Assembly: GCA_036170905.1 (NCBI GenBank) | Contig: JAVHQB010000093.1 | Coordinates: 123 to 64,122 of the forward strand | Origin: Minisyncoccota bacterium | GTDB taxonomy: Bacteria; Patescibacteriota; Minisyncoccia; UBA6257; JAVHQB01 | Direction: 5' to 3' | Length of the DNA stretch: 64,000 bases | In this document: positions 1 through 64,000 of the stretch, piece by piece | Position numbering within the stretch: the first letter of the stretch is position 1 | Layout: every line of letters begins with the position of its first letter | The notes under the pieces: generated by a model | Databases searched by the model: none | What the model saw: only the letters and a program-made list of their open reading frames with translations | What the model was told of the DNA's origin: nothing | Program-made: the position numbers and the translations under genes

Positions 1-294
1 TGCGCTAAGGCTCAGAGCAACCTGCTCATCAATTAAATGCCCGTTTGAGGTAACACAGGCATTCAAACTATTCTTTTTGGTAAAAGAAATTAATTCAAAG
101 ATGTCCTCTCTCAATAACGGCTCTCCTCCACTAAAAACAATAGTTTGCGCGCCTAAACGAGAGACATTCTTAATGACATCCTTCCATTGGTCAGTGGATA
201 ATTCCTCGATTTTCCCATAAGGGATATCACACATCTTGCATCTTAAATTACATCTATTGGTTATAGAAAATATAACTTCCTTCAGGTTGGGCAT
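1..294 (-). CDS. Radical SAM protein, N-terminal part only; the rest runs off the left edge of the window
   Basis: Reverse-complement from an ATG at 294 reads MPNLKEVIFSITNRCNLRCKMCDIPYGK...VFSGGEPLLREDIFELI. It carries a CxxxCxxC cluster motif and a GGEP SAM-binding motif. The frame is open to position 1. It overlaps the next gene by 13 nt. Confidence 0.75.
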   Translation of the reverse strand, partial: MPNLKEVIFSITNRCNLRCKMCDIPYGKIEELSTDQWKDVIKNVSRLGAQTIVFSGGEPLLREDIFELISFTKKNSLNACVTSNGHLIDEQVALSLSA

Positions 295-1430
295 TTTTTT
301 AGCAATTCCTCATAATCTGTTAACTTGGATAGGGCAGCGGACAATAACTCCTTCTTGGTTTCCTTATCAATGTCATTCTTTTTTAGATCATAAATTAATG
401 TATCAATAATACTCGTTAATGAGTCTGCTTCCGGATTTGCCCAACAAGTTTGTAGGCAGGGTTTTACGCAATTTTTCATAATATTTCTAGCCCGGGCAGC
501 TTCCGGCGTAGCCAAGCACGCATTTAAAGGCATTTCTTTTATATTGCCAAAGGCCGCTCCGCAGCTTCTGAGTTCTCCATCCGGACCGATATTTACAAAA
601 ACAAATGGATTACATTTCCACTCTTTTTTAGTTAATTGGCCTTTAAAATGTTTAATCCACAAATAAGGATCGTGTAAAAATGCCACTAAACCGTTATTCT
701 TTTGGTAATTTACAATCTTGTCAATTTGCTCTTTAAGCTTATTAACATCATTTTCATTAAGCCAAAAACGCGCCTCAGAAGAAGTGTTCTGCATATCCTC
801 TTGGGCCACAATCACTGGATGATAAACTAAACACTCAACCCCCAAATCGCTAACCAAGGATATGATATTAAAAAGTTCACCCACATTTTCCTTCATAATA
901 GTAGTCCATACTGATATTTGAGGGCCAAAGCCATTTCTTTTCTTTGCTGCAACAAGATTCTTTATCGCTTCTATTGCTTTTTTAAATGCGCCTTTTTCTC
1001 TTATGAAATCATGAGTCTTTTCTTGCGCCCCATCCAAAGAAATAGCTATGTTTTTTAAACCGGAAAACATAATTTTTTCCGATATATCTTGATTAACCAA
1101 TGAACCATTGCTGACTACTTCTATTTTTAAGTTTGTTTTTTGTGCATATTTGAATACATCGAATATATCATTCCTCAAGAAAGGTTCTCCACCGGTAATA
1201 ACGATGGTAAAATCCCAGTCCCAGCCAGCCATCTCATCAAAAACCCTCTTTACATCTTTAATATCCAGTTCATAACCTTTCAATATCTTTACCACTCCGC
1301 ACATCTGGCAATTATAGGTACACTGATGGCTCAAGCTGATATATATCCAGAGAGGTTTTGCCAAAGGTTTTTCCAAAAGCTCCGAGAAATAGTAGGCTAA
1401 ATTTGTTTCCAGATGTTTTAAATATTCCAT
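282..1430 (-). CDS. Radical SAM enzyme with a C-terminal SPASM/twitch Cys-rich domain (anSME/BtrN-like)
   Basis: SLSHQCTYNCQMC is a CxxxCxxC motif. ITGGEPFLRNDIF follows. The C-terminus reads KCNPF...SCGAAFGN...NCVKPCLQTC. Confidence 0.8.
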   Translation of the reverse strand: MEYLKHLETNLAYYFSELLEKPLAKPLWIYISLSHQCTYNCQMCGVVKILKGYELDIKDVKRVFDEMAGWDWDFTIVITGGEPFLRNDIFDVFKYAQKTNLKIEVVSNGSLVNQDISEKIMFSGLKNIAISLDGAQEKTHDFIREKGAFKKAIEAIKNLVAAKKRNGFGPQISVWTTIMKENVGELFNIISLVSDLGVECLVYHPVIVAQEDMQNTSSEARFWLNENDVNKLKEQIDKIVNYQKNNGLVAFLHDPYLWIKHFKGQLTKKEWKCNPFVFVNIGPDGELRSCGAAFGNIKEMPLNACLATPEAARARNIMKNCVKPCLQTCWANPEADSLTSIIDTLIYDLKKNDIDKETKKELLSAALSKLTDYEELLKKCPT

Positions 1431-1442
1431 AATTTATATTTC

Positions 1443-2648
1443 TTAAAATTTGTTTAAAAACTCAAACTTAAAATCATGATTACCGGTTAATTTCCTTCTT
1501 TTTATAATATAGTTAGCCACATACTCTCCAATAACTCTATGTGCAAACTCGTTATAGTGCGGATCAATATCAAATCTTAAAGATTTAAATTGTGAAGCAC
1601 TGACTAGTATCTTTGATAAATCTAAATATGGAATACCTAATTTTGCGCAAAATTCATCCAAATATTTTATCTGACGGTTTTCTACATTTATTATTAAAAA
1701 ATCCATATCATGCTCTTGGCATAACTTAGCGTATTCAAAGAGCAAAAGAAAGATCAATTGTTCAAAATCATCTTTGGAATACTCATCAACAATTTCATTA
1801 CTCGATTTTATATCCATTCTTACGCTTTTCCAAAATTCCCTATCCGCATTTTTTAGTTGGCGATCAATATTTTGTTTACTTTTATAGAATTCAAACAAAG
1901 TTACTATGTTGCTTTTTTTAAATAACCGCTTATTTTTCTCTTCTTTTACTCTAGTTGCAGGATATTCGGAAGTATTATTTCTTGATTCGGACAAATGAAT
2001 ATAATTATTTTTAACATAGCTGTAATCTTGGAATACGAGGCTTTTTTTATCAGCGCTTAAGATAAACCGTGGCTTAACCATATTAACGCCCCTATGGCCA
2101 TTTTTACATCTGCTTATAAAATCTTCTATTACAAATAAAACCACTAAATCGGGCTTGTATTTAAAACCTTCTTTTTTTAGATATAGAAAAGACTGGTCCA
2201 TACCATAACCTTGTACCCCCGCATTAATTACTTCGGTATTTTTAATGGCCTTTTCGGCTATATCGGTGAAGCGCAGGCCATAACTAACGGACTCACCAAA
2301 CACATTAGACTCTCCCAAAGCAAGAATCCGAAAAATACCCGCCTTTCTTTCAAATTCGACCTCCTCATCTCTTAATCCTTTAGAATTTATTGAATAACAA
2401 ACATCATATTCTGAAGTTTTTATGCAATCATGAGCGCCAGGCCTATATCCCCAGCCCAGCACTTTATCAAACTGCCCGATATTTAGCATATGATTTTTGT
2501 TTAGTTTGCTTTCCATATATTCTATTTTCTTATCTACCTTAAAATCTTTTATAAGCCTAGCGCTGACCATCTCCAGCAAAAAATACCCAATTACTAAAAT
2601 TATTATCATCAAAAAAATATTAACCAGTATTTTCTTAAGATTAGCCAT
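1443..2648 (-). CDS. Membrane-anchored SGNH/GDSL-like hydrolase or acyl-transferase, possibly AlgX/AlgJ-type; substrate unknown
   Basis: There is an N-terminal transmembrane helix. ILALGESNVFGESV is a GDSx-like block I. DPHYNEFAH near the C-terminus is a DxxH block V. Confidence 0.4.
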   Translation of the reverse strand: MANLKKILVNIFLMIIILVIGYFLLEMVSARLIKDFKVDKKIEYMESKLNKNHMLNIGQFDKVLGWGYRPGAHDCIKTSEYDVCYSINSKGLRDEEVEFERKAGIFRILALGESNVFGESVSYGLRFTDIAEKAIKNTEVINAGVQGYGMDQSFLYLKKEGFKYKPDLVVLFVIEDFISRCKNGHRGVNMVKPRFILSADKKSLVFQDYSYVKNNYIHLSESRNNTSEYPATRVKEEKNKRLFKKSNIVTLFEFYKSKQNIDRQLKNADREFWKSVRMDIKSSNEIVDEYSKDDFEQLIFLLLFEYAKLCQEHDMDFLIINVENRQIKYLDEFCAKLGIPYLDLSKILVSASQFKSLRFDIDPHYNEFAHRVIGEYVANYIIKRRKLTGNHDFKFEFLNKF

Positions 2649-2660
2649 TTTTTAACCTTA

Positions 2661-3908
2661 TTAAATCAAATTTTTCCATACTTCATTTTTAAGTACATTC
2701 AATTTATAAACCTCTAATCTTTTCTGGCTAAAATTGCCCAAGAAATTAGGCTTTACGCGCTTTAACAACTCATTGATACAATAATCTATCCTGGATATTA
2801 TTCGCTCACGGGCATGAGCACTATCCGGACCTTCTTTTATTCCGGAAAGAAATTGTTTTACATGTCCGGAGATATCCATAGGGAAATATACGCAATCCTG
2901 GAGGCAGTGGTCCAAACAATTCCTTACAACCTTTCTGATCTTTTGCGCTTCTTCCGAAAACCAGGCCTTCTTCAAACTATCTTTCCGTAAATCGCCGTAT
3001 ATGCCCTTACAGCTCCATAATTTACCATCGCAAGTTATTACAATCCGCTTAATCCCCTCATAACATTTAAAACTCCTCCCGGGCTTTTTGCCCCTAAAAT
3101 AACCGGGGATGGCCTTCAATATGGCAGGGTCTGTGTATATAAGAATACCATTGGTTTCTTCTTTCATCTTGACTAATTTGCCTATATTTTCCTCTAAAAG
3201 CGGCATTTCTTTCAGCGACGGCCATAATGCATTTTTCTTACGGTCATACATGCTGACATTGCTCATCAAAACAGGCTGGAGGACAACGGTATTGCATTTT
3301 TTGCTTTTGGCAAATTCAACAATCTTGAGCATATCATTAATATTTTTATTCAGGATGGTAAAATTTATACCAATGGACGGGCTGGTTACCTTCATTTTTT
3401 CTTTGTAATAATTCAATTTATCGATTGTTTCAACGGACTTAGCGAAAGAACCCTGGCCCCTTATTGCGTCATTTACTCCAGAAATACCGTCTAATGAAAT
3501 AGTAACGTGGTTTAACCCCGAACCGATTAAATTTTGCGCCGCTTCATCGTTGCATAATGTCCCGTTTGTAATAATATCCACCCAGGGTATACCGTTCTCC
3601 CTGGAAAACCGTATAAGCTCCGTAAGGTCTTCGCGCAGCAACGGCTCTCCTCCGGAAAAGATAAGGTGCCTTACTCCCAATTCTTTAATCTGCAGTATAA
3701 TTTTCTTTGCCTCAACAGTAGTCAACTCATCTTCCCGCCGCCCCGGCGATTTCGGTATGTCACACATAACACAACGCAAGCAGCATCTGTTTGTTAACGA
3801 AAAATATACGTGTTCCGGAGGAATAAGAGGATGAGAAATAAGCCGGCTAGTATAAAATCCAATCATATCCTCTAATTTTATTAATTCCCTCTCTAAATAC
3901 TCATTCAT
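2661..3908 (-). CDS. Radical SAM/SPASM-domain enzyme
   Basis: TNRCCLRCVMC motif, then FSGGEPLLREDL. The C-terminus reads KCYEG...TCDGKLWSCKG...NCLDHCLQDC. Confidence 0.8.
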   Translation of the reverse strand: MNEYLERELIKLEDMIGFYTSRLISHPLIPPEHVYFSLTNRCCLRCVMCDIPKSPGRREDELTTVEAKKIILQIKELGVRHLIFSGGEPLLREDLTELIRFSRENGIPWVDIITNGTLCNDEAAQNLIGSGLNHVTISLDGISGVNDAIRGQGSFAKSVETIDKLNYYKEKMKVTSPSIGINFTILNKNINDMLKIVEFAKSKKCNTVVLQPVLMSNVSMYDRKKNALWPSLKEMPLLEENIGKLVKMKEETNGILIYTDPAILKAIPGYFRGKKPGRSFKCYEGIKRIVITCDGKLWSCKGIYGDLRKDSLKKAWFSEEAQKIRKVVRNCLDHCLQDCVYFPMDISGHVKQFLSGIKEGPDSAHARERIISRIDYCINELLKRVKPNFLGNFSQKRLEVYKLNVLKNEVWKNLI

Positions 3909-3910
3909 TA

Positions 3911-4956
3911 TTATCCTTTTCGATTCTTCAGCCCCAGGGCATTCCTAAGGTTACCGGAAACCTCCCTTGAATAACAAGACTGTATACATAAATTTTTACA
4001 ATTTCTAGAATGTATCCTCAACTTTCGCGCTTCCCGGGAAATCCAGGCTTTTTTTAACGATACCTCATTCAAGTTGCCGCAAATACCGTGACAGGTATAG
4101 ACAAGCGGCTCTCTCTTGGAAAAACAAATGAATACGGTTTTAAAACCGCCGAAACAAACCCAGTCCGACTTCTTAAGCATACCCTGGTAATATTTAATCA
4201 ATAATTCCAAGCGTGGCTCTTTTAACACGGTAATATGTTTCCATATAGATTCCTCTATTGCGTCAATTTGATCTTTCAATAACGGTATTTTCTCCGCAGC
4301 CACCCAATTCTGCGGAATCTTCCTTTCCATGAAATTGGCGTTATCGCTGATCAAGGGTTGAAAGTTAATCACATCGACATTGAGGCCATCGGCTAATTGC
4401 GCGATATCATAAAGCTGAGAAACATTTTCATTCATAACAGTAACGGCGATACCCAACGAGAAATTCCTAGCCGCAAGCCTTCTTTTATCCAGCAAGCTGA
4501 TGGCTTCGACAGCCTTACTGAAAGCACCTTTTCCCCTGTAATAATCATTTATATCTTCCAAACCATCAAGCGATAAATGATATGGTCTAAGTTTGATCCG
4601 GCTATGCGCTCTGACATTTCAGCGTCTATAAGTATGCCGTTAGTAGTAACAATGTTTCTCAGGCCCTTAGCATGAGAATAACCGCAGATACTAAATAAGT
4701 CTTCCCTTAAAAAAGGCTCGCCCCCTGTTAAGAGCAACTCTTTTACCCCATAAGCAGCGGCATCATCAATTATCTTGTATATCTGTTCAGTGGATAATTC
4801 TTCTCCCGGAGGCAACAAGTCAACGATACTACACATGCGGCACCTTAAATTACACCTGTAACTAAGCGATACCTGTACCACTTCCGGATGGATTAAGGGA
4901 TAATTTATTTTCCGGGATACCCAATAAAGCAGGTTATTCATCATTTCTCTCCGCAA
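3911..4956 (-). pseudogene. Radical SAM/SPASM paralog split by a frameshift (ORFs 4549-4956 and 3911-4561)
   Basis: The upstream ORF holds RCNLRCRMC and LTGGEPFLREDLF, then ends ...SNLDHIIYRLMVWKI*. The downstream ORF starts at a TTG and reads (H)LSLDGLEDINDYYRGKGAF plus SPASM cysteines (VCFGGF...TCHGICGN...NCKNLCIQSC). The two line up on the intact paralog 10933-11982 with a 1-nt slip near 4565-4585. Confidence 0.6.
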
Positions 4957-5042
4957 AAATTCCCCCTAACTATAGCCTAAAACAGTTAGTCTTTCTAAGA
5001 GTTATTCTTTGATATAAAGTTGTTTTCTTTAAGGTTGAATTA

Positions 5043-6125
5043 TTATAAAGCATTAATTACCAATTTATTTTCTTCTTTTAAGATTGTACAACATTCTTTG
5101 TGACAGGGCGCATTTTTTGATAAGCTTTGCCTAAGCTGTAAAAGTTCATTTTGCCATAGAGTCCTCAATGAAACATTTTTTATATTAAGCCCGGGCACGC
5201 CCAATTGATACTGCGGGCATTTCATTACTTCGCCATTTGAATCTATCGAGAGTATATAATAATTGACAAAACACCTGTTTAAATCTTCCTGATTAGATAT
5301 TTTAGATTTTTCATCGGTTCTATTTTGAGGGTTATCATTTTCTATATTCTCGAGTTCTCCCCAATTACCTTGATAACCCAACTTCTTTTCATTCTTTAGC
5401 ATGGAAAAGATGGATTTAAACTCTTTCATCTCTTCGATATTGAGTTGCAAATCTCCATAGTTTACTAACCCCATATTTAGTAATTTTAAAATATCTACTG
5501 ATTCTATATTCTTATAACTATTGGCAAATTTAACGAGTGAAGGAAGGCTTCTAAAATTGAGTTTGCTTATTACTACATTTAATATAATCTTTACCTTGCT
5601 ATCAATTTGCTGTAAAGTATCCAGGAATTCCACTATGTATTGAAAATACGGCTTTTGATTAATTGCTGGACGCATGGCGTGCTGAATAGAGGGATCAGCA
5701 GAATCAAGGCTGATTCGAATAATATCCCAACCGCAATCGGTCATAATTTTAGCTACTCCAGAATTCAAAAAACTGCCGTTAGTAGTCATCGTGCCGCAAA
5801 GCCCCAGGCGTTTAATCTCCTGTATAATAGCTATAATATCTTTTCTGCAGAAAGGCTCTCCCAAGTGACCGCCTAAATTTATATCTTTAACTTTAAATTC
5901 GCTAGCTTCTCTAAATAAACTGAACAAATCTTCGGTTGAAAGGTTACCGGACAAATCCGGAGAAACGATCTTCCCCCCAAGACAGTATAAACACCTGAGA
6001 TTACAGGTTTTTGTCAACATCAATGCAATAGTTTCAGGGCCAATCTCAGGATTCACTAAGCCAATTTTTACACGTTTGATTGTTTGCTTATCCATATTGT
6101 TTATAAACTTATCTTTTATTCTCAA
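5043..6125 (-). CDS. Radical SAM/SPASM-like enzyme
   Basis: LTKTCNLRCLYC motif, then LGGHLGEPF. The C-terminus reads RCFVN...KCPQ...APCHKECC. Confidence 0.7.
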   Translation of the reverse strand: MRIKDKFINNMDKQTIKRVKIGLVNPEIGPETIALMLTKTCNLRCLYCLGGKIVSPDLSGNLSTEDLFSLFREASEFKVKDINLGGHLGEPFCRKDIIAIIQEIKRLGLCGTMTTNGSFLNSGVAKIMTDCGWDIIRISLDSADPSIQHAMRPAINQKPYFQYIVEFLDTLQQIDSKVKIILNVVISKLNFRSLPSLVKFANSYKNIESVDILKLLNMGLVNYGDLQLNIEEMKEFKSIFSMLKNEKKLGYQGNWGELENIENDNPQNRTDEKSKISNQEDLNRCFVNYYILSIDSNGEVMKCPQYQLGVPGLNIKNVSLRTLWQNELLQLRQSLSKNAPCHKECCTILKEENKLVINAL

Positions 6126-7299
6126 AAGATTTAAAGCGCTTTTTCATTGTTTCGAATTCGTAAAAACTGCAAAAATGGCAATCAGCACAGATTTCCGGCA
6201 ATTTAAAATTAATAAGATTCTTAACAAAGCCGGCGTATTCCCGACTGTAAATAAATTCTTTAAGGCTGTTGAGTTCAAAATAATTATTTTTGTATTGCTT
6301 ATCATACTTAAAGAAACAAAAAGGAATATTACCGTTATAGCTAATTGCCAAAGTAATCAAAGGCAGATAGCATTTTAAGGCCAGGTTGTTCTTGTTCTTC
6401 AGTTCGGGTCGCCCCGGGGAATTATCCGGCAATGAATTACGGCTATGGTTTTTCCCCTCTTTTTTGAATTCAGTTATATCGAAGACTATTTTGAATTCGT
6501 TCAGCTTCTCCTCTATCCGCGGGATATCCTGCGTAAAGCTTTCTTCTTGCTCTTTACTCAACATGAATTCATTTTGATTATCAGAACCGCATCTTAACGG
6601 TTGAAGTGAGAAAAAAGCAATTTTATATCTCCCGATCATATGGATGATATCGGAGATTTTATCATAGTTAACATTTAACAAAATAGACATTATATTAACC
6701 CTGGGAAAATCAGTGCCATAGAGTCCCTTACACTTTACAATAGCATCCAATATACTTAAACTATGCGCGTGCCTGGAAGAATCAGTATAGAGCTTCTTTG
6801 CGGTTTCTTCGGAATCAGTGTTAAGGCTTATATTTAATGAACTGATTAATTTATTCTTTACTATATAATCTACATCCCGACTATCCAGGTTATTGGCGTT
6901 GGTAATAATCCGTATGAAAATATCCGTGTCTTTTAGCCTTTCCAGGAAATAAAACATATTTTCCTTATAAAAAAACGGCTCGCCCCCTCCAAACAAATGG
7001 ATATCCCTGATTTCCAATTCCTTTATATCATTGATCAGCTTATCAATATATTTTCTATCTGCAAAAAAATCTCTTGTAGGTTCATATCTTAAAAAGTCTT
7101 TAGCGCTTTCGCTTCCCGCGCACGCGCCATCGCTGCAATATCGGCACGAGTCATTACATAACGCTGAAGGATAAACAAAGAGCCTAAACGGAACAACGGC
7201 TGAATCCTCTCTCAGATTATACAAGTGGTCTGCCAAAATATCCGTCAGGCTTCCGGGGTCATATTTAAACCTAAAGACTGGTTTAATAGCTAAAGACAT
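6109..7299 (-). CDS. Radical SAM enzyme with a C-terminal auxiliary-cluster domain
   Basis: PSALCNDSCRYC motif, then FGGGEPFF. C-terminal cysteines read PFCFF...CADCHFCSF. It overlaps the downstream gene by 17 nt. Confidence 0.7.
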   Translation of the reverse strand: MSLAIKPVFRFKYDPGSLTDILADHLYNLREDSAVVPFRLFVYPSALCNDSCRYCSDGACAGSESAKDFLRYEPTRDFFADRKYIDKLINDIKELEIRDIHLFGGGEPFFYKENMFYFLERLKDTDIFIRIITNANNLDSRDVDYIVKNKLISSLNISLNTDSEETAKKLYTDSSRHAHSLSILDAIVKCKGLYGTDFPRVNIMSILLNVNYDKISDIIHMIGRYKIAFFSLQPLRCGSDNQNEFMLSKEQEESFTQDIPRIEEKLNEFKIVFDITEFKKEGKNHSRNSLPDNSPGRPELKNKNNLALKCYLPLITLAISYNGNIPFCFFKYDKQYKNNYFELNSLKEFIYSREYAGFVKNLINFKLPEICADCHFCSFYEFETMKKRFKSFENKR

Positions 7300-7315
7300 A
7301 TTTTATACTCATATA

Positions 7316-8257
7316 TTATACAACTAGTCCCGCCAGACAGGGAGATTGACAATTTTCGACTCTTTTCATCTCATTCGCATATTCGCTACTGCTAAATACT
7401 TCTTCCAGTTTATATTTATGCAGGGGATATTCTAATTCTTTACCGCAGATCCAGATGTTTCCCCTTAAGTTGATATTAAAACTCTTCACCCCCATCTTGC
7501 ATTGGGTGTTTCTTCGCAGGGTATTAGTAAAATAATCCATGTATCGGTCTAATATTTCTAAGGGCCGAGTTAACTTAAGCGCCTGATTATTTGACAAATA
7601 CGAAAGTATCCCCTTAAGCGCATTTAACTCCCCTGCGTTAAGATTAAATTTATTTCTAAGGTAATAGATCTCATTATGAGGAATTACCGGTTGAATATCT
7701 AAAGGTACCTGAGGGTAATTCTTTTCAAGAAATTTAATAAAGTTCACGAAGTCGAAAAAATTCTCCGGCATAAGAACAGAGGTAAAATAAAAGGTCCAGC
7801 CATATTGCTTAAGAAGAGCTGCGGCTTCCATAACTTTCGAAAAAACGCCGTTACCTCTTATGCGGTCATTTTCCGCTTCCAAGCCATCCAGTGAGAGTAT
7901 AAATATGGTTTTTTCTTTACATTGGATGATATTTTCCAAGAATCCCCTGGTAAGTAAAGTAGCGTTGGTAATTATATTAACGGTTATACCCTTAGCTGCC
8001 ACTATTTTAACTAACTCGGCTAAATCTTCCGCTCTTAGCAAAGATTCGCCTCCACCGAAACCAATGCTCTGGACTTTGAATCTCGTGATATTCTCAATTA
8101 TAACCTTCCATTCATCCAGGGATAATTCGTGGCTTAAGTCGTGTGGATGAGTGGTAGTAGTGCACATAACACATTTTAAATTACATCTATCCAGCATAGC
8201 TATATAAAACTGCTGGAATTCAAATGAATCTAAATCCTTATTGTTTAATATTGTCAT
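7316..8257 (-). CDS. Radical SAM enzyme (twitch/SPASM-like)
   Basis: LDRCNLKCVMC motif, then GFGGGESLL. The C-terminus reads WICGKE...NCQSPCLAG. Confidence 0.7.
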   Translation of the reverse strand: MTILNNKDLDSFEFQQFYIAMLDRCNLKCVMCTTTTHPHDLSHELSLDEWKVIIENITRFKVQSIGFGGGESLLRAEDLAELVKIVAAKGITVNIITNATLLTRGFLENIIQCKEKTIFILSLDGLEAENDRIRGNGVFSKVMEAAALLKQYGWTFYFTSVLMPENFFDFVNFIKFLEKNYPQVPLDIQPVIPHNEIYYLRNKFNLNAGELNALKGILSYLSNNQALKLTRPLEILDRYMDYFTNTLRRNTQCKMGVKSFNINLRGNIWICGKELEYPLHKYKLEEVFSSSEYANEMKRVENCQSPCLAGLVV

Positions 8258-9503
8258 TTGCTAAACTCCCACTAATAGAGATAAGCATATTTTCTAATTT
8301 CTCTAACGTATTTGCAATATCGCTATCCGACTCTCCGGTATTTGAATTAAGGCCTTCTCTCATTAATTGCAAAAAAGAGTATTCTTCGTTACGAATAGCA
8401 ATTTTGGCATCCCGGGGCAAGTTTACTATTTCTGTCTCCAATTGTGCATGGATTAAACTAATATCGTCCGATTGAGAGCGTTCTGAACAAAATTGGGTGC
8501 AGCTTTTTTTACAATTCCTGATCATCTTCCTGATTTTACCGGTATCCTCTGCATACCATGCCTTTTTAAGGCTGTCTTTTTTAATATTCCCGAATGACTG
8601 GAAGCATACAAAACTCATATCTCCCTGCGGATTTACAAAAATCCTGTTGAATCCCGCGAAACATGTATTTTCAAACCCTTGCCCTCTAAAATGCTTAATA
8701 GTTTTTTCCGGCATGATATCTATATGCATAACACCTGAAAATTCTTCCCTCTTGGCAATTAATATGTCAAAAATTTGCTGCAGCCTGGGAATATCCTTTT
8801 CTTCAATCCAGAGTTCATTGTTTTCTAAAGGTGCAGATAAATCACCATTATTAACTAGGGGCTGGAAGGCTATATAACAACAATTCATTTTTCTTGCTAA
8901 ATCCGCCAAGGCAAGAAGTTCCTCCATGTTCTTCTTCATGATCACGCTTACCATTGCAATATCCAAGACCCTGTCTTCGCTGTTACGGCCATATTTTTCT
9001 TTATAGTAATTAAGATACTCGATGGCACACATCGCTTTCTCAAATATTCCCTCACCCCGGAAAAAATTATGCGTTTTGGGATTAGCCCCGTCGATAGAAA
9101 AACTTATATTCCTTAATCTTGACCTTACTATTTTTTCAGCGGTTTCTTTGTCAATAAAACCGCCGTTAGTATTAATTGTAGTGACGATCCCGGGACGGGC
9201 AGCATAATCGATTAACTCAAATATGTCTTTTCGCAAGAGCGCTTCGCCTCCGGTAAAATAAATCGTCTTTATACCCATAGATATGGCTTCATCAATAAAC
9301 CTTTTAATGTCTTTTGCGCTTGCTTCTTCCTGGAACCGCTGCTTCCATACATTACACATCTTACACTGAAGCTGACACCGGGAGGTAACCATAAGCTGTA
9401 GCATATCAGGCTCAACCATTGCTTTATTCAATAAACGGGAGAAATTAAAAAGGTAATCTCTCTTGTATTTATCGAAGATTTCTTTCATCTTATCTGCTGT
9501 CAC
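8238..9503 (-). CDS. Radical SAM/SPASM-domain enzyme
   Basis: TSRCQLQCKMC motif, then FTGGEALLRKDIF. The C-terminus reads TCFAGFNRIFVNPQGDMSFVCFQSFGNI...NCKKSCTQFC. It overlaps the downstream gene by 20 nt. Confidence 0.8.
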   Translation of the reverse strand: MTADKMKEIFDKYKRDYLFNFSRLLNKAMVEPDMLQLMVTSRCQLQCKMCNVWKQRFQEEASAKDIKRFIDEAISMGIKTIYFTGGEALLRKDIFELIDYAARPGIVTTINTNGGFIDKETAEKIVRSRLRNISFSIDGANPKTHNFFRGEGIFEKAMCAIEYLNYYKEKYGRNSEDRVLDIAMVSVIMKKNMEELLALADLARKMNCCYIAFQPLVNNGDLSAPLENNELWIEEKDIPRLQQIFDILIAKREEFSGVMHIDIMPEKTIKHFRGQGFENTCFAGFNRIFVNPQGDMSFVCFQSFGNIKKDSLKKAWYAEDTGKIRKMIRNCKKSCTQFCSERSQSDDISLIHAQLETEIVNLPRDAKIAIRNEEYSFLQLMREGLNSNTGESDSDIANTLEKLENMLISISGSLANDNIKQ

Positions 9504-9559
9504 TATGAACCCCCTATTTCTTAAAATAGCAATTGCCTTGCCGGATATAACCGGATTTA

Positions 9560-10924
9560 TTAAGAAATACCCCCCTTATAGACGCCTAAGGCCCTCGCAA
9601 GCCCAAATAGCATCCCCTTCCTTACCTCCCTGACCCATGGGCTATTTCTTCCTTTAATATACCACTCCGATTTATTATTATAGCGAATATTCAAAGATTC
9701 CTGCTCTCTCCACAGCCGCGATTTATGGGGGATGTAACAGTTGCTGACGCTTACAAATTCATCAATATATTTCCTGTTCTTGAATAAAAATACCATAGTC
9801 TCTATTATATCACTCCATCTTTCCGTAGGATAACCTACCATCCATAACGTATTTACCTTTATCCCGGAATCGTGAGTCCTCCGTAAGGCTTGAGAGATAT
9901 GCTTTTTTAGCGGCTTACCCATATGCGCCAGGACCCTGGCTGCTCCGCTTTCGATGCCGTATGTAAAATAAATTCCCCCTGCTTTTTTTACTTTATATAA
10001 AAATTCTTGCGACATTTCTACCCGCGCACGAGCCATCCCACCCCATTCAAAATTATTTTTTCCGGAGATTATCTTATCTGCCAGCTGCCCCAATTTGCCT
10101 AAATCCCCGTTAACCATTAAGTCGTTACATTTAAAACGCCTGCGGCCAAAGAGTGCGCTGTGTTTTATCATTTCCCCAAGGATATTATCAACGCTTCGCA
10201 TCCGATACCTTCCCCACATGGGCGCGTCGGTACAGAATGCGCAACTATAATTACATCCCCGACTGAAAATAATCGGAATTTCCGCCTTATTGGTATATCG
10301 CTCAAAATCAAATAATTTTAACGCAGGAAACGGAATGCTATCTACATCTAAAGGATTGGTGTCCCATCCGTTATCCCTAAAGCCTGCGCCTGTATAAATT
10401 AACGTTCCTTCTATAACTGCATCTCTCATGGATTCGCCACGTTCAATTTTTCCTGCTATCTTACTAATAATCTTTTCGCCTTCCCCGCGAACATAAACAT
10501 CAACATTATTATTTAACTCTCCGGTTTCCATGACCTCCGCACACCATGGCCCGCCAAAAACGATACAGACGTCCTTCGCTTTTTTCTTTAATGCATCCGC
10601 CAACAAATTAGCTAATATCCTCGAATGACTGTTAACGCTTAAACCGATAATTCTCGGATTACGTTCCAGAACGGCCTCTGTCCATTTTTCCAACAAATCG
10701 GGTACATTAAAATTCATACTTATTTTTTCTAAAGATGTCCAGTAATCGGAATTTTCCCAATCCCACAAAAATTGCTTATCTTTACTTTCTACGTATAATT
10801 GAGAATTGAAACAAAAAACAGAAACATCATATCCGTTATTTATTAACTGGCCGGCTATATAAGCTATACCCAAAGGCGGCATATCAACACCATAAAGAGG
10901 AGGAAAGACTAAGGCTATATTCAT
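9560..10924 (-). CDS. B12-binding-domain (class B) radical SAM enzyme, probably a methyltransferase or other C-H functionaliser
   Basis: The N-terminus (MNIALVFPPL...PPLGIAYIAG...IIGLS) has the Rossmann-like B12-binding layout. FSRGCNYSCAFC is the CxxxCxxC motif. Confidence 0.7.
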   Translation of the reverse strand: MNIALVFPPLYGVDMPPLGIAYIAGQLINNGYDVSVFCFNSQLYVESKDKQFLWDWENSDYWTSLEKISMNFNVPDLLEKWTEAVLERNPRIIGLSVNSHSRILANLLADALKKKAKDVCIVFGGPWCAEVMETGELNNNVDVYVRGEGEKIISKIAGKIERGESMRDAVIEGTLIYTGAGFRDNGWDTNPLDVDSIPFPALKLFDFERYTNKAEIPIIFSRGCNYSCAFCTDAPMWGRYRMRSVDNILGEMIKHSALFGRRRFKCNDLMVNGDLGKLGQLADKIISGKNNFEWGGMARARVEMSQEFLYKVKKAGGIYFTYGIESGAARVLAHMGKPLKKHISQALRRTHDSGIKVNTLWMVGYPTERWSDIIETMVFLFKNRKYIDEFVSVSNCYIPHKSRLWREQESLNIRYNNKSEWYIKGRNSPWVREVRKGMLFGLARALGVYKGGIS

Positions 10925-10932
10925 ATTTATTT

Positions 10933-11982
10933 TTAAAAATTATTTTTTATGATATTTTTTAAACTAGCGGATTCATCTCGGGCATGGCAATCCTGAAGAC
11001 AGTAATTACGGCATTTTTTTATGCCTATTCTTCTTTTTTTAGCCTTTTCAGAATACCAGATTTTTTTGACTGAAGATTCTTTCCTGATGTTGCCGATTTC
11101 TTCACCACACATCTGAATTACCCCGCCGGGAATTACTGCAAATCTGCGATAACCGGCAAAACAAACCCATTCTCCTTCGCAGATATTCCTCCTAAAATAT
11201 TTTTTGATTAAACGGAAGCTAGGGTAATTCAAACCATAACCTTGCTGCTGGAGAATGTTGATTTTATCTATCATCTGATCGAGCTTATTCAGGCGTTCTC
11301 CGGTAATCCATAAATTATCCTCACCTCCAGATGAATCTTGTTTGTACAGTTTGACGTTATCAAAAACTACGGAAGTTATATATAAGGCATTGATAGATAA
11401 ACTCCTGGCTAAAGAAAAATATTCCTCCAACTCATCAAGGTTATAGTTGGATAGGGTTAAAATCATTACCTTGATTAATTTCTTCGCATTCGGGCAACTG
11501 TTTAAATGCTTTATTCCCTGCATTATTTTATCAAAAGCCCCAGGCTGAGCCCTAATTTTATCATGTGTTGCCGCTTTTGATCCATCAACAGATATCGTAA
11601 TTATATCCAACCCCGACTGGATCAATTCTTTAGCTAAATCTTCCGTTATTAAAGTGCCGTTTGTTGTTAGTATAACCTTCATATCAGAAGCTTTAGCAAA
11701 TTTTATTACATCAAAGATTAATTCACTGATCAATGGTTCGCCGCCGCATAAATTAATCTCTTTTACTCCCCACTCTTTACATTGGCTGATCACACCCTTA
11801 ACCTCTTCTAAAGTCAGATCATCTTCCTTCTTGGCGTCTTTCCAGGCATTGCACATTTTACACCTAAGATTACATCTGCTGGTGAGTGAAATCTGCAGGG
11901 TATCCGGGGGAACTAGAGGATAATTAATTTTCCTCGATAGCCAAAAGCCTATATCCTTTTTTAATTTTACTGAGATATTCAT
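10933..11982 (-). CDS. Radical SAM/SPASM-domain enzyme
   Basis: TSRCNLRCKMC motif, then CGGEPLISELIF. The C-terminus reads VCFAGYRRFAVIPGGVIQMCGEEIGNI...CRNYCLQDC. Confidence 0.8.
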   Translation of the reverse strand: MNISVKLKKDIGFWLSRKINYPLVPPDTLQISLTSRCNLRCKMCNAWKDAKKEDDLTLEEVKGVISQCKEWGVKEINLCGGEPLISELIFDVIKFAKASDMKVILTTNGTLITEDLAKELIQSGLDIITISVDGSKAATHDKIRAQPGAFDKIMQGIKHLNSCPNAKKLIKVMILTLSNYNLDELEEYFSLARSLSINALYITSVVFDNVKLYKQDSSGGEDNLWITGERLNKLDQMIDKINILQQQGYGLNYPSFRLIKKYFRRNICEGEWVCFAGYRRFAVIPGGVIQMCGEEIGNIRKESSVKKIWYSEKAKKRRIGIKKCRNYCLQDCHARDESASLKNIIKNNF

Positions 11983-12027
11983 AATTTTGGCCTAAACGCA
12001 TACTTTACTTTAAACCATAACCGATAG

Positions 12028-13917
12028 CTAATCACAAAAGCAGGGTAAAAGACAAGGGTGTTTGCATCCCCTCACCCTGTCCCTGGCCTGCTCACTATCT
12101 TTAGATGCATATATTTCTTTTAAACTATTCTTACGAATATTACCATAACTTTCAAAACACGTAGTTACCTCTCCATTATTAGCGATAAGCATGGTTTTAG
12201 TCGCATAGAGACATTTTACGTCATTTTGGGATAAAGAGCCCCGAAAATATTTTTTTATAAGACTAAGGTTGCTTTCTGAATTACGCACAAGGGCAGGGTT
12301 ATTTCTTTTAAACTCCATAAGGTTATCAATTGTTTTGTCTAAAACAGCGAGCCTGTCCGGAGTAATCCAATATTTAGCGCCTTTTTTCCTCTCATTCATG
12401 GCCAGATTATTCGCAAGCAAAGGCTGGAATTGAATAGAATTTATATTTAACGATTTTAGAAAAATAGCCAGATCCAAAAGCTCTTCTAAATTTTCATTAA
12501 GAATTACTGATATAGAATTAAAGTTTATGCCTGGATATTCTTTTTTAAATTCGGAAAGCATCTTTAAGGCATTAGAAGTTTTATCAAAACATCCCTTGAC
12601 CCCCCTGATTTCATCATGAATTCCCGGGGTTAACGCATCAAGAGAAATGCTTAAAGAAAGGTATCCGCCTGCTAAATACGGAAGTAATCTTTTAATAAAA
12701 TTACCGTTCAATATAACCCCGTTAGTCAATACCCCGACATGATATTCCTTTTCTCGTACAAAATCCAGTATCTCAAAAATATCTTTTCGTATGAGAGGCT
12801 CGCCTCCGGATAAAGCAAAGTCCTTAACCTGCCAATCAAGCGCTTCATTTATAATCCTCCCTACTTCCTTTAAGGTATATTCTTTAACCGGCTTATCTTT
12901 TCTGATCTCGCAAATATTACACTGGAGATTACATCTATGGGATATATCTAAGATAATTAATTCCGGCTTAAGGAAATTTTTATCAAGTATTTTTTTTGTC
13001 CTGCCATACTCGAACGTATTGCCTATTAAGTAATTAATTTTATGTAATACAAAATAAATATAAACTTGGAATTTTTCATAAAAGCTCAACCGATTATGAC
13101 ATCGGATCAAGCGTTTGCCTAAAAGATAAGCAAAGCGCGGTATTTTAATAATATTTATAATTAATCCGGAAATAAAAACAACACTGTTTTTGGTCTTTAT
13201 TTCTTTTAACAAAGGATGATCCTGATGCATATATTGAACTAAATAATTTCCCCTGCCGTACATATATGCCTGCTTTAGAAAAGAAATCAGATCCGTATGA
13301 CAATCATGGAATACTTTTATGTCTTTCTTATAACTGAACCTGTTACCTTTCTTAAAAAGCCGCCAGAAAAAATCCAGATCTTCACCCGCAGGCAAAGGGA
13401 ATAATTCGTCAAACTCGCTGACAAGAGAGGCCCGCTTAAAAGATACATTACAGGTAGGGAAAAATATGGTTTCAGGTTTCCCGTTTATTTCTGTTTCTAT
13501 CGCCCCGTCGCTTAAGAATTGGCTAACCTGTGCCTTAATATTATGGCTGTCAACCTCAGTAAAACCTCCGATTGCTGCAATATGCTCCTCTTGGCTATGC
13601 GCCCGAACCATATTTTTGACCCAATCTTTATCTAGAACGCAATCACTATCCGTAAATCCAACTATCCCTGCCCGGGCATGTTTAATACCTAAGTTTCTGG
13701 CAGCAGCAGGGCCCCTATGGCTCTGGATAAAATACTTTAAATTTGGATTTATCTTAGAAAGCGCGCAAAGCATATCCTTGGTCCCATCAACCGAACCATC
13801 ATCTATAACGATTATCTCAAAAGCGTCTCCGGGATAACTCTGCACAAATAAAGAGTCCAGACAAAATTTAAGTTTAACCTTTCGATTATAAGTGGGAATT
13901 ATTACAGATATGTCCAT
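12028..13917 (-). CDS. Fusion protein: N-terminal GT2 (GT-A) glycosyltransferase domain joined to a C-terminal radical SAM/SPASM domain
   Basis: N-terminus MDISVIIPTYNR...IIVIDDGSVDGT...FTDSDC is GT2-like, with a DxD-type motif. The C-terminal half carries DISHRCNLQCNIC, LSGGEPLIRKDIF and SPASM cysteines (KCLYATK...TCFESYGNI...GCKHPCLLPCFCD). Confidence 0.75.
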   Translation of the reverse strand: MDISVIIPTYNRKVKLKFCLDSLFVQSYPGDAFEIIVIDDGSVDGTKDMLCALSKINPNLKYFIQSHRGPAAARNLGIKHARAGIVGFTDSDCVLDKDWVKNMVRAHSQEEHIAAIGGFTEVDSHNIKAQVSQFLSDGAIETEINGKPETIFFPTCNVSFKRASLVSEFDELFPLPAGEDLDFFWRLFKKGNRFSYKKDIKVFHDCHTDLISFLKQAYMYGRGNYLVQYMHQDHPLLKEIKTKNSVVFISGLIINIIKIPRFAYLLGKRLIRCHNRLSFYEKFQVYIYFVLHKINYLIGNTFEYGRTKKILDKNFLKPELIILDISHRCNLQCNICEIRKDKPVKEYTLKEVGRIINEALDWQVKDFALSGGEPLIRKDIFEILDFVREKEYHVGVLTNGVILNGNFIKRLLPYLAGGYLSLSISLDALTPGIHDEIRGVKGCFDKTSNALKMLSEFKKEYPGINFNSISVILNENLEELLDLAIFLKSLNINSIQFQPLLANNLAMNERKKGAKYWITPDRLAVLDKTIDNLMEFKRNNPALVRNSESNLSLIKKYFRGSLSQNDVKCLYATKTMLIANNGEVTTCFESYGNIRKNSLKEIYASKDSEQARDRVRGCKHPCLLPCFCD

Positions 13918-16632
13918 TTACTTACCGTGTATGTTTAGGATACCGGAAAAATATGGATACTTACCCGGGGAAAAGTTTGTTTTTAAAGAAGATGAATACT
14001 GTAAAACTCTACCACGATGATACCGGTCAGAATTTATTATTTTAAGACACCATTCTGGATTTAATTTTTGGAGAAATAAAGAAACTTCCGGTAGGTTATG
14101 CATAAGGTTCTCTTTCAGGCTGATAAGCTTGTCGTTTTGTTTGCCACACCATAGACAATCCCAATCATCATCAATATCATCCCTAAATTCCGGGAAATAA
14201 CCTTCATCCTTACCCACTAGCCATTGGGAGAACTTCTCAGAAAACATGATATTCGCCTGAAGACGATCTAGGTCAACCTCCTTCTCTACTTCTAAATTAA
14301 CCCTCCATTCAAACAATCCCGTATTCCCAACTACAATTTCCCACTCCTGGAATAGGGGCAAATCCAACCATTTACCGACAGCTTTAATTTTCCGGCTATC
14401 TTTGTAAACGATTTTCCAATGAGCAGATGAAAAAGAATCATACCAGCGGCCGTTGGAGCGCATTGAAGTATATAACGCAATATTCTTGGTAATCTCCTTT
14501 GCGTTTTTATAAAACTTCCCACTTCCTCTATTAAATACAAATCTGATAGCTTTATCTTCAATGATATTATCAGAATATTCGATGTTCATTAATTTATTCT
14601 TATCTAAAGAAAACTTGGCCTTAAAAACCTCATACTTACCGGGAGAGAATACAACCTTTGTTTCCGGCTCTACCCTTTCTAAGTGCAGGAGCCTTGCCTT
14701 ACCATATGAATTAGAATTAAAAACTTTTACAAAATTACCTAATTTCTCAGAAAAGAATAATGATAATGTCGGCAATTTCCCACTAGGATCATGTAATCCT
14801 ACCCGTCCTGTGGAAATACACCTTTTTAACAAGTCTACATCTACATCATTAAATGTGTCACTGAATTTCTCAGAGATAAATTCGCTAAAGAATAACTTAA
14901 AATCTTCAGAAAAAAAACATCTCAGGCGCTGCCGCTCGATAGCTATATTTTGGTTAACTTCCATATCGACATCCCAGGTAAAAGAATGGTCTTCGGATAT
15001 ATTAATCCGCCATATTTGAGAAATTCCAAGATCATTCCAGCTACCACGGGCAATCAATTTATTTTCTGCCACTTTTTCTAAGGACCAGGAAGCTGAATTT
15101 GAAGCAAACCAACTTTGCTTTATAAGAAATTCAGAATACATATGGCCAGCCTTAGTTAAAGCAATGTTATCAAATAATACAGTCAGCTTGCCATTATCAA
15201 AGACTAATTTCAACTTTCCGCTTGATATAATAAATTCCTTTTGCACCTTAGAGATATAATCATCGATATCATGGACATCAACAATTATTTTACTGGAAAA
15301 ACAGATCCGCCGGCTCGATTGGTTAATCTGCCCTCCGGAAAAGGGGATTATTTTATATTGCAGTATGCGGCCAGGATTAATATAATCAGAATTGAAGATG
15401 CCTGCATAGCCATGGTATCTTAAGCGTGCTTGCTCAAAAAGTAATGCCGGGAGCTTACCGGAAGAAGGATTCTGCGAATATACGCCAATACAAGCAGTTG
15501 AATTATTTTTAAGTGATACAGATTTCCAATACTTATCTTCCTCCTTTATGGCAGAAAACTCTCCTTGTTCTAAATCAGCAACCCACTTTTTATAACCATC
15601 AACCAGCGCAATATTAACACACACCTCAGGCAACTGTGTATCTTTTTCTAATTCAATTTCTATATCCCAGTTAATCTCATAATTGTCAGAAACCCCTATC
15701 CTCCAAATCTGAGCCATTGCAAGATGGTAAAACTTGCCAGTTGCTACAAGTTTACCATTGGACTCCTCAACATCCCATTCTGCCTGGGTAGAACTATACC
15801 ATGCATCAGCTACTCGAAATACCGTATAAACCCCGGATGAAAGCGTAATTAATTTACCTTCCCAATTCAATAGTAACTTACCATTATTAAATACCAGATT
15901 GAACTGCTTTCTTTCAATAATAGCTATCCCTTTTGGACTACCGACTGTCTGTGAATAAAAAGATAATGCCTTGGTCGTCTCTTCATCTTTAATCAGCATT
16001 CCCTGCTTTAAAAATATTGTCCTTGCGCAGAGTTTTTGCAACATAGTCATATCATGAGTAACAATAATAACGGTCTTGCCTTTTTGTTTTATCTCGAATA
16101 TTTCCTTAATGCATTTTCTCTGGAAATACTCATCTCCCACAGCCAGCGTATCATCTACAAGAAAAATATCGGAGTCCATATGCACTGCTATGGCAAATGC
16201 CAAACGCACAAACATGCCTTGAGAATAGCATTTTACCGGAGCATCGATAAACTTGCCGATTTCAGCAAAATCAATAATCTGCTGAAACTTTTCTTTAGCC
16301 TGATCTGCACGCAAACCAAAGAGTTCAAACTGCAGAGAAATGTTCTCCCGGCCGGTAAGCTCTGTCTGAAAGCCTGCACCCAACTCCAAAAGCCCGGAGA
16401 CGCTGCCTGAAACTGCTATTTCACCGCGATCAGGCTTTAACATGCCCGCAATTAATTTTAAAAGGGTAGACTTACCTGACCCGTTTTCACCGATAATTCC
16501 CAACGACTCTCCTTTTTCCATAGAGAAATTGATTCCTCGTAAAGCCCAGAAATTATCCCAGGAGGCCTTACCGTTAATCATAAACTTAATCCGGTACATC
16601 TCCCAGGCATCTTTAAATTCAATTATAGGCAT
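13918..16632 (-). CDS. wzt: Wzt/TagH-type ABC transporter ATPase with a ~650-aa C-terminal extension built from three repeated modules (putative glycan-binding domains)
   Basis: Walker A is GENGSGKST. The signature is YSQGMFVRLAFA. Walker B is IFLVDDTLAVGDE. The C-terminal region contains three related ~90-aa segments (e.g. ...KLIARGSWNDLGISQIWRINISEDHSFTWDVDMEV). Confidence 0.8.
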   Translation of the reverse strand: MPIIEFKDAWEMYRIKFMINGKASWDNFWALRGINFSMEKGESLGIIGENGSGKSTLLKLIAGMLKPDRGEIAVSGSVSGLLELGAGFQTELTGRENISLQFELFGLRADQAKEKFQQIIDFAEIGKFIDAPVKCYSQGMFVRLAFAIAVHMDSDIFLVDDTLAVGDEYFQRKCIKEIFEIKQKGKTVIIVTHDMTMLQKLCARTIFLKQGMLIKDEETTKALSFYSQTVGSPKGIAIIERKQFNLVFNNGKLLLNWEGKLITLSSGVYTVFRVADAWYSSTQAEWDVEESNGKLVATGKFYHLAMAQIWRIGVSDNYEINWDIEIELEKDTQLPEVCVNIALVDGYKKWVADLEQGEFSAIKEEDKYWKSVSLKNNSTACIGVYSQNPSSGKLPALLFEQARLRYHGYAGIFNSDYINPGRILQYKIIPFSGGQINQSSRRICFSSKIIVDVHDIDDYISKVQKEFIISSGKLKLVFDNGKLTVLFDNIALTKAGHMYSEFLIKQSWFASNSASWSLEKVAENKLIARGSWNDLGISQIWRINISEDHSFTWDVDMEVNQNIAIERQRLRCFFSEDFKLFFSEFISEKFSDTFNDVDVDLLKRCISTGRVGLHDPSGKLPTLSLFFSEKLGNFVKVFNSNSYGKARLLHLERVEPETKVVFSPGKYEVFKAKFSLDKNKLMNIEYSDNIIEDKAIRFVFNRGSGKFYKNAKEITKNIALYTSMRSNGRWYDSFSSAHWKIVYKDSRKIKAVGKWLDLPLFQEWEIVVGNTGLFEWRVNLEVEKEVDLDRLQANIMFSEKFSQWLVGKDEGYFPEFRDDIDDDWDCLWCGKQNDKLISLKENLMHNLPEVSLFLQKLNPEWCLKIINSDRYHRGRVLQYSSSLKTNFSPGKYPYFSGILNIHGK

Positions 16633-16633
16633 A

Positions 16634-17425
16634 TTAAATACGCTTTAATGCGCTCGCTTCAAGCCGGATTGACACCAATAACCCAATAAACAAACTAGAG
16701 AAAGTCCAGCCGATAACTCCCAAAAATGTTGCCAGATCGGGCATTTTGGCCCCAAAGATTATATCCCGATAGCAAAGAATGAACGTCGACATAGGATTAA
16801 AATTAAAAACCCATCTGAATTTCACAGGGACCATTTCAATAGAATAGAACACAGGTGTAACCCAAAACCAAAACATAAACAGAATTCCCATCAGGTGTTC
16901 TAGGTCGCGAAAAAGAATATTGACTACGCTAAGTAACAAAGCAATTCCGCAGGTGAAAAAATAAGTCAATAAAAATAGCACTAGCAACCAAGGGGCCAGG
17001 AGAAGAATCTTAGGATTGTGGAAAACAAAGATTGGATAAACGATACACCAGCTCATAAGAAAATTCATAAAATAAGATAGCACCGAACTTAAAGGCAGTA
17101 TTTCTTTTGGTAAACTAAATTGATGCAGAACGCTTTTTTGAGCTAATAAAGAAGGGGTAGCTTCGGATAAGGCTCCACAAAAAAACATCCACGGCAGGAT
17201 ACCTGTAAGAACAAACAGAGAAAAATCCTTTACTTCAGTTTTAAAAACAGCGGTAAATACAAAAGTTATTACCAGCATCATTAAAAGAGGATTTATTATC
17301 ACCCAAAAAAAGCCTAAAATAGAACCGGCATATTTAGCCTTAAGTTGTTTCCCTGATATGCTCCATAAAGAACGCCGATAGGAATATATTTTCCGAATTT
17401 TTTCTATAATCAAGCTTAGGGACAT
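16634..17425 (-). CDS. wzm: ABC-2 type polysaccharide/teichoic-acid exporter permease (Wzm/TagG-like)
   Basis: 263 aa with six predicted transmembrane helices and an ABC-2 layout (SILGFFWVIINPLL...). It sits directly upstream of the Wzt ATPase with a 1-nt gap. Confidence 0.75.
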   Translation of the reverse strand: MSLSLIIEKIRKIYSYRRSLWSISGKQLKAKYAGSILGFFWVIINPLLMMLVITFVFTAVFKTEVKDFSLFVLTGILPWMFFCGALSEATPSLLAQKSVLHQFSLPKEILPLSSVLSYFMNFLMSWCIVYPIFVFHNPKILLLAPWLLVLFLLTYFFTCGIALLLSVVNILFRDLEHLMGILFMFWFWVTPVFYSIEMVPVKFRWVFNFNPMSTFILCYRDIIFGAKMPDLATFLGVIGWTFSSLFIGLLVSIRLEASALKRI

Positions 17426-18717
17426 TTTATTTTCTCGGCTACCCTTTGGCCATCAAGTATAGCATCTTCCATAGACATATACTGCCAGTTTCCGTAACGG
17501 CCGCAGGCAATTATATTATTACGCAGTAAAAATTCTTTTATTGTTTTAGTTGCCTGCGAATAATGCTGATCATAAATAGGATAACCGTATTTTATATCAT
17601 TGGTGTCTGAAACTAACACTTTGTTTTTTTTATTCAAGATCCCGATTCTGTTAAGATCATTTAAAATCCGCTTAACAATCTTTCCTCTGGAAATTGGCTT
17701 ACTTTTTGAATATGCAACCTCCGCATATAAAGAACTCCTACCCTTAGGAGCAATAGTATTGGAAAAATTATGGAAGAATCCAGCCCTAAAAAATATAGTT
17801 TCTTGATGCGGAAAATACACCCAATGTTTACCGTCTCGGTAGCTTCCCTCTACGCCAAGATTCAAATTAAAAATTGAATTCCAGCGCAGTTTTTTGAAAC
17901 TGCTAAGAATTTTATCAGGTAACGGCTTGATTATTCTTATCAATTCAGGTAAAGGTATTGTTGAAATTAAGATATCGAATCTTTTCTTACCCGCGCCTAT
18001 AATAGTTATCTCCTTTTTTTCAAGATCAATTTCACTTATGCAACAATTCTTGTAAACATCGCCAATCTGTTTTTCAAATGCCTGAGGAAGTTGTCCTATT
18101 CCTCCTTTTCTGGGATACCAAAAGATAGCATTATAACCAAAACCATCCCTGCTCTTGCCAAAGAACCCGCTAGCTATATCTACTAGGCTGAGCTGGGGAA
18201 TAAATTTATCAGTCCAGGCGCAAGTCATTTGGCTCAAAGGAACTGTCCAAAATTTCTTATTATAAGGAATCATAAAATGCCTGGCTATACCTTTGCCAAA
18301 GGTAGTATTTATCCATTTTAGAAAATTTACCTGGCTTTTACTGGCCCAAGAACTGCTAGCCTGAATAAATTCCAATAAACATTCCCTGGCTATTGGCTTA
18401 GGTAAGGCATAGAGATTAGCCTGAAAGGGATAGCGGCTAAAAATACCGAAATTACTGATCCAGGCGCTTCTTTCATGACGTACCAAATTCCCCTTTAATA
18501 GTTTTCTCACCAGCCTCAGCGTATAACTGTTGCGAAAATGCAAAAGGTGGCCGTCATAATCAAAAATAAAACCATTGATTTGCTTAGAGCGACACAGACC
18601 GCCTACTGTATTTTCTTTTTCAAATACAGTAGCCCCTATCCCTCTTTTCTTAAGATGCCAGGCAGTACTTAAACCTGCAAGGCCTGCCCCTAAAATAACA
18701 ATCTTCTTTTTAGTCAT
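17416..18717 (-). CDS. FAD/NAD(P)-binding flavoprotein of the UDP-galactopyranose mutase / amine-oxidase superfamily
   Basis: N-terminal dinucleotide fold IVILGAGLAGLSTAWHL...FEKENTVGGL. The C-terminus GRYGNWQYMSMEDAILDGQRVAEKI resembles the UGM C-terminal GR.G.Y.Y.MD motif. Confidence 0.5.
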   Translation of the reverse strand: MTKKKIVILGAGLAGLSTAWHLKKRGIGATVFEKENTVGGLCRSKQINGFIFDYDGHLLHFRNSYTLRLVRKLLKGNLVRHERSAWISNFGIFSRYPFQANLYALPKPIARECLLEFIQASSSWASKSQVNFLKWINTTFGKGIARHFMIPYNKKFWTVPLSQMTCAWTDKFIPQLSLVDIASGFFGKSRDGFGYNAIFWYPRKGGIGQLPQAFEKQIGDVYKNCCISEIDLEKKEITIIGAGKKRFDILISTIPLPELIRIIKPLPDKILSSFKKLRWNSIFNLNLGVEGSYRDGKHWVYFPHQETIFFRAGFFHNFSNTIAPKGRSSLYAEVAYSKSKPISRGKIVKRILNDLNRIGILNKKNKVLVSDTNDIKYGYPIYDQHYSQATKTIKEFLLRNNIIACGRYGNWQYMSMEDAILDGQRVAEKIKCP

Positions 18718-19693
18718 TTGTTTCTATTTTTACCAACCTCCAGAATATACTTATACTAAATAAGAAAACAGTTGTAATAATACCCGCTGCGAATAGATTA
18801 TTTACCCTGGTCAGGACAACACCACAGCTAGCAAAAATAGAGCATAATAAATACATAATCAAAATTGTTTTGGCTGGCGAAAAACCCAAGGTACCGATTT
18901 TTAATGCAAGATGGTCTCTGCTTTTCTTGAAAGGCGGCCTTCTTTTAATTACCCTGAAGATAACTAGCAATATGGTATCAATAATCGGCAAACCCAGGAT
19001 CATTACCGGACTAAGCAGGGCAAAAGCATTATTAAGAGACGCGTAATGCGTAATTAGGGCGATGGAAGAAATGAGCAAACCCAAGAAATGGCTGCCGGAG
19101 TTACCCAGATAAGCCCTAGCCGGAGGAAGGTTAAAAATTAGAAATCCAGCGCTGCCTGCGCACAAAATAAGACTAAGAATCTGTACATTTAAATCTGCGC
19201 TCAAAAAACCTATCAGCAGGAATGCGCTACTTATAATCAAAGCCGTCCCTGCAGCTAAACCATCCATAATATCCAGCAGATTAAAGGCATTGGTCATACC
19301 TAAAATCCAAAAAAAAGTAATTACAGCATTACCCCAAAAACCAAGATACATAATATCTGTCCTTATTCCAAATAAAATTAATAAAACCGCGCAAAATGAT
19401 TGCGCCAGGAATTTCTGCGCTACCGACAATTCTCTTAAATCGTCAATTACGCCGAAAAACAAAACGAGCAGACAAACACCTGTTACTGCCAATACCTTAA
19501 CTAGAGCAAGATCGAATGTAAAAACACCTAAACCCGAAGAAAAAATAAAGGCCAGCCCTATGCCTAATCCCCCTACCAAAGGAATATTCTTGGTTTGAAG
19601 CATTTTGTATCTTAAAGAAATTTTTGTTAGTAAGAATGTAAAAAACGCGCTAGAGATCAGGGCGCTAGTAAAAATAATCAAATATTTAAGCAT
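18710..19693 (-). CDS. Polyprenyl-phosphate N-acetylhexosamine-1-phosphate transferase (MraY/WecA/WbpL family); the initiating glycosyl-phosphate transferase
   Basis: About 10 transmembrane helices. GVIDDL is a DD motif. NAFNLLDIMDGLAAG is the NxxNxxDGxDGL signature. Confidence 0.8.
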   Translation of the reverse strand: MLKYLIIFTSALISSAFFTFLLTKISLRYKMLQTKNIPLVGGLGIGLAFIFSSGLGVFTFDLALVKVLAVTGVCLLVLFFGVIDDLRELSVAQKFLAQSFCAVLLILFGIRTDIMYLGFWGNAVITFFWILGMTNAFNLLDIMDGLAAGTALIISSAFLLIGFLSADLNVQILSLILCAGSAGFLIFNLPPARAYLGNSGSHFLGLLISSIALITHYASLNNAFALLSPVMILGLPIIDTILLVIFRVIKRRPPFKKSRDHLALKIGTLGFSPAKTILIMYLLCSIFASCGVVLTRVNNLFAAGIITTVFLFSISIFWRLVKIETND

Positions 19694-20846
19694 TTTGGCC
19701 CCCTTGCAATAAATTAAAATATATTTCTTCGGTATGCTTAAGCATGCTACTTAATAAAAACTCTTCCGCATCTATTTTTTCCCTGGATAACTTTGAGAAT
19801 TCATATCTCTCTGGAGCATTGCTTAATAATTCCCCTACCCGATTCTGCATAGATTGTATATCACGCGTCTTAACCAAACAACCTGTTTTCCCGTTTACAA
19901 CAACCTCCCCGATGCCGCCGGTATCAGTAGCCACCAACGGAACTCCTGCAGCCATTGCTTCCAAGACTACTATCGGTAATCCTTCCCACAATGAAGTCAG
20001 CACAAAAATATCCAGGCAAGATAAAATCAAAGGTATATCATTATGCCAACCGGTTAAAATAACCTGCCCTTTTAAATTAAGTTTCTTTATCAGGGTACAA
20101 ACCTTCTGGCGTAACAAACCATCGCCAACCAGGATAAATTTAGCATCAGGAAAGTCCTTTTTAATTGCACCGGCTAATTTTATAAAATCCAAAGGAGATT
20201 TCTGGGGCTTAAAACAAGCGACCATACCCACCACTAAATCAAGATCGCTTAATCCCAGAGATTTCCTGGCTATAGAGCGTTTTTCCCTGCTCTTAAACTC
20301 ATTACAATTTATACTATATCTAATCAAGACATACTGACTTTTTTTACCAACCGAATTATTTAACCCCTTATCTTTATCGTACCTGGAAACTACGATTATT
20401 TTGCTTGTAAAAGTCGCGCAGACCTTTTCCAAAAACAGATAAAAATAATAAACAATCCTAGGTTGATAATCATGAAAACTCCAGCCGTGAACAGTATGGA
20501 TAATAACTGGTATTTTCGCAAATTTTGCAGCAAAACGTCCTAAAATCCCTGCCTTAGAACTATGCGTATGAACAATCTGTATTTTATTTTTTCTAATGAA
20601 ACTATACACTTCAACTAAAGCCAAGACATCTTTAAAAGGGTTTATCGAACGCTCTAAAAATCTTGACCTATGCAAAGTTAGCTTATCTATAGAGACTGCT
20701 TCATTGATTAATAAACCGTCTTTGGCAGTAAATAAAAAAATATTGTATTTTTCTTTATCCGAGCTGCTAATCAAGCTTAGTAATTGTTTCTGAGCGCCCC
20801 CCAATTCCAGCTTAGTAATAAGATAAAGAAGGTTAATTTTAGGCAT
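19686..20846 (-). CDS. GT4-family (GT-B) glycosyltransferase
   Basis: C-terminus SLWEGLPIVVLEAMAAGVPLVATDTGGIGEVV is the EX7E-type GT4 motif. Confidence 0.8.
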   Translation of the reverse strand: MPKINLLYLITKLELGGAQKQLLSLISSSDKEKYNIFLFTAKDGLLINEAVSIDKLTLHRSRFLERSINPFKDVLALVEVYSFIRKNKIQIVHTHSSKAGILGRFAAKFAKIPVIIHTVHGWSFHDYQPRIVYYFYLFLEKVCATFTSKIIVVSRYDKDKGLNNSVGKKSQYVLIRYSINCNEFKSREKRSIARKSLGLSDLDLVVGMVACFKPQKSPLDFIKLAGAIKKDFPDAKFILVGDGLLRQKVCTLIKKLNLKGQVILTGWHNDIPLILSCLDIFVLTSLWEGLPIVVLEAMAAGVPLVATDTGGIGEVVVNGKTGCLVKTRDIQSMQNRVGELLSNAPERYEFSKLSREKIDAEEFLLSSMLKHTEEIYFNLLQGGQNA

Positions 20847-21121
20847 TCTATAGACAAGTTAAAAGGTCATCTGCTCTAATCAATTCTATCATACTAGCCG
20901 CAGCTAAAGGAACTCTTTTATGACTCCTGAATTTATTTCTGATCTTGAACCATAGTTAACCCTAAGATTACCCACTATACAAAAACCACTTTAGGTAGAA
21001 AAAACGTAAAATCTAAAAAGTTATGAATTAAAAACGCGACGCTTGCTACAAACAATCCCGCAATCTGATTCTTATCAAATAAAGAGGAGAATGTCAAACT
21101 CGGCATACAGCTAAAAACCAA

Positions 21122-23221
21122 TCAATTACTAATAGCTCTATTAATTTGTTGTTCTCCATATTCCCAGCATTGCGCTAAATTGCGCTTTTGGTGTTTTTTA
21201 ATCTCAATACAGGATAAACTAAAAGCGGGAAAAGTGTGTGCAAAAGATGTTTTGGTATTTTTTAATTTTAGTCGTATTCCGGTAAAATAAGGTTGGCTGG
21301 TTTTATTTATCACCATAATAATGATATCGCCATTATTATTAGAGGCATAAACATTGAGCTTTTCCGGTAAAGTAGTTTTTGCGTCTAACAAGAAACCCTG
21401 AAAATGCTTACTGTATAAACCAAGAGGATAATATAAGGGTGTCAAGTTATCCAAGTCATCCAGAAGGGCGGTATATTGATCGGATGAATTTAAGACGAAT
21501 TGCATAAAATAATTAAGCTGGTACTTAGCCATAATTCCGTATAAATCAGCTAAATAGAGGACTTTGATTAAGGGGTCATATTCCACCATTGATTCAGCCT
21601 CAATATTAAATTCTGTCAATGCTAATTCCGTCCCCGCATAATTATTCTCGATTAACTTCTTAAGCCTGGGCAAGATTTCAGCAATAAAACCAAAAGGCAG
21701 ATGGTAATCGTATTTATTGCTGTAACCGGCATTCCACCAGCTTGGGGTAGAGCTAAGAATCGTAGCAATAGCTTGCCGATGTTTCCCGGTTAAGTGATCA
21801 ACAAAGGAAGGAAAATAATGAAAGCTTAAGACGTCAAGAATCCTTATGCTTTGGGGATTTTCCTTTTGATTATTTTGAAAAGTATTGCATTTTTGCAAGA
21901 AATCACCTATGCCGGTTAACTGCATATCTTCCAGGCAAAAAGACGGGGCAAAAATCTTGATTTTTAAATTCGGGTTGATTTCATTCTGAGTCTTTTTCAA
22001 AGCAACGGAGATCTTCTTAAATAAGTTAAAATATTCTTCCGTTGAACAGGGAGTTTTTCTGGCGTCAAAGTGAACCTTATGCCAAATAAATGGCTCGTTG
22101 CCTATTTCGAAAAATTTGACATTATACTTTTTTGCCTGATTAAGATACCGCAAAAAATCTGCGGCGTCTTGCTCACTTATACATTGAGTAAATTTTCCTG
22201 CATTTTTCCCTTCCGGGGCATAACCTAAAGCATTAATCTGAATTAATGGCTCTGCCCCGATACGCCGGCAATAGGCAATAAATTCATCTAAATTTGTCAT
22301 GGTAATCAATCGATTGTTTCCGGGAAAAGTATATTTTCCATTACGCCAATTATACCTATCCATAAACGGTCCGCCTGCCCGTAAAATCTTTAATTTCAAC
22401 GCAGCTACCTTCTTTTCACTAGGTAAATTCAACCAAACTCCCCAATTCGCTCCAAAAAGATACGGGGAAACTTTCTGTTTATTTGGTAGGGAGTTATCAA
22501 TGATAATTTCAGCCTGGACTTGTTTAGGGGAGTATCCCTCCAGATCTAATAAGTAGGATCCGGGAGGACTACTGCGCATCTGAGCAAGATCCATAGAACC
22601 AGCAAGATTATCCTGTGAAAGCTTGGCCTCAAACAACATAATCCTACCCCACTGGTTATCTCTCCCTTTGGCATGCAACCCAAAGGACTTAACCTTATTC
22701 CATTCCAGGGATTGGCTGTAGCCTGGATTGCGCGGCTGCCAATCTGAAGCTATTTTAAAATCGGAAAAGGGCAGATAAATTTTTTGCCTTTTGCCTGTTA
22801 ATAAGAATCGGCTCATTAATGGCTTAGAGCTTCCTAAATTCTGGTCTTCAACAAAAAAATAAAAATAGATTTCTTTACCAGATTCGCCTTGAATATCAAG
22901 GGTAATCCCTTTAAACCCGCTGAAATCGGCGATTTTAACCAAAGGAACAAAAAAATCAATCTCCGGCCAAAGCCACGCCTTGGTTGCTTTAAGTTGGTAA
23001 ATAAATTCTCTTGGACGGTTATCTTCTTTGAATTTATTCACCCAGCCACGTGATGCCCCAGGCCAGCCTGAGTCGGTAGTTACCTGCCAATCATTGTTTT
23101 TTGGATCTAAAAGAGATAGCTCGCCTGCCAAAACAATATCGTAACACCTACCCCATATTGTTAAAAAAAATAATGAAGTAGAAATCTTTAATAAAAGCCT
23201 TTTGCTACAGGGCTTAATCAT
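21122..23221 (-). CDS. Secreted glycoside hydrolase, clan GH-A (beta/alpha)8 barrel, with an N-terminal beta-rich domain; family not resolved
   Basis: N-terminal signal peptide. FFEIGNEPF is an NEP catalytic acid/base-type motif. 699 aa. Confidence 0.45.
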   Translation of the reverse strand: MIKPCSKRLLLKISTSLFFLTIWGRCYDIVLAGELSLLDPKNNDWQVTTDSGWPGASRGWVNKFKEDNRPREFIYQLKATKAWLWPEIDFFVPLVKIADFSGFKGITLDIQGESGKEIYFYFFVEDQNLGSSKPLMSRFLLTGKRQKIYLPFSDFKIASDWQPRNPGYSQSLEWNKVKSFGLHAKGRDNQWGRIMLFEAKLSQDNLAGSMDLAQMRSSPPGSYLLDLEGYSPKQVQAEIIIDNSLPNKQKVSPYLFGANWGVWLNLPSEKKVAALKLKILRAGGPFMDRYNWRNGKYTFPGNNRLITMTNLDEFIAYCRRIGAEPLIQINALGYAPEGKNAGKFTQCISEQDAADFLRYLNQAKKYNVKFFEIGNEPFIWHKVHFDARKTPCSTEEYFNLFKKISVALKKTQNEINPNLKIKIFAPSFCLEDMQLTGIGDFLQKCNTFQNNQKENPQSIRILDVLSFHYFPSFVDHLTGKHRQAIATILSSTPSWWNAGYSNKYDYHLPFGFIAEILPRLKKLIENNYAGTELALTEFNIEAESMVEYDPLIKVLYLADLYGIMAKYQLNYFMQFVLNSSDQYTALLDDLDNLTPLYYPLGLYSKHFQGFLLDAKTTLPEKLNVYASNNNGDIIIMVINKTSQPYFTGIRLKLKNTKTSFAHTFPAFSLSCIEIKKHQKRNLAQCWEYGEQQINRAISN

Positions 23222-23276
23222 AATAAGTCCCTCAATACAAACCCTGCCATGAACATAAGAGTACTCGCCTTTTTCT

Positions 23277-24305
23277 TTATTGCGCTTTTAGGGCTTTAGG
23301 AATTCTTTCAAATAACTTGAAAATTATAAATAAAACAACGGGAAATATTGTAGGCACCATAACACTTTTGCCATATATTAATAGGCATAAACAAAAAAAG
23401 ATTAGCCAAAGAAGCTTTATTCTTGGAATAGCCAACAAAATTAAAACAAAAAGAGGAAAAATAGAAATTACTAATTGCATATTTTTTAATTTTACCATAC
23501 TTAAGAATATCAAAACCGCTACTAAATTAAAGACTACTAAAAAAAGTAGGCTATCTATTAGCTTATAACTAAGAACTGGAATCTTTTTGCTAAATTTTAA
23601 AACCGGGAACTCAAATTTTAGAGGCAGCAAAAAAGATAATACTATCAATAAACAAAACATTATTCGTTCTTCTACTATGCGGGGTAAATCTGAGCCTCCG
23701 GAAAAAACTATGCTCCAGGTACGTATAAAATATATGAGAAAAAATAGGCATTTCCAATCGAATTTTTTAAATTTTGAACACTCTATAAGAAAATATACCG
23801 CTAAAAAATGGATCGCAAAATAAAACCAGGCCTCTATAGCAAAAAAATGGGCATTCCCGACTAAAAAATCAGAAAAACGGCCATCATAAAATTTCCATCT
23901 CCACCACCCCATATTTACCCCAACCGTCTCCACTGCATAAGATATGCTAGCTGCTATTATACCGGCAAACAAAAGTGTAGGAAAAATCTTATTGTTAAAA
24001 TAATCTAATCTTTTGGTAATTTTCTCAGCAATCGACCAGGCAATATAAAAAGTGAACATCCAGCCGAATATTACAGTTAAAAACGAAATTAAAAAAGGGA
24101 TATTTACCTGCGGGAAGAAAAAAGGTGAACCTTTTAACATAAGAGATTGAGAGCTAAAAAATGTTCCGATTTCCTTTCTCAAAGCTGCAATTAACGCAAA
24201 TAAAAAGAAATTGAACGTTAATCTAAAGCCTCGTTTAAAATAAGAATGAATTATCAATAAAGTAACGCTTATTAAAACAACAATGAGTAGCCCGATTGTA
24301 TTCAT
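23277..24305 (-). CDS. Multi-pass membrane protein, paralog family member 1 of 4; function unknown
   Basis: The four paralogs share these motifs: RxxLTFNFFxFA, GWxFTFxxAWxIAEK, GWWRW and FLIECSKFKKxDWKxxFFLxPFI. Confidence 0.5.
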   Translation of the reverse strand: MNTIGLLIVVLISVTLLIIHSYFKRGFRLTFNFFLFALIAALRKEIGTFFSSQSLMLKGSPFFFPQVNIPFLISFLTVIFGWMFTFYIAWSIAEKITKRLDYFNNKIFPTLLFAGIIAASISYAVETVGVNMGWWRWKFYDGRFSDFLVGNAHFFAIEAWFYFAIHFLAVYFLIECSKFKKFDWKCLFFLIYFIRTWSIVFSGGSDLPRIVEERIMFCLLIVLSFLLPLKFEFPVLKFSKKIPVLSYKLIDSLLFLVVFNLVAVLIFLSMVKLKNMQLVISIFPLFVLILLAIPRIKLLWLIFFCLCLLIYGKSVMVPTIFPVVLFIIFKLFERIPKALKAQ

Positions 24306-24961
24306 TCTTTTAATTTCTCTGAATAATCAAATCTAAGATTTGTGAAAAATAACAAACTGATTAATAATATCAAAACAATGTATTCTATTAGAAACAATAC
24401 CTGTCCTTCTTTAAATATTCTAAAACACCATGCTGGAATAAACGGTAAGATAAAAAATATCGTTTTCCAATCATATTTTTTAAACTTAGAATGCACGATT
24501 AGAAAAAACGCGCTTAAAAAATATACACAAAAGAAAAACCATTGTAGAATAACGAATAATAAGGCACCCTGATCCTTTTGCCACCACCCCAGATAGACAG
24601 TAGTTACGCCAATTAGATAAATAAAACAAGCGCAGATAACCCCGGAAATTAGTGTTACCGGCAATATTTTTTCTTTTAAACGATAAAAAACCTGCGTTAA
24701 TTTTTCAGCCGCTAGCCAACTAGCATATAATACAGATAATCCTAAGCAAGCCGTAGCCAAAGAAAGACCTACCGATAGAATTTTAGGTTTTATATCCAAA
24801 TTTATAAAAGATAACCCCGGAGACTCTCCTTTTGTAAAAATAAGCAAAAAGGCAAAGAAGAAGAAATTTAATGTTACAAAAAAACCTCTAAGCCGATAAG
24901 AATGGGTAAACAATAACAGCAATAAAGAAAGGCTAATGAATAAAAAAATAATTATATCCAT
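24302..24961 (-). CDS. Multi-pass membrane protein, paralog family member 2 of 4; function unknown
   Basis: Same motif set: GFFVTLNFFFFAF, ASWLAAEK, GWWQK, FLIVHSKFKKYDWKTIFFILPFI. Confidence 0.5.
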   Translation of the reverse strand: MDIIIFLFISLSLLLLLFTHSYRLRGFFVTLNFFFFAFLLIFTKGESPGLSFINLDIKPKILSVGLSLATACLGLSVLYASWLAAEKLTQVFYRLKEKILPVTLISGVICACFIYLIGVTTVYLGWWQKDQGALLFVILQWFFFCVYFLSAFFLIVHSKFKKYDWKTIFFILPFIPAWCFRIFKEGQVLFLIEYIVLILLISLLFFTNLRFDYSEKLKE

Positions 24962-24986
24962 ACTTAATTTTTAAAAAGAGGATACA

Positions 24987-26174
24987 TTAAAACCAATTAA
25001 ACATTTTTCCTGAGATAAGCTGGTTCAGGAATTTATCATATTCATTGATCAAACCTTTGTACGCATCCTGGTCTTTGATTTTAATTACCTTTTTAGCTAT
25101 CTGGTCGCAATATTTACATTCTGCGCATCCTATTAAGTTGCAATTATTATTTTTTAAGAAATACTCCAGGAAACCATCTAAGGCTCGATTGTCTATATAA
25201 ATCTCAGCTTCCTTTATAAGTTTCTTGGCTTTGATTAGCCTGAATAGATTAACTGAAAATGGGCGGAAAAAATACCTGAACTTATACAATAAATTTGGTT
25301 TTTGCAGAATAAATGTCCTAGAGGGATGGGAAAAAAGATCCAGTAAATTCCCATCATAACGTTGATTAGTATATGCTTCCACTATCGCCTGTATTCTTTC
25401 AGTAGACATAGTCCGATTAACTAATTTGATCATATCTATGCCGATATCTTGATAATAATGTAAATCCTCCGGGCGGATCCATTCGGAGCGGATTAAGTTT
25501 TCCGGCTGCTTCAATTTTAGATAACTGCACATTATAAATGAATAATCCAGCGAGAACCTTTTGCTTTCTTTATTTAACTGCGAACTATGCGAACTACAAT
25601 TACTGTGATAGAGCCAAAAAGGACAATTTTTTAGACAATGGAGATTAGCAATTAACTGGAGTTTACATTTTAAATTTTTTCTAATCGCTTCTAGCAACTT
25701 AAAATCCCTATTTACCTTATGCACTGATAAGGTAATTTTATCTGCACCTAAATCCTCCCAAAATTTCGCTTCCTCAATCGTGCTAACACCTGCTTGCGTG
25801 GAGATATTTACTTTAAATTCTGGATATCGTTTTTTGATTAACTGCAAAAGGTAGGAGACAGATACTGTAACGCTATCAACATTAACGGCTTGGAGCCAAT
25901 CTAGAAGTTTGCAAATATTTATTTGCCCCCTTCTGGACCACTCCATATTTCCTAAACAAGTGCTGTTTAATAGATAATTAAACTTTAATTTATAACTATG
26001 TACGGTGGCAATATACTTTCTTACGCTTTCTTTTGAAACCTGCGGCAGAATAAAGGATACCCGGCCGCCCCCTATTACATCTCTGGCTAATTTACCGTAT
26101 ATTTCTTCGACGTTATCTTTCTTGATTTTATGAATTAATCCAATATCCCAATTCGAAGGAATAGATAACCTCAT
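24987..26174 (-). CDS. Peptidase-U32-family-like protein (TrhP/RlhA/UbiU-type Fe-S enzyme family); paralog of 38146-39333 and 39311-40405
   Basis: The layout VDSVTVSVSYLL...VNISTQAGVST...LGADKITLS...LQLIANLHCLKNCPF parallels the U32 core VDAVIVQDLGLL...LHASTQ...LGVKRVVL...GALC. Confidence 0.45.
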   Translation of the reverse strand: MRLSIPSNWDIGLIHKIKKDNVEEIYGKLARDVIGGGRVSFILPQVSKESVRKYIATVHSYKLKFNYLLNSTCLGNMEWSRRGQINICKLLDWLQAVNVDSVTVSVSYLLQLIKKRYPEFKVNISTQAGVSTIEEAKFWEDLGADKITLSVHKVNRDFKLLEAIRKNLKCKLQLIANLHCLKNCPFWLYHSNCSSHSSQLNKESKRFSLDYSFIMCSYLKLKQPENLIRSEWIRPEDLHYYQDIGIDMIKLVNRTMSTERIQAIVEAYTNQRYDGNLLDLFSHPSRTFILQKPNLLYKFRYFFRPFSVNLFRLIKAKKLIKEAEIYIDNRALDGFLEYFLKNNNCNLIGCAECKYCDQIAKKVIKIKDQDAYKGLINEYDKFLNQLISGKMFNWF

Positions 26175-26295
26175 ATATCCTCTTTGGCGGTTGGAGACTT
26201 TGGTTAAGTTATTTGACTTTTTTCAACTAAATTATGCTCTAAATTCCTTATTAATACAAGAAGATTTAAGAACAATTATGTCTTGTAACGTAATT

Positions 26296-27123
26296 TCAAT
26301 GTTGATTATTGTGCGTATCGCCAGCATAAACTATTCTGTCTATCCTAGAATGTTTGATATCTTCAGGTAATGAATAATTTTTATAAAAAAGAGCGTTTCC
26401 GCGCATGAATATAGGACTTTTTATATTCTTATTAAAAATTTCTATAGTTGCGCAACGCTTATTAATACAGCTTGAGAATCTAAGTCCCTCACCAGGGCGC
26501 TTCATGTTAAATTTACAATAACGGCTTAAGGTAATGTAAACAAAAGGGATATGTAAAGAAAAATTAAATCCATTATTTATATCAGTTAAATCTAACCCTT
26601 GCGATACATTATCTAGTTCAATTCTTTTGACATTTTCTTGATGCAAAAAATTTAACAGGGATTTGTTCAGCCCTATGTCCCTGACTCTTTTTCTTGCCTG
26701 CGCAGGGAAAGTACCGATAAATTCAGCTATTCTGGGGTCGCGTTTTTGTTTCACCAATAAACGTCCCAGAGCCATCTTTAGAGGCAAATCCCTGCATACC
26801 CTATACATTCCCCAGTCATTTATGATAATCTCTGGCTCCGGGCATCCCTGTATGATATGTTCGATAATCTGTCTATATTGAAATATTTCGCTATCATTAC
26901 AATAAGAGGTTACCATTGTTAATGCTATGTTTTTTGCGTGAACAAATTCTACTATCTTTTCAAATTCACCCAAAGGAGGAATCCGCCAGTTGCAAAACTC
27001 GTTACCAAAATACAACCGGGTATATTGCGGATGCCATAGTTTTAATTCCGATAATTCGTTAATCTGCAATGCTTGTTCCATAATATTCTTATTCAGAAAA
27101 ATAATAACAATGATCAGATGCAC
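26296..27123 (-). CDS. UbiV-like short U32-family protein, putative partner of the adjacent UbiU-like protein; the true start is probably the internal Met (MEQALQ)
   Basis: RLYFGNEFCNWR resembles the UbiV N-terminus VIYLGEAVCSKR. The C-terminal 4-Cys segment CKFNMKRPGEGLRFSSCINKRC sits in the same place as the UbiV cluster ligands. It overlaps the next gene by 35 nt. Confidence 0.5.
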   Translation of the reverse strand: MHLIIVIIFLNKNIMEQALQINELSELKLWHPQYTRLYFGNEFCNWRIPPLGEFEKIVEFVHAKNIALTMVTSYCNDSEIFQYRQIIEHIIQGCPEPEIIINDWGMYRVCRDLPLKMALGRLLVKQKRDPRIAEFIGTFPAQARKRVRDIGLNKSLLNFLHQENVKRIELDNVSQGLDLTDINNGFNFSLHIPFVYITLSRYCKFNMKRPGEGLRFSSCINKRCATIEIFNKNIKSPIFMRGNALFYKNYSLPEDIKHSRIDRIVYAGDTHNNQH

Positions 27124-28114
27124 ATTTTCTGTATCTTGATCTTACTATATTCTTTGCCTTGAATATAAAATCTTGCTTGCTTATTTTATCATCTAATAAG
27201 TTGATTACTTCTTTAAGCAGTGCCACATTATTAATTTGATCGGTCAATATAGACCTACCTGCAATTTTGACATGGGAAATACCTAGTTTATAGAAATCAT
27301 ATATATTGCATATCCCGCAGGCATATAGAAAAGTCTGGGCTGTGTTAAAAATAATCCTGTTTTCTTCTTTATTAATTCCTTTTGTATGGAAAGGAAAACA
27401 ACAGGCGTGGCTATTTCTAACCATATGCCTATTGATCAATTGCAAAACTCCCTGAGGAAAAAACCGGACATATTTTTTTATTATCCTGGTTAAAAAAGAC
27501 TGCTGGTTGCAATTATTAATATTGGCAAGATTCCCATGCTGAAAAGAACAGTAACCATCGAGATTATAACATTTTTCATTTAGAACAAAAGCTTCCATAT
27601 TTAGCTCTCCTGGAGCCGAATCTTTCAATGCTTTTATCTCTTCTATATTCAAATGTCGATGCAGGATAATCCGTGATATCCCAAACTCTGCATATAGCTC
27701 AATCGCCCGGGAATTAAAAACTGTCGCACAAGAACTCAAATATAGCTTTATTTTTTTAAATTTATCCCTAAGCATTAATATCAATCCCAAATCTGCTACG
27801 AGTAAAGCGTCTACACCGCAATTTAGGGCTTCCTCAGCCTGACGCATGACTGCCAGAGATTGATTTTCATTATAAAATTCATTCAAAGTCAATATTAAGG
27901 GAACACTGTGGCGGTGGGCTATTTGGATTGCTTGCTTTAGCTCTGTTAAGTTGTTTAAGTTTGAAAATATATTTTCTCTCCTATTCAAACACGCCGAACT
28001 CGCATATTCCTGCCATTGAGTTTGGTCTATTAAACCGCAGTATAACTCATCCGCGCCTGCGCTGATCAGGCCTTCTATCTCATTAAGTCGGTTTAAAGGT
28101 GCTACTATTTTCAT
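27089..28114 (-). CDS. UbiU-like U32-family protein (O2-independent hydroxylase family)
   Basis: MKIVAPLNRLNEIEGLISAGADELYCGLIDQT matches MELLCPAGNL..AIENGADAVYIGLKDDT. VDALLVADLGLILML matches ADALILADLAMLEY. FVLNEKCYNLDGYCSF matches FAFGSLCIMSEGRCYL. The C-terminus ACGICNI adds further cysteines. Confidence 0.65.
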   Translation of the reverse strand: MKIVAPLNRLNEIEGLISAGADELYCGLIDQTQWQEYASSACLNRRENIFSNLNNLTELKQAIQIAHRHSVPLILTLNEFYNENQSLAVMRQAEEALNCGVDALLVADLGLILMLRDKFKKIKLYLSSCATVFNSRAIELYAEFGISRIILHRHLNIEEIKALKDSAPGELNMEAFVLNEKCYNLDGYCSFQHGNLANINNCNQQSFLTRIIKKYVRFFPQGVLQLINRHMVRNSHACCFPFHTKGINKEENRIIFNTAQTFLYACGICNIYDFYKLGISHVKIAGRSILTDQINNVALLKEVINLLDDKISKQDFIFKAKNIVRSRYRKCASDHCYYFSE

Positions 28115-29148
28115 ATCTTTTCCAGGCCCTTTCTATCAAAAGAGGCTTTGTCCCTGGTTAAAATTTTTAATAAGATTACCGAGATAACCGGTATTACCGC
28201 TAATAAAGCAAGTTCCTTAAACAATAGCCAACAGATAAGAACAAGAAACATTATTACTGTCAGGGGGATTTTTTTTATAGCCAGCAATATAAGAAATAAC
28301 AACGGAAAAAGCGATATAAGTAATTTTACATCTTTTGCCTTGGTTAAATCAAAAAACACCAAAATAAACAACAAAAGAAAGGTAATTAACATCGGCAATA
28401 ATTCTAGCCATTTATGCTTTAAAAAACGCGGTAAACCGGGCAATCTGGCTTCTGCATAATCAAAGCGTAATGAACTCGTAAAAGCAAGAATAAGCATGGC
28501 TATTAAAGCTGTATATTCCACACTTACTCTAACAGATTCGGGCTTAAAATCTGCTGTAAGACTATGTAGAAAAGGAATGAGAAAAAATATCCCTTTCCAA
28601 CTCATTTTTCTGAATTTCGAACAATTAATCAAAAAATAAGGAGCAAATAAATATTGGGTGGGAAAATGCATCCAGGTTATTATTGTGATAAAAGGAACGC
28701 CCACTAAAAATCTAGCCATTCTTATGTCTTCCATAGTCCAGCGCCACCAGCCAATACCGATTGCTGTAGCTTCCACCGCATAACCAATACTTGCCGTTAC
28801 CAAACCAATTAGAAGTAAGATAGAAAAAATATACCCTTTCCCAAAACTCAGCCTCTGAGAAATTTTATCGGCAATATACCAAGCTAAACAAAAAGTAAAA
28901 ACCCAGCCAAACATTGCCAGAAAAGTATTTACAATAACCGAGGAATGACCTTTTAGAAATTCATATGGCATAGCCGGATTTTTTGTCCATATACCATTTA
29001 TACGCATAGGGCCTTCTTTTAGCGAAGCGATAAAAAAAGCGAAAAAGAAAAAATTAAAGGTCGCCCTTGTTCCGTACTTAAAATACGCATACAATATAAA
29101 TACGCCTATACTCAAAATACATATTAGAATTGTAAAGATTACGCTCAT
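28111..29148 (-). CDS. Multi-pass membrane protein, paralog family member 3 of 4; function unknown
   Basis: Motifs: GTRATFNFFFFAF, GWVFTFCLAWYIADK, GWWRWTMEDIR, FLINCSKFRKMSWKGIFFLIPFL. Confidence 0.5.
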   Translation of the reverse strand: MSVIFTILICILSIGVFILYAYFKYGTRATFNFFFFAFFIASLKEGPMRINGIWTKNPAMPYEFLKGHSSVIVNTFLAMFGWVFTFCLAWYIADKISQRLSFGKGYIFSILLLIGLVTASIGYAVEATAIGIGWWRWTMEDIRMARFLVGVPFITIITWMHFPTQYLFAPYFLINCSKFRKMSWKGIFFLIPFLHSLTADFKPESVRVSVEYTALIAMLILAFTSSLRFDYAEARLPGLPRFLKHKWLELLPMLITFLLLFILVFFDLTKAKDVKLLISLFPLLFLILLAIKKIPLTVIMFLVLICWLLFKELALLAVIPVISVILLKILTRDKASFDRKGLEKI

Positions 29149-29160
29149 CGGATCAATTCC

Positions 29161-29901
29161 TTAAGATTTTAGATCAATTAATTTTGACCTGTTTAAAAAT
29201 GCCAATATAACGATGGTTATAAAAATTATAATCCGCTGGCAAAATACCGCCGTTTCACTGCCAAAAAGCCTTATCGTCCAAAGATGAATAAAGGGCAGCA
29301 GAAAAAAGATCATTTTCCAATTTTTATCCTTCCACTGGGAGCATTCAATTAAAAAGTAAGCGGCTAAAAAGAAAAAACTAAAATAAAATCCCTCCATAAA
29401 AGGATGCCTCGGATGACCGATTAAAAATATATCATTGGGAATAATGGGAACAAGCCATTTCTGCCAGTCAACTATACTTATTATTTTTACAATTGGGCAC
29501 AAAATAACACTAATTACTAAGGAGCTCAAAAATAATGTAAGAAAAAGTCGTTTTTTGAAAATATCAAAACATTGTAAGATTTTTTCGGCTATAAACCAAC
29601 CAAGATAAAATAATGACATCCATCCCAACAAAGTAATTACGGCAATAAAAAAAGTAAAAATAGCTTTAGGCTCAGGCGAAACTGAATATAACAACCGGTC
29701 CATATCGGCTGGTTTATCTGCTAGCGTCAAGGAAAACAGGATAGGGCTTATATCCCTCCAGATCCAAAACAAAATATAGAAAAAAGAAAAAAAGAAAAAA
29801 TTAAAAGTTAACCTGGACCCTCTCCTGAGACAACAATCCCGTATAAAAAATACAAGAGCTGATAATATAAGGATATTTAAAGCAATTAATATTGGCAACA
29901 T
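29161..29901 (-). CDS. Multi-pass membrane protein, paralog family member 4 of 4; function unknown
   Basis: Motifs: GSRLTFNFFFFSF, GWMSLFYLGWFIAEK, FLIECSQWKDKNWKMIFFLLPFI. Confidence 0.5.
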   Translation of the reverse strand: MLPILIALNILILSALVFFIRDCCLRRGSRLTFNFFFFSFFYILFWIWRDISPILFSLTLADKPADMDRLLYSVSPEPKAIFTFFIAVITLLGWMSLFYLGWFIAEKILQCFDIFKKRLFLTLFLSSLVISVILCPIVKIISIVDWQKWLVPIIPNDIFLIGHPRHPFMEGFYFSFFFLAAYFLIECSQWKDKNWKMIFFLLPFIHLWTIRLFGSETAVFCQRIIIFITIVILAFLNRSKLIDLKS

Positions 29902-29910
29902 TTTATAAAT

Positions 29911-31455
29911 TTATTTAAAATAATATACTTGCATTCCCCTGAATTCCTCTATTTTAAGGATCAAATCATCCGCGTGCATATCCATCCATTTTTTTAGTTT
30001 CTGAGAAACAAAGGGAGAATCACCCCAATGCGAACAAATAATCCAAATACCGGAATTTTCATCTTTTTTAAGCCCTTCTATGTCTATTGTCTGATAATCA
30101 AGTGACTCTTTCAAACACACTGCCGAATATCTATCGTTTTCATCTATATCATCGCCAAAAGAATTGTCTAAATAAAGTTTATTTTTTAGATCAGGAGAAC
30201 AATAATATTCAAGCGATGGCCAAAAACTATGATGCGAAAGGACTATAATATCTCCTTTGTGATATTTTAAGATAATATACTTCATTGCCTCTTTAAATTG
30301 TTTCTTTATAGAAACTACCCCGATAGAAGACCTAAAACTATTCCCATAATAATAATTTTTTAACGATATTGTAATTAAAATAACGGATGAAAATATTACC
30401 AGGGCCAGAATAACTTTATTCTTATGGAAAAACTCAATCCCTTTTGACAATATAATATAATAAAAAAAAGAAACAGTAATTAACGTACGATCTAAATATA
30501 TCGGCCGTATTACTTTTGAAAAAACCAAGATTATTACTGGAATAAATAAATAACTTAGCGATATCAATAACCTTTCTTTAGGGTTCCAGCCGGGACTGCT
30601 TTCATCTGTTAAGCTAAAAGATACCATTGCCCATATGCCGCAAAAAAATAGACCGGCTATCAAAAGCCCTGGAAATATAAAATTCAAATTCAAAGTATAG
30701 TAACCTAGGGTAAAATTCCCAAATATATGAAATATGTCCTCTACTGAAACTGGAGGAATCCAAAAATTATTCGTAACCCTTCTCAAATGTTCAATACAAA
30801 CAAACATCCAAGGGATAAACAATAAAAAAATCACAGACTGCGCAATTATCCATTTCTTAAATAAATCCTTGCTATATTTTTTGTAGCTAAATATCATAAA
30901 TAAATTTTGGGCAAAAATATTTATGAAACCAAAATAATGCGTATAAACACTAAGTGTCGTAAAAAGTATGTACCCTAACCACAATCCAATTTTATTTTCT
31001 TTTATTATTTTAATAAAAAAGTAGAGAGATACTAACGATAAAAGAAAAAACAGCGAATAACTTTTAACTTCCTGAGCATAATATATATGAAAAGGTGAAA
31101 CAGTAATAAAAAAGGCTGTATATAAAGCTACGCGTTTATTAAAAATCAGCTTTACAGTTTTATAACCAACAATAATACTGAATGCGCTAAAAATTACGGA
31201 AGGGATTCTGACTAATTCTTCACTTTGCCCTAAATATAACCAAAAATGCATAATCAACCGATATAATGGCGGATGAATTCCTTCAGTATTAACCTGAAAT
31301 AAAGCCGCAAGAGTTTTTTGCGCCTCAAGTAAAACAAGTGCTTCATCGTACCATAAAGATTTTGAACCTAAACAGCAGGCTCTTAGCAATAATCCCAGTA
31401 AAAACAAAATAATAATACCCAAATTATCTGACAATATTTTTTTAAAATTATTCAT
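29911..31455 (-). CDS. GT-C-fold glycosyltransferase, ArnT/PMT-like family (GT39/GT83-like); uses a polyprenyl-phosphate sugar donor
   Basis: Eleven or more transmembrane helices. SLWYDEALV is a DE-type motif in the first extracytoplasmic loop. Confidence 0.65.
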   Translation of the reverse strand: MNNFKKILSDNLGIIILFLLGLLLRACCLGSKSLWYDEALVLLEAQKTLAALFQVNTEGIHPPLYRLIMHFWLYLGQSEELVRIPSVIFSAFSIIVGYKTVKLIFNKRVALYTAFFITVSPFHIYYAQEVKSYSLFFLLSLVSLYFFIKIIKENKIGLWLGYILFTTLSVYTHYFGFINIFAQNLFMIFSYKKYSKDLFKKWIIAQSVIFLLFIPWMFVCIEHLRRVTNNFWIPPVSVEDIFHIFGNFTLGYYTLNLNFIFPGLLIAGLFFCGIWAMVSFSLTDESSPGWNPKERLLISLSYLFIPVIILVFSKVIRPIYLDRTLITVSFFYYIILSKGIEFFHKNKVILALVIFSSVILITISLKNYYYGNSFRSSIGVVSIKKQFKEAMKYIILKYHKGDIIVLSHHSFWPSLEYYCSPDLKNKLYLDNSFGDDIDENDRYSAVCLKESLDYQTIDIEGLKKDENSGIWIICSHWGDSPFVSQKLKKWMDMHADDLILKIEEFRGMQVYYFK

Positions 31456-31498
31456 ATTATTTTAACTAACGTAAAAATAGGATATTAAATTAAAACCC

Positions 31499-32905
31499 TT
31501 AATTAAAAGAATAAGAAAACACCATATTTACGCCTGCCTTTATATAATTTAATAATTGCCTGAAGCTTTTTAACCTTAAGATAATCTTAATAATGCGTAA
31601 AGGGTGCAGGTAAAAACCTAAATTACCTTTTTTTACATATTGCGTAATAATATTCGCGGGTAATTGTGTTTTGGCGATAGCCGGAAAATCCTGTTTATCA
31701 TCAAGAATAAAACAACGCCAATAATCCTCTTGATGATTACTTAAATAATCTTTATACAATTGCGTACCCGGAATTATAGTAAACCTGGAAAATTGGACAA
31801 AGTCAAATCCCACTTTCCTGGAAAATCGTATAGTATTATTTATTGTGAAACGGGTTTCACCGGGTGAGCCTAACATAAAAAAACCAAAGGAAGATATCCC
31901 TGCTTTCCTGGTTAAATTTACAACATCCTGGATTTGAGAAACAGATATAACCGGCCTTTTTAAATTTTTAAGAATTAGCTGGTCCGTTGATTCTATCCCA
32001 TACATAATCATTTTACAACCGCTGGCGGACATCTCTTTCAATAATTCTCCATCGACATAATTAATATGGGACCTAGTAACCCAGGTAAAATTCAATTTTT
32101 TTGCTCTCATTCTTTGACATAGATCAATGGTTCTTTCTTTGTTTGCACTAAATATAGAATCATAAATATCAAGTTCCCTGATATCAAAGCGATAATAGCA
32201 TTCTATCATTTCTGCAATTACATCTTCAATCTTTCTTAGCTGAAGTTCTCCGCATAAGCAACAATAAATGCATTTAAATGAGCATCCTTTGCTTGTAATC
32301 AAAGCGGTAAAATTTTTTTTAGAAGAAAATGGGGAATAATATTTATGATTTGGCAAGAGCTCTCTGGCTGGGAAAGGCAACGCATCAATACTTTTTGGCG
32401 CTTCTTTCTTTTCATTAATAACTACATTTCCACCTATACGAAAACATAAACCGGGGATGTTGGAGAAATCCCCTTGATTATTAAAAACTTTTAAAAATTC
32501 GGGAAGTGAATCCAGTCCACTGCCAATAATAGCGAAGTCGATTTCTTTATGCTGCATTACCTCCCAAGCATATAAATCTAGTAACGCTCCCCCGATTATT
32601 ACAGGTATATTTATTATTTTTTTTACCACGCCAATCCAGGAAGTTACATTATGAAAAGAACTGGTAGTAACTGTAAATCCCAATAGATCCGGAGAAGAAT
32701 CTTTTATCTTTTTTATAACCTCGCTTAGATCAAGATTTAATATATTCCCATCTATAATGACTGCTTGATGACCTGCTTTTTTAATGATTGCAGCAACATA
32801 AGCTAAACTAAGTGGAGGATAACGCATAATCTGCTCATACCCACCTATGCCAAAAGATTTCTTTTGGTACTTATCAAACTGAGGATATATTAAAGCTATT
32901 TTCAT
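31499..32905 (-). CDS. B12-binding-domain radical SAM enzyme
   Basis: N-terminus MKIALIYPQF...PPLSLAYVAA...LLGFTV. TSKGCSFKCIYC is the CxxxCxxC motif. Confidence 0.7.
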   Translation of the reverse strand: MKIALIYPQFDKYQKKSFGIGGYEQIMRYPPLSLAYVAAIIKKAGHQAVIIDGNILNLDLSEVIKKIKDSSPDLLGFTVTTSSFHNVTSWIGVVKKIINIPVIIGGALLDLYAWEVMQHKEIDFAIIGSGLDSLPEFLKVFNNQGDFSNIPGLCFRIGGNVVINEKKEAPKSIDALPFPARELLPNHKYYSPFSSKKNFTALITSKGCSFKCIYCCLCGELQLRKIEDVIAEMIECYYRFDIRELDIYDSIFSANKERTIDLCQRMRAKKLNFTWVTRSHINYVDGELLKEMSASGCKMIMYGIESTDQLILKNLKRPVISVSQIQDVVNLTRKAGISSFGFFMLGSPGETRFTINNTIRFSRKVGFDFVQFSRFTIIPGTQLYKDYLSNHQEDYWRCFILDDKQDFPAIAKTQLPANIITQYVKKGNLGFYLHPLRIIKIILRLKSFRQLLNYIKAGVNMVFSYSFN

Positions 32906-32926
32906 TTTTGATTATTTAACATCTTT

Positions 32927-34411
32927 TTATTTATATATTATTAAATAAAAATATAATGAAACGCCTGAATATGTTTTTATCAAATCTACTACCGCATAAC
33001 CGCTTAAAACATCCTGATCTAACTTTTCTTTTGAGATAAATATATATTTTACATTTTTCAATAAGTTTACAGTTTTAAGAGTTACTACATCAAACACGTT
33101 GTTATTTAAAATACTCCTCTCTTCATTACCATCTGCGTAAAAATCAATATAACCCGGCAAATACATCCATATTCTGCGGATTATCTTATCAGTTATCAAC
33201 GCCCCCGGAACAATGCATACCTTCGTAATATCTCCCTGTCGCATATAAGCGTTTAACCATCCGGCAGCATCTTTAACTAGATTCTCCTGTTCGCTGGACA
33301 TGGAATCATTAACAACTGTATGGTCATGCTGTAATTGGAATATCTGAAACGCCATAATAATAATTAATATACTTATAGCGCCTGCCAAAATTAACTTATT
33401 ACGAAAATTATATCTACGCGATAGCCTGTCTATTGTTTTCCCGGCATATAAAGCAGCTATCGGAACCGATGGCATTAGAATTCTTATTTCTCGGCAAAAC
33501 ATGCCACCCGAATCCAAAAAATGCAATATTTGGAAAATTATTAAGAAAAAAACATGCGCGATAAAACAAATCTTCAGAAACCTATATCTCCTATCATTTA
33601 AAGTGGCAGCTATTCCTATCACAGATAATATTATTAAAGGATGAGCTATAAGGATACCAATCAGACTGCCTAAACCTTGAAAAGAAGTCATGGAATTACC
33701 AGGATCTTTGTCTGGAAGATAAAAAATAAACTTACTAATCCCAAGCCCTAATAACTGGCTATTAAGCATAATCCAGAAAAGTGTCGGCAAAAAAAGGAAA
33801 ACCAGGTGTTTAATCCTAACTTGTTTATGGAGCAAGTAAACCCAAATAAATACATATAATAAACCTTCTTGCCGGATTAAGGGTAAAAATGCAATTACTA
33901 AAATAGAAAAACTATACCTCTCTTGATATAGTAAATAAATTGCCAATATAATAAAAAAAGAATACATTACTTCGGATAATGTGGACAAAGACAGAAGAAA
34001 ATAAACCGGAAAGGTAACTAACAATATCATAGTCAGGTATGCAGCGAACTTCGAAAAGGATAACAACCGTGTCAGCTTATAGGTTAGAATAATAATGCCG
34101 CCGGAAAATAGCACATTCATTATCCTAAGAGAGGACATCCCAAAAGGTAAAATATTATAAAACAACCCCGCAATGAACATATAGCCTATCTTGCAATAAT
34201 AATTCAATGCAATTACCGGATTAAATAGTAATGTTTTTACATGGCAATATCTGAATATATCATCAACCTGGTATAAAAAAAACCTATCCAAGAGGCCTGC
34301 CCTGCGGATATCACTGATAAACCAAACCAAACCAAACAAAACCACCTCAATAATGGTTATGGTCAACCAAGGAAATAGCTTTAATTTAGATTTATACAAC
34401 AAATTTGGCAT
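32927..34411 (-). CDS. Polytopic membrane protein, probably a GT-C-like glycosyltransferase
   Basis: Twelve or more transmembrane helices. LYQVDDIFRY is a DD motif after the first helix. It sits beside a B12-radical SAM gene and a secreted-protein gene, as the other GT-C units in this window do. Confidence 0.35.
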   Translation of the reverse strand: MPNLLYKSKLKLFPWLTITIIEVVLFGLVWFISDIRRAGLLDRFFLYQVDDIFRYCHVKTLLFNPVIALNYYCKIGYMFIAGLFYNILPFGMSSLRIMNVLFSGGIIILTYKLTRLLSFSKFAAYLTMILLVTFPVYFLLSLSTLSEVMYSFFIILAIYLLYQERYSFSILVIAFLPLIRQEGLLYVFIWVYLLHKQVRIKHLVFLFLPTLFWIMLNSQLLGLGISKFIFYLPDKDPGNSMTSFQGLGSLIGILIAHPLIILSVIGIAATLNDRRYRFLKICFIAHVFFLIIFQILHFLDSGGMFCREIRILMPSVPIAALYAGKTIDRLSRRYNFRNKLILAGAISILIIIMAFQIFQLQHDHTVVNDSMSSEQENLVKDAAGWLNAYMRQGDITKVCIVPGALITDKIIRRIWMYLPGYIDFYADGNEERSILNNNVFDVVTLKTVNLLKNVKYIFISKEKLDQDVLSGYAVVDLIKTYSGVSLYFYLIIYK

Positions 34412-34421
34412 ATCTGGCTTC

Positions 34422-35135
34422 CTAATTTATCGTTATATTAATGCCATTGATATCCTTGTCTTTTACAATCACAGGATTACTAATATAAGCAGCCCTAGGA
34501 CAGAGAGGAGAATTTCCGCTACTTACCCCCTCTGGAATATTTATGGCAATAATACAAACTTTGCCAATATCAAGAGGCACCTTTACACTAAAATCTCCAG
34601 GCTTACCTAAAGAAACTCTGGCAATATCCGGAGGAAGGCGAATTTTTTTAAAATGCTCCGGGCTATAAATACAAACAACTATTTTTCCATTTTTATATTG
34701 AGCAGATAAAATTTTACCTGATAACTTGATAGTTTCGCCTTGATAATCATCCATTAAAAGTTTATTTGTTTTTAAAATAATATCATAATGTAGAATATCA
34801 TCCTTTCCTACTTTTATAGGATCCGATATAAAGTAGGCAAACGATTCATGAAGGGAACCCTTATTTCTTGCGCATATATGTATATTATTATAATCCTTGG
34901 GAATTTTCAGTTTATAATGGCCTGGACCGGATAAATAAGTTAGCCCTTCTTGCCAGGGCATTCCAAGTTTTAATTTTGTAGTCCAGTAGAGCTCTATGCT
35001 TCCTTTTTTAAATTCATCATAAATAATTTCTCCTGAAATAGTAACATCCGGTTTAGGCTGCCGGTAAAAAAATAAAAATATCAGTGATAGTAGTAATAAC
35101 AGTAAAAAAACAAATTTCATTTTTTTTATTAACAT
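34422..35135 (-). CDS. Secreted or membrane-anchored protein of unknown function; paralog of 47668-48360
   Basis: N-terminal hydrophobic anchor. DDYQGETIKLSGKILSAQYKNGKIVVCIYSPE aligns with DNYEQATVKVSGNILSPDYKGLIYVSISTLE in the paralog. Confidence 0.45.
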   Translation of the reverse strand: MLIKKMKFVFLLLLLLSLIFLFFYRQPKPDVTISGEIIYDEFKKGSIELYWTTKLKLGMPWQEGLTYLSGPGHYKLKIPKDYNNIHICARNKGSLHESFAYFISDPIKVGKDDILHYDIILKTNKLLMDDYQGETIKLSGKILSAQYKNGKIVVCIYSPEHFKKIRLPPDIARVSLGKPGDFSVKVPLDIGKVCIIAINIPEGVSSGNSPLCPRAAYISNPVIVKDKDINGINITIN

Positions 35136-35279
35136 TTTTATATTCTTCCCGCTACTAAATTATTTATTAAAACACTCCCTCGATAAAACAGCGGCTATTT
35201 ATCTGCTAACAATCTACTCCCTTCCGGATTACAATGACTAAGATCTCTTTTCACCATAATGCTTTTTTTAATTTCTTTA

Positions 35280-36662
35280 TCACCGTAAGAAAATACTTCT
35301 GAGAATTTTTTTTAATCCAAAGGTTTTAATCAGGCTGAACAGCCTCAGCGGATTAGAATAATACCGCAGATATCCTAAAAACTGGTATCTTTTAAGATCT
35401 CTTTCCCTGATATCCTTCAAATCAATAGGAACAGTAATATTTTTAGAAAAATTGATCCAGCATATTTGCTTAAAGACACTCTCATTTTTTGATGCTTGCT
35501 TAAAGATATCTGTTCCCGGGTAAGGAAATAAGATGTTTATCGAGAGGTAATCCGGCCCCAGAGACCTTGCAAACGAAATGGTCTTTTTTATATCCGGCCT
35601 GGTCTCAAACGGGTAACCGATAATTACGCTTATATGTGTAATAATGCCATTTTCCTTTAAACACTTTGTAATACTGCGCATATTATTAATGCTGATATTT
35701 TTATTCATTCTGCTTAATGTAACTTCAGATCCTGACTCTACACCAAGCATTATTCTATTAAATCCCGCTTCTTTCATTTTCTCAATTAAATTACTATCCA
35801 AAAGATCCGCCCTTGTAGAGCATCCAAAATTTATATGTTTACTTAACCTACTATTTATTATTTCCTGACAGAATCTTAGTGTACGTTCCCTATCAAAAGT
35901 AAACACCTCGTCTAATATTGCGAAATTCTTTGCCCGGTATTTATTAAAATTTGAATCTATCTCCTCTAATACATTATCTATCATTCTCTGCCTAACTTTT
36001 TTGCCGTGCAAATCATAGCAAAAAGTACAGCTATACGGACAGCCTCTCTGAGTGATCAACGGTAATTCCAATGTATTACCAGAAAATTTAATAAGAGGAC
36101 TGTAGTTTTTATAGCCAGCCAGGCCCCAGTCAGGAAACAAGAGAGAATCTAGGTCATCAATAAATAAGTTTTCTCTACCAATGACATTTTTCCCGTTTTT
36201 GCGGCTATAAACCCCATTCAGGCCGACAGCCTCTTTATCATTGTCCAGATATTCCAAAAGCATCGGAAAACTCTTTTCTCCTTCTCCGGCTATAACAAAA
36301 TCAATATTGCCGTTCTCCCGCAAAGCCTCCTCAGGCAAGGCAGACACGTGCGATCCTCCTAAGATTATTTTCAGGCCATTGTTTATGCGCTTTAAAATAT
36401 CCGCAATTTCAAAAGCGCTTACAATATTTTCCGTATAGGCGGAAATCCCCACATAATCAGGTGAAAATTCGTTTATTGTTTTTATGAATTCATCATAACC
36501 AAGCTGATTAATGAATAAATCCAAAACCTTAACTTCATATTTATTTTTAGGGAGATTTGAAGCAATATAAATAAGGCCGGTCGGATAATAATGATATGTA
36601 GACTTAGAGTATCGGTACTTCTTGGTTAAAAAATAAGGATTTATTAATAGAACTTTGCGCAA
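35280..36662 (-). CDS. B12-binding-domain radical SAM enzyme
   Basis: N-terminus MRKVLLINPYF...YPTGLIYIAS. TQRGCPYSCTFC is the CxxxCxxC motif. Confidence 0.7.
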   Translation of the reverse strand: MRKVLLINPYFLTKKYRYSKSTYHYYPTGLIYIASNLPKNKYEVKVLDLFINQLGYDEFIKTINEFSPDYVGISAYTENIVSAFEIADILKRINNGLKIILGGSHVSALPEEALRENGNIDFVIAGEGEKSFPMLLEYLDNDKEAVGLNGVYSRKNGKNVIGRENLFIDDLDSLLFPDWGLAGYKNYSPLIKFSGNTLELPLITQRGCPYSCTFCYDLHGKKVRQRMIDNVLEEIDSNFNKYRAKNFAILDEVFTFDRERTLRFCQEIINSRLSKHINFGCSTRADLLDSNLIEKMKEAGFNRIMLGVESGSEVTLSRMNKNISINNMRSITKCLKENGIITHISVIIGYPFETRPDIKKTISFARSLGPDYLSINILFPYPGTDIFKQASKNESVFKQICWINFSKNITVPIDLKDIRERDLKRYQFLGYLRYYSNPLRLFSLIKTFGLKKILRSIFLR

Positions 36663-36663
36663 T

Positions 36664-38121
36664 TTAATCCTTAAAAGGGTTTATTTTCCAGCTTTTCAAG
36701 TAATTTTTAAATAATAAAAAGGCGCCAAAGATCAAATCAGATAGAGAAAAGGTTCTCTGGATTAAATGTTTTAAGATAATCCTGGGCCGCATATAAAAAT
36801 CAAACATGCCTTTTCTTTGAAGATCAGTTAACTTTTGCTTGGTTATGGCATTGGAACTGTAAATTATTTCACCACCCCAGCTTGACCAATCATGCCAGCT
36901 GGTGAATTTATTATCTATTTTATCAATACTACCTATCCTGTCTTTATTTTCTTCAAAAAATATAGACCCTGGAAAAGGAACGGCTATATTGAATTTAATC
37001 AAATCAGGGTCTAATTCCTTGGCAAATTTGATTGTCTGACGGCAGGTATCCTGCGTATCCGGAGGTAACCCCAGCATGAATAACCCCAAACTACGGATAT
37101 TGCATTTTTTTGTATACTCCATTGCCTTTCTTGCCTCATCCAAAGTAGTCTTTTTGCCTGTATAATCAAGGACCTTTTGATTGCCTACTTCAAAACCATA
37201 CATAATTAAGTAAAGATTAGCCTCCTTCATCCGCTGCATCAACTCTAAATCCACCATATCCACGCGCGTCTCGGTAAACCATTTTATTTTCTTATGTAGT
37301 TTACGCCGGATAAACTCATCACAAAACTCCAGACCCGAATCTTTGGAAAAAGGAAAATAAGCATCCGTAAAACCTATGTATTTCATATTAAATTCATCAT
37401 AAAGATATTCTATTTCATCAACGACTTTCGGTATTTTTCTATAGCGCGGTTTCTTATAAAATTTATCCTGTGAACAAAATAAACAATTGTAAAGACAACC
37501 TCGTGAGGCCTGCACAGGCAAAACAAGGCTATTGTAAATCCCTAACATAGGATATCTTCTATAATAGCTTAGATTCAAAGAATGCCAGTCAGGATAAACA
37601 AGCGAGTCTAAATCTTCAATGATCTCTCTGTCAGGATTGTGCATAATCTTCCCATTATGGAGAAAACTAATCCCTTTAATACCTTCAAGTTTTAAGTTTT
37701 TATCCAAGGCAATGGCTGTTTCTAAAAAAGATTCTTCCCCTTCTCCTTTCACAACAATATCGGCAAAACCCTGGGTTAGGAGTTCTTGCGCAAAAAGCGT
37801 GGGATGAATATTACCCAATACGATCTTTGTAGGTATCCCGGCATGTTTTATTCCGCTAACCAGCCTCTTTACATTGCTCATCGCCGTGGTAAGACAGGAA
37901 AATCCTACAATCTGGGGGGAAAAATCGGATATTTTCTTAATCAATGCTTCATTAGTTATGCCGCTGGCATATTGGTCTTCTACCAAAACTTCTAGATTAT
38001 TATTTCTTAGCACTGCCGACAGAGATGCTAGCCCAAGCGGCGGCAAAGGCGTGACCGAACGAAAATAAGTACTGCTTAATCTCGCTAAATCAGACATTGG
38101 ATTTATTAACGCTATTCTCAT
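36664..38121 (-). CDS. B12-binding-domain radical SAM enzyme
   Basis: N-terminus MRIALINPM...PPLGLASLSA. ASRGCLYNCLFC is the CxxxCxxC motif. Confidence 0.7.
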   Translation of the reverse strand: MRIALINPMSDLARLSSTYFRSVTPLPPLGLASLSAVLRNNNLEVLVEDQYASGITNEALIKKISDFSPQIVGFSCLTTAMSNVKRLVSGIKHAGIPTKIVLGNIHPTLFAQELLTQGFADIVVKGEGEESFLETAIALDKNLKLEGIKGISFLHNGKIMHNPDREIIEDLDSLVYPDWHSLNLSYYRRYPMLGIYNSLVLPVQASRGCLYNCLFCSQDKFYKKPRYRKIPKVVDEIEYLYDEFNMKYIGFTDAYFPFSKDSGLEFCDEFIRRKLHKKIKWFTETRVDMVDLELMQRMKEANLYLIMYGFEVGNQKVLDYTGKKTTLDEARKAMEYTKKCNIRSLGLFMLGLPPDTQDTCRQTIKFAKELDPDLIKFNIAVPFPGSIFFEENKDRIGSIDKIDNKFTSWHDWSSWGGEIIYSSNAITKQKLTDLQRKGMFDFYMRPRIILKHLIQRTFSLSDLIFGAFLLFKNYLKSWKINPFKD

Positions 38122-38145
38122 GAAAATTTCCTTCTCAAATATAAT

Positions 38146-39333
38146 TTATTTAAAATATCTGAACATATCTCCTGAAACAATACTTTTTAGACAACTTTTA
38201 TAATATTCTTTAGTTTTACTGTTTAAGTATGGATCTGTAATACGGACTGCTTGCGTACTAATATCATCGCAATAATTACATTGCTGGCATAATTTCTTAG
38301 CGCATTCCATTTTCATTATATTTTCGATAAAACCGTTCAATTTTTTATTATCAATGTAGATAAAATTATTAAACAATCCTGTTAATTTTTTTAATTTGAA
38401 AATATTAACTGTAAATGGACGAAAAAAATATTTAAGCTTAGGGAAAAAATCAGCGTTTAAAAATATCTTATTCTTTGCGGGATTAGGAAATAAATCCAGT
38501 AAATTACCTTCATAATTACGCTGGCTATAAGATTTTACAATGGATAATATTTCATCTGTGGGCATGCCTCTATCTATTATTTTAAAATAATCTACGCCTA
38601 ATTTCTCATAGTGGCATACATCTTCAGGCCTTATCCAGGTGCTACGTATATAATTCACAGGTTTAACCATCTGTAGATAACGGCATTGTATACGGCAATA
38701 ATCTATGACAAATCCTCCGCAAGAATGACCCGATTGAGAAGCATGAGAAGCGACATTAGCGTGATACCTGTAAAAAGGGCACTTATATAAACAATTTGCA
38801 TTCAAAATAAGCTTTAACTGACATTTCACGCTATCCCTTATATGTTTTAGCATAGAAAAATCCCTATTTGCATCAACATTAAGCAGGGTAATCCTCTTAG
38901 CGCCTAAATCCTCCCAGTATCGCGCCTTAATAGCTGTATTAACACCGGCTAAAGTAGAAACATATATCTTTACTTGCGGGGAATACTTCTTAACCAGTTC
39001 CAGAAGATAAGGGGTGCCTACTGTAATTGAATCTACTCCTAAGCTAGTAGTCCACTCAATAAGCTGAATTATTTTTTTCCGGCCGATAGAAGTCCACTCC
39101 CTATTATCAAGGCAGCTGCTGTTTAAAAGATAATTAAATTCTAACCTATATTCATGCGCCTTTTTAACATTATCGGCAATCTTCTTTTTGAACGTAAAAG
39201 GTGTCTGGAAAGAATGTTTTCCCCCGCCGATAAAATCAGCAGTTAATTTACCATAAAGCTCCACAACTTCAGGATACCTGCCCAATTGTGGAATAAGATC
39301 ATCTTCTCCGTTAAAAGGCACTGACAACTTCAT
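38146..39333 (-). CDS. Peptidase-U32-family-like protein (paralog of 24987-26174)
   Basis: Collinear with 24987-26174: VDSITVGTPYLL...IYVSTLAGVNT...LGAKRITLL...LKLILNANCLYKCPF. Confidence 0.45.
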   Translation of the reverse strand: MKLSVPFNGEDDLIPQLGRYPEVVELYGKLTADFIGGGKHSFQTPFTFKKKIADNVKKAHEYRLEFNYLLNSSCLDNREWTSIGRKKIIQLIEWTTSLGVDSITVGTPYLLELVKKYSPQVKIYVSTLAGVNTAIKARYWEDLGAKRITLLNVDANRDFSMLKHIRDSVKCQLKLILNANCLYKCPFYRYHANVASHASQSGHSCGGFVIDYCRIQCRYLQMVKPVNYIRSTWIRPEDVCHYEKLGVDYFKIIDRGMPTDEILSIVKSYSQRNYEGNLLDLFPNPAKNKIFLNADFFPKLKYFFRPFTVNIFKLKKLTGLFNNFIYIDNKKLNGFIENIMKMECAKKLCQQCNYCDDISTQAVRITDPYLNSKTKEYYKSCLKSIVSGDMFRYFK

Positions 39334-40405
39334 TTAATTCCCTTTCATATTTATTCATTAGATTCAGGCGCCTCAGATTATCAATTGTTGTAACCTGCTT
39401 AGCAATCATAGCGCAATAACCACAAACCTGACAAGATTTCAAACTGCAATCTTCTTTCATGAAATATTCTAAAAAACCATCCAATTTTTGGTTGTCGATA
39501 TATATACCGGACTCATCCTCTGACTTATCAAAAAAAAGATCTATCAGATTACCTTCGTAACGCCTAAAACTATAGGCTTTTAGTGTTTTCATTACACCTG
39601 CGGTATTCATGTTCTGATTAGCGATTTTTATACGCTTGATCCCCAGTTCTTCATAATAGTGTAAATCTTCCGGCCTTATCCAGCCGGAACGTATAAACTC
39701 AGTAGGTTCTTTTATCTTTATATAATTACATTTCGCTAAACAATAATCAATTGTGCCTTTTTGCCGGTAATTAGAAGTCTGGGAAAAATGTGAATGTACC
39801 GCGGCATGATATGTCCAAAATGGGCATTCATTTAAACAAGAAAGGTTAGCAATTAATTCTAACTGGCATCTTATATCCTCCCGAATCTTACGCAATAATG
39901 TAAAATTACGGGTAATCCCAGATACTGCCGATAAAGTTATCCTGTCTGCGCCTAAATCATCCCAATATCTAGCCCTTTCCAGAGAATCTACTCCACCCAG
40001 CATTGATACATAAACCTTTAACTCGGGGTAATTATATTTTATGAATTCCAACAAATACGGGATAGAAACACTAACAGCATAGACATTATTTTCGACAAGC
40101 CATTCCAGTAGCTTTCTTAATCTTTTTTGCCCGGAAATGGTCAGTTCCTGATTCCCTATACAAGTAGTATCCAATAAATAATTAAATTTTAGTCCTTTAT
40201 GATAAACTTTTTTAAGATAGGATATAAACTGTGACTTAGAAAATCCGGAAGGCGCAGTTGAAAAACATCCCTGGCCAATACCATCTTGATCAAGGCTGCC
40301 ATAAAATTCATCAACTTGAGCCGTATCTACTGCATCTAACAGGTCAAGCTGCCAATTAGCAGAAATACTAAATTTTGTCATTATGTTTTTGCCTCCCGGC
40401 ATCAT
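39311..40405 (-). CDS. Peptidase-U32-family-like protein (paralog); overlaps the upstream paralog by 23 nt, so the two may form a heterodimer
   Basis: VYAVSVSIPYLL...VYVSMLGGVDS...LGADRITLS...LELIANLSCLNECPF. Confidence 0.45.
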   Translation of the reverse strand: MMPGGKNIMTKFSISANWQLDLLDAVDTAQVDEFYGSLDQDGIGQGCFSTAPSGFSKSQFISYLKKVYHKGLKFNYLLDTTCIGNQELTISGQKRLRKLLEWLVENNVYAVSVSIPYLLEFIKYNYPELKVYVSMLGGVDSLERARYWDDLGADRITLSAVSGITRNFTLLRKIREDIRCQLELIANLSCLNECPFWTYHAAVHSHFSQTSNYRQKGTIDYCLAKCNYIKIKEPTEFIRSGWIRPEDLHYYEELGIKRIKIANQNMNTAGVMKTLKAYSFRRYEGNLIDLFFDKSEDESGIYIDNQKLDGFLEYFMKEDCSLKSCQVCGYCAMIAKQVTTIDNLRRLNLMNKYERELNEVVSAF

Positions 40406-41957
40406 ATATGTTTATTGTAGGATGATATAATGGGCTATACATAAAAGAAGGAACCGGCTTGCGTATGCGAGGCTTAAATTGCTTGATCAGTAAAAATCTT
40501 TGATCTATAAAATCATAGAGCGGTTGTACATCCTGCGGCCTATCTTTAGTACTGTTAATAATAATAAAATCAAAATTATTTTTATCAAGTAGCTCCTGGT
40601 AATCTGTTTTCTTGTGCCATTTGATAATCTCTATATTATAAGGAGCTTCCATCAAACCCAGGAAACTAAAAGGATAATCATCGCCAAATCCGTCCATAAG
40701 AAGCCTGTTTTTAAAAGAAATGTTGTTGCGCATCCAGTCTTGCGCCAAGATTCTGGTATCCTTCTGATTAATCCAGCGGATATAATAAATAGAACTACAA
40801 AGGGTGGGTAAAATAAAGCCTAGAATGATTAAGCAAATAACTCCAAATCTGATTTTTTCAAGTGGTTTGATTCGGCTGATAGTATTTACACAGACCCTTA
40901 AAAATTGAGCTGCTAATAACAAAATAAATGGAATAATTGGTAACAAATAAAGCGCAGGGCTGTTTCTAAATCTCCCCATGATGAGGTAATAAGTCAGGGG
41001 AAATGATAAAATTAAAATATCTTTTTTTGAGTGGCGCCAAATGCTTAAAATAAATCCGCAGATTGATAAAATAAATACCCCGCTGCCTAAAATATTAAAG
41101 AGCACGTATGGATAGTGAACCCACCCCTGTTTATTTGCCATCGGATTAAAATAGAATCCCACTGTGTGCATATTAAACTCACTCTTAAAAGTTTTCAAAA
41201 AATTTATAAAATCTAATATTATAAAAGGGTTGAAAATTAAAAATGTTAAACAAGCAAAAAATAGCGCCAAAAATAGATTCCTATTTATAAAATACGCTTT
41301 ATTTTTTAGGTTTAAGAAATGGACCAGTAGAAAAGGCATTATGATTAAAATTGCATTATATTTAGTCGCTGTCGCCAAACCTATAAACAAACCTATTAAT
41401 ATATAATCAACTTTTCTAGTTTGGTCATTATTGTATAACTTACAAATAAATAAAAAATCCACCAAAATCAGTAATGACATTAACATATCCGGTTTAAGGA
41501 CAAAAGACCAGGCGATATACATAGGATCTATTGCTAATAATAAAGCAGCAATAAGACCCGTATAAGAATCAAAGAGTTTTTTCCCTATAGCATAAAAAAG
41601 AATAATGTTGAATACACCAAAAATAGCAATCAGAGTTCTACCTATCAGTATATAACTAAAAAATGGGCCTAGGTTTGACATATTTGCTACGTAAGGCAAA
41701 ATGAATAATTTAAAAAAAGTAAATATGGGCAGCAATATATAATATATGAGACCAGGATATACAAAATCGTGAGGATTCAGATCAGAAATGTTTAAATTCA
41801 AAACAATAGTATTAACTAAGCCTTCGTCAATAGAAATAAAATGAGGCAGGCCATTAAAAACATTGGGAATTCTCAAAACAACTCCTAAGATAACAATACA
41901 AAATAAAACCCACTTTATATTTTTCTCTTCTTTTATTTTAATTAAAGGCATATTCAA
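40368..41957 (-). CDS. GT-C-fold glycosyltransferase, ArnT/PMT-like
   Basis: Polytopic. FISIDEGLV is a DE motif in loop 1. LLAIDPMYIAWSF... is typical of the PMT_2/ArnT family. Confidence 0.6.
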   Translation of the reverse strand: MNMPLIKIKEEKNIKWVLFCIVILGVVLRIPNVFNGLPHFISIDEGLVNTIVLNLNISDLNPHDFVYPGLIYYILLPIFTFFKLFILPYVANMSNLGPFFSYILIGRTLIAIFGVFNIILFYAIGKKLFDSYTGLIAALLLAIDPMYIAWSFVLKPDMLMSLLILVDFLFICKLYNNDQTRKVDYILIGLFIGLATATKYNAILIIMPFLLVHFLNLKNKAYFINRNLFLALFFACLTFLIFNPFIILDFINFLKTFKSEFNMHTVGFYFNPMANKQGWVHYPYVLFNILGSGVFILSICGFILSIWRHSKKDILILSFPLTYYLIMGRFRNSPALYLLPIIPFILLLAAQFLRVCVNTISRIKPLEKIRFGVICLIILGFILPTLCSSIYYIRWINQKDTRILAQDWMRNNISFKNRLLMDGFGDDYPFSFLGLMEAPYNIEIIKWHKKTDYQELLDKNNFDFIIINSTKDRPQDVQPLYDFIDQRFLLIKQFKPRIRKPVPSFMYSPLYHPTINIYDAGRQKHNDKI

Positions 41958-43359
41958 ATAATTTTGCTCCCATTTGTATTTTTTTCCTTAATTCTTTTAG
42001 AGAACCTAAACTAAACAGCTTTTTTAAAAAATACTGCGGACGAAAATAAAAACGCCTATAAGCATATTTCAAAAACCAATATAACTCTTTCTCTGAGAGA
42101 TGTTCTTCCCAAAAATAAAGGTTAGTTTCAACATTTGGCTGCTTTGCAAATTCGCTCCAAAAATCATTTTTAAAAATATTCCCTTTCAATCCCATTTTAT
42201 ATAACTCTGTGTCAGGAAATGGCATAGTTATAGAAAAGTGGGTATAATCCGGATTCAATCTGATTGCAAAATCAATTGTTTCTAATATTTGGCTCCTCGT
42301 CTCTGTTGGAGATCCGATCATGAAATAAGCCAAAGTTTCAATCCCCGCTTCCTTTGCCGCCCTGAAAGCCTCTTGGACTTGGTTAAGAGTAATTTTTTTA
42401 TTCAATACAGAAAGTATCTGTGAAGTTCCTGCTTCGACACCAAATTGAATCCTCTCGCAACCTGCTTCTTTGAGTCTCCTAAACATAGAAATATTCACAA
42501 TATCTACTCTTGTCCTGATGCTCCAGCGAATTTTTAATTTACGCTTTATAATATCATTGCAAATATCAAATGTTCTTTTTTCATCCAATGTAAATACCTC
42601 ATCATAAAAAAATATATCTTTTATACCTAAGTTTGAACACTCTTCCATTTCAGAAACAACATTGCCACTGCTGCGAAATCGGATGCCTTTCCCCATATGC
42701 CCATGATAACAGAATATACAATTATACGAACACCCTCTACTGGAAATCATGGTAGTCGAAATATGACCGCTAGTTAATATATTACGATAACGTTCAAGGG
42801 GAATAATTTTACGATCTGGAAAAGGGAGAATATCTAAATTATGGATAACTTCAGGCGGAGTTGTTTTCATTACTTTCAACCCCTCTCTATAAACAATCCC
42901 TTTTATATTACTCAAGCTAATCTTCTTCTCTAACGCATTAACCAACATAGAAAAAGTAATTTCTCCTTCTCCAAGGATGAGAGAATCAATGTTATTATTA
43001 AGCATAGTTTCATCAGGGTATATATTTACATGCGGCCCCCCCAGAGTAATATGAATATTTGAATCAATTTCTTTAACTTTCCGCGCTATCAAAAACACAT
43101 CCAACAAATTAAATGTATTAGTATGCAACCCAATAATATCAGGTTTATTTTCTATAATCTTATTTTCCAACTGAAACACATCGATATTTTCTGCTTCCAT
43201 ATCCAAAACAGTCACCATATGCCTAGATTCATTTTTCAAAAAAGCAGCTATATAAAGAATACCCAGCGAAGGGAATAACACAGCTTCTTTATCGATTTCA
43301 TCGGGAAAATTAGATTTAATTACTTGTCTATGCCGAGGATTGATAAGTAAAATTTTCAT
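41938..43359 (-). CDS. B12-binding-domain radical SAM enzyme
   Basis: N-terminus MKILLINPRH...PSLGILYIAA. SSRGCSYNCIFC is the CxxxCxxC motif. Confidence 0.7.
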   Translation of the reverse strand: MKILLINPRHRQVIKSNFPDEIDKEAVLFPSLGILYIAAFLKNESRHMVTVLDMEAENIDVFQLENKIIENKPDIIGLHTNTFNLLDVFLIARKVKEIDSNIHITLGGPHVNIYPDETMLNNNIDSLILGEGEITFSMLVNALEKKISLSNIKGIVYREGLKVMKTTPPEVIHNLDILPFPDRKIIPLERYRNILTSGHISTTMISSRGCSYNCIFCYHGHMGKGIRFRSSGNVVSEMEECSNLGIKDIFFYDEVFTLDEKRTFDICNDIIKRKLKIRWSIRTRVDIVNISMFRRLKEAGCERIQFGVEAGTSQILSVLNKKITLNQVQEAFRAAKEAGIETLAYFMIGSPTETRSQILETIDFAIRLNPDYTHFSITMPFPDTELYKMGLKGNIFKNDFWSEFAKQPNVETNLYFWEEHLSEKELYWFLKYAYRRFYFRPQYFLKKLFSLGSLKELRKKIQMGAKLFEYAFN

Positions 43360-43393
43360 TGATTCCAGAAGTATGAAAAAATCATTTTGATAA

Positions 43394-44818
43394 TCATGAG
43401 GTCATTCCTATATTGATTTTAATCAAAATCAAAAGTGCCGAAAATAATCTTTTGAATTCTGCCAGAGATTTTATTTTCCTAATATGGCGGAGGATTGTTT
43501 TAGGATGAAAATAGAAAATGCGATAAGCCCTACGCTGTACGCCCTTTAATTTTCCGAGACTTTGATACGCCTGGGGAATAAAAACTTGTCCTCTGAAATC
43601 AAATTGCGAATAATCCCACTCCCTAGTTAATCTTCCCAAAGACTGGAATTGTTCATGATCTTCATGCCATTTAGCTATAAAAAACTGAGCATAACAAAGA
43701 CCTAGCTGAACTGCAAATTTGGCAGAGTTAATAACATCTACGGGGCGTTCATTAGGAAGACCTATAAGAAACGATCCGGTTGTCTCAATGCCGGATTCAC
43801 GAGCACATTTTATAGCTTTTTTAACCTGTTCAATAGTAATCCCCTTATCTATCGTCTCTAGTAAAAACTGAGAGCTGCTTTCAATACCAAAAAGAATATT
43901 CCAACATCCAGCAAGTTTCATAATATTAAGCGCTTCCTTATTTACATTATCAACCCTAGCTAAACATGACCAGCGAAACGCAAGCTTCCTGTTTTTAATT
44001 TCTTGATAAAACCTGTTCAGCCATTTTATATCAGTATTAAAATTACTATCATGAAATTGTACTTCTGAATAGTTATTTTTTTTAATTGCGTATTCTATTT
44101 CCGAGACTATATTCTCCGGCGATCTAGATCGGTAAGGGGAAGAAGCGACCACAGAAATTTCTTCGCAAAAAACACAGCGATTCCAGAAACATCCTCTTGT
44201 CGTAGTAATAGGATAGGCCTTAGATATTTTATATCTATGGGGGAAAAAATAATACCGATCCAAATCTATTAAATGCCAGGCAGGAGGCAAAAGACGATCA
44301 AGATTATCTATTATCCTGGGTACACCAGTAATAGAAAAATTTCCGGTAGCCTGCTTGCGCATTAAGCCTTGTATACGATTAGAATCCTCTTTTTTATCAA
44401 TATGTTGAGCCAACTCAACCATTATTTCTTCGGGATCGCCAAGAAGTACATAGTCAACGTCTGGTGCTCCGGCTATCAAAGTATCAATAATACCTTTTTT
44501 CCCTATTCCGAAAACACATACGGGAATCTCTGGAAAATATTTTTTCAGAAAATTAATGAGCTTAATATCTATTGCAATGGGAGGACATCGGCTTACGTCG
44601 GCCGGACATAATCCTATCAGGGAAGGGCGCGCTTGCCGAACGAAATCTCCTATTTCAGTAAGATTTGCTCCCTCAAGAAAAGCATCGTAAGCCTTTACTT
44701 TAAAACCAGCATTTTCAAGAGACGCGGCAACAGATAACATGATATACGGCGGATAGCGCGGGTAGAGCTTTCTTTTATTTTCTAAAAAAAGCGGCGGGAC
44801 AATAAGCAATATATCCAT
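43394..44818 (-). CDS. B12-binding-domain radical SAM enzyme with a non-canonical Cx4Cx2C cluster motif
   Basis: N-terminus MDILLIVPPLFL...PPYIMLSVAA. TTRGCFWNRCVFC places four residues between the first two cysteines; checked by reverse-complementing 44165-44194. Confidence 0.6.
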   Translation of the reverse strand: MDILLIVPPLFLENKRKLYPRYPPYIMLSVAASLENAGFKVKAYDAFLEGANLTEIGDFVRQARPSLIGLCPADVSRCPPIAIDIKLINFLKKYFPEIPVCVFGIGKKGIIDTLIAGAPDVDYVLLGDPEEIMVELAQHIDKKEDSNRIQGLMRKQATGNFSITGVPRIIDNLDRLLPPAWHLIDLDRYYFFPHRYKISKAYPITTTRGCFWNRCVFCEEISVVASSPYRSRSPENIVSEIEYAIKKNNYSEVQFHDSNFNTDIKWLNRFYQEIKNRKLAFRWSCLARVDNVNKEALNIMKLAGCWNILFGIESSSQFLLETIDKGITIEQVKKAIKCARESGIETTGSFLIGLPNERPVDVINSAKFAVQLGLCYAQFFIAKWHEDHEQFQSLGRLTREWDYSQFDFRGQVFIPQAYQSLGKLKGVQRRAYRIFYFHPKTILRHIRKIKSLAEFKRLFSALLILIKINIGMTS

Positions 44819-44911
44819 AAATTATCAGAATAGATTTCGTTACAAATCTTTAATACAATAATTATACCCTCACAAAGCTTTGGGAGTCAATATAAATAAA
44901 ACTATGCAATC

Positions 44912-44940
44912 TTCCTAAACATAAGTAAGTGTGATATAAT
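44912..44940 (+). promoter_or_regulatory. Candidate sigma70-type promoter (extended -10, TGaTATAAT) for the plus-strand deacetylase/carbamoyltransferase pair
   Basis: tgaTATAAT at 44932-44940. A weak -35 (ttccta) lies 17 bp upstream. It sits in the 225-bp divergent intergenic region, about 100 nt before the ATG at 45044. Confidence 0.25.
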
Positions 44941-45043
44941 CGACTTTGTCAATATAGCTTCGAGCCTTCTTAAAAAATAAATATGGAATCAGGGTTTTAG
45001 ATTTATTTACCTAATGGAATATCGCACAAAATTTTTATAAAAT

Positions 45044-45892
45044 ATGGGTAAACTTTTCGAACCAGTCAATGCTTTATCAATAGACCTTGAAGAATGGTAT
45101 CAGACAGAATTAATGAAAGATGTGTATACTCCAAAAGATAGTTTAATAGAACATCCTACTGAAATATTGTTGAATATTTTGAATAAGTATAATACTAGGG
45201 CAACTTTTTTTATAGTGGGAGAGGTCGCAAAAAATAATCCAGAATTAATTAAGCTGATCCACAGAGAAAAACACGAAATAGCTATTCATGGCTTTACCCA
45301 TTCCAGGCTAGAGGATATTGGCCCCGAAGGATTCCGGCATGAATTAATGGAATGTAAAAATGTTTTAAGGAAAATTCTTGGAGATATAGAAATAAAAGGT
45401 TTCCGGGCGCCAAGCTTTTCTTTAAATCAGAATACGAATTGGGCCATAGATATATTAAAAGAATTTCAAATAAAATATGACTCAAGCCTTTTTCCTGCAA
45501 AGAATTATCTTTATGGCACTAATGGAATACCTCTGAATATATACGGAATAAACAGCGATAATATAAAGGTTGCTGACGTAAAAAGTTCCTTGAAAGAATT
45601 CCCTATAACTGCTTTCGAATTCTGGAGGTTCAGATTTCCCATTTCAGGCGGTTTCTTTTTAAGACTAATCCCCATTCGCATACAAACAATGTTTTTAAAA
45701 TTGATTAACAAGCAACGACCTTTTATAATATACATTCATCCCTGGGAGTGTTCACAAGATACGCCCAAAATTAAATTAAACTGCTTTTCTAGCTTCATAT
45801 TTTATTACAACATAAAATCTAGCCTTAGCAAGCTGGAAATTTTGTTAAAAAATTTTAAATTTGACCGAATCGATAATGTTCTAGGAGTATAG
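45044..45892 (+). CDS. Polysaccharide deacetylase (CE4 / NodB-homology domain)
   Basis: HEIAIHGFTH is a His-His metal motif. The NodB-type layout is present, including RATFFIVGE. Confidence 0.65.
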   Translation: MGKLFEPVNALSIDLEEWYQTELMKDVYTPKDSLIEHPTEILLNILNKYNTRATFFIVGEVAKNNPELIKLIHREKHEIAIHGFTHSRLEDIGPEGFRHELMECKNVLRKILGDIEIKGFRAPSFSLNQNTNWAIDILKEFQIKYDSSLFPAKNYLYGTNGIPLNIYGINSDNIKVADVKSSLKEFPITAFEFWRFRFPISGGFFLRLIPIRIQTMFLKLINKQRPFIIYIHPWECSQDTPKIKLNCFSSFIFYYNIKSSLSKLEILLKNFKFDRIDNVLGV

Positions 45893-45894
45893 TT

Positions 45895-47616
45895 ATGAAT
45901 ATTCTGGGGATTACGGGCCTAGGAGTAGACCCGGCTGCCTGCCTCACACAAGATGGGAAATTAATAGCCATGGCAGAAGAAGAACGTTTTAATCGAACCA
46001 AGGGTTCATTTGGCCTTCTCCCTGAGAGAGCCACGCGATTTTGCCTTGATTATGGAAAACTTTCTCTAGATGATATCGATTATATCGTCTTTCCCTGGGA
46101 TACTTATCGATATAAATTCTATATGCCGTATTTTTTCTTGCATACTTACTTACGACGATCACCTAAGTTTCAAACCGATACATTCATCCCAAAATTAACG
46201 GAACTATTAAAATATCAGCCTGCCAATATTAAAAACACAATAATAACTATGCTGCGTAAAGCAGGAATCAGAGGAAAAGTCCCTCCGATTGAATTCGTTC
46301 CACATCACCTGGCCCATGCCGCAAACACTTTTTATTGTTCGGGTTTTGATCAAGCTTACATACTTGTCATCGATGGCAGTGGTGAAGATAAATGCACAAC
46401 TATTTTTAAAGGTGACGGACTAGAAATTAAAGAAAAAAAATGTTTTAAAATCCCCGATTCACTCGGATGGTTTTACCAAAGCATAACTGAGTTTCTCGGT
46501 TTCCTACCAAATAAAGATGAAGGCAAAACAATGGCCCTTGCCTCATACGGTAAATACAACCAAGAGATATATTCCAAATTTAAAAAGATGATTTCTTTTA
46601 ATGAGAGAGGCAATTACAAATATAACGCCAGCTATAGTTTTTTAGGCAAACATATCCAGGGCACAGTCTATAGTGAAAAAATGGTCAAATTACTTAAAAA
46701 TTCCCGTTATTATTCTGAGGCAATCCAACAGGTGCATAAAGATATTGCTTTAGCAGCGCAAGAAATACTAGAAAAAATAGTAATTTCAATCGTAAAAAAC
46801 ATAACTAACTTTTCTGATTATAATAAAAAACTTTGCATAGCAGGTGGCGTAGGCCTGAATTGCAAAATGAATGGGGTAATTGCGGCTTTAGACTGCGTTG
46901 AAAATATATTTATCCCCCCGACTAGCAATGACGCCGGTACCGCTTTAGGCGCAGCGCTATATTTTTCCAAAGAAATGGGTTATAACCCTAAGCTTAAAAT
47001 GGAGCATGCTTATTGGGGACCTGAATTTTCGAATGAACAAATTGAAAAACTGCTTAATAGATTGAATATAAAATTTGAAAAAGACCCAGAAATCGAAATA
47101 ACCACAGCTAAATTGCTTTCTAGAGACAAGATAGTAGGCTGGTTTCAGAACCGGATGGAAATTGGCCCAAGGGCATTAGGTGCAAGGTCTATTTTAGCAA
47201 ATCCCACAAAAGACTGGATGAAAAACAAAATAAATACTATTAAAAACAGGGAACTTTGGAGGCCTTTTGCCCCGTCTTTGTTATATGAAGCCAGGCATGA
47301 ATATTTACTTAAACCTAAAGAATCTCCTTTTATGGCCTTGGCATTTGAAGTCTCAAAGGGAATAAAAGAAAAAATCCCTGCTGTTGTCCACCTAGATAAT
47401 TCTACCCGGCCGCATTTGGTAAAAAAAGATGGGAACCCAAAATATTGGAAACTTATAAATGAATTCGGGAAAATTTCAGGAATACCTGTCCTTCTTAATA
47501 CTTCATTTAATGTGCAAGGAAAGCCTATTGTGTGTACGCCTGAAGATGCCCTGAAGACATTCTACGCCACGGAATTAGATTATCTGGCTATGGGAGATTT
47601 TTTGATAAATAAATAG
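45895..47616 (+). CDS. Carbamoyltransferase (NodU/CmcH/TobZ family)
   Basis: MNILGITGLGVDPAACL...EEERFNRTKG. 573 aa, typical family length. A C-terminal YrdC/Kae1-like domain is present. Confidence 0.8.
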   Translation: MNILGITGLGVDPAACLTQDGKLIAMAEEERFNRTKGSFGLLPERATRFCLDYGKLSLDDIDYIVFPWDTYRYKFYMPYFFLHTYLRRSPKFQTDTFIPKLTELLKYQPANIKNTIITMLRKAGIRGKVPPIEFVPHHLAHAANTFYCSGFDQAYILVIDGSGEDKCTTIFKGDGLEIKEKKCFKIPDSLGWFYQSITEFLGFLPNKDEGKTMALASYGKYNQEIYSKFKKMISFNERGNYKYNASYSFLGKHIQGTVYSEKMVKLLKNSRYYSEAIQQVHKDIALAAQEILEKIVISIVKNITNFSDYNKKLCIAGGVGLNCKMNGVIAALDCVENIFIPPTSNDAGTALGAALYFSKEMGYNPKLKMEHAYWGPEFSNEQIEKLLNRLNIKFEKDPEIEITTAKLLSRDKIVGWFQNRMEIGPRALGARSILANPTKDWMKNKINTIKNRELWRPFAPSLLYEARHEYLLKPKESPFMALAFEVSKGIKEKIPAVVHLDNSTRPHLVKKDGNPKYWKLINEFGKISGIPVLLNTSFNVQGKPIVCTPEDALKTFYATELDYLAMGDFLINK

Positions 47617-47667
47617 CGGGCGCCAAAAGTAAATATGCCTAAATCTTTTATTTTTTTAGCGCAAGTA

Positions 47668-48360
47668 TTATCTTGTGCAATTAATATCTGAGATATCTGA
47701 TGCGCCTATATCTATGTCTTGGCAATATGGTGGTTCTGTGTTGCCTAACCTAAAAAAACAAATTATTGAAGGCCCTAGATTGACAGGAACAGCTATTTCA
47801 TAATACGCCGAATCACCTGAGTAATTAACGGTTGTTTCAGCAGTAACAGGACAAGAATCTCCGATATATTTTATCTTTTTTTGATCTTCTAGGGTACTAA
47901 TACTAACATAGATCAATCCCTTATAATCTGGGGAAAGAATATTTCCAGAAACCTTAACCGTAGCCTGTTCGTAATTATCCATGACTGTCTTTCTTTTCTC
48001 TAAAGATAAATAGACTTTTTCCTTATTTACTCTACCAGTTACTATCTTATTACTTACTGCTTCATATACTTTGTTTTCTGGAGTGATGCCGCTAGCATTT
48101 AACACTATTTGACAGGACCGGGGAACATTAAAAACATGACGCACCCAATATTCCTTGTTTTCTCTTTTTAGTTTGAAAGTCTTGGTATCTATTTGATTAC
48201 CTGCCGCATCCAAAACAAAGCAATCGATCCGAACAGAATCTATACTATTTTCTGAACATAGAACTGACACCTCAATAGCAACTTCTTTTGACTGCTTACT
48301 ACAACCAAAAATTAAACTTAATATTACCAGTAGTATTGCCATGCTTCTCTTACTATTCAT
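47668..48360 (-). CDS. Lipoprotein of unknown function; paralog of 34422-35135
   Basis: Signal peptide with a lipobox (LIFGCSK). Shares the ...T[VI]K[VL]SG[NK]ILS..YK.G.I.V.I.S.E block with 34422-35135. Confidence 0.5.
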   Translation of the reverse strand: MNSKRSMAILLVILSLIFGCSKQSKEVAIEVSVLCSENSIDSVRIDCFVLDAAGNQIDTKTFKLKRENKEYWVRHVFNVPRSCQIVLNASGITPENKVYEAVSNKIVTGRVNKEKVYLSLEKRKTVMDNYEQATVKVSGNILSPDYKGLIYVSISTLEDQKKIKYIGDSCPVTAETTVNYSGDSAYYEIAVPVNLGPSIICFFRLGNTEPPYCQDIDIGASDISDINCTR

Positions 48361-51300
48361 CTAGCTACCCCCTATCCCAAATAATAGAATTAACTATTCG
48401 ATTTTATTATTCTTATATACTCTAAACGAATGATTAAAAACATAATCATAAATACTGAAATAATTATGCCTTGGCGTAGGAAACAACGGATTAAACTCCT
48501 TGATCATGGTGAATTTCTTATCAATATATTTATATACCGGTTTCAATTTTTCAGGTATCACCCGCGTTTGATCAATTATAACATAATCAAATTCGTTGTC
48601 TTTAAAGAAATGTTCCAGGTTTTTAAAGTCGTACTGCCAATCCATAACGGTAACCCGGTAAGGTATTTGCTGATTATAAAACAATAATGGCTCAAGCTTT
48701 CCTCTCCCACCGAGATCATCTCCATCAAACAAGATGCTGCTACCAGCGGGAATGCTTCCTAGTATCCAATTCTCTATATCTTTTTGTATAGGTTTTTGGG
48801 AGGTCCAACGTTTATAATAAATAGCTTCTTTAAGCGAAGGAAAAGCAAGGCAACAAATTATTAAACACAAAATCAAAGTCTTTTTGTTATTTAAGTAGAT
48901 TTTCCCAGAAACAAATAATAAGAAATTAACCGCCAGCAATATCATAAAAGGAACAGCCGGTAAAATATATTCTATTAGACAAAAATAAAATTGTCCCAGG
49001 AATAAATAATAGCTCAATGGAAAAGCAAATATTAATATATCTTTTTTGCTATGCCTGATTAGACTCAATAATAAGCCGGCAATCGAAAGAATAAAAATTC
49101 CTAATCCCAGCCCGGAAATAAGGGAATTCGGATAACTAACCCAACCTATTCTTTGGGCCAAGGTTTGATAAATTGTATTATAGACCGATACAGGCGTAGT
49201 GTGAGTATCCACAAAAAACTTTAAGGTGCTACTAACCTCTTGGATATGCATAACCATCCGGGGAAAACTAGTAATAAACAAAACGAGTACGGTCATGCCA
49301 AAACAGAGATATAAATATTTTTTATCCTCCTTGTTTCTTTTACTAAAAAAATGCGCTATCAGTAAAGGTATTACGCAAAAAATACCGAAATATTTTGTTG
49401 CTGCAGCTAAGCCAATAAATAAACCGGAGAGAATATAATATTTCTTTTTGGGAGAATCGACAAATATCTTACAAATATATAAAAAAGCCAGGCAGATAAA
49501 AAATAACTGGAAGTTATCCGGGCCAATTGCATCTATGGAAGTATAAACGTGTAAAGGTACAACTGCTAAAAATAACGCACAAAATAAACCGGCTAAGCTA
49601 TTGAACAAATCCTTAGCAATCAAAAATAATACCGGCACAGTAAGGGTCCCTATAATTGCAACTATCAGGCGATGCACAAATAAAAGTCTGACATAATCTA
49701 TGCTGTAATTTATATTAAAAGCCTTAATTAAATCCGCCATGCTTCTAAAATGTCCTAATAAAAAATAAAACAAAAAATATATCTTATTTATAAAGACGAG
49801 CAATAAATCAAAAAAAGGCGGGTAGTTAAACATCTTTACGTCTGAAACAAAACCCATCAATATATTTCGTATATACTGGGGTTCTTCAAAAAAAATTCCT
49901 CCTTGCAAATGGTGATCGATTTTATATATTCTTAAGAAGAATGCTAATATAATTATTAAAAATAGCGCTAGATTATTTATAAAAGAATTCCTTTTTGAAA
50001 TATTCATCTAGCTACCCCCTATCCCAAATAATAGAGTTAACTATTCGATTTTATTATTCTTATATATCTCAAATGAATGATTATAAAAAACGCCATAAAT
50101 ACTGAAATAATTATGCCTTGGCGTAGGAAACAACGGATTAAACTCCTTGATCATGGTGAATTTCTTATCAATATATTTATATACCGGTTTCAATTTTTCA
50201 GGTATCACCCGCGTTTGATCAATTATAACATAATCAAATTCGTTGTCTTTAAAGAAATGTTCCAGGTTTTTAAAGTCGTACTGCCAATCCATAACGGTAA
50301 CCCGGTAAGGTATTTGCTGATTATAAAACAATAATGGCTCAAGCTTTCCTCTCCCACCGAGATCATCTCCATCAAACAAGATGCTGCTACCAGCGGGAAT
50401 GCTTCCTAGTATCCAATTCTCTATATCTTTTTGTATAGGTTTTTGGGAGGTCCAACGTTTATAATAAATAGCTTCTTTAAGCGAAGGAAAAGCAAGGCAA
50501 CAAATTATTAAACACAAAATCAAAGTCTTTTTGTTATTTAAGTAGATTTTCCCAGAAACAAATAATAAGAAATTAACCGCCAGCAATATCATAAAAGGAA
50601 CAGCCGGTAAAATATATTCTATTAGACAAAAATAAAATTGTCCCAGGAATAAATAATAGCTCAATGGAAAAGCAAATATTAATATATCTTTTTTGCTATG
50701 CCTGATTAGACTCAATAATAAGCCGGCAATCGAAAGAATAAAAATTCCTAATCCCAGCCCGGAAATAAGGGAATTCGGATAACTAACCCAACCTATTCTT
50801 TGGGCCAAGGTTTGATAAATTGTATTATAGACCGATACAGGCGTAGTGTGAGTATCCACAAAAAACTTTAAGGTGCTACTAACCTCTTGGATATGCATAA
50901 CCATCCGGGGAAAACTAGTAATAAACAAAACGAGTACGGTCATGCCAAAACAGAGATATAAATATTTTTTATCCTCCTTGTTTCTTTTACTAAAAAAATG
51001 CGCTATCAGTAAAGGTATTACGCAAAAAATACCGAAATATTTTGTTGCTGCAGCTAAGCCAATAAATAAACCGGAGAGAATATAATATTTCTTTTTGGGA
51101 GAATCGACAAATATCTTACAAATATATAAAAAAGCCAGGCAGATAAAAAATAACTGGAAGTTATCCGGGCCAATTGCATCTATGGAAGTATAAACGTGTA
51201 AAGGTACAACTGCTAAAAATAACGCACAAAATAAACCGGCTAAGCTATTGAACAAATCCTTAGCAATCAAAAATAATACCGGCACAGTAAGGGTCCCTAT

Positions 51301-51647
51301 AATTGCAACTATCAGGCGATGCACAAATAAAAGTCTGACATAATCTATGCTGTAATTTATATTAAAAGCCTTAATTAAATCCGCCATGCTTCTAAAATGT
51401 CCTAATAAAAAATAAAACAAAAAATATATCTTATTTATAAAGACGAGCAATAAATCAAAAAAAGGCGGGTAGTTAAACATCTTTACGTCTGAAACAAAAC
51501 CCATCAATATATTTCGTATATACTGGGGTTCTTCAAAAAAAATTCCTCCTTGCAAATGGTGATCGATTTTATATATTCTTAAGAAGAATGCTAATATAAT
51601 TATTAAAAATAGCGCTAGATTATTTATAAAAGAATTCCTTTTTGAAA
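48354..51647. repeat. Exact tandem direct duplication, 2 x 1647 bp
   Basis: 48354-50000 and 50001-51647 are near-identical by eye, including the 33-nt spacer ctagctaccccctatcccaaataatag(a/g)ttaactattcg. Differences cluster at the 3' end of the gene. Confidence 0.85.
48394..50007 (-). CDS. GT-C-fold glycosyltransferase, ArnT/PMT-like (tandem copy 1)
   Basis: Polytopic, with LAAATKYFGIFCVIPLL and a GT39-like layout. Identical to copy 2 except for about 6 residues at the extreme C-terminus. Confidence 0.65.
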   Translation of the reverse strand: MNISKRNSFINNLALFLIIILAFFLRIYKIDHHLQGGIFFEEPQYIRNILMGFVSDVKMFNYPPFFDLLLVFINKIYFLFYFLLGHFRSMADLIKAFNINYSIDYVRLLFVHRLIVAIIGTLTVPVLFLIAKDLFNSLAGLFCALFLAVVPLHVYTSIDAIGPDNFQLFFICLAFLYICKIFVDSPKKKYYILSGLFIGLAAATKYFGIFCVIPLLIAHFFSKRNKEDKKYLYLCFGMTVLVLFITSFPRMVMHIQEVSSTLKFFVDTHTTPVSVYNTIYQTLAQRIGWVSYPNSLISGLGLGIFILSIAGLLLSLIRHSKKDILIFAFPLSYYLFLGQFYFCLIEYILPAVPFMILLAVNFLLFVSGKIYLNNKKTLILCLIICCLAFPSLKEAIYYKRWTSQKPIQKDIENWILGSIPAGSSILFDGDDLGGRGKLEPLLFYNQQIPYRVTVMDWQYDFKNLEHFFKDNEFDYVIIDQTRVIPEKLKPVYKYIDKKFTMIKEFNPLFPTPRHNYFSIYDYVFNHSFRVYKNNKIE

Positions 51648-51654
51648 TATTCAT
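50041..51654 (-). CDS. GT-C-fold glycosyltransferase, ArnT/PMT-like (tandem copy 2)
   Basis: Protein sequence identical to 48394-50007 over about 515 aa. Confidence 0.65.
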   Translation of the reverse strand: MNISKRNSFINNLALFLIIILAFFLRIYKIDHHLQGGIFFEEPQYIRNILMGFVSDVKMFNYPPFFDLLLVFINKIYFLFYFLLGHFRSMADLIKAFNINYSIDYVRLLFVHRLIVAIIGTLTVPVLFLIAKDLFNSLAGLFCALFLAVVPLHVYTSIDAIGPDNFQLFFICLAFLYICKIFVDSPKKKYYILSGLFIGLAAATKYFGIFCVIPLLIAHFFSKRNKEDKKYLYLCFGMTVLVLFITSFPRMVMHIQEVSSTLKFFVDTHTTPVSVYNTIYQTLAQRIGWVSYPNSLISGLGLGIFILSIAGLLLSLIRHSKKDILIFAFPLSYYLFLGQFYFCLIEYILPAVPFMILLAVNFLLFVSGKIYLNNKKTLILCLIICCLAFPSLKEAIYYKRWTSQKPIQKDIENWILGSIPAGSSILFDGDDLGGRGKLEPLLFYNQQIPYRVTVMDWQYDFKNLEHFFKDNEFDYVIIDQTRVIPEKLKPVYKYIDKKFTMIKEFNPLFPTPRHNYFSIYGVFYNHSFEIYKNNKIE

Positions 51655-51680
51655 TTTAATTTATAATTTTTATAGATAGC

Positions 51681-52775
51681 TTACTCATAACTGATAAACT
51701 TATAAAGTTTTGGGATAGCATCAATCCTGTTTATTACCGTATCATAATCGAGGTCCAGCCTATTAAGATACTCCCTAATCGCTGCATATCTTGGCTTATT
51801 CTCTTCCTGCGTAATCCTCAATGCTTCAGCCCTAGTCAGCATACCCTCCCTTATCTGATTACTGCGAAAGGCATCGTTTTCAGTAAATCCGGCAACGGTA
51901 TAATAGATATAATTATAAAATGGCGAGGTGCCATCGTCAACTCTCCAGGTAAGTATGGTGTCTTTTGCTGTTTCCCAATTATACTCTTTTCTTAATGTTG
52001 ATACTATTTGTTCTTCTTCCCACTTAAGATAATGATACAAATATATAAAATTATAACGCACTATATACGTAGTCCAATAGGCAAACATCGTTTCAATTAT
52101 TGATTTGTTAAAATAAGAAGGATTTAAAGCATGTTGGAAACCAGCAGATAATGCTAATTTTAGTCTTCCGGCAATATTCATTTCATGCATAACGCCATTG
52201 GGTTCGCTGTTTTTGACCCCCAGAAAACCAAATTTTAACTCAGTAGTCTCCAATTCGTTTCCTCGACATAAGAAGATTAATTTAATGCCATATTTCTTGG
52301 CCACCTGAGTAACATAATATTCTACAGGCTTATCCCCCGCCATAAATAAAGGGATCATCCCTAAATGTGGTTTTTTAAGCCAAGCACTTATATACTGACG
52401 GATATATCTCCTCTTTTGTTTAATATTTGCTGCTATTATTATGTGCTCAACCCCGAGCTTACCTACTAATCTGGCCTGATTTCTGCGGGCATCGTCGCTG
52501 ACCATACCCCAGTCAAAAGTAAAAGCAATGGGATTCATCTTTAGGATTTTCTTTACATAATATAATCCAAAAGAACTATCCCTGCCTCCACTAAAGGCAA
52601 CTATACAATCAGGCAAGCAGGATTTGCTGCGATATGGGGCAACCAGATCTTTTAATAGATCCTCCCCCTTGACTTTAATTTTTTTATAGTTAAGGCAATA
52701 ATTACAGACACCCTCCTCATTAAATTTAATAAAAGGCATGGTCTCGGGCAATATGCATATGGAACACCTTATCAT
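51681..52775 (-). CDS. N-acetyl-sugar amidotransferase, PP-loop ATP pyrophosphatase (WbuX/WbpG-like)
   Basis: N-terminal zinc ribbon CSIC...CNYC. FSGGRDSS is the PP-loop SGGxDS motif. Confidence 0.65.
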   Translation of the reverse strand: MIRCSICILPETMPFIKFNEEGVCNYCLNYKKIKVKGEDLLKDLVAPYRSKSCLPDCIVAFSGGRDSSFGLYYVKKILKMNPIAFTFDWGMVSDDARRNQARLVGKLGVEHIIIAANIKQKRRYIRQYISAWLKKPHLGMIPLFMAGDKPVEYYVTQVAKKYGIKLIFLCRGNELETTELKFGFLGVKNSEPNGVMHEMNIAGRLKLALSAGFQHALNPSYFNKSIIETMFAYWTTYIVRYNFIYLYHYLKWEEEQIVSTLRKEYNWETAKDTILTWRVDDGTSPFYNYIYYTVAGFTENDAFRSNQIREGMLTRAEALRITQEENKPRYAAIREYLNRLDLDYDTVINRIDAIPKLYKFISYE

Positions 52776-53590
52776 TGTGTTTTCGCAACCCCCTCTCTAT
52801 GTATATCGCTATCAGACAACAAATTCAGCGTAACTCTTTCTTCACTAAAATTAAGCGTATTTATTAAAACAGCCTGATTTGGCTGAAGTTGAGATATACA
52901 GTATTGCCCTATAAACTTTACTAATTTAAGTTTCTTGATTATTTCCTGTAACATAATTAACTCTGAAGCAAAGAAAAAAATATCTCTTTTAATATTAGTA
53001 CAGTAATAAATTGAACCTTTGTTTGTAGCTAACAATACACGGTTACGTTGCGCTATAAATGCAGCCAGGGAAGCTGAACCTTCTATATATCGAAAAGTAG
53101 ACTGGACGGCAGATGCCAAAGAAAACTCTGGTTTACTAATGAAAAACTCCAGCAAGTTAAACAAAGTCTCACTATCCGCAGAACCTCTTCTTGTGCCTAA
53201 CTTAAACATATCATTAAGTTCGGTATCATTAACAACAATACCATTGTGTACCCCGATTACAACACCCGATACCAAAGGACAGTTATTATTATTGTCCTGT
53301 TGTTGACCATTTGTAGCTAACCGGGCTTGTCCTAGAATAGCAATTGGTTTTGCAGTAAAACCACCGAATACCCGATTCATTAATTCCTTATACTTTATTT
53401 TTTTAACAAGCACAGATGCACAAACAGGTTCTTTATATATAAACAATTCCTGCGTAGTAATAACAGCAATACCTGCCGCATCTTTTCCGCGAGACTCGGA
53501 TAATATAAATAAATTTGTAGTCAGCTTCCGCATTAATTTTGGCGGATATCCTGAATCTTTAGCTGAAAATACTCCGAATATGCCACACAT
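52772..53590 (-). CDS. Stand-alone class II (Ntn) glutamine amidotransferase domain protein
   Basis: Begins MCGIFGVF, with Cys at position 2 as the nucleophile. It has no synthetase domain. A 4-nt overlap suggests translational coupling to the PP-loop protein. Confidence 0.6.
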   Translation of the reverse strand: MCGIFGVFSAKDSGYPPKLMRKLTTNLFILSESRGKDAAGIAVITTQELFIYKEPVCASVLVKKIKYKELMNRVFGGFTAKPIAILGQARLATNGQQQDNNNNCPLVSGVVIGVHNGIVVNDTELNDMFKLGTRRGSADSETLFNLLEFFISKPEFSLASAVQSTFRYIEGSASLAAFIAQRNRVLLATNKGSIYYCTNIKRDIFFFASELIMLQEIIKKLKLVKFIGQYCISQLQPNQAVLINTLNFSEERVTLNLLSDSDIHREGVAKTQ

Positions 53591-53636
53591 TATTTAAAAA
53601 CTTAAAGTAGGAGAGAATTTTGGTCCTGATTAAATT

Positions 53637-54365
53637 TTATTTAATTACACTTGATTTTCTGTTAATTACTTTAATCTTTGAAGCAACCACCAGGTCTAAA
53701 AACAGACCGCCAAAAAAATCAAAGACGTTGGGATTTCCCCTCCGGCAATAAGGGCCATCTATTAAATAGCTATTGTTAATATTATATCCTAACCGGCCTG
53801 CGATAACCCCGATTTGACTGGCGCAAGAATATCTAAAAGCAGTATAAAAATCTAATAAATCAGCAATAAGGGTTATTTTTAATATTTTAAATCCGCAGTG
53901 AATATCATAAAATCTGAATTTTGCTAAATACGATACAAATGCCGATGATAATTTATTTCCAATAATTCTATATAATGGATAAAACAAGAGGTTCCTTCTG
54001 GCAACCAAAAGGTCTAACTTATTGTCTAGAAAGTATCTATACATAGCTGTGATATTTTCCGGATCGTGCTGTCCATCAGCATCAATAAGAACAACGCAAT
54101 CATTTTTAGTATAAATTCCCAATTTATACTGCTTTAAAATAAAACTAAACCCCTGCTCTATGGCATAGGCCATCCCGTTATTATTTTTAAGAGAAATATA
54201 ATATGTCTTCTCTTTTTTCTTTACCCAGTCTCCTATTAACGAATCTGTGCTATCGCAAGAGCCGTCATTTATTATTACTATAGAACCTACCTGCTTTTCT
54301 AATTTCTGCAGAACGCCGATAACGGTTTCTGCTTCATTAAATACCGGAATTAATCCAATCAACAT
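53637..54365 (-). CDS. GT2 polyprenyl-phosphate glycosyltransferase (GtrB/ArnC/DPM1-like); makes a polyprenyl-P-sugar donor
   Basis: GLIPVFNE, IINDGSCDST and LIDADGQHDP are the GT2 DxD/DAD motifs. 242 aa with no C-terminal membrane domain. Confidence 0.6.
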   Translation of the reverse strand: MLIGLIPVFNEAETVIGVLQKLEKQVGSIVIINDGSCDSTDSLIGDWVKKKEKTYYISLKNNNGMAYAIEQGFSFILKQYKLGIYTKNDCVVLIDADGQHDPENITAMYRYFLDNKLDLLVARRNLLFYPLYRIIGNKLSSAFVSYLAKFRFYDIHCGFKILKITLIADLLDFYTAFRYSCASQIGVIAGRLGYNINNSYLIDGPYCRRGNPNVFDFFGGLFLDLVVASKIKVINRKSSVIK

Positions 54366-54379
54366 ATCAACAATACCAA

Positions 54380-55939
54380 TTATGAATCATACCACTCGGG
54401 CTTTCTAAGACGCATAAAACCTGTAATTCCCTCAAATTTTTTCCTTCTTAAAATAGTATCCATAACGCCCAGAAAAAGCATCTTCATTGTATTGCGGAAA
54501 AACCACCAGTAAAGGCCTCTTTTATGTTTATAGGGAGAGAACAATCCTCTGATCAACCAATGTGGCCGGTATAATATATACCGCTTATTAAGCTCCATGT
54601 TCAACTTGGCAAATTCTTCCATCGATAGCCCATGATCAGAACGCATTATCGGAGTAGCCCAGTCGTATTTTTTAAAATCTTTTTCTGCCAAAATATCATT
54701 TTTTAAGGCTTCCTGGTAAAGAAATGTTCCGGGAACCGGCGCCACGGGATGAAAAGCCGGATAATCTATATCTATTTCAACGGCATACTTCACCAAATCA
54801 AGCATTGACTCTCTGGTATCAAAAGGTAGGCAAGTGATAAAAGTACCCTGCCGGAATACCTGCGGATATTTCTTTTTAAAAATAAGAAAAACTTCTTTTA
54901 CTAAATCACGGGTATAAACAGATTTTTGTATTTTCCTAAGGTCTTCCGTACACCCCCTCTCTACACCAATGAGAGGATGAATTAATCCGGCACGGACCAT
55001 TTTATCCAAAATACCTGCTGACTCATCCCGCAGCAGATAATCTGCCCTTAAAAAGGCCCACCAATACAAATCTTTATAATTCCTCTTTAACAGCCCCTCA
55101 CAAAAATCATTGGTCCATCTAGAATCAACATTGAAAGTCGGATCTGCCCAGATTATATATTTTCGATTATACTTCTTATAAACAATATCTACTTCTTCCA
55201 GCGTTCTTTCTACGCTCTTACTTCTATATTTAGGCATTACCTCCAGTTCGCCTTTTTCTATATCTGTTTTTAGGTGTTGGCCCCAAAATGTCCAAAGAGA
55301 ACAAAAATTACATCTATCTACACAACCCCGAGAATGTTCAAGAGTAGCACTTTGAGGCCAAAGATAACCAAATGGAGAATACTTTCCCATAGGCATAAGG
55401 TCATATGCCGGCAAAACAAGTGTATCCAGATCTCTTATTAAAGGCCGAAGAGATGTTTTGATTATCTGGCCATTATTCTTATAAGCAATACCCTTAATTT
55501 GAGATAAATCTTTCTTTTCTTTGAGCGCCCTAATTAACTCCACTATTGTCTCCTCACCTTCAAATCTTACAATAAAATCGATAGGGAAGTTATCTAAACT
55601 ATAGTCCACCATCCAAGAAAAGAAATGCCCTCCGGCAATTGTAATTATAGCGGGGTTGATCTCCTTTACTAATTTAAACAACCTGACGGCCTCATGATAG
55701 TAGAGAGCTTCTTCTCCGGCTCCGACCATATCTGGTTTCTCTTCTCTTATTACCTTGCTCAAACTTTCCCATCCTATCTTAAGTGGTGGGCAATCGATAA
55801 TTTTTATTTCTAGATCAGGAAACTTTGATCTTATCGCTGCAGCTAAGCAAGGCAAACCCAGGGGGAGAAGAAAATTGTCAGATTCATTTATAAATGGCCA
55901 CAGGAATCTCGGAGGTCTAACCAGTAATATTTTTTTCAT
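54380..55939 (-). CDS. B12-binding-domain radical SAM enzyme
   Basis: N-terminus MKKILLVRPPRF...LGLPCLAAA. HSRGCVDRCNFC is the CxxxCxxC motif. Confidence 0.7.
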   Translation of the reverse strand: MKKILLVRPPRFLWPFINESDNFLLPLGLPCLAAAIRSKFPDLEIKIIDCPPLKIGWESLSKVIREEKPDMVGAGEEALYYHEAVRLFKLVKEINPAIITIAGGHFFSWMVDYSLDNFPIDFIVRFEGEETIVELIRALKEKKDLSQIKGIAYKNNGQIIKTSLRPLIRDLDTLVLPAYDLMPMGKYSPFGYLWPQSATLEHSRGCVDRCNFCSLWTFWGQHLKTDIEKGELEVMPKYRSKSVERTLEEVDIVYKKYNRKYIIWADPTFNVDSRWTNDFCEGLLKRNYKDLYWWAFLRADYLLRDESAGILDKMVRAGLIHPLIGVERGCTEDLRKIQKSVYTRDLVKEVFLIFKKKYPQVFRQGTFITCLPFDTRESMLDLVKYAVEIDIDYPAFHPVAPVPGTFLYQEALKNDILAEKDFKKYDWATPIMRSDHGLSMEEFAKLNMELNKRYILYRPHWLIRGLFSPYKHKRGLYWWFFRNTMKMLFLGVMDTILRRKKFEGITGFMRLRKPEWYDS

Positions 55940-57132
55940 TTCTGTTTAAATAAAATTTTAACTTTGAAATAAATCCTGTACAGTAATTTCAAGATATTTA
56001 ATTTAATCTCTACCATAAAAAAAACTATATTGGATCTTTGCAAAAAATACCTTCCCTCTTCAGGCAAGATTACTAGACCCACCTTTAAATTGGGAGCCAT
56101 TCCTATTGGAATAGCATTTTCTATACATACCTCATACAATCTTCTAAATACAGGGATCATCGTTTGGCTTTGTGGCGGCGCTAAATGCTCAAGAACTGTT
56201 CCTAAACAAGGCCTAAAAATACAAACCGTAGATACCGCACCGATTTTTGCAAAATATTCAATAGCTTTTATGGTGCTTTCTGGAGATTCCAAACCTGCAA
56301 TGATCTCCCCGGAAACCCTGCCTTTACCGAACACTTTAACACAATACTCGATAGCTTCTAAATACTTTCTTTGCGTGATATACTTATGTTTGCCAGGGCA
56401 TATTTCTGGAAATTTATATGAATCATAAATTTCCAGGCAAAAAGAAAGATGATCAACTCCGATTGTCTTTAAATAATCATATTTTTTAAAATCTGGAGCA
56501 GGTGGACATTGAACACCAACCAAAAGTCCTGTTTCTTTCTTTACTTTTTTTATATACGGCCCTAAAATTCCTAATTCTTCGCCAAAAAGGTACCCGGTAT
56601 TAAAATGAACAAAGGTAATCTTCTCTTCTCTTTGCGCAGCTTTAACTGTCTCTAAAACTTCCTGGATACTTTTTTCATATTCCTCAGTCTGCCCTACGTT
56701 TAAGCCTAGAGAACAAAATTTACAATTAACCGGCGGAGTCATCCGCCAAAATTCACAGACTCTTGTGGGATATACCCCTAAATATGTCCCCTGCATTACG
56801 CCAATGCGAGACATAATTTTTCCGGTAGATGTCAGCTTATCATAAAATTTTGGCTTGCCTGGCAGTCTAACCTTACAAATAATTACATTATTTTTCTTTA
56901 TAAAATAGGCGTTACCGTTCTTTAATAAAACATAGGGCGATTTTCCTACAAAATGCTCCACAACCGGAACATTTACATATAAATCTTTTGCCAAAACTAA
57001 CTCTAATCCACTTCCCAAACCACCTCTGGTGCGTAAAACTGGACGAGCGTCATTAAGCAAATCACAACTGGCATCTATTTTGATACCCTGGCAAAATAAC
57101 TCTAATTTTAATAGACCCGGATTAATTTTCAT
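55936..57132 (-). CDS. Cys-rich putative Fe-S enzyme with a radical-SAM-like Cx10Cx2C motif; family unresolved
   Basis: YPTRVCEFWRMTPPVNCKFCSLG has Cys at 126, 137 and 140. Further cysteines: CQGIKIDASC, VQCPPAP, CIFRPC. Its stop and start overlap both neighbours. Confidence 0.3.
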   Translation of the reverse strand: MKINPGLLKLELFCQGIKIDASCDLLNDARPVLRTRGGLGSGLELVLAKDLYVNVPVVEHFVGKSPYVLLKNGNAYFIKKNNVIICKVRLPGKPKFYDKLTSTGKIMSRIGVMQGTYLGVYPTRVCEFWRMTPPVNCKFCSLGLNVGQTEEYEKSIQEVLETVKAAQREEKITFVHFNTGYLFGEELGILGPYIKKVKKETGLLVGVQCPPAPDFKKYDYLKTIGVDHLSFCLEIYDSYKFPEICPGKHKYITQRKYLEAIEYCVKVFGKGRVSGEIIAGLESPESTIKAIEYFAKIGAVSTVCIFRPCLGTVLEHLAPPQSQTMIPVFRRLYEVCIENAIPIGMAPNLKVGLVILPEEGRYFLQRSNIVFFMVEIKLNILKLLYRIYFKVKILFKQK

Positions 57133-57995
57133 ATTTTAATAAGATAGGCAACAGCAAAACCGATCTGCCCTACGATAAGTATAAGATACATATGAATCCA
57201 GGAAATATGGTTTTTCTCTAAAGTAAGCTCTTGGGGACTTTGCCTAATTAACTTAGCTGTATATAGGCCCCAGATAGTTAAAAGTACTAAGGGTAATGTC
57301 GTTAACCTGATTATATGCATAATAATTCCTAGGGGAATAAGCAAAAAGGGGATATAAAAAAACGGGGAAATTATCTGCGTTGCTCTTTTTACGCCGTATA
57401 AAACCGGTAATGTCTTTATTCCAAATTGACTATCTCCTTTTATATCGTTGAAATCTTTTGTCGTTGCTGCGCCCGCAAGATATAAAGCAAATATCAGGCC
57501 GATAAACCATGGCTGGATATTAAATATTGGCTTAGTTACGCTCCAACCGGCAACAATCAAAAGCATCCCTCTGGGCAAAGCAATAGAGATATTGCTAAGA
57601 AACGGATACTGCTTAATTCTAAATGGGGGAGCGGAATAAAAGAATGAAATAATTGAAGTTATTAATATAATCAAAAACAATCTTAGGCTTATAAGCCACG
57701 ATAAAATTAATGCGCTAAAATAAAGTAGTAACGTAAAAATTATTATCTGCCTCTTAGATATTCTCCCGGAAGGAAAAGGCCTAAAAGGTTTATTTATTCT
57801 ATCTATATCTAAATCAAAATACTGATTATTCACATTAGAGGCGGCATTAAGTATGGCGGCCGACAAAGCGCCCACTAAACAATAGAAATTTGGCATAGCC
57901 TCAGATGCGATTATTGCACCCGATAAAAATCCCACCATAGGCGCAATTAGCGTAAACGGACGAACCAGCTCTAAATAGATCTTTAGTTTCGCCAT
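57129..57995 (-). CDS. UbiA-family membrane prenyltransferase (polyprenyl- or phosphoribosyl-transferase type; substrate unknown)
   Basis: NVNNQYFDLDIDRIN is an NxxxDxxxD motif. A second Asp-rich motif (KDFNDIKGD) and about eight transmembrane helices. Confidence 0.7.
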   Translation of the reverse strand: MAKLKIYLELVRPFTLIAPMVGFLSGAIIASEAMPNFYCLVGALSAAILNAASNVNNQYFDLDIDRINKPFRPFPSGRISKRQIIIFTLLLYFSALILSWLISLRLFLIILITSIISFFYSAPPFRIKQYPFLSNISIALPRGMLLIVAGWSVTKPIFNIQPWFIGLIFALYLAGAATTKDFNDIKGDSQFGIKTLPVLYGVKRATQIISPFFYIPFLLIPLGIIMHIIRLTTLPLVLLTIWGLYTAKLIRQSPQELTLEKNHISWIHMYLILIVGQIGFAVAYLIKI

Positions 57996-58053
57996 AAAAT
58001 TTAAATACTGCTTTTGGATTTTTCCAATCTAAAATTAGTATACTCTAACAACT

Positions 58054-58806
58054 TTAGCTTCCGGCAATTCTAAAAATAGTCACTAGCCCTAAGATAGTGA
58101 TAAAAATACCTACGTAAATCTTTAACTTATCGGCAAAAACGCGTTTTACCGTATAGGCAGCAAATGGTACTGCCAGTGTCGCAAAACCAATGAGCATCCA
58201 GACAAGCTTCCAGTCTATGTGCTTTCCACTTATAATATAAATAATGAATCCAACTAAACAAGTAATTGCCTCTGCAAAAGCTGTAATACCAACGGAACTT
58301 TTTGCATTTACGCCTGAGATTAACTGCCCCCCCATAACTAACGGTCCGTATCCGCCTCCGGATATGCCCTTATTAAAAGCCGCCAATAAACTTACCCCGC
58401 ATAACTTACGGAATGAAAATAAAATGGGTTTTTTGTGTGTAACCAGAATGAGGATACCCATAGAAGCAACCAATGCTCCTATGTAGAATGTCAACAGCCG
58501 TTTCGGAACCTTGATCGCCACAACCACCGACACTATAACGCCAATGGTGCTGATCAGCCCAAGGATCAGGGCTGCTTTAAAATCCTTGGAATTAAATTTA
58601 AGATTTACATTACCGGCATTGTGATGGCAAAAACAGGCAGCTATGTCTGTAAATAACTGAGAAATTAAAATTGCCGGAACGACCTTTAGGGAATCATAAC
58701 CCATAATTATCAATATGGGCGCAAGCACAGTACCATATCCCATTCCTAGCCCTGAATCAAGATACTCACTTAAAAATGCTATGACACCTATAAAAAATAT
58801 AGCCAC
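58054..58806 (-). CDS. TSUP-family (TauE/SafE, DUF81) membrane transporter
   Basis: Two repeated 4-helix halves. Gly-rich NKGISGGGYGPL motif. Confidence 0.55.
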   Translation of the reverse strand: MAIFFIGVIAFLSEYLDSGLGMGYGTVLAPILIIMGYDSLKVVPAILISQLFTDIAACFCHHNAGNVNLKFNSKDFKAALILGLISTIGVIVSVVVAIKVPKRLLTFYIGALVASMGILILVTHKKPILFSFRKLCGVSLLAAFNKGISGGGYGPLVMGGQLISGVNAKSSVGITAFAEAITCLVGFIIYIISGKHIDWKLVWMLIGFATLAVPFAAYTVKRVFADKLKIYVGIFITILGLVTIFRIAGS

Positions 58807-58906
58807 CTAATCCTCCTTATGCTGCGCTTTATTTCTTAAAAAACATACGATTATTATACAACCCAGGACCTAAATATCAAGAAGATTGGGCTAATCAGAG
58901 AAAAGG

Positions 58907-59065
58907 TTAGAATAAGGTATAAATAAATGGAGCTACGGCTGAAGACTGGGTAAAAAATATAAGTATTCCTAAGAAAAAAAACATAATAATGATAGGCGCA
59001 AGCCACCACTTCTTCCTTACTTTAAGAAAATCCCATAATTCTTTGACAATTGCCCATCTTGACAT
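58907..59065 (-). CDS. Unannotated 52-aa membrane protein, DUF5989-like
   Basis: Reverse-complement ORF MSRWAIVKELWDFLKVRKKWWLAPIIIMFFFLGILIFFTQSSAVAPFIYTLF. The Shine-Dalgarno AAAGGAGAG sits 6 nt upstream. It follows the SxtJ-like gene with a 14-nt gap. Confidence 0.55.
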   Translation of the reverse strand: MSRWAIVKELWDFLKVRKKWWLAPIIIMFFFLGILIFFTQSSAVAPFIYTLF

Positions 59066-59079
59066 TCAACTCTCCTTTG

Positions 59080-59481
59080 TTAGAATTGCCTTTCGTAATC
59101 AATCGCCGAAAAAACCTTTTTTTCTTTTGGCTTCCAATATGACTGGCTGGTTCGATTAAACCTTCTATCCAGAAGATCAATCTTGAATAGGCGCATAAGC
59201 AACCCTATTGGTGAGAAAACCAAATAAAAAATTACACATAATAATAATCTTGTATTAAACCAACCTAAAATAAATGCGAATTTCATCAAGGTGATGTAAA
59301 AATATTTTAATAGAGCAGGGATAGTAGCTGCAAACAGCAGAAAAGATAACGAGATTAGTGATGTAATAACAGTTGAATGCTTATGTCTAAGAAAGATTAT
59401 CGTTGTAATCACAGCAAAACATGCGGCCATGGTTAAACCGAATTTTCTTAAAGTAGCCCTGTCTGTTTTTATTTTATCCAT
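59080..59481 (-). CDS. SxtJ-like small membrane protein of the kind that accompanies carbamoyltransferases
   Basis: 133 aa, three transmembrane helices. Motifs LRKFGLTMAACFA...GWFNTRLLLCVIFYLVFSPIGLLMRLF...SYW. Placement is immediately downstream of a carbamoyltransferase. Confidence 0.45.
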   Translation of the reverse strand: MDKIKTDRATLRKFGLTMAACFAVITTIIFLRHKHSTVITSLISLSFLLFAATIPALLKYFYITLMKFAFILGWFNTRLLLCVIFYLVFSPIGLLMRLFKIDLLDRRFNRTSQSYWKPKEKKVFSAIDYERQF

Positions 59482-59486
59482 TGCCT

Positions 59487-61304
59487 TTAATCTAATACAA
59501 AATGCTTTTCCCGGTTCTTGTCATTTTCTGATTTAGCCTGAAGCCGTTTATCCAAAAGATAACTTCCTATTACTAAATAATCCATTTCTGTACGCATGAA
59601 ACAGCAAAATGCATCTTCTGGAGTACAAACTAAAGGCTCGCCCCGCACATTAAATGAAGTATTTATTATAACCGGGCAACCTGTTTTCTTGAAAAATTCG
59701 TTTAGCATATCGTAATATAAGGGATTATCCTCTCTCTTAATAGTTTGTGTCCTTGCTGAATAATCAACATGGGTAACTGCAGGGATCAGTGAGCGGGTAA
59801 CCTTAAGCTTATCAAATCCACGTGCCGCATTAAGCGCAACATCCATATCAAATCTCTTATCTTTCTTGACCGGCGTAACCAGAAGCATATACGGGCTTTC
59901 TCTGTCCAACTCAAACCAATTGGCAGCTTCTTCTTTAAGCACTGTAGGAGCAAAAGGACGGAATGACTCGCGATACTTAATCTTAAGGTTCATTTTGGTT
60001 TGCATCTCTTTATTTCTTGCATCACCGAGAATGCTTCTTGAACCCAATGCGCGCGGCCCAAATTCCATTTTCCCTTGAAACCAACCAATTACATTGCCTT
60101 CTGCGATAAGCTGCGCGATAATTCCCGGTAATTCAATACAATCAAGTTTCCTAAACGATATGTTTTGTTTTTTTAGGAAATTACCAATCTCTTCATCGTT
60201 ATATCCAGGCCCGAGAAGGGAGCCCGCTAAAGAATCTTTAATGTTATCAGTGATACGCTTATTTCCAAGATATTTATGCCAAACTAGTAAAGCCGCCCCC
60301 ATCGCTCCGCCGGCGTCTCCGCTTGCCGGCTGAATCCAGATATGATCGAAGGGACCTTCACGCAAAATACGGCCATTGCCTACACAATTAAGCGCTACTC
60401 CTCCGGCAAGACAAAGATTCTTTTGCCCGGTAGTTTTATGTATATGTCCGGCCATCTTCAGCATTATCTCTTCAGTAACTTTTTGAATAGAAGCGGCTAA
60501 ATCCATTTCTTTCTGTGCAATTTTAGATTCGCTTTTACGGGGAGCTCCGCCAAATAAACGTTCAAACTTCCAATTAGTCATACGTAACCCATTACCAAAA
60601 CCAAAATATTCCATATTTATCTTAAAAGAACCATCATCTTTAATATCAACTAGTTTCTTGAGTATCAAATCAACATAATTGGGTTTTCCATACGGAGCAA
60701 GCCCCATAAGTTTATGCTCCCCTGAGTTAACTTTAAATCCAATATAATAAGTAAACGCGGAATAAAGAAGCCCCAAAGAATGCGGGAATTGCAGATAATG
60801 CTGCAGCTCTAGACTATTATCCTTACCTATACCGAAACTTGCAGTTTCCCATTCTCCTACCCCATCAATAGTTAAAAACGCCGCCTCCTTGAATGGTGAG
60901 GGATAAAAAGCGCTGGCAGCGTGAGATTCATGATGCCCGCAAAAAAGAATTTTGCCTCGGTATCCAAGTTGATCTCTAATAATTTCAGGAATCCACAATT
61001 TCTGCTTAAGCCATAAAGGTATGGCTTGAATAAATTGCCTTATCCCTGAGGGAGCGTAAGTAAGTGAAGTTTCAAGAATGCGCTCAAATTTAATGAAAGG
61101 CTTATCATAGAATACCACAAAATCTAAATTGCCTGCACTAATACCGCCTTCTCTGAGGCAATAAACTATAGCATTTTTAGGAAAATTATAATCATGTTTA
61201 CTACGGGTGAACCTCTCTTCCTGTGCTGCCCCAATAATCATACCATCACGCACTAAACAAGCTGCACTATCATGATAAAAGCAAGAAATACCTAAGATAT
61301 TCAT
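59487..61304 (-). CDS. Carbamoyltransferase (NodU/CmcH family), second copy
   Basis: MNILGISCFYHDSAACLVRDG...QEERFTRSKHD. 605 aa. Confidence 0.8.
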   Translation of the reverse strand: MNILGISCFYHDSAACLVRDGMIIGAAQEERFTRSKHDYNFPKNAIVYCLREGGISAGNLDFVVFYDKPFIKFERILETSLTYAPSGIRQFIQAIPLWLKQKLWIPEIIRDQLGYRGKILFCGHHESHAASAFYPSPFKEAAFLTIDGVGEWETASFGIGKDNSLELQHYLQFPHSLGLLYSAFTYYIGFKVNSGEHKLMGLAPYGKPNYVDLILKKLVDIKDDGSFKINMEYFGFGNGLRMTNWKFERLFGGAPRKSESKIAQKEMDLAASIQKVTEEIMLKMAGHIHKTTGQKNLCLAGGVALNCVGNGRILREGPFDHIWIQPASGDAGGAMGAALLVWHKYLGNKRITDNIKDSLAGSLLGPGYNDEEIGNFLKKQNISFRKLDCIELPGIIAQLIAEGNVIGWFQGKMEFGPRALGSRSILGDARNKEMQTKMNLKIKYRESFRPFAPTVLKEEAANWFELDRESPYMLLVTPVKKDKRFDMDVALNAARGFDKLKVTRSLIPAVTHVDYSARTQTIKREDNPLYYDMLNEFFKKTGCPVIINTSFNVRGEPLVCTPEDAFCCFMRTEMDYLVIGSYLLDKRLQAKSENDKNREKHFVLD

Positions 61305-61452
61305 TTTATTGGTTAATTTATACTGCGCTTATTGGCACAGCTAATAACTATATCTTTTAGCACACACAAGTTAATTATATAGCAGATGACTCCGATAACA
61401 AGAAAATTGGCTCAATTAGGGGTTAGCTTGATTTTTTCTTCAAAAACTTCTT

Positions 61453-62934
61453 TCAATATAATTTATTTCCTCTTCTGCCTATTGGGTCAAATCCAAACAA
61501 TTCCTCCAACCGGTGAGGGATCTTTTCGGAAAGAATTGACAAACTTGCGGCAGCCAAAGCTAATTTCTCAGCAAAAAGAGCACAACTTCTTTTATGAGGC
61601 ACGGCAGGATCTCCATTAAAAAAATAGTTAACATTCAAACAGGAACCCGTTGATCGGCAAAGACTAAATAAATCACAATCTTTCTGGCAATGCTCAAACC
61701 GCTTATTTATCTTTTTAATAAACGCCTGAAACTTCCTGTTATCAATACCGCAATCCACCTGCCCCAATTCAAATTCGTGCACCCCTAAAAATGAAGTACA
61801 TGGATAAATCTTACCGTCAATACCCACCGCGATCTGTCCTTTGGCGGCAGGACACCCTCCTGAAACTTCATGGTTATAATATAATCTCTGCATTAGCTTA
61901 AAAAATCGATTGAAAAAAGTCTTGCTGTAATTTAACTTTCCGGAAATAACATCGTCAATGTAACGCAACGCTAACTTTTCATATGCCTCATATAAGAGCT
62001 TATAATTTTCTTCTGTACTAAAAAAACTTGATTCTTGCCCGGGTAAAATTTTATGACAGGCATCTTCGCTCTCAAAAATCTCAATCCGCTCAAATCCTAA
62101 GCCTTTCAGGTGTTCATACAACTTTATCATATCAGTAAAAAATGGAGTTACCGTGGTACGGCCTACCAACCTCTTCATGACTTCTTTAGGCATTCTTCTA
62201 AGATTTAATAAAATAGTATCAAAGCTTCCTTTACGATTAATAAACGGACGATTATTATCATGTATGGCTTTAGGCCCGTCGATACTGACGGCGATTTGCA
62301 CCCCTTTGCTAAGTAATTCTGTAGCTATGGCAGGGGTCAAAAGAGTCCCATTTGTTGCCAATAGAAAATGGAACCTTGTTTTCCATTTTGATTGATTCTC
62401 TCTACAATAATTTACTGTTGCCATAAGCGTTTTAAGATTCAACAAAGGTTCCCCGCCATAAAAGTCAACTACCAAATCCTTATCCCTACCTCGTAATTTG
62501 ACTAAAGTATCTACTGCTTTTAGGGCAGTTTCAACTGACATATGGGCATCTTTAGCATCTTCCTCAGGTTTTCCAGTTTGTTTTTCTAAAAATCGCCAAT
62601 TGGAATATTTGCCGTGATCATTCCAGCAATAAACGCAGCGAAGATTACAACTTGATGTTAAATTAAGAGTTAGATCAGTAAGACAGGCAGATGCGCTCCT
62701 ATCAGTTCCAAATGATATCTTTTTATTAGAAATAGGAAAAGGTTTTATTATTTCAAAGGGGATGTTTAACTTTTTTGCTAAAGCTGTGGCTTCTTGCTTA
62801 GAAGGAGGGAACGAAAAAAGAGATATCTCTTTATTCCACTTTTCTAATAAATTAAATATTTCCGGAGCTAGATCGTAAAAATCTCCCGTAGATGTAGAAA
62901 TACCAATATACCGGCCTAATTTATGGAATAAAAC
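61453..62934 (-). CDS. Radical SAM/SPASM enzyme with a ~65-aa N-terminal extension (possibly a PqqD-like peptide-recognition element); no canonical start codon, so the true start may be an ATT near 62926-62934
   Basis: The annotated ORF (first ATG at 62541) lacks the cluster motif. The same frame stays open for 131 codons upstream to a TAG at 62935-62937 and encodes ...TGDFYDLAPEIFNLLEKWNKEIS...ISFGTDRSASACLTDLTLNLTSSCNLRCVYCWNDHGK. There is no ATG, GTG or TTG in that stretch. AGAGG lies just 5' of three ATT codons. C-terminal SPASM cysteines are present. Confidence 0.55.
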   Translation of the reverse strand, partial: VLFHKLGRYIGISTSTGDFYDLAPEIFNLLEKWNKEISLFSFPPSKQEATALAKKLNIPFEIIKPFPISNKKISFGTDRSASACLTDLTLNLTSSCNLRCVYCWNDHGKYSNWRFLEKQTGKPEEDAKDAHMSVETALKAVDTLVKLRGRDKDLVVDFYGGEPLLNLKTLMATVNYCRENQSKWKTRFHFLLATNGTLLTPAIATELLSKGVQIAVSIDGPKAIHDNNRPFINRKGSFDTILLNLRRMPKEVMKRLVGRTTVTPFFTDMIKLYEHLKGLGFERIEIFESEDACHKILPGQESSFFSTEENYKLLYEAYEKLALRYIDDVISGKLNYSKTFFNRFFKLMQRLYYNHEVSGGCPAAKGQIAVGIDGKIYPCTSFLGVHEFELGQVDCGIDNRKFQAFIKKINKRFEHCQKDCDLFSLCRSTGSCLNVNYFFNGDPAVPHKRSCALFAEKLALAAASLSILSEKIPHRLEELFGFDPIGRRGNKLY

Positions 62935-63061
62935 GACTGGCGAAATTACTTTAATAATAATCTACCTCTAAAAATACAAAATATCTACCTAGTTGTTTGG
63001 TGTGCAACCTGGGTTCTTGTAAAATGCAGACGTTAAGGCTGTTTCGGTTGGCTAAAGAATC

Positions 63062-63160
63062 CTTACCACAAAACCCTACCTGATCGGCAGTAACGAGAAA
63101 GTTTTTTCTTAGCTTTTGTAGTTTTATTTACCTTCTTTACTTTTGCCTTTTTTGCTTTCA
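63062..63160 (-). CDS. Unannotated 32-aa strongly basic peptide (MKAKKAKVKKVNKTTKAKKKLSRYCRSGRVLW); candidate RiPP precursor or small nucleic-acid-binding protein
   Basis: Reverse-complement ORF with the Shine-Dalgarno GGAGGTGA 4 nt before the ATG at 63160. The TAA stop is at 63062-63064. It lies 125 nt upstream of the extended radical SAM gene and is co-directional with it. Confidence 0.4.
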
Positions 63161-63352
63161 TTGGTTCACCTCCGTTATAAGAAATTATACTACTAATTAA
63201 ACTTAATACAACTAAAAATATACGTTGTTAATTACCACTGCTTATCGTTCTAAGTACTACTCTGGCTTTAATGAATTCTGCTAAACTTTCCGCAATTATA
63301 ATGTTGCCTCTATGGATAAAATGGCTGAAGATATTAATTTAAAATGAATAAG

Positions 63353-64000
63353 CTAATTTCTGGTTAAACGTAATTTAAGAAGACAGAATATGCTGCTGAT
63401 ACCGTCTCTCCAGCCGATCTTTTTGCCTTGATGATAAAAACGTGACTTATAGGATATAGGGATCTCAGTTATCTTATAGCCTTGTTTGAGGATCTTAGCC
63501 GTAATTTCCGGCTCTATCTCAAACCTGCTGGAGGAAAGATTTAATTTTTTTATTAAATCCAATCTTACAAGCTTATAGCAAGTCTCCATATCGGTTAAAG
63601 CAGACCCGAAGAGAATATTAGTAAAAGTGGTAAGGGATTTGTTTACAAGATAGTGCCAAAAAGAAGTAGTCCGCCAGGTCTTGAGGAAACGCGACCCGTA
63701 TACTATGGCTAAGTTATTCTTTAGGGCATAATCAACTAAAGCCACATAATCTTGCGGATTATATTCTAAGTCCGCATCCTGCGGTATAACAAATTCACCC
63801 CGGGCATTTTCGATACCGGTCAAAAAAGCAGCGCCTTTGCCTCTGTTTTTAGCGCAATAGATAATCTTTATATCTTTGCCTTCAATCTCACTCAATAGAC
63901 CAACAGTACCGTCGCTAGAGCCGTCATCAACCACAATAATCTCCTTATCCACATCCACAGAACATATCTTCTCTAAGATATCCTTTAGGGTGCTTACTTC
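63353..64000 (-). CDS. GT2 polyprenyl-phosphate glycosyltransferase (DPM1/GtrB-like); N-terminus lies beyond the window edge
   Basis: IIVVDDGSSDGT and VIPQDADLEYNP are the DxD/DAD motifs. The frame is open to position 64000, so the GTG 'start' at 63958 in the ORF track is internal. Confidence 0.65.
   Translation of the reverse strand, partial: EVSTLKDILEKICSVDVDKEIIVVDDGSSDGTVGLLSEIEGKDIKIIYCAKNRGKGAAFLTGIENARGEFVIPQDADLEYNPQDYVALVDYALKNNLAIVYGSRFLKTWRTTSFWHYLVNKSLTTFTNILFGSALTDMETCYKLVRLDLIKKLNLSSSRFEIEPEITAKILKQGYKITEIPISYKSRFYHQGKKIGWRDGISSIFCLLKLRLTRN

Follow-up and report, generated by a model that had tools for sequence, protein, structure and literature searches.

The closest described counterparts of the locus analyzed here are ABC-transporter-dependent O-antigen loci (Aquifex aeolicus Wzm-Wzt and the E. 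coli O9a and Klebsiella O2a type), which combine a WecA-type initiator, GT1 and GT2 glycosyltransferases, the permease Wzm and an ATPase Wzt with a C-terminal extension, and in which conserved flanks surround a variable, recombining center. The locus in the window, i.e., the whole 64,000-nt stretch of DNA that was analyzed, shares these elements, and its relatives also carry a Wzy_C ligase-family gene. In contrast to them, its variable region is formed mainly by radical SAM (rSAM) genes and not by glycosyltransferase genes, one of its GT2 enzymes carries a fused rSAM domain and, in this genome, only a degraded ligase gene is left. In addition, the Wzt extension spans 650 aa in three tandem repeats (26–34% mutual identity), for which no family match and no recognizable carbohydrate-binding family was found.

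Twitch-type rSAM enzymes such as BlsE, BtrN and DesII act singly on small molecules, and NeoN and AprD4 are further carbohydrate-acting twitch/SPASM rSAM enzymes of antibiotic pathways. The present proteins resemble BlsE, BtrN and DesII in having an rSAM core followed by a short C-terminal auxiliary-cluster domain whose first two cysteines are 17–18 residues apart. However, they are only about 12–21% identical to these enzymes, miss the curated models widely (e.g., 76 bits versus a cut-off of 400 for the BlsE model) and are attached to a polymer exporter. Several SPASM/twitch rSAM genes and a B12-type rSAM gene within one operon are also a feature of RiPP clusters (sactipeptide/ranthipeptide clusters and proteusin clusters with PoyB/C/D-type B12 methylases and epimerases), whereas the context here is one of glycan assembly and export. 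Finally, an rSAM-SPASM protein (MftC) and a GT2 (MftF) belong to one pathway in the mycofactocin system. The GT2 half of the fusion matches the MftF model at 7e-39 (134 versus a cut-off of 280) and the R proteins match the MftC model (at most 85 versus a cut-off of 265), but MftA- or MftB-like genes are absent here and architecture and context differ. No published description of this kind of locus was found in the literature searched. On balance, the array probably serves as the variable tailoring unit in a surface-glycan locus of Candidatus Omnitrophota that resembles O-antigen loci and relies on ABC export. What its rSAM enzymes decorate is most likely the surface sugar chain that is exported, not a peptide.

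Composition of the radical SAM array

Positions 1 to 11,982 of the window contain nine twitch/SPASM-type rSAM genes (R0–R8, with R0 truncated at the edge of the window and R3 frameshifted), one B12-type rSAM gene (B12a) and one SGNH gene; all lie on the minus strand in head-to-tail order (Table 1). An earlier note on this DNA had counted ten twitch/SPASM genes in this part. The array itself is confirmed by Pfam Radical_SAM matches above threshold and a CX3CX2C motif in each claimed copy, but the tenth twitch-type domain lies beyond it, as the C-terminal half of the GT2::rSAM fusion. The operon thereby holds eleven rSAM genes directly behind a surface-sugar exporter. The B12-type copy, the diverged cluster motifs (CTYNC, CCLRC, CNLRC, CNDSC, and CQLQC, all located among the copies) and the membrane-anchored SGNH-like protein as sole non-rSAM gene were found as the note had described them.

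Table 1. Coordinates of the array genes and of the adjoining export and glycan-assembly genes in the window.
Feature	Position	Strand	Basis
R0, twitch-type rSAM (CNLRC), first 98 codons in window	1..294	-	sequence
R1, twitch-type rSAM, 382 aa (CTYNC)	282..1430	-	Pfam Radical_SAM 74.7 bits; SPASM 18.5 bits, under threshold
Membrane-anchored SGNH-fold esterase/acyltransferase-like protein, 401 aa	1443..2648	-	homologue profile
R2, twitch/SPASM-type rSAM, 415 aa (CCLRC)	2661..3908	-	Pfam Radical_SAM 89.7, SPASM 28.1 bits
R3, twitch-type rSAM (CNLRC), split by 1-nt deletion	3911..4956	-	Pfam
R4, twitch-type rSAM (CNLRC), 360-aa ORF from TTG	5043..6125	-	Pfam
R5, twitch-type rSAM, 396 aa (CNDSC)	6109..7299	-	Pfam Radical_SAM 47, SPASM 23.4 bits
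R6, short twitch-type rSAM, 313 aa (CNLKC)	7316..8257	-	Pfam Radical_SAM 80.2 bits; no SPASM match
R7, twitch/SPASM-type rSAM, 421 aa (CQLQC)	8238..9503	-	Pfam
B12a, class B (cobalamin-binding) rSAM, 454 aa	9560..10924	-	Pfam B12-binding 46.4, Radical_SAM 51.2 bits
R8, twitch-type rSAM, 349 aa (CNLRC)	10933..11982	-	Pfam
GT2 glycosyltransferase :: twitch-type rSAM fusion, 629 aa (CNLQC)	12028..13917	-	Pfam Glycos_transf_2 114.6, Radical_SAM 76, SPASM 27.9 bits
Wzt-type ABC transporter ATPase, 904 aa	13918..16632	-	nucleotide-binding domain matches
Wzm-type ABC-2 permease, 263 aa	16634..17425	-	Pfam ABC2_membrane
FAD/NAD-binding amine-oxidase-fold flavoprotein, 433 aa	17416..18717	-	PRK07208-like
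GT4-family polyprenyl-phosphate sugar-1-phosphate transferase (WecA/MraY type)	18710..19693	-	Pfam Glycos_transf_4 (PF00953) 105.5 bits
GT1-type (GT-B fold) glycosyltransferase, 386 aa	19686..20846	-	Pfam Glycos_transf_1 130.7 bits
Wzy_C / O-antigen-ligase-like gene remnant	20990..21112	-	tblastn
GH44-like glycoside hydrolase with CBM-like N-terminal domain, 699 aa	21122..23221	-	Pfam Glyco_hydro_44

The individual copies differ in how widely they are distributed. R1 belongs to the locus almost universally (orthogroup in 29 loci) and neighbors R0 in every locus with an R0 orthologue; on Logan contigs L002/L003, a 437-aa GT2 gene comes after full-length R0 (approximately 390–410 aa). R3 and R2 form a module, being adjacent in all 14 loci with an R2 orthologue, as do B12a and R7 (7/7 loci with an R7 orthologue). 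R5 is the most divergent copy, with a C-terminal C-x2-C-x2-C, an orthogroup in three loci only and the twitch-domain rSAM model NF033640 as its best NCBIfam match, under cut-off. Orthologues of R8, ranging from 94% down to 42% identity, occur exclusively in Omnitrophota. B12a is presumed to be a C-methyltransferase-type enzyme; NCBIfam models for ApyD, a RiPP C-methyltransferase, BchE and PhpK match it, all far under cut-off.

The earlier note had suggested examining the auxiliary-cluster spacing. The pattern C-x17/18-C...C-x3-C(-x3-C), with four to five Cys (x16 in R1, x10 in R0; only four C-terminal Cys in R6), is twitch-like, while the 7-Cys SPASM motif is absent and Pfam SPASM scores above threshold for no more than 6 of the 10 copies. 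The SGNH protein has no Pfam or NCBIfam match on its own, but a profile of seven homologues matches GDSL/SGNH hydrolases (best E=1.3e-7). Its GES (S114), G, N..G and DxxH blocks are conserved, residues 1–34 form a hydrophobic N-terminal helix and homologues sit within the cassettes of six other loci (L016, L020, L024, L064, L070, and L074).

Conservation of the locus and exchange of its central cassette

With hardly any gaps, the array runs in the same direction as the genes for Wzm, Wzt, the WecA-like GT4, the GT1, the GH44-like hydrolase and the flavoprotein, and promoter-like or terminator-like sites show no excess. The nucleotide-binding domain of Wzt matches that of the solved O-antigen exporter of A. 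aeolicus at E=5e-62 and TagH/TarH at 2e-50. The GT4 is the presumed initiating enzyme, and the flavoprotein is distantly similar to UDP-galactopyranose mutase. Across Candidatus Omnitrophota, the order GT1, WecA-like GT4, flavoprotein, Wzm, Wzt, GT2::rSAM, variable cassette, R1, R0, GT2 recurs. Of the 46 Omnitrophota loci with enough upstream sequence, 33 have Wzt no more than 3 kb upstream of the fusion by an automated count, and more were recognized by eye. The attachment to a glycan exporter pointed out in the earlier note is thus conserved and meaningful.

At its 5' end, the array is anchored by the fusion, which is conserved in 62 Omnitrophota genome loci at 42–76% identity; the 120 cluster representatives among the matches listed in a protein search are 51–100% identical. 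In 53 fusion sequences, DxD, GED, CX3CX2C and the auxiliary Cys positions show no variation, and in one lineage (L073/L074) the fusion is split into two overlapping genes. Its GT2 domain resembles the polymer-decorating enzymes TarS, TarP, RmlT and K4CP. As a Rosetta-stone link of rSAM chemistry to glycosyltransfer, the fusion argues for a glycan substrate.

Between the fusion and R1, the cassette varies from 24 nt to 10.6 kb across 29 genomes, and the largest is the present one, with seven twitch-type copies and one B12-type copy. In relatives, rSAM genes are interspersed with genes for SAM methyltransferases, GT2, GT-C/PMT_2 and SGNH proteins. The earlier note had read the array as the product of repeated duplication and diversification, which suggests local tandem duplication and is not supported in that form. 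Each paralog belongs to its own orthogroup, common to 2–53 other loci at 45% identity or more, and the pairwise comparison of the array paralogs gave only 22–45% identity, so that the duplications are old. Gene-wide dN/dS values of 0.04–0.2 indicate purifying rather than diversifying selection. Present-day variation arises as whole modules are gained, lost or exchanged by recombination. In comparison with L073, the flanks show dS of 0.57–0.84, against saturation or values above 2.7 in the five genes tested from the center (B12a, R7, R5, R6, and R4). This pattern is reversed against L041 and L015 (flanks at least 1.2, center 0.45–0.76), with the exception of L015's distal genes for the GT4 and the flavoprotein (0.72–0.85) and of B12a (about 1.0–1.2). 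Such mosaic synonymous divergence points to recombinational cassette exchange. The cassette is thus swapped among related genomes in the manner of the region that determines the serotype in O-antigen or capsule loci, and polysaccharide cassettes of Omnitrophota genomes have been described as variable within populations (10.64898/2026.06.07.730766). The C-terminal repeats of Wzt track the flanks and not the cassette and hence show no hint of having co-adapted to modifications specific to the cassette.

The array is highly unlikely to have arisen by misassembly or to be a functionless, decaying relic of tandem duplicates, even though one copy is frameshifted in the window and a near-identical tandem duplication of PMT_2 genes exists elsewhere in it. 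The divergence of the paralogs, together with the lack of direct DNA repeats of at least 40 nt in positions 1 to 14,000, excludes collapsed or expanded repeats, six independent Logan assemblies give the same gene order at approximately 99.8–99.9% identity, and the purifying selection on orthologues in many genomes contradicts decay. The frameshift in R3 is due to a missing C near position 4579. An independent Logan assembly (L001, 99.9% identical) carries the extra C (CCATATC[C]ATTT) and encodes R3 as one continuous, intact ORF of 348 aa. The frameshift is therefore either an error in sequencing or assembly or a minor variant. The frameshifted copy of the earlier note is thus present in the window but probably not a real pseudogene.

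The four reading-frame overlaps of 13–20 nt, from which the same note had deduced translational coupling, are likewise reduced in number. One of them (4549–4561) is the R3 frameshift itself. The 17-nt overlap of R5 and R4 probably vanishes, as R4 orthologues begin with MDKQTI at an internal ATG (Met11, near 6095), which is likely the true start and would yield a protein of approximately 350 aa. Two robust overlaps, backed by conserved N-termini, remain: R1 stop/R0 start (13 nt, the R0 start being fixed by the conserved MPNLKEVI) and R7 stop/R6 start (20 nt, the R6 start being conserved in L041). For these two, translational coupling is plausible.

Candidate substrates of the array

Homology does not single out a substrate, since the closest solved relatives are only 14–21% identical and the peptide-modifying SkfB, CteB and SuiB among them rank level with or above sugar-modifying enzymes. 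An AF2 model of R8 (pLDDT 92.9) has SkfB, BlsE, SuiB, CteB, viperin and MoaA as its nearest solved folds (TM approximately 0.6–0.7). The best single-sequence PDB match of R8 is BlsE (3e-15), a twitch rSAM enzyme decarboxylating a sugar acid, while the family profile matches the RiPP maturases SkfB (9e-34) and CteB (6e-30) best, and also DesII and BtrN. WgkB, StsB, PqqE and MftC-type models are among the top NCBIfam matches of the R proteins, yet no enzyme of the array reaches a curated family cut-off.

These matches would suit peptide or protein maturases of RiPP-like or anSME-like type, with a substrate encoded elsewhere and the ABC-2 transporter exporting the product or providing immunity. 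Arrays of SPASM and B12 rSAM genes are typical of proteusin- and ranthipeptide-type clusters, and ABC-2 transporters occur in RiPP clusters too. However, the earlier note had already reported finding no precursor genes here, and none was found: the array contains no precursor-like ORF in its gaps of at most 86 nt, approximately 65 related loci with 10-kb flanks share no conserved small-ORF family, and no peptidase is present at the array. RRE domains were found neither in the window nor in these loci, and the R proteins leave no room for one, because CX3CX2C begins at residues 15–48 and a single helix precedes strand 1 in the R8 model. With RiPP maturase models matched far under their cut-offs, a transporter ATPase that is specifically Wzt/TagH-like and one rSAM domain fused to a glycosyltransferase, a peptide substrate is unlikely.

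A similarly low probability is assigned to modification of a lipid (polyprenyl carrier, glycolipid aglycone or membrane-spanning lipid, as by Tes, Mss, Hbs or Grs) in place of sugars. AhbD is the best NCBIfam match of R8, GDGT-MAS/Tes is matched by both the family profile and the R8 model, and a UbiA prenyltransferase and many B12 rSAM enzymes are encoded further upstream in the window. Hbs is described as an AhbD-related SPASM/twitch enzyme, and homologues of Hbs and Mss are reported in Omnitrophota genomes, but Hbs requires an N-terminal COG4001 domain of approximately 100 aa (10.1101/2023.10.20.563219), which the R proteins lack. Moreover, the array has no tes or mss neighbors, neither the R proteins nor the 437-aa GT2 have hydrophobic segments and the fusion has a single one, and the cassettes are interspersed with glycosyltransferase, methyltransferase and SGNH genes and anchored by the GT2 fusion and Wzm/Wzt.

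From this genomic context and the fusion we infer a glycan as substrate. A WecA-type GT4 would start the glycan on polyprenyl phosphate at the cytoplasmic face, and GT1 and GT2 enzymes would lengthen the chain. The cytoplasmic rSAM enzymes (ten of twitch type, one of them GT2-fused, and one of B12 type) may chemically edit the sugars, either as nucleotide-sugar donors or in the lipid-linked chain. Modeled on known carbohydrate-acting rSAM enzymes, candidate reactions are dehydrogenation, epimerization, decarboxylation and deoxygenation, and C-methylation for the B12 enzyme. The completed chain would be exported by Wzm/Wzt, and acyl groups may be added or removed outside the cytoplasm by the SGNH protein, which is anchored in the membrane. 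Which rSAM modules lie between the fusion and the R1-R0-GT2 block differs by genome, and recombination exchanges them. As a precedent, calditol synthase is an rSAM enzyme reported to remodel a lipid-linked hexose (10.1101/2023.10.20.563219). Some further points speak against this reading. Ordinary glycan tailoring needs no radical chemistry and leaves ten rSAM enzymes unexplained, and the O-antigen-ligase-like gene is just a remnant in this genome (63% identical over 41 aa to an intact 384-aa Wzy_C gene at the same position in L073). The neighboring GH44-like gene, which has a weak NCBIfam match to EpsB of the GH44 family, is placed between Wzt and the fusion in many relatives.

Gene content, junctions and integrity of the array

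The first 24 kb of the window form a single unbroken string of genes, all on the minus strand. An earlier note had read positions 1-11982 as a tandem array of ten SPASM/twitch-type radical SAM (rSAM) genes, an observation that proved largely correct. A Radical_SAM core was detected by Pfam in each ORF that had been named and the array is real, although only nine twitch-type paralogs (R0-R8) are located in this interval, while the tenth domain lies outside it in a fusion of a GT2 glycosyltransferase and a twitch-type rSAM, which forms the 5' anchor of the array. Beyond the window edge, independent Logan assemblies complete R0 at ~390-410 aa and continue with a 437-aa GT2.

Coordinates of the array genes and of further features of the window
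Feature	Position	Strand	Remark
R0, twitch-type rSAM	1-294	minus	clipped at window edge
R1, twitch/SPASM-type rSAM	282-1430	minus	
SGNH-fold gene	1443-2648	minus	single non-rSAM gene in 1-11982
R2, twitch/SPASM-type rSAM	2661-3908	minus	
R3, twitch/SPASM-type rSAM	3911-4956	minus	split by frameshift in window
R4, twitch/SPASM-type rSAM	5043-6125	minus	
R5, twitch/SPASM-type rSAM	6109-7299	minus	
R6, twitch/SPASM-type rSAM	7316-8257	minus	
R7, twitch/SPASM-type rSAM	8238-9503	minus	
B12a, B12-binding rSAM	9560-10924	minus	sole B12-type copy in 1-11982
R8, twitch/SPASM-type rSAM	10933-11982	minus	
GT2::rSAM fusion	12028-13917	minus	629 aa; C-terminal half is tenth twitch-type domain
Wzt C-terminal extension	13918-15900	minus	residues ~245-904
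Wzy_C/O-antigen-ligase-like remnant	20990-21112	minus	41 aa, 63% identity
Membrane proteins beside U32-family genes	23277-24961		342 aa (23277) and 219 aa (24302)
Membrane proteins beside U32-family genes	28111-29901		paralogs of the former, at 28111 and 29161
U32-family genes, first pair	at 24987 and 27089		
U32-family genes, second pair	at 38146 and 39311		
Six further B12-binding rSAMs	at 31499, 35280, 36664, 41938, 43394 and 54380		
PMT_2 (GT-C) tandem pair	48394-50007 and 50041-51654	minus	
Variant rSAM	at 55936		
Two small membrane ORFs	58907-59481	minus	133 aa and 52 aa
Carbamoyltransferase gene	59487-61304		
Further rSAM	at 61453		

Within the array, neighboring genes are separated by -20 to +16 nt, except at three junctions with gaps of 45-86 nt. 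Of four overlaps in the range of 13-20 nt, those of R1/R0 (13 nt) and R7/R6 (20 nt) are supported by conserved N-termini. Another is the R3 frameshift itself, and the R5/R4 overlap probably vanishes because R4 orthologues begin at an internal methionine (Met11). A promoter and terminator scan found such sites to be no commoner than in shuffled sequence, which fits a single long operon.

The possibility that the array represents a collapsed or expanded repeat was excluded, as the paralogs share a pairwise protein identity of just 22-45%, no direct DNA repeats of at least 40 nt are present in positions 1-14000, and the region was recovered at ~99.8-99.9% identity in six independent assemblies. 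Gene-wide dN/dS values of 0.04-0.2 for all rSAM genes indicate that they are functional and under purifying selection. Given this selection and the concordant assemblies, it is extremely improbable that the array is an artefact or a relic. The frameshifted copy (R3) is present in the window and results from one missing C near position 4579 (CCATATC[C]ATTT). In an independently assembled contig (L001), the additional C is present and the gene codes for an intact protein of 348 aa; the apparent pseudogene thus probably reflects an error of assembly or a minor variant.

Enzyme class of the radical SAM proteins

All ten twitch-type copies and the B12-type copy match PF04055 with 47-99 bits (cut-off 29.5), with R0 being assigned from its motif and from the full-length gene in a Logan contig (L002). 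The ten twitch-type copies align through CX3CX2C, GGEP, TNG and S-L-D-G, and their C-terminal part exhibits the cysteine pattern C-x17/18-C...C-x3-C(-x3-C) with four to five conserved cysteines. In the R8 family (68 sequences), which keeps this spacing, the residues C274 and C292 never vary, and conservation is at least 90% for C324, C328 and C332. SPASM membership was judged by the seven-cysteine motif CX9-15GX4C-gap-CX2CX5CX3C-gap-C, indicative of two auxiliary clusters, and by a PF13186 score of at least 21.5 bits. Pfam SPASM scores above this threshold were obtained for six copies (R2, R4, R5, R7, R8 and the fusion), R1 (18.5) and R3 (16.9) remained below it and R6 gave no match; in the alignment, the seven-cysteine motif is absent from all ten, which places them outside the SPASM class proper. 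Twitch domains were recognized by a β-hairpin cysteine pair ~17-18 residues apart followed by two to three downstream cysteines. The search for BtrN-like auxiliary-cluster spacing, which the earlier note had proposed, identified this pair in eight of the ten paralogs, the spacing being x10 in R0 and x16 in R1. The R enzymes are therefore predicted to be of the twitch (BtrN-like) type, with cysteines sufficient for one auxiliary cluster. B12a, the single B12-type copy that had been claimed, exhibits a PF02310 score of 46.4 bits (cut-off 32.1) besides a PF04055 score of 51.2 bits and hence belongs to the class B (cobalamin-dependent) rSAM enzymes; it reached no curated subfamily cut-off in NCBIfam. 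A transfer of functional names from NCBIfam was rejected for the array as a whole, since its proteins gave dozens of rSAM-family matches, none near a curated cut-off.

The top single-sequence PDB match of R8 is BlsE, a sugar-acid decarboxylase (3e-15). A profile of the 68 R8-family sequences matches SkfB, CteB, BlsE, PqqE, MoaA, GDGT-MAS, viperin, DesII, anSME and BtrN, and Foldseek comparison of the R8 AF2 model (pLDDT 92.9) returned the same structural neighbors with TM ~0.6-0.7 at 12-21% identity. BtrN, SkfB and BlsE thus match the family both by profile and by fold, which places it, as judged by sequence and predicted structure, in the generic SPASM/twitch clade. As enzymes that act on peptides, sugars, nucleotides and lipids obtain similar scores in the PDB, profile and Foldseek searches, the substrate is not readable from homology. 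Lipid-acting enzymes being among these relatives, a lipid modification of the Tes/Hbs type is one alternative for the array, which we consider improbable.

Two named systems were rejected. For prokaryotic viperins (pVip), the best NF038283 score was 78.9 bits, where 180 and a full-length match extending into the nucleotide-binding C-terminal part are required, and the PADLOC pVip matches that might have suggested a role in defence are confined to the rSAM core, spanning positions 2-200 at most in profiles of 257/262 positions. The array likewise differs from mycofactocin systems: scores in the window do not exceed 89 bits for the MftC model (cut-off 265) and 134 for the MftF model (cut-off 280), and MftA/B-like ORFs are absent.

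A conserved glycan-export locus with an exchangeable cassette

Upstream of the fusion and in the same orientation, the window carries genes for a GH44-like hydrolase, a GT1, a WecA/MraY-type GT4, an amine-oxidase-fold flavoprotein, the Wzm permease and a 904-aa Wzt. The Pfam families expected for ABC-transporter-dependent glycan loci (ABC2_membrane, ABC_tran, Glycos_transf_4, Glycos_transf_1 and Glycos_transf_2) were all matched. For the nucleotide-binding domain of Wzt, the solved O-antigen exporter of Aquifex was matched at 5e-62 and TagH/TarH at 2e-50. The C-terminal extension of Wzt, 650 aa long, is built from three tandem repeats of ~210-230 aa each, which are 26-34% identical to one another and gave no sequence match in Pfam, NCBIfam or the PDB. 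The length of Wzt (~900-910 aa) is kept in most loci, with the extension diverging faster than the ATPase domain. A co-variation of these repeats with the cassette was considered and rejected, as the repeats track the flanks instead. The single non-rSAM gene of the array, previously described as a membrane-anchored SGNH-like protein, indeed encodes a 401-aa protein with an N-terminal membrane helix and conserved SGNH blocks I, II, III and V (S114, G118, G144 and G147 are invariant in the alignment and the block V histidine is conserved). A profile of seven such sequences matches at least 30 GDSL/SGNH structures, the best at 1.3e-7. Farther upstream, a remnant of a Wzy_C gene, from a family of ligases (WaaL/Wzy_C) that would attach the exported glycan, occupies the position at which close relatives (L073 and L074) carry an intact Wzy_C gene of 369-384 aa; this gene appears to have been deleted in the genome of the window.

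The named homologues of R8 and of the fusion all stem from Candidatus Omnitrophota. A genome scan identified the fusion in 62 loci, nearly all of them labelled as Omnitrophota and the rest as uncultured Planctomycetales, Planctomycetia or bacterium; the assignment to Omnitrophota is based on these names and labels. Labelling of the ORFs in these loci by BLAST against the proteins of the window revealed a shared plan: GT1 - GT4 - flavoprotein - (TPR) - Wzm - Wzt - (GH44) - GT2::rSAM fusion, followed by a variable cassette and by R1 - R0 - GT2 - B12 rSAM - GT2. By a strict automated count, 33 of the 46 loci with enough upstream sequence have Wzt at most 3 kb upstream of the fusion, with more cases recognizable by eye. 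The attachment of the array to a glycan exporter, as described in the earlier note, is real and recurs across the phylum.

Within the fusion, the DxD (D90, D92) and GED (E179, D180) motifs of the GT2 half and the CX3CX2C motif and five auxiliary cysteines of the rSAM half are invariant in 53 sequences. The GT2 half is nearest to the polymer-decorating or polymerising GT-A enzymes K4CP, TarS, TarP, RmlT, WrtF and PcManGT. Both domains are confidently modelled by AF2 (pLDDT 89.7); the relative orientation of their active sites was not usable (pTM 0.59, with a low-confidence linker at residues 311-315). In the lineage closest to the window, the two halves exist as separate genes with an 11-nt overlap (L073, 8056-9946; L074, 8083-9973), and versions of 963-1170 aa with an additional domain are found in other lineages (L022, P0145, P0153 and P0157). 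This pattern of fusion and fission speaks for a single pathway that comprises both the glycosyl transfer and the radical reaction.

Between the fusion and R1 lie as few as 24 nt (L037 and L022) and as many as 10.6 kb; the latter, in the window, is the largest distance seen among the 29 loci with both anchors. Copy number in relatives, whose comparison had been suggested, is accordingly variable: the cassettes of these loci contain zero to seven twitch-type and zero to three B12-type rSAMs, counting the split R3 as one, in addition to SAM methyltransferases, GT2s, GT-C/PMT_2 proteins and SGNH proteins. Orthogroups were defined by clustering at 45% identity or more with a coverage filter, because single-linkage at 38% chained nearly all paralogs together. 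They comprise the fusion in 54 loci, R1 in 29, R2 in 16, R8 in ten, R7 in six, R4 in four and R5 and R6 in three each. Relatives of R0 and R3 cluster in 21 and 19 loci, respectively, with the truncated R0 and split R3 of the window falling outside, and 34 further types occur as singletons in other genomes. Some modules are always adjacent, namely R3-R2 (14 of 14 loci), B12a-R7 (seven of seven) and R1-R0 (12 of 12). The earlier note had attributed the array to repeated duplication and diversification. Each paralog of the window falls into its own orthogroup across loci, which indicates that the paralogs are old; variation today arises as modules are gained, lost and replaced.

Divergence along the locus is mosaic. 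Compared with L073 and L074, the flanking GH44, GT1, Wzm, Wzt, fusion, R8, R2 and R1 show 82-94% amino acid identity (dS 0.57-0.84 where measured), whereas the central B12a, R7, R6, R5, R4 and R3 show only 48-63%; dS, measured for five of these (all except R3), is either saturated or exceeds 2.7. Compared with two other loci (L041 and L015), the relation is reversed: the flanks are ~65-82% identical (dS 1.2 or more to saturated; the distal GT4 and flavoprotein of L015 are an exception at 0.72-0.85), while R7, R6, R5, R4 and R2 are 77-88% identical (dS 0.45-0.76), R3 is 80-83% identical and B12a is intermediate (dS ~1.0-1.2). Such discordance between flanks and center is a signature of cassette exchange by recombination, as in O-antigen and capsule loci, and indicates that the cassette has been exchanged in this way. 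A preprint on complete Omnitrophota genomes independently describes population-variable polysaccharide cassettes, in which rSAM arrays go unmentioned (10.64898/2026.06.07.730766).

A candidate pathway for radical modification of a surface glycan

Arrays of SPASM/twitch enzymes invite a reading as peptide or protein maturation systems whose substrate might be encoded remotely. The absence of a RiPP precursor, noted before, was confirmed: the array gaps (up to 86 nt) contain no plausible precursor ORF, and small ORFs outside large genes in ~65 related loci, including as much as 10 kb of flanking sequence, form no conserved family, the recurrent groups being only contig-end gene fragments, Wzy_C remnants and antisense noise. 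Moreover, CX3CX2C starts at residues 15-48 of the array enzymes and the R8 AF2 model places only one helix before strand 1, leaving no room for an RRE domain; PqqD-type domains gave no match among the scanned proteins of the window. With neither precursor nor RRE domain found, peptide maturation is unlikely, and genome-mining tools may call such arrays RiPP clusters.

We favor, with moderate confidence, an ABC-transporter-dependent, O-antigen-like glycan pathway with variable tailoring mainly by rSAM enzymes, some probability being left to explanations other than those considered here. In this model, the rSAM enzymes would work in the cytoplasm, with either nucleotide-sugars or the lipid-linked chain as substrate, and the SGNH protein would subsequently edit acyl groups in the periplasm. 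The specific reactions can be suggested only by analogy with BlsE, BtrN, DesII and class B methylases; calditol synthase, an rSAM enzyme reported to remodel a lipid-linked hexose, provides a further precedent (10.1101/2023.10.20.563219). More tentatively, with the odds somewhat against it, the Omnitrophota surface glycan could be hypermodified by radical chemistry, with interchangeable rSAM modules rather than glycosyltransferases as the main determinants of glycan (serotype) diversity and with the fusion linking the transfer of sugars to radical modification of the lipid-linked chain. If so, the system would parallel, on a glycan, the hypermodification of peptides in proteusins and would supply new radical enzymes that modify carbohydrates.

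Known rSAM enzymes that act on carbohydrates are isolated examples from antibiotic pathways. In the Omnitrophota locus, at least ten rSAM enzymes are encoded in one operon behind an O-antigen-type exporter, and the fusion-containing arrangement is conserved across the whole candidate phylum. While the surface-glycan locus is of a known kind, the exchangeable rSAM tailoring cassette is its unusual part; no published account of such arrays was found in open-access papers and bioRxiv. If the enzymes act on the glycan, many new radical sugar-editing reactions and an unrecognised route to surface-glycan diversity under anoxic conditions would be expected. Omnitrophota are reported as ultra-small and largely host-dependent bacteria (10.64898/2026.06.07.730766), for which the cell surface is therefore likely to be of central importance. 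In this phylum, of which hardly any members have been cultured, a conserved locus whose tailoring cassette is exchanged horizontally offers a concrete entry point for testing interactions with hosts or phages.

The region 24000-62600 of the window is also dense in anaerobic tailoring genes. Six further B12-binding rSAMs, a variant rSAM and another rSAM bring the total to ~20 rSAM genes in 64 kb. Four genes in two neighboring pairs belong to the U32 family, which includes the O2-independent hydroxylases UbiU/V and TrhP, and are adjoined by polytopic membrane proteins without family assignment. A UbiA prenyltransferase, two carbamoyltransferases and a polysaccharide deacetylase are encoded as well. 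Two small membrane ORFs directly downstream of a carbamoyltransferase gene are the only well-formed small ORFs in the larger gaps of the window and are unlike rSAM precursors. Six PMT_2/PMT-type GT-C genes complete this region, including a tandem pair that is 99.3% identical over 1614 nt. All 11 differences lie within 53 nt at one end, and the pair has arisen either through tandem duplication in the very recent past or as an artefact of assembly.

Follow-up and report, generated by a model that had tools for sequence, protein, structure and literature searches.

In the window (the whole 64,000-nucleotide stretch of DNA analysed here), positions 12028..13917 of the minus strand hold a single ATG-to-TAG frame of 629 aa with no internal stops, delimited from the ORF list, Pfam, an orthologue alignment and an AF2 model (pTM 0.59). 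From the N-terminus, a GT2 domain (residues 1-209) runs into a helical tail that ends at residue 313; a short, variable linker then leads to a radical SAM domain (318-500), and a Cys-rich domain forms the C-terminus. The first-pass annotation had read one polypeptide as a GT2/GT-A domain joined to a radical SAM enzyme whose C-terminal part is rich in Cys, and this architecture is borne out by Pfam, by the alignment and by AF2, the Glycos_transf_2, Radical_SAM and SPASM matches all exceeding their Pfam gathering scores. The motifs it had quoted are all present: IPTYNR (7-12), DDGSVDGT (39-46) and DSDC (90-93) in the GT half, CNLQCNIC (329-336) and GGEPLIRKDIF (371-381) in the radical SAM half, and a Cys-rich tail that reads C618-x3-C622-x3-C626-x-C628.

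The fusion belongs to a cluster that runs, all on the minus strand, from a GT4-family transferase through a WecA-like initiator, a UDP-galactopyranose-mutase (UGM) homologue, Wzm, Wzt and the fusion to a run of radical SAM genes that differs from locus to locus. Conservation was counted across 31 related loci, and the core genes of glycan assembly are kept in 20-29 of them. Briefly, the GT4-family glycosyltransferase (Pfam Glycos_transf_1; 19686..20846) is present in 20 of the 31 loci, the WecA/MraY-family polyprenyl-phosphate sugar-1-phosphate transferase that initiates the chain (18710..19693) in 22, and the FAD enzyme homologous to eukaryote-type UGM (17416..18717; E 2.7e-48 against T. cruzi UGM 4dsg, residues 4-414) in 23. 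The Wzm ABC-2 permease (16634..17425) lies upstream of the fusion in 29 loci, and the Wzt-type ABC ATPase of 904 aa (13918..16632; E 4.9e-62 against Aquifex Wzt) at most 10 kb upstream in 28. The initiating transferase, cytoplasmic glycosyltransferases, Wzm and Wzt thus share one locus, as in ABC-transporter-dependent glycan assembly, and gene content shows the fusion to be embedded in a predicted WecA-initiated, Wzm/Wzt-exported polysaccharide cluster. The TAA stop of wzt directly abuts the ATG of the fusion, which is probably translationally coupled to the cluster. The C-terminal extension of Wzt contains three repeats, each about 220 aa long, seen by segment-wise comparison and not by plain self-BLAST; a Pfam search of this extension at E<=0.01 matched no known Wzt carbohydrate-binding domain, and the repeats are novel.

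Downstream, after 45 nt, lies a stand-alone radical SAM paralogue of 349 aa (10933..11982), which is 30% identical to the radical SAM half of the fusion and has the C...C...CX3CX3C tail in common with it. It is followed by a B12-dependent radical SAM gene (9560-10924) and by SPASM-like radical SAM genes at 8238-9503, 7316-8257, 6109-7299, 5043-6125, 3911-4956 (split), 2661-3908 and 282-1430, and the Cys-tail pattern of the fusion is repeated in paralogues of the window. In the related loci, the fusion is followed by 1-9 SPASM-like genes and 0-3 B12 genes; this radical SAM array (282..10924, minus strand) forms the variable portion of the cluster, with a presumed tailoring role. In total, the window encodes 18 radical SAM genes against about 4 GT-A/GT-B and 5 GT-C glycosyltransferases.

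The catalytic core of the GT half (residues 1-209; 13291..13917) has the GT-A fold of GT2 enzymes and matches Pfam Glycos_transf_2 (PF00535) over residues 4-164 (E 5.9e-33, 114.6 bits against a cutoff of 23.3). The nucleotide-binding D40 and the DxD motif (D90-x-D92) are invariant in 44 of 44 orthologues, as are C93 and C156, the Cys of the DxDC and FFPTCN positions, and G178-E179-D180, a putative base region aligned with the GGED of the chondroitin polymerase K4CP. The tail that follows (residues 210-313; 12979..13290) forms four long helices in the AF2 secondary structure, carries a net charge of +12, includes a hydrophobic helix (245-257) and a cationic amphipathic helix (259-276, hydrophobic moment 0.67), and is conserved at 55%, the same level as the catalytic domains. 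The NCBIfam EpsD model (NF041875) covers fusion residues 3-309 with its positions 1-315 of 325, and the tail is predicted to be a membrane-interface region that forms part of an EpsD-type GT2. The exopolysaccharide-cluster enzyme EpsD is a relative and not an equivalog of the fusion, because the score falls far below the 370-bit cutoff. K4CP, TarS, TarP and WrtF are solved relatives of the GT half; neither these nor EpsD are fused to a radical SAM domain, and the invariant DxDC/FFPTCN Cys are a further feature of the fusion. A role as polyprenyl-phosphate sugar synthase was dropped, since DPMS, ArnC and GtrB gave N-terminal matches alone (E 1.7e-4 to 0.013) and the protein is devoid of C-terminal transmembrane helices, its one borderline hydrophobic helix (13 residues) being too short for a transmembrane pair.

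The radical SAM half begins with the partial TIM barrel typical of the superfamily (residues 318-500; 12418..12966), which Pfam Radical_SAM (PF04055) matches over residues 325-484 (E 5.1e-21, 76 bits against 29.5). Its cluster motif (C329-x3-C333-x2-C336) and its SAM-binding S370-G371-G372-E373 are invariant in 44 orthologues. The bridging region and the SPASM/twitch-like domain that complete the protein (residues 501-629; 12031..12417) were recognised from Pfam SPASM (residues 569-619, E 3e-06, 27.9 bits against a cutoff of 21.5, a match recorded in fewer than half of the orthologues), from invariant columns and from the tails of the paralogues. By definition, SPASM domains have seven or eight Cys (CX9-15GX4C ... 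CX2CX5CX3C ... C) and two auxiliary [4Fe-4S] clusters, and twitch domains three or four conserved Cys and one auxiliary cluster (PMC9477430). The C-terminal domain of the fusion has five Cys that are invariant in the 44 orthologues (C569, C587, C618, C622 and C626; C628 is variable), arranged as an invariant C569-x12-G582-x4-C587 hairpin and an invariant C618-x3-C622-x3-C626, followed by an equally invariant D629. CX3CX3C therefore stands where CX2CX5CX3C is expected in the canonical seven-Cys set, and the earlier description of a complete SPASM enzyme was incorrect; five Cys and D629 would be compatible with one fully ligated auxiliary cluster plus a spare Cys.

The closest solved radical SAM structures, with nearly equal scores, are the sugar enzyme BlsE and the peptide maturases SkfB and SuiB. 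BlsE (PDB 7vob), the cytosylglucuronate decarboxylase of blasticidin S biosynthesis (PMC3715490), shows an identity of only about 18%; unlike the fusion, it is soluble, stands alone without a GT partner, serves the biosynthesis of a nucleoside antibiotic and has a CxCxxC tail in place of CX3CX3C. Its model TIGR04466 is outside the best 25 NCBIfam matches of the fusion and scores 76 bits with the neighbouring paralogue, where the cutoff is 400. From the SPASM/twitch enzymes anSME, SuiB, SkfB, PqqE and BtrN, the fusion differs by its five invariant Cys and CX3CX3C, by the absence of an RRE domain and by a context of polysaccharide assembly in place of RiPP or protein maturation.

Between the two halves, the linker (residues ~311-317; 12967..12987) is marked by low AF2 confidence (pLDDT <50 at residues 311-315) and by variable sequence and length, with a mean pairwise identity of 13% among orthologues and 12-28 residues spanning reference positions 305 to 320. 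The first-pass annotation had raised the concern that a missed stop or a frameshift in the assembly might have joined two neighbouring genes here. One lineage, seen in the records L087 and L088, does carry the halves on separate ORFs, which overlap by 8 nt at the site of the linker, beside an A6 run. These records cannot be counted as two sightings of a split form, being 100% identical over 12,969 nt; with a single A of the homopolymer separating them from the fused frame, they are not independent evidence and the split is itself the likelier error. A split was also rejected for L085, where the stand-alone radical SAM gene is preceded by another radical SAM gene and not by a GT2. Of the 120 best protein clusters at 90% identity, 118 are full-length collinear fusions (51-83% identity), so that the fused frame recurs in more than 100 independent clusters from NCBI, JGI, ENA and Logan assemblies, and a collinear match of at least 42% identity exists in 57 species-representative genomes, a few of them shortened by contig ends. 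In addition, invariant residues flank the junction in 44 orthologues (H292, K293, Y296 and G299 before it, P318, I322, D324 and H327 after it). Given this conservation across clusters, genomes and junction residues, a frameshift or missed stop is excluded for the fusion; the probability that we leave to an artefact is negligible, and this explanation is effectively refuted.

Nearly all genomes with the fusion belong to Omnitrophota, and the searches show a phylum-wide distribution. The GT2 and radical SAM halves are equally conserved and their catalytic motifs are all invariant; judged from the alignment, both domains are under equal purifying selection. Elsewhere, GT2 and radical SAM modules occur fused in different orders, alone or as adjacent genes, and radical SAM paralogues are also fused to one another and to GT2 in several orders. 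A related cluster contains radical SAM domains fused to an FkbM-type methyltransferase. The fusion family is large and extends across an uncultured phylum of very small anaerobes, where it sits in the core of the main exported-glycan cluster.

The view that the fusion is uncharacterised as an enzyme class holds: it reaches the cutoff of no NCBIfam model, the databases name it no more than "glycosyltransferase", and literature searches on the fusion, on polysaccharide loci with radical SAM enzymes and on the radical SAM enzymes of Omnitrophota returned nothing relevant. The locus itself resembles known ABC-dependent O-polysaccharide pathways in having a multifunctional enzyme directly after wzt and a long Wzt C-terminal extension. 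With E. coli O9a (wzm-wzt-wbdD), Klebsiella D-galactan I and mycobacterial galactan it also has in common a WecA-type start of the chain, a homologue of UGM, glycosyltransferases of the GT2 and GT4 families and export by Wzm/Wzt. It differs from such pathways in that the Wzt extension consists of the three novel repeats and not of a known carbohydrate-binding domain, that the variable part is made of radical SAM genes and not of glycosyltransferase and NDP-sugar genes, and that the UGM homologue is eukaryote-like. GT2 and radical SAM enzymes also serve one pathway in mycofactocin (MftF and MftC, a SPASM enzyme) and hopanoid (HpnI and HpnJ) biosynthesis; there, however, the two are encoded separately and act on a cofactor derived from a peptide or on a triterpenoid. 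The GT half matches the MftF model with E 7.1e-39 and the radical SAM half the MftC model with E 2.3e-18; no other mycofactocin or hopanoid gene is present at the fusion locus, and membership of either system was rejected because every score is far under its cutoff.

The first-pass annotation had taken the fusion as strong evidence that the SPASM-like enzymes of the locus act on sugars and not on peptides. This was too strong, because a fusion places two activities in a common pathway without naming the radical SAM substrate. GT2 enzymes such as SunS glycosylate peptides. The glycan context stood up well, the substrate itself being reached by inference only: the surroundings of the gene speak for a carbohydrate rather than a peptide, since the fusion gene lies in polysaccharide loci in every case, there is neither a PqqD/RRE domain nor a gap of precursor size, and a related cluster has the FkbM-type fusion. 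A maturase whose two domains act on one polypeptide, the GT2 by glycosylation and the SPASM-like domain by cross-linking or epimerisation (with a RiPP or surface protein encoded elsewhere as a possible target), is very improbable in our judgement. PqqD/RRE (PF05402) gave no match in the fusion at E<=0.01 or in the paralogues at E<=0.001; residues 210-313 are the four long helices modelled by AF2 and not a winged helix, and in the paralogues the radical SAM core begins at about residue 30. No precursor-peptide ORF was found in the cluster, where gaps above 60 nt measure only 86, 275 and 121 nt, and genes so packed leave no slot for a small ORF; a peptide substrate was rejected on these grounds. 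Further against a maturase, conservation links the fusion to WecA, the UGM homologue and Wzm/Wzt and not to peptidases or peptide exporters, and distant fusions neighbour Wzx, DegT and MurA/B homologues. The radical SAM domain might instead modify a lipid (the polyprenyl carrier, a glycolipid anchor or a membrane lipid) that the GT2 domain then glycosylates, and radical SAM enzymes acting on lipids do exist (the SPASM-type GDGT-MAS/Tes, and HpnH/HpnJ on hopanoids). We regard a lipid target as improbable too: the GT half resembles GT2 enzymes with glycan acceptors, including the invariant GED, and only weakly DPMS, ArnC and GtrB; the HpnH, HpnJ and GDGT-MAS models score far under their cutoffs; and the conserved core contains no lipid-synthesis genes.

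The reading that we prefer, and to which we give an even chance, is a bifunctional membrane-associated enzyme of a Wzm/Wzt-dependent pathway: the fusion would attach a sugar to a lipid-linked glycan and alter it by radical chemistry. Polyprenyl diphosphate would carry the glycan during its assembly on the cytoplasmic side of the membrane, where the EpsD-like cationic helical tail would keep an inverting, DxD-dependent GT2 domain that moves one sugar from a nucleotide sugar onto the chain as it grows; a furanose supplied by the conserved UGM homologue is a possible donor. The radical SAM domain, on a flexible tether of roughly 7-20 residues, would cleave SAM reductively and abstract hydrogen from a carbon of the newly added sugar or of its neighbour. 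With the assistance of at least one auxiliary Fe-S cluster, the tailoring step could be an epimerisation, dehydrogenation, dehydration or decarboxylation, steps for which BlsE, BtrN, DesII and NeoN are precedents. Stand-alone paralogues and B12-dependent radical SAM methylases encoded downstream would add strain-variable modifications, and the triple-repeat extension of Wzt would recognise the finished chain for export. The fusion may also install a chain-terminating cap, because it directly follows wzt as wbdD, the gene of the multifunctional chain terminator, does in E. coli O9a. The order of the two reactions could be the reverse, the radical SAM domain converting a nucleotide sugar (UDP-hexose, UDP-hexuronate or a UGM-derived furanose) into an unusual donor for the tethered GT2, with channelling of an unstable or rare donor. 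We think this unlikely: radical SAM genes far outnumber glycosyltransferases in the window, which is unlike one radical SAM enzyme per donor; the fusions of radical SAM domains to one another, to FkbM and to GT2 in several orders are closer to serial tailoring of a single scaffold; and the radical SAM half has no nucleotide-binding signature apart from its SAM motifs.

To our knowledge, sugar-acting radical SAM enzymes come almost solely from small-molecule antibiotic pathways, and we know of none shown to act in bacterial surface-polysaccharide assembly and of none fused to a glycosyltransferase. The architecture suggests an unstudied, oxygen-independent chemical tailoring of surface sugars. 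We put forward tentatively, thinking it rather more apt to fail than to hold, the wider proposal that the fusion founds a conserved class of radical SAM enzymes that tailor lipid-linked surface polysaccharide while tethered to the glycosyltransferase that builds it. Glycan diversity among Omnitrophota strains would then come mainly from radical chemistry, that is, from SPASM-like and B12-dependent enzymes (18 in the window) and not from nucleotide-sugar pathways and the glycosyltransferase repertoire, a carbohydrate counterpart of peptides heavily tailored by radical enzymes, the polytheonamides among them. Should the radical SAM half indeed modify the sugar installed by the GT2 half, the fusion would represent a new architecture for tailoring sugars independently of oxygen and would account for the up to a dozen radical SAM genes per glycan locus in such genomes; genome-mining tools that read SPASM genes as peptide natural-product clusters would then misclassify these loci. 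As a single polypeptide, the fusion offers an expressible target in which the activity of one partner limits the candidate substrates of the other.

The fusion is encoded by a single ATG-to-TAG open reading frame of 629 amino acids on the minus strand (window positions 12028..13917, exactly as first reported), and all the motifs quoted in the first-pass annotation are found at their expected positions. Above the Pfam gathering thresholds, it contains a Glycos_transf_2 domain (residues 4-164, E 5.9e-33), a Radical_SAM domain (residues 325-484, E 5.1e-21) and a SPASM domain (residues 569-619, E 3e-06), which places a GT2 N-terminal half and a radical SAM C-terminal half in one polypeptide, as had been claimed. 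None of the NCBIfam models reached its curated cutoff with this protein, which therefore lies outside every curated family: the N-terminal half best matched EpsD (141.5 bits for a cutoff of 370, residues 3-309) and MftF, and the C-terminal half gave sub-cutoff matches to the NirJ, AhbD, "tungsten-enzyme maturase" and StsB models. Residues 210-313 form a tail of four long helices which is part of the EpsD-type GT2 and not a spacer specific to the fusion. This tail is positively charged overall (net +12) and includes one short hydrophobic helix as well as a cationic helix that is strongly amphipathic (hydrophobic moment 0.67), features that suggest a monotopic membrane-interface element. Within the GT-A catalytic region, C93 (DxDC) and C156 (FFPTCN) are invariant in 44 orthologues (codons at about 13639-13641 and 13450-13452) and C19 is nearly so, which is unusual among GT2 enzymes.

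In the radical SAM half, the C329-x3-C333-x2-C336 motif and SGGE (370-373) are invariant. The C-terminal domain combines a SPASM/twitch hairpin (C569-x12-G582-x4-C587) with a C618-x3-C622-x3-C626 tail, so that five of its cysteines are invariant, C628 being variable; seven or eight cysteines characterise SPASM domains, three or four twitch domains (PMC9477430). The fusion's cysteine tail recurs in five stand-alone paralogues of the window and in a split radical SAM/SPASM gene (3911-4956, minus strand), all 27-32% identical to the radical SAM half of the fusion over the aligned region. The description of this enzyme as a complete SPASM protein is therefore incorrect. The split gene consists of two overlapping ORFs, an N-terminal half with CX3CX2C (4549-4956) and a C-terminal half with the C...C...CX3CX3C tail (3911-4561); a frameshift near 4549-4561 makes it either a pseudogene or an assembly error.

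The fusion recurs widely in other genomes. Searched against 5.8 billion proteins, it gave 514 matches, and 118 of the 120 best clusters, drawn from NCBI, JGI, ENA and Logan assemblies, were full-length collinear GT2 and radical SAM proteins (582-976 aa, 51-83% identity), the remaining two being fragments on short contigs. With one genome scanned per species, collinear matches of at least 42% identity were found at 57 loci (a few truncated by contig ends), whose titles are nearly all Candidatus Omnitrophota, some being auto-labelled "uncultured Planctomycetales". A few loci, with several full-length orthologues among them, come from contigs assigned to tiny archaea (L039, L046 and L052, labelled Nano- or Woesearchaeota), which are probably mis-binned Omnitrophota DNA. 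In a 44-sequence alignment, H292, K293, Y296 and G299 before the junction and P318, I322, D324 and H327 after it are invariant. Mean pairwise identity is 55% in the GT-A core, 55% in the helical tail, 61% in the radical SAM barrel and 57% in the C-terminal domain, but only 13% in the linker, whose length range spans 16 residues; this pattern indicates two folded, functional domains on a flexible tether. The AlphaFold2 model agrees with such an arrangement (mean pLDDT 89.3, with values under 50 confined to residues 311-315 and a loop at 505-512), its pTM of 0.59 leaving the relative orientation of the domains unfixed. The fusion is thus confirmed, and an artefact is next to impossible.

The fusion sits in a Wzm/Wzt glycan cluster. 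Its ATG directly abuts, with a spacer of 0, the TAA stop of a gene for a 904-aa Wzt-type ABC ATPase (13918-16632, minus strand; Aquifex Wzt, E 4.9e-62). The 650 C-terminal residues of this Wzt (about 235-904) are built from a unit of about 220 aa present three times (25-28% identity between copies, pairwise E 2.6e-20 to 9.9e-25), which has no Pfam match and may represent a new glycan-recognition module; a length of about 905 aa is kept across the related loci. Further upstream lie genes for Wzm, an FAD enzyme, a WecA/MraY-family initiating transferase and a GT4-family transferase. The FAD enzyme (17416-18717, minus strand) is a UDP-galactopyranose mutase (UGM) homologue much nearer to the eukaryote type (T. 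cruzi, E 2.7e-48, aligned almost from end to end; Aspergillus, E about 3e-37) than to bacterial enzymes (E. coli Glf 1i8t, E 4e-4; TIGR00031, 55 bits). In the 31 related loci that have 9 kb or more of flank, the genes upstream of the fusion include Wzm in 29, Wzt in 28, the UGM homologue in 23, the WecA-like enzyme in 22 and GT4 in 20. Wzt immediately precedes the fusion in 23 of 45 loci; the gap is 247 nt in one of these and 3-76 nt in the other 22. In 8 of the 45, the two are separated by a GH44 gene. In the window, a 699-aa GH44-like glycoside hydrolase (21122-23221, minus strand) accompanies the cluster; taken with the GT2 and GT4 genes, it gives a weak match to the exopolysaccharide trio EpsB, EpsD and EpsE of NCBIfam. 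An O-antigen-ligase-family gene flanks the cluster of one related locus (L002). Radical SAM genes are always found downstream of the fusion in the related loci, in variable number (1-9 SPASM-like, 0-3 B12-dependent); the window has nine.

The strongest argument that these radical SAM enzymes would work in glycan biosynthesis is modularity, because their joinings with sugar-active enzymes are repeated, independent and always located in polysaccharide loci. When 1.84 billion cluster representatives were searched exhaustively with HMMER, 571 proteins matched at E<=1e-30. They include collinear fusions of as little as 28% identity, stand-alone radical SAM representatives (44-49%), about 20 stand-alone GT2 representatives (roughly 280-350 aa at 35-51% identity, with the helical tail covered in many) and numerous longer proteins (1,000-4,400 aa) in which 3-9 stretches match. 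Sampled architectures were B12-rSAM-GT2-rSAM, GT2-rSAM-rSAM, rSAM-rSAM-GT2, five or six GT2 domains, and rSAM-rSAM. A stand-alone GT2 of 51% identity belongs to a cluster of WecA, UGM homologue, GT2 and ABC-2 genes with no radical SAM gene nearby. Distant fusions occur in other glycan loci: one is accompanied by GTs, a Wzx flippase and a DegT aminotransferase, another by GTs, a B12-rSAM and homologues of MurA/MurB. At L087, Wzt is followed by two genes in place of the fusion, a 311-aa GT2 (52% identity, residues 1-309) and a 322-aa radical SAM (46%, residues 318-629), whose ORFs overlap by 8 nt exactly at the linker position. Removing one A from an A6 run restores the fused frame, so the split could be genuine or an error, and L088, being 100% identical, is no independent sighting of the split form. 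An FkbM methyltransferase-rSAM-SPASM fusion of 614 aa is also encoded there (6973-8817). At the Heimdallarchaeota-labelled L070 (5155-7270), a GT2 gene (322 aa) and a radical SAM gene (381 aa) stand side by side without being fused, matching the fusion collinearly at 25% identity. The cluster at L001 encodes a second GT2-rSAM (20045-22687, 880 aa) besides its GT2-rSAM-rSAM (963 aa), and the proteins P0121, P0147, P0150, P0127 and P0128 from related Omnitrophota loci include a B12-rSAM-GT2-rSAM of 1161 aa and two chains that consist of GT2 domains, five or six in number (1515 aa and 1862 aa).

The claim that sugars and not peptides are modified is supported in part: strongly as to the glycan context, with a sugar as the putative substrate. 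Action on a peptide or protein seems very unlikely: no PqqD/RRE domain was matched in the fusion or its paralogues, the radical SAM core of the paralogues starts at about residue 30, which leaves no space for a recognition domain, and the cluster is tightly packed (the only gaps above 60 nt are 86, 275 and 121 nt). A lipid substrate is very doubtful, and action on a nucleotide-sugar donor rather unlikely; to tailoring at the level of the lipid-linked glycan we give about an even chance. Under this last reading, the WecA-like enzyme would start the glycan on polyprenyl phosphate, with extension at the cytoplasmic membrane face, and the GT2 domain, membrane-held through its cationic helices, would add one sugar, whose donor could conceivably be a furanose made by the UGM homologue. 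The tethered radical SAM domain would then abstract a hydrogen atom from the added or a neighbouring residue in one tailoring step, the paralogues and B12-dependent enzymes would introduce further strain-variable modifications, and the product would be exported by Wzm/Wzt, the repeat extension of Wzt possibly reading the finished chain. Gene order would also allow a capping role, since in E. coli O9a the terminator WbdD is likewise encoded just behind wzt.

Taken singly, neither domain is of a new kind, and radical SAM enzymes acting on sugars have precedents in antibiotic pathways. The novelty lies in the fusion, its non-canonical five-cysteine auxiliary domain and its place in the core of a phylum-wide, radical-SAM-rich surface-glycan cluster. 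Public databases name the protein "glycosyltransferase" or give a dual COG label only, and full-text literature, with most subscription journals outside its coverage, returned nothing on the fusion, nor on radical SAM enzymes encoded at loci for polysaccharide assembly; with no curated family match either, the view that this is not a characterised enzyme class holds.

Over its full 64 kb, the window resembles a single glycan island. Its 18 radical SAM genes comprise 9 SPASM-like, 7 B12-dependent (at 9560, 31499, 35280, 36664, 41938, 43394 and 54380, minus strand) and 2 others (at 55936 and 61453), alongside five PMT_2/ArnT-like GT-C genes, four U32-family proteins, further GT2 genes, a polysaccharide deacetylase, two carbamoyltransferases and a UbiA prenyltransferase; a Pfam scan covering all but one of the ORFs of at least 150 aa found no NDP-sugar epimerase, dehydratase or aminotransferase domain. 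The B12-binding radical SAM stretches (29911-44818 and 54380-55939, minus strand) include several genes interleaved with PMT_2 GT-C genes (29911, 32927 and 40368). Two tandem PMT_2/ArnT-like genes of 537 aa each (48394-50007 and 50041-51654, minus strand) are 99.3% identical in DNA, either a very recent duplication or an assembly repeat. The U32-family ("peptidase U32") genes form two pairs (23277-29901 and 38146-40405, minus strand), the first interleaved with four paralogous polytopic membrane proteins sharing R-x-TFNFFFFA and with a 275-aa protein without Pfam match; L001 and L036 have this module close to the cluster too. Since this family includes oxygen-independent hydroxylases (UbiU/UbiV, TrhP), these genes may be anaerobic hydroxylation modules of the island. 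Finally, the polysaccharide deacetylase (with DUF3473) and one carbamoyltransferase (45044-47616) are the sole annotated plus-strand genes and, with the second carbamoyltransferase (57129-57995) and the UbiA-family prenyltransferase (59487-61304), both on the minus strand, suggest that the island includes N-deacetylation, carbamoylation and a polyprenyl-phosphate-sugar branch.

Follow-up and report, generated by a model that had tools for sequence, protein, structure and literature searches.

What determines which polymer leaves the cell when the Wzt subunit of a glycan exporter lacks the domain that normally reads the end of the chain? Substrate selection in ABC-transporter-dependent glycan export is, to our knowledge, understood via one domain family, the cap-reading jelly-roll carbohydrate-binding domain (CBD) of Wzt. 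At the locus described here the corresponding position, directly after the nucleotide-binding domain (NBD), is occupied instead by three copies of a different module. With moderate confidence we propose that these three modules, predicted to be beta-supersandwiches, replace the cap-binding domain with a multivalent polymer-recognition array that is coupled to export.

The wzt gene and its immediate surroundings

The gene lies in a 64-kb stretch of DNA, referred to below as the window. The features that concern us, all on the minus strand, are as follows:

17416..19693, minus strand: conserved upstream pair, an FAD amine-oxidase-family gene and a PF00953 polyprenyl-phosphate glycosyl-1-phosphate transferase gene (Pfam, NCBIfam)
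16634..17425, minus strand: wzm, 263-aa ABC-2 permease (Pfam ABC2_membrane), its stop codon 1 nt before the wzt start codon
13918..16632, minus strand: wzt, 904-aa ABC-transporter ATPase, NBD plus three predicted supersandwich modules, stop codon 13918-13920
15934..16632, minus strand: NBD, residues 1-233 (phmmer against the PDB, Foldseek)
15235..15933, minus strand: module R1, residues 234-466, predicted beta-supersandwich plus linker helix 456-465 (BLASTP self-comparison, hmmsearch, full-length model)
14569..15234, minus strand: module R2, residues 467-688 (BLASTP, hhalign, hmmsearch, AF2 model, Foldseek)
13921..14568, minus strand: module R3, residues 689-904, the terminal module (BLASTP, hhalign, hmmsearch, conservation)
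12028..13917, minus strand: GT2 - radical SAM - SPASM fusion gene, its ATG abutting the wzt stop codon (Pfam)

The interval singled out in the initial annotation, 13921-15915 on the minus strand, comprises residues 240-904 of the 904-aa open reading frame (ORF). The product matches Pfam ABC_tran over residues 31-163 (E 4.8e-21), and its best NCBIfam matches, TagH and galactan Wzt, cover residues ~14-250 and fall below the curated equivalog cut-offs. The closest solved relatives found by phmmer in the PDB are the A. aeolicus Wzt structures 6amx, 8dku and 7k2t (E ~5e-62), in alignments that span residues 14-240 of the query only; and Foldseek superposes the full-length model on the NBD-only chains 6m96 and 6amx over 225-230 columns, with 44-46% identity and rmsd 4.4-5.1 Å. 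The similarity to the A. aeolicus Wzt NBD and the adjoining permease gene both bear out the original assignment as a Wzt ABC ATPase, and on sequence evidence the product is Wzt, the ATPase subunit of an exporter of the Wzm-Wzt type for lipid-linked polysaccharides. All residues outside the NBD belong to an extension that is taken up wholly by R1-R3.

The same arrangement recurs in related loci, where the conserved synteny consists of Wzm, then Wzt with a variable number of modules, then many radical-SAM genes. A wzm gene immediately upstream of wzt is also found in loci L001-L005 and L025; the upstream pair, whose FAD amine-oxidase-family member shows weak similarity to UDP-galactopyranose mutase, has the same order in L002 and L003; and in L002, too, wzt is followed by a gene of the GT2-radical SAM type. 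The glycan biosynthesis genes around wzt are of the GT1, GT2, PF00953 and GT-C types.

An anciently triplicated module

Self-comparison of the protein by BLASTP aligned R1 with R2 (E 1e-22), R1 with R3 (E 2e-15) and R2 with R3 (E 1e-15), at pairwise identities of 27-29% over 188-196 columns. When family profiles of the three modules, built from 32 orthologues each, were compared with hhalign, probabilities of 99.8-99.9% were obtained over 194-204 columns (E 1e-30 to 1e-32), and hmmsearch placed the three envelopes at residues 240-468, 471-699 and 694-902. The full-length model has the strands of R1 within residues 236-451, followed by the helix at 456-465. The internal triplication of the C-terminal extension proposed at the outset is thus confirmed by all three methods, and the motif then described does recur at three places, near residues 278-328, 508-559 and 730-782. 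The number of copies stands, but the repeat unit is ~215-230 aa long rather than ~90 aa, since the shorter segment covers no more than the N-terminal portion of each unit, where conservation is highest. A DNA-level repeat search returned short chance matches only, which argues for an ancient triplication and rules out a recent duplication or a misassembly.

Full-length homologues numbering 32, each 893-912 aa long, keep the three-module architecture, and their extensions are 41-100% identical; across them 32 columns are invariant in R3 and 30 in R1. R3 represents the best-conserved module type, and for this last module a consensus was drawn from 156 relatives. Family-wide, the conserved aromatic and polar positions are T, W..S..A.W, Q.W, N-S/T-D and R, and they are kept whatever the partner domain; in R2 numbering they include T25, W40, S43, W48, Q71, W73, N171, D173 and R179.

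Relation to the canonical Wzt domain and predicted fold

The initial annotation suggested that the repeats could be a threefold form of the Wzt carbohydrate-binding domain, which Pfam lists as PF14524; here profile and profile-profile comparisons disagree with it, and the predicted fold is of another class. PF14524 found no match on the 904-aa Wzt at E <= 1 and none on 39 modules at E <= 10, whereas, of eight canonical Wzt proteins whose NBDs are equally similar, four were compared with the profile and all four matched it with E 1e-12 to 1e-30. Comparison by hhalign of the module profiles with an alignment of 8 canonical CBDs gave probabilities of 0.2-4.4% over at most 22 columns, and there was no Wzt-CBD structure in the top 50 Foldseek matches of the module. 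The modelled module has ~215 aa and ~18 strands, as against a jelly roll of ~150 aa with a C-terminal strand-exchange dimer. Judged by its sequence profiles, the module is outside the PF14524 Wzt_C family.

An AF2 model of R2 was obtained with pLDDT 87.7 and pTM 0.84; its core has 17 strands, or 19 if two from the start of R3 are counted; the full-length Wzt model has pTM 0.54, at which the geometry between modules is not confidently predicted. A Foldseek search of the PDB with the module model returned 58 matches at E <= 1e-3. The 50 that were listed consist mainly of galactose mutarotases, YeaD, glycoside hydrolases that contain a supersandwich (alpha-galactosidase, alpha-N-acetylgalactosaminidase, GH38, GH2, GH97 and GH63) and the P1 domain of YidC, the supersandwich neighbours having E 4e-6 to 1e-3, TM 0.5-0.64 and identities of 8-12%. 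The model predicts an ~18-strand, two-sheet beta-supersandwich of ~215 aa like that of galactose mutarotase, so that the suggestion of a carbohydrate-associated fold gains support. No Pfam or NCBIfam family covers the module, and we know of no earlier case of a supersandwich in the context of an ABC ATPase or a radical-SAM enzyme. In glycoside hydrolases the supersandwich domain is often structural.

Distribution, copy number and fusion partners

An exhaustive search of representatives placed 641 representative clusters in the module family, and all of the named members are from Omnitrophota. The number of copies in Wzt runs from 1 to ~9; as a rule an R1-like module opens the array and an R3-like one closes it, with a variable number in between. 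The R3 alignment used in searching for related loci reaches only three-module Omnitrophota relatives. One single-module relative, P0160, is a complete ORF whose sole module is of the R3 type; a second candidate, P0143, proved to be truncated at a contig end, and its cluster mate has 913 aa.

The module is also found outside Wzt. It is fused to radical-SAM proteins of the B12-rSAM and rSAM/SPASM kinds in P0105, P0167, P0091 and the gene after wzt in L003; P0152, which has three cluster members, unites an NBD, two modules and an rSAM/SPASM region in a continuous ORF; and P0056, P0098, P0149 and P0127 join it to a GT-C glycosyltransferase (PMT_2). The GT-C fusions have the same module order as Wzt, R1-like first and R3-like last. 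Crude hydropathy analysis gives them 4-12 transmembrane segments, from which orientation cannot be reliably read; the soluble C-terminal domains of GT-C enzymes are usually periplasmic.

Radical-SAM genes are abundant around these transporters. The window holds ~18 of them, together with 5 GT-C genes, and within 10 kb there are 4-8 in most related loci with enough flanking sequence, and 1-2 in L005, L006 and L003. Together with the fusions, these neighbours support the link to radical-SAM chemistry drawn in the initial annotation. In related loci with incomplete flanks the counts show no simple proportionality to module number: 2 genes with one module, 5-6 with two, 2-8 with three (4-8 in three-module loci whose downstream flank extends for ~10 kb or more), 4 domains with five and 7 with ~8-9.

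A proposed polymer-recognition array and its alternatives

Because relatives fuse it to radical-SAM enzymes and to membrane glycosyltransferases, the module probably holds a sugar polymer. We infer that the ligand is a glycan and that its binding gates export. In the mechanism proposed, the array would capture, in the cytoplasm, the completed, radical-SAM-tailored glycan on its polyprenol carrier, would raise the local concentration of that glycan at the transporter and, by analogy with the canonical Wzt domain, would license its export, here multivalently. On the radical-SAM and GT-C enzymes of the pathway the same module would serve as a portable domain for targeting substrate. Since most radical-SAM genes of the window carry no module detectable by hmmsearch, it would not be needed by every tailoring enzyme.

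Several observations touch on the nature of the ligand. The module sits exactly where canonical Wzt has its carbohydrate-binding domain; its fusions to polymer-acting enzymes follow the logic of an enzyme plus a binding module; and the conserved aromatic and polar positions persist across partner domains. On the other side, a supersandwich is no proof of sugar binding, as the same fold in YidC P1 illustrates, and the structural similarities are moderate at the TM scores and identities given above.

The modules might bind proteins and not glycan, holding radical-SAM enzymes and glycosyltransferases in a complex at the cytoplasmic face of the transporter, with module-bearing enzymes docking through module-module contacts; we consider this unlikely, but it has real points in its favour. 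YidC P1 has a supersandwich fold without a motif for sugar binding and may bind proteins, strand exchange joins canonical Wzt domains into dimers, the modules occur on the transporter and on some enzymes alike, and in P0152 NBD, modules and radical-SAM enzyme are covalently joined in one protein. However, hmmsearch found the module on none of the ~18 radical-SAM genes, the 5 GT-C genes or the other genes of the window, so that module-module docking cannot recruit the enzymes encoded there; and if the modules on GT-C enzymes are, as we assume, periplasmic, they could not share a protein partner in the cytoplasm with those on Wzt.

A second alternative, which we regard as distinctly improbable, is that only the terminal R3-type module reads a ligand and that the internal modules of R1 and R2 type act as rigid spacers: their number would fix how far the cap site lies from the channel entrance and hence how long a chain is accepted for export. 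The variable count of modules between a usually R1-like first and a usually R3-like last member, the retention of that order in GT-C fusions, the superior conservation of R3 and its occurrence as the sole module of P0160 are all in keeping with such a device. Against it, the internal modules retain the family-wide polar and aromatic positions, which as a pattern of sequence conservation argues for a retained ligand site; R1, with 30 invariant columns, comes close to R3, with 32; and the geometry between modules is predicted with low confidence (pTM 0.54). A more elaborate form of the idea is a comparably long shot: the array would act on the transporter as a molecular ruler or assembly line, and the export ATPase would encode both chain length and tailoring in its number of domains. 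The terminal R3-type module would then read a cap installed by radical-SAM chemistry, the number of internal modules (0 to ~8) would set the length that a lipid-anchored chain needs in order to reach it, and the internal modules would offer the chain to one radical-SAM tailoring enzyme after another.

It is very improbable that the modules are themselves enzymes, for instance mutarotase-, epimerase- or lyase-like ones, acting on the polymer at the transporter. The Foldseek matches listed do include galactose mutarotase and hexose-6-phosphate mutarotases, but no His or Glu is invariant or nearly so across 39 aligned modules, neither Pfam Aldose_epim nor any other enzyme family matches the modules at E <= 10, and a catalytic domain does not typically occur as diverged tandem copies, of which there are three here and as many as ~9 in relatives. 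Finally, that the modules are canonical PF14524 domains diverged past easy recognition is scarcely credible and largely refuted by the comparisons already described, for although the array sits at the same place after the NBD and Foldseek aligns the full model with full-length A. aeolicus Wzt over 352-378 columns, past the NBD, those alignments carry rmsd 11-16 Å.

A whole phylum-level lineage, Omnitrophota, uses an unrelated and unannotated module in place of the Wzt jelly-roll CBD. Should the module bind the polymer, it would constitute a new family of carbohydrate-binding module and a second, multivalent way of coupling polymer completion to export, and its profile would provide a handle for finding surface-glycan clusters unusually rich in radical-SAM genes.

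Comparison with known systems

The array shares with the canonical Wzt CBDs of E. coli O9a, R. terrigena and A. aeolicus its position directly after the NBD hinge of a Wzm-Wzt exporter, its all-beta, cytoplasmic nature and, by analogy, its proposed role of recognising the finished polymer and licensing export. It differs in having no detectable sequence or profile homology to them, in its predicted ~215-aa supersandwich in place of a ~150-aa strand-swapped jelly-roll dimer, in its tandem copies (three here, 1 to ~9 in relatives) and in its occurrence on radical-SAM and GT-C enzymes. With the galactose-mutarotase-like domains of galactose mutarotase, YeaD and the accessory regions of glycoside hydrolases it has in common the modelled ~18-strand, two-sheet architecture, but the identity is 8-12%, no Pfam or NCBIfam family describes it and the conserved His/Glu of mutarotases is lacking.

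Of the PDB matches listed, YidC P1 (3bs6) has the best mutual coverage (TMq 0.61, TMt 0.56, rmsd 4.5 Å) and is likewise a supersandwich attached to a membrane transport machine; it is, however, periplasmic and single-copy, and has no sequence relationship to the module. Literature searches on Wzt with supersandwich or mutarotase domains, on radical SAM in Omnitrophota and on radical-SAM-rich Wzm/Wzt clusters turned up no description of the module. The tandem carbohydrate-binding modules (CBMs) of CAZymes and the periplasmic CBMs of the GT-C enzyme AftD exemplify a portable, repeatable binding module that is borne by varied catalytic partners acting on one polymer. The present module may be likened to them, by analogy only, in being attached to different partners, but here it is an ABC ATPase and radical-SAM enzymes that carry it.

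The wzt gene and its threefold extension

The interval 13921-15915 on the minus strand, singled out by the initial annotation, lies within an ORF of 904 aa (13918-16632) and encodes its residues 240-904; in this protein a nucleotide-binding domain (NBD, residues 1-233) is followed by modules R1 (234-466), R2 (467-688) and R3 (689-904). Pfam ABC_tran matches residues 31-163, and the top NCBIfam models, TagH and galactan Wzt, each score under their equivalog cut-offs. By sequence, the closest solved relative of the NBD is A. aeolicus Wzt (E ~5e-62), the alignment being limited to query 14-240 even with the 404-aa chains that contain a carbohydrate-binding domain (CBD). The same protein also ranks first in Foldseek for a full-length model (pLDDT 78, pTM 0.54), its NBD-only chains giving 44-46% identity and an rmsd of 4.4-5.1 Å. 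The gene lies in the following order:

Upstream of wzt/wzm: FAD oxidoreductase, PF00953 initiating transferase, GT1 gene
Upstream, stop 1 nt before the wzt start codon: Wzm, ABC-2 permease, 263 aa
13918-16632, minus strand: wzt
Downstream, ATG abutting the wzt stop codon: GT2-radical SAM-SPASM fusion gene

All three occurrences of the motif first reported were located in the extension, and the units that carry them are homologous, although each spans about 215-230 aa and not the ~90 aa originally proposed. Pairwise BLASTP of the thirds of the extension gave E = 1e-22, 2e-15 and 1e-15, with 27-29% identity over 188-196 columns, and hhalign comparison of profiles of each third (32 orthologues apiece) gave probabilities of 99.8-99.9% (E 1e-30 to 1e-32, ~200 columns). 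A module HMM produced exactly three full-length matches in Wzt, tiling residues 240-902, and no further match among the other ORFs of the window. A nucleotide-level repeat was searched for in the extension and none was found. The similarity of the thirds, the HMM tiling and the lack of a nucleotide repeat together confirm the triplication, the whole extension consisting of three units.

Relation to known families and predicted fold

Neither Pfam nor NCBIfam gave a match to residues 240-904, nor did sequence and profile searches of the PDB with the extension. As a positive control, eight canonical Wzt proteins encoded on plasmids (408-472 aa) were retrieved: their NBDs match the NBD profile of the window Wzt at E 1e-72 to 1e-83, and PF14524 (Wzt_C) is present in all four of those scanned. 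When the module profiles were compared by hhalign with an alignment of the C-terminal domains of these eight proteins, probabilities were only 0.2-4.4% over at most 22 columns; the properties of the known CBD family are described in PMC9445017. Given these values, obtained alongside the positive control, and the absence of a Pfam match, the module is, by sequence comparison, no detectable member of the known CBD family; the proposal of a triplicated known Wzt C-terminal domain is contradicted by the lack of a PF14524 match and by probabilities no higher than 4.4%.

AlphaFold2 modelling of R2 with an alignment of 39 modules gave an all-beta structure (pLDDT 87.7, pTM 0.84) with 17 strands in the core and 19 in the construct, the final two being the start of R3. 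Foldseek returned 58 PDB matches at E <= 1e-3, and the majority of the best 50 are beta-supersandwich, galactose-mutarotase-like domains, with query-normalised TM-scores up to 0.64 and 8-12% sequence identity; no Wzt CBD structure is among these 50. They include galactose mutarotase, YeaD and yeast hexose-6-phosphate mutarotase; alpha-galactosidases/alpha-N-acetylgalactosaminidases, GH38, GH2, GH97, GH63 and oligoglucan phosphorylase chains; and the YidC P1 domain. Minor capsid proteins of PBCV-1, a giant virus, account for the best match and several more (8h2i chains, TM ~0.5). The predicted supersandwich fold is carbohydrate-associated yet not diagnostic of sugar binding, since YidC P1, as described in the YidC paper, resembles galactose mutarotase without having a sugar-binding motif, and may bind proteins.

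Distribution and polarity of the module

An exhaustive profile search over 1.84 billion representatives placed 641 clusters in the module family at E <= 1e-3, and 302 at E <= 1e-30. Among the best 150 matches and 36 close homologues, two, three (most commonly), four or five copies follow the Wzt NBD. The extremes are a complete 465-aa ORF with one module (P0160) and a complete 2244-aa ORF with eight detectable modules and a ~290-aa gap, suggesting about nine. Typing with R1, R2 and R3 profiles showed that arrays typically open with an R1-like module and close with an R3-like one, while the count of internal modules differs between Wzt relatives. R3 is the best-conserved type, with 32 invariant columns, and is the type carried by P0160. 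The module also occurs on radical-SAM enzymes of B12-binding and SPASM types, and GT-C glycosyltransferases of the PMT_2/GT39 type carry two to four C-terminal copies, the last of which is usually R3-like. Every organism-named family member is a Candidatus Omnitrophota MAG, and a search of GTDB species representatives with the R3 alignment found 18 loci, all from Omnitrophota or PVC-labelled MAGs.

The surrounding cluster and its relatives

The window is occupied by a glycan-type cluster of >60 kb, nearly all on the minus strand, with an exceptional density of radical-SAM genes; six are SPASM-type, six B12-binding and one the GT2 fusion. There are also five GT-C genes. The main features are:

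282-13917, 31499-44818, 54380-55939, 61456-62961, all minus strand: about 18 radical-SAM ORFs in 64 kb
21122-23221: 699-aa protein with weak GH44/EpsB-like similarity, just upstream of GT genes
24987-26174, 27089-28114, 38146-39333, 39311-40405: four Peptidase_U32-family genes
45044-47616, plus strand (the sole such island): polysaccharide deacetylase (with DUF3473) and carbamoyltransferase
48394-50007, 50041-51654: tandem GT-C (PMT_2) genes, 537 aa each

Fe-S hydroxylases that work independently of O2 belong to the U32 family, and the four genes here may therefore encode further anaerobic tailoring enzymes, not proteases. The genes of the plus-strand island point to a polymer that is N-deacetylated and carbamoylated, and the 699-aa protein may act in the same pathway as a hydrolase that processes the glycan. 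The PMT_2 pair (99.3% nucleotide identity, flanks unrelated) is either a very recent tandem duplication or a collapsed/expanded assembly repeat. At 3911-4965, a radical-SAM gene is possibly split or frameshifted, ORFs 3914-4618 and 4552-4965 both matching radical-SAM cores.

The order GT1, PF00953 transferase, FAD oxidoreductase, Wzm, Wzt, radical-SAM genes recurs with Wzt of two, three and five modules. Most related loci with sufficient flank have four to eight radical-SAM genes within 10 kb; L005, L006 and L003 have one or two. In L003, which encodes a five-module relative, a 1447-aa protein has three tandem rSAM/SPASM units (16349-20692), and the B12-rSAM gene immediately after wzt (14083-16359) has a module copy at its N-terminus. 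One protein family (P0152) combines NBD, two modules and rSAM/SPASM within a single continuous ORF, of 1217 aa at 2036-5689 of L004; it was found in three separate samples, and five further radical-SAM genes lie downstream in L004.

Possible role of the array

In the reading with the best support, the array would act as a non-canonical polymer-recognition device, because it sits where the canonical CBD would be, its predicted fold is carbohydrate-associated, aromatic and polar positions stay conserved whatever partner is attached, and it is fused in CBM-like manner to enzymes whose common denominator is the polymer. It is plausible, as the initial annotation guessed, that the feature recognised would be a radical-SAM-dependent modification, given the tight association of the array with radical-SAM enzymes, both genomic and covalent.

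That the modules instead form a protein-docking scaffold seems rather unlikely, and is weakened by the window having no other module-bearing gene. Less probable again is a spacer or ruler with R3 alone as reader, which would fit the polarity and copy-number variation but not the conservation of internal modules. A catalytic role is very improbable: conserved acid/base residues were looked for among the modules and none were found. Least credible is a diverged canonical CBD, essentially refuted by the PF14524 and hhalign results.

A Wzt with a C-terminal extension for substrate recognition is of an already known kind. Four features appear undescribed, and literature searches turned up no account of any: a supersandwich module family outside Pfam and NCBIfam; its tandem, variable-copy arrangement; its occurrence on radical-SAM and GT-C enzymes as well as on Wzt; and its restriction, among organism-named members, to Omnitrophota.
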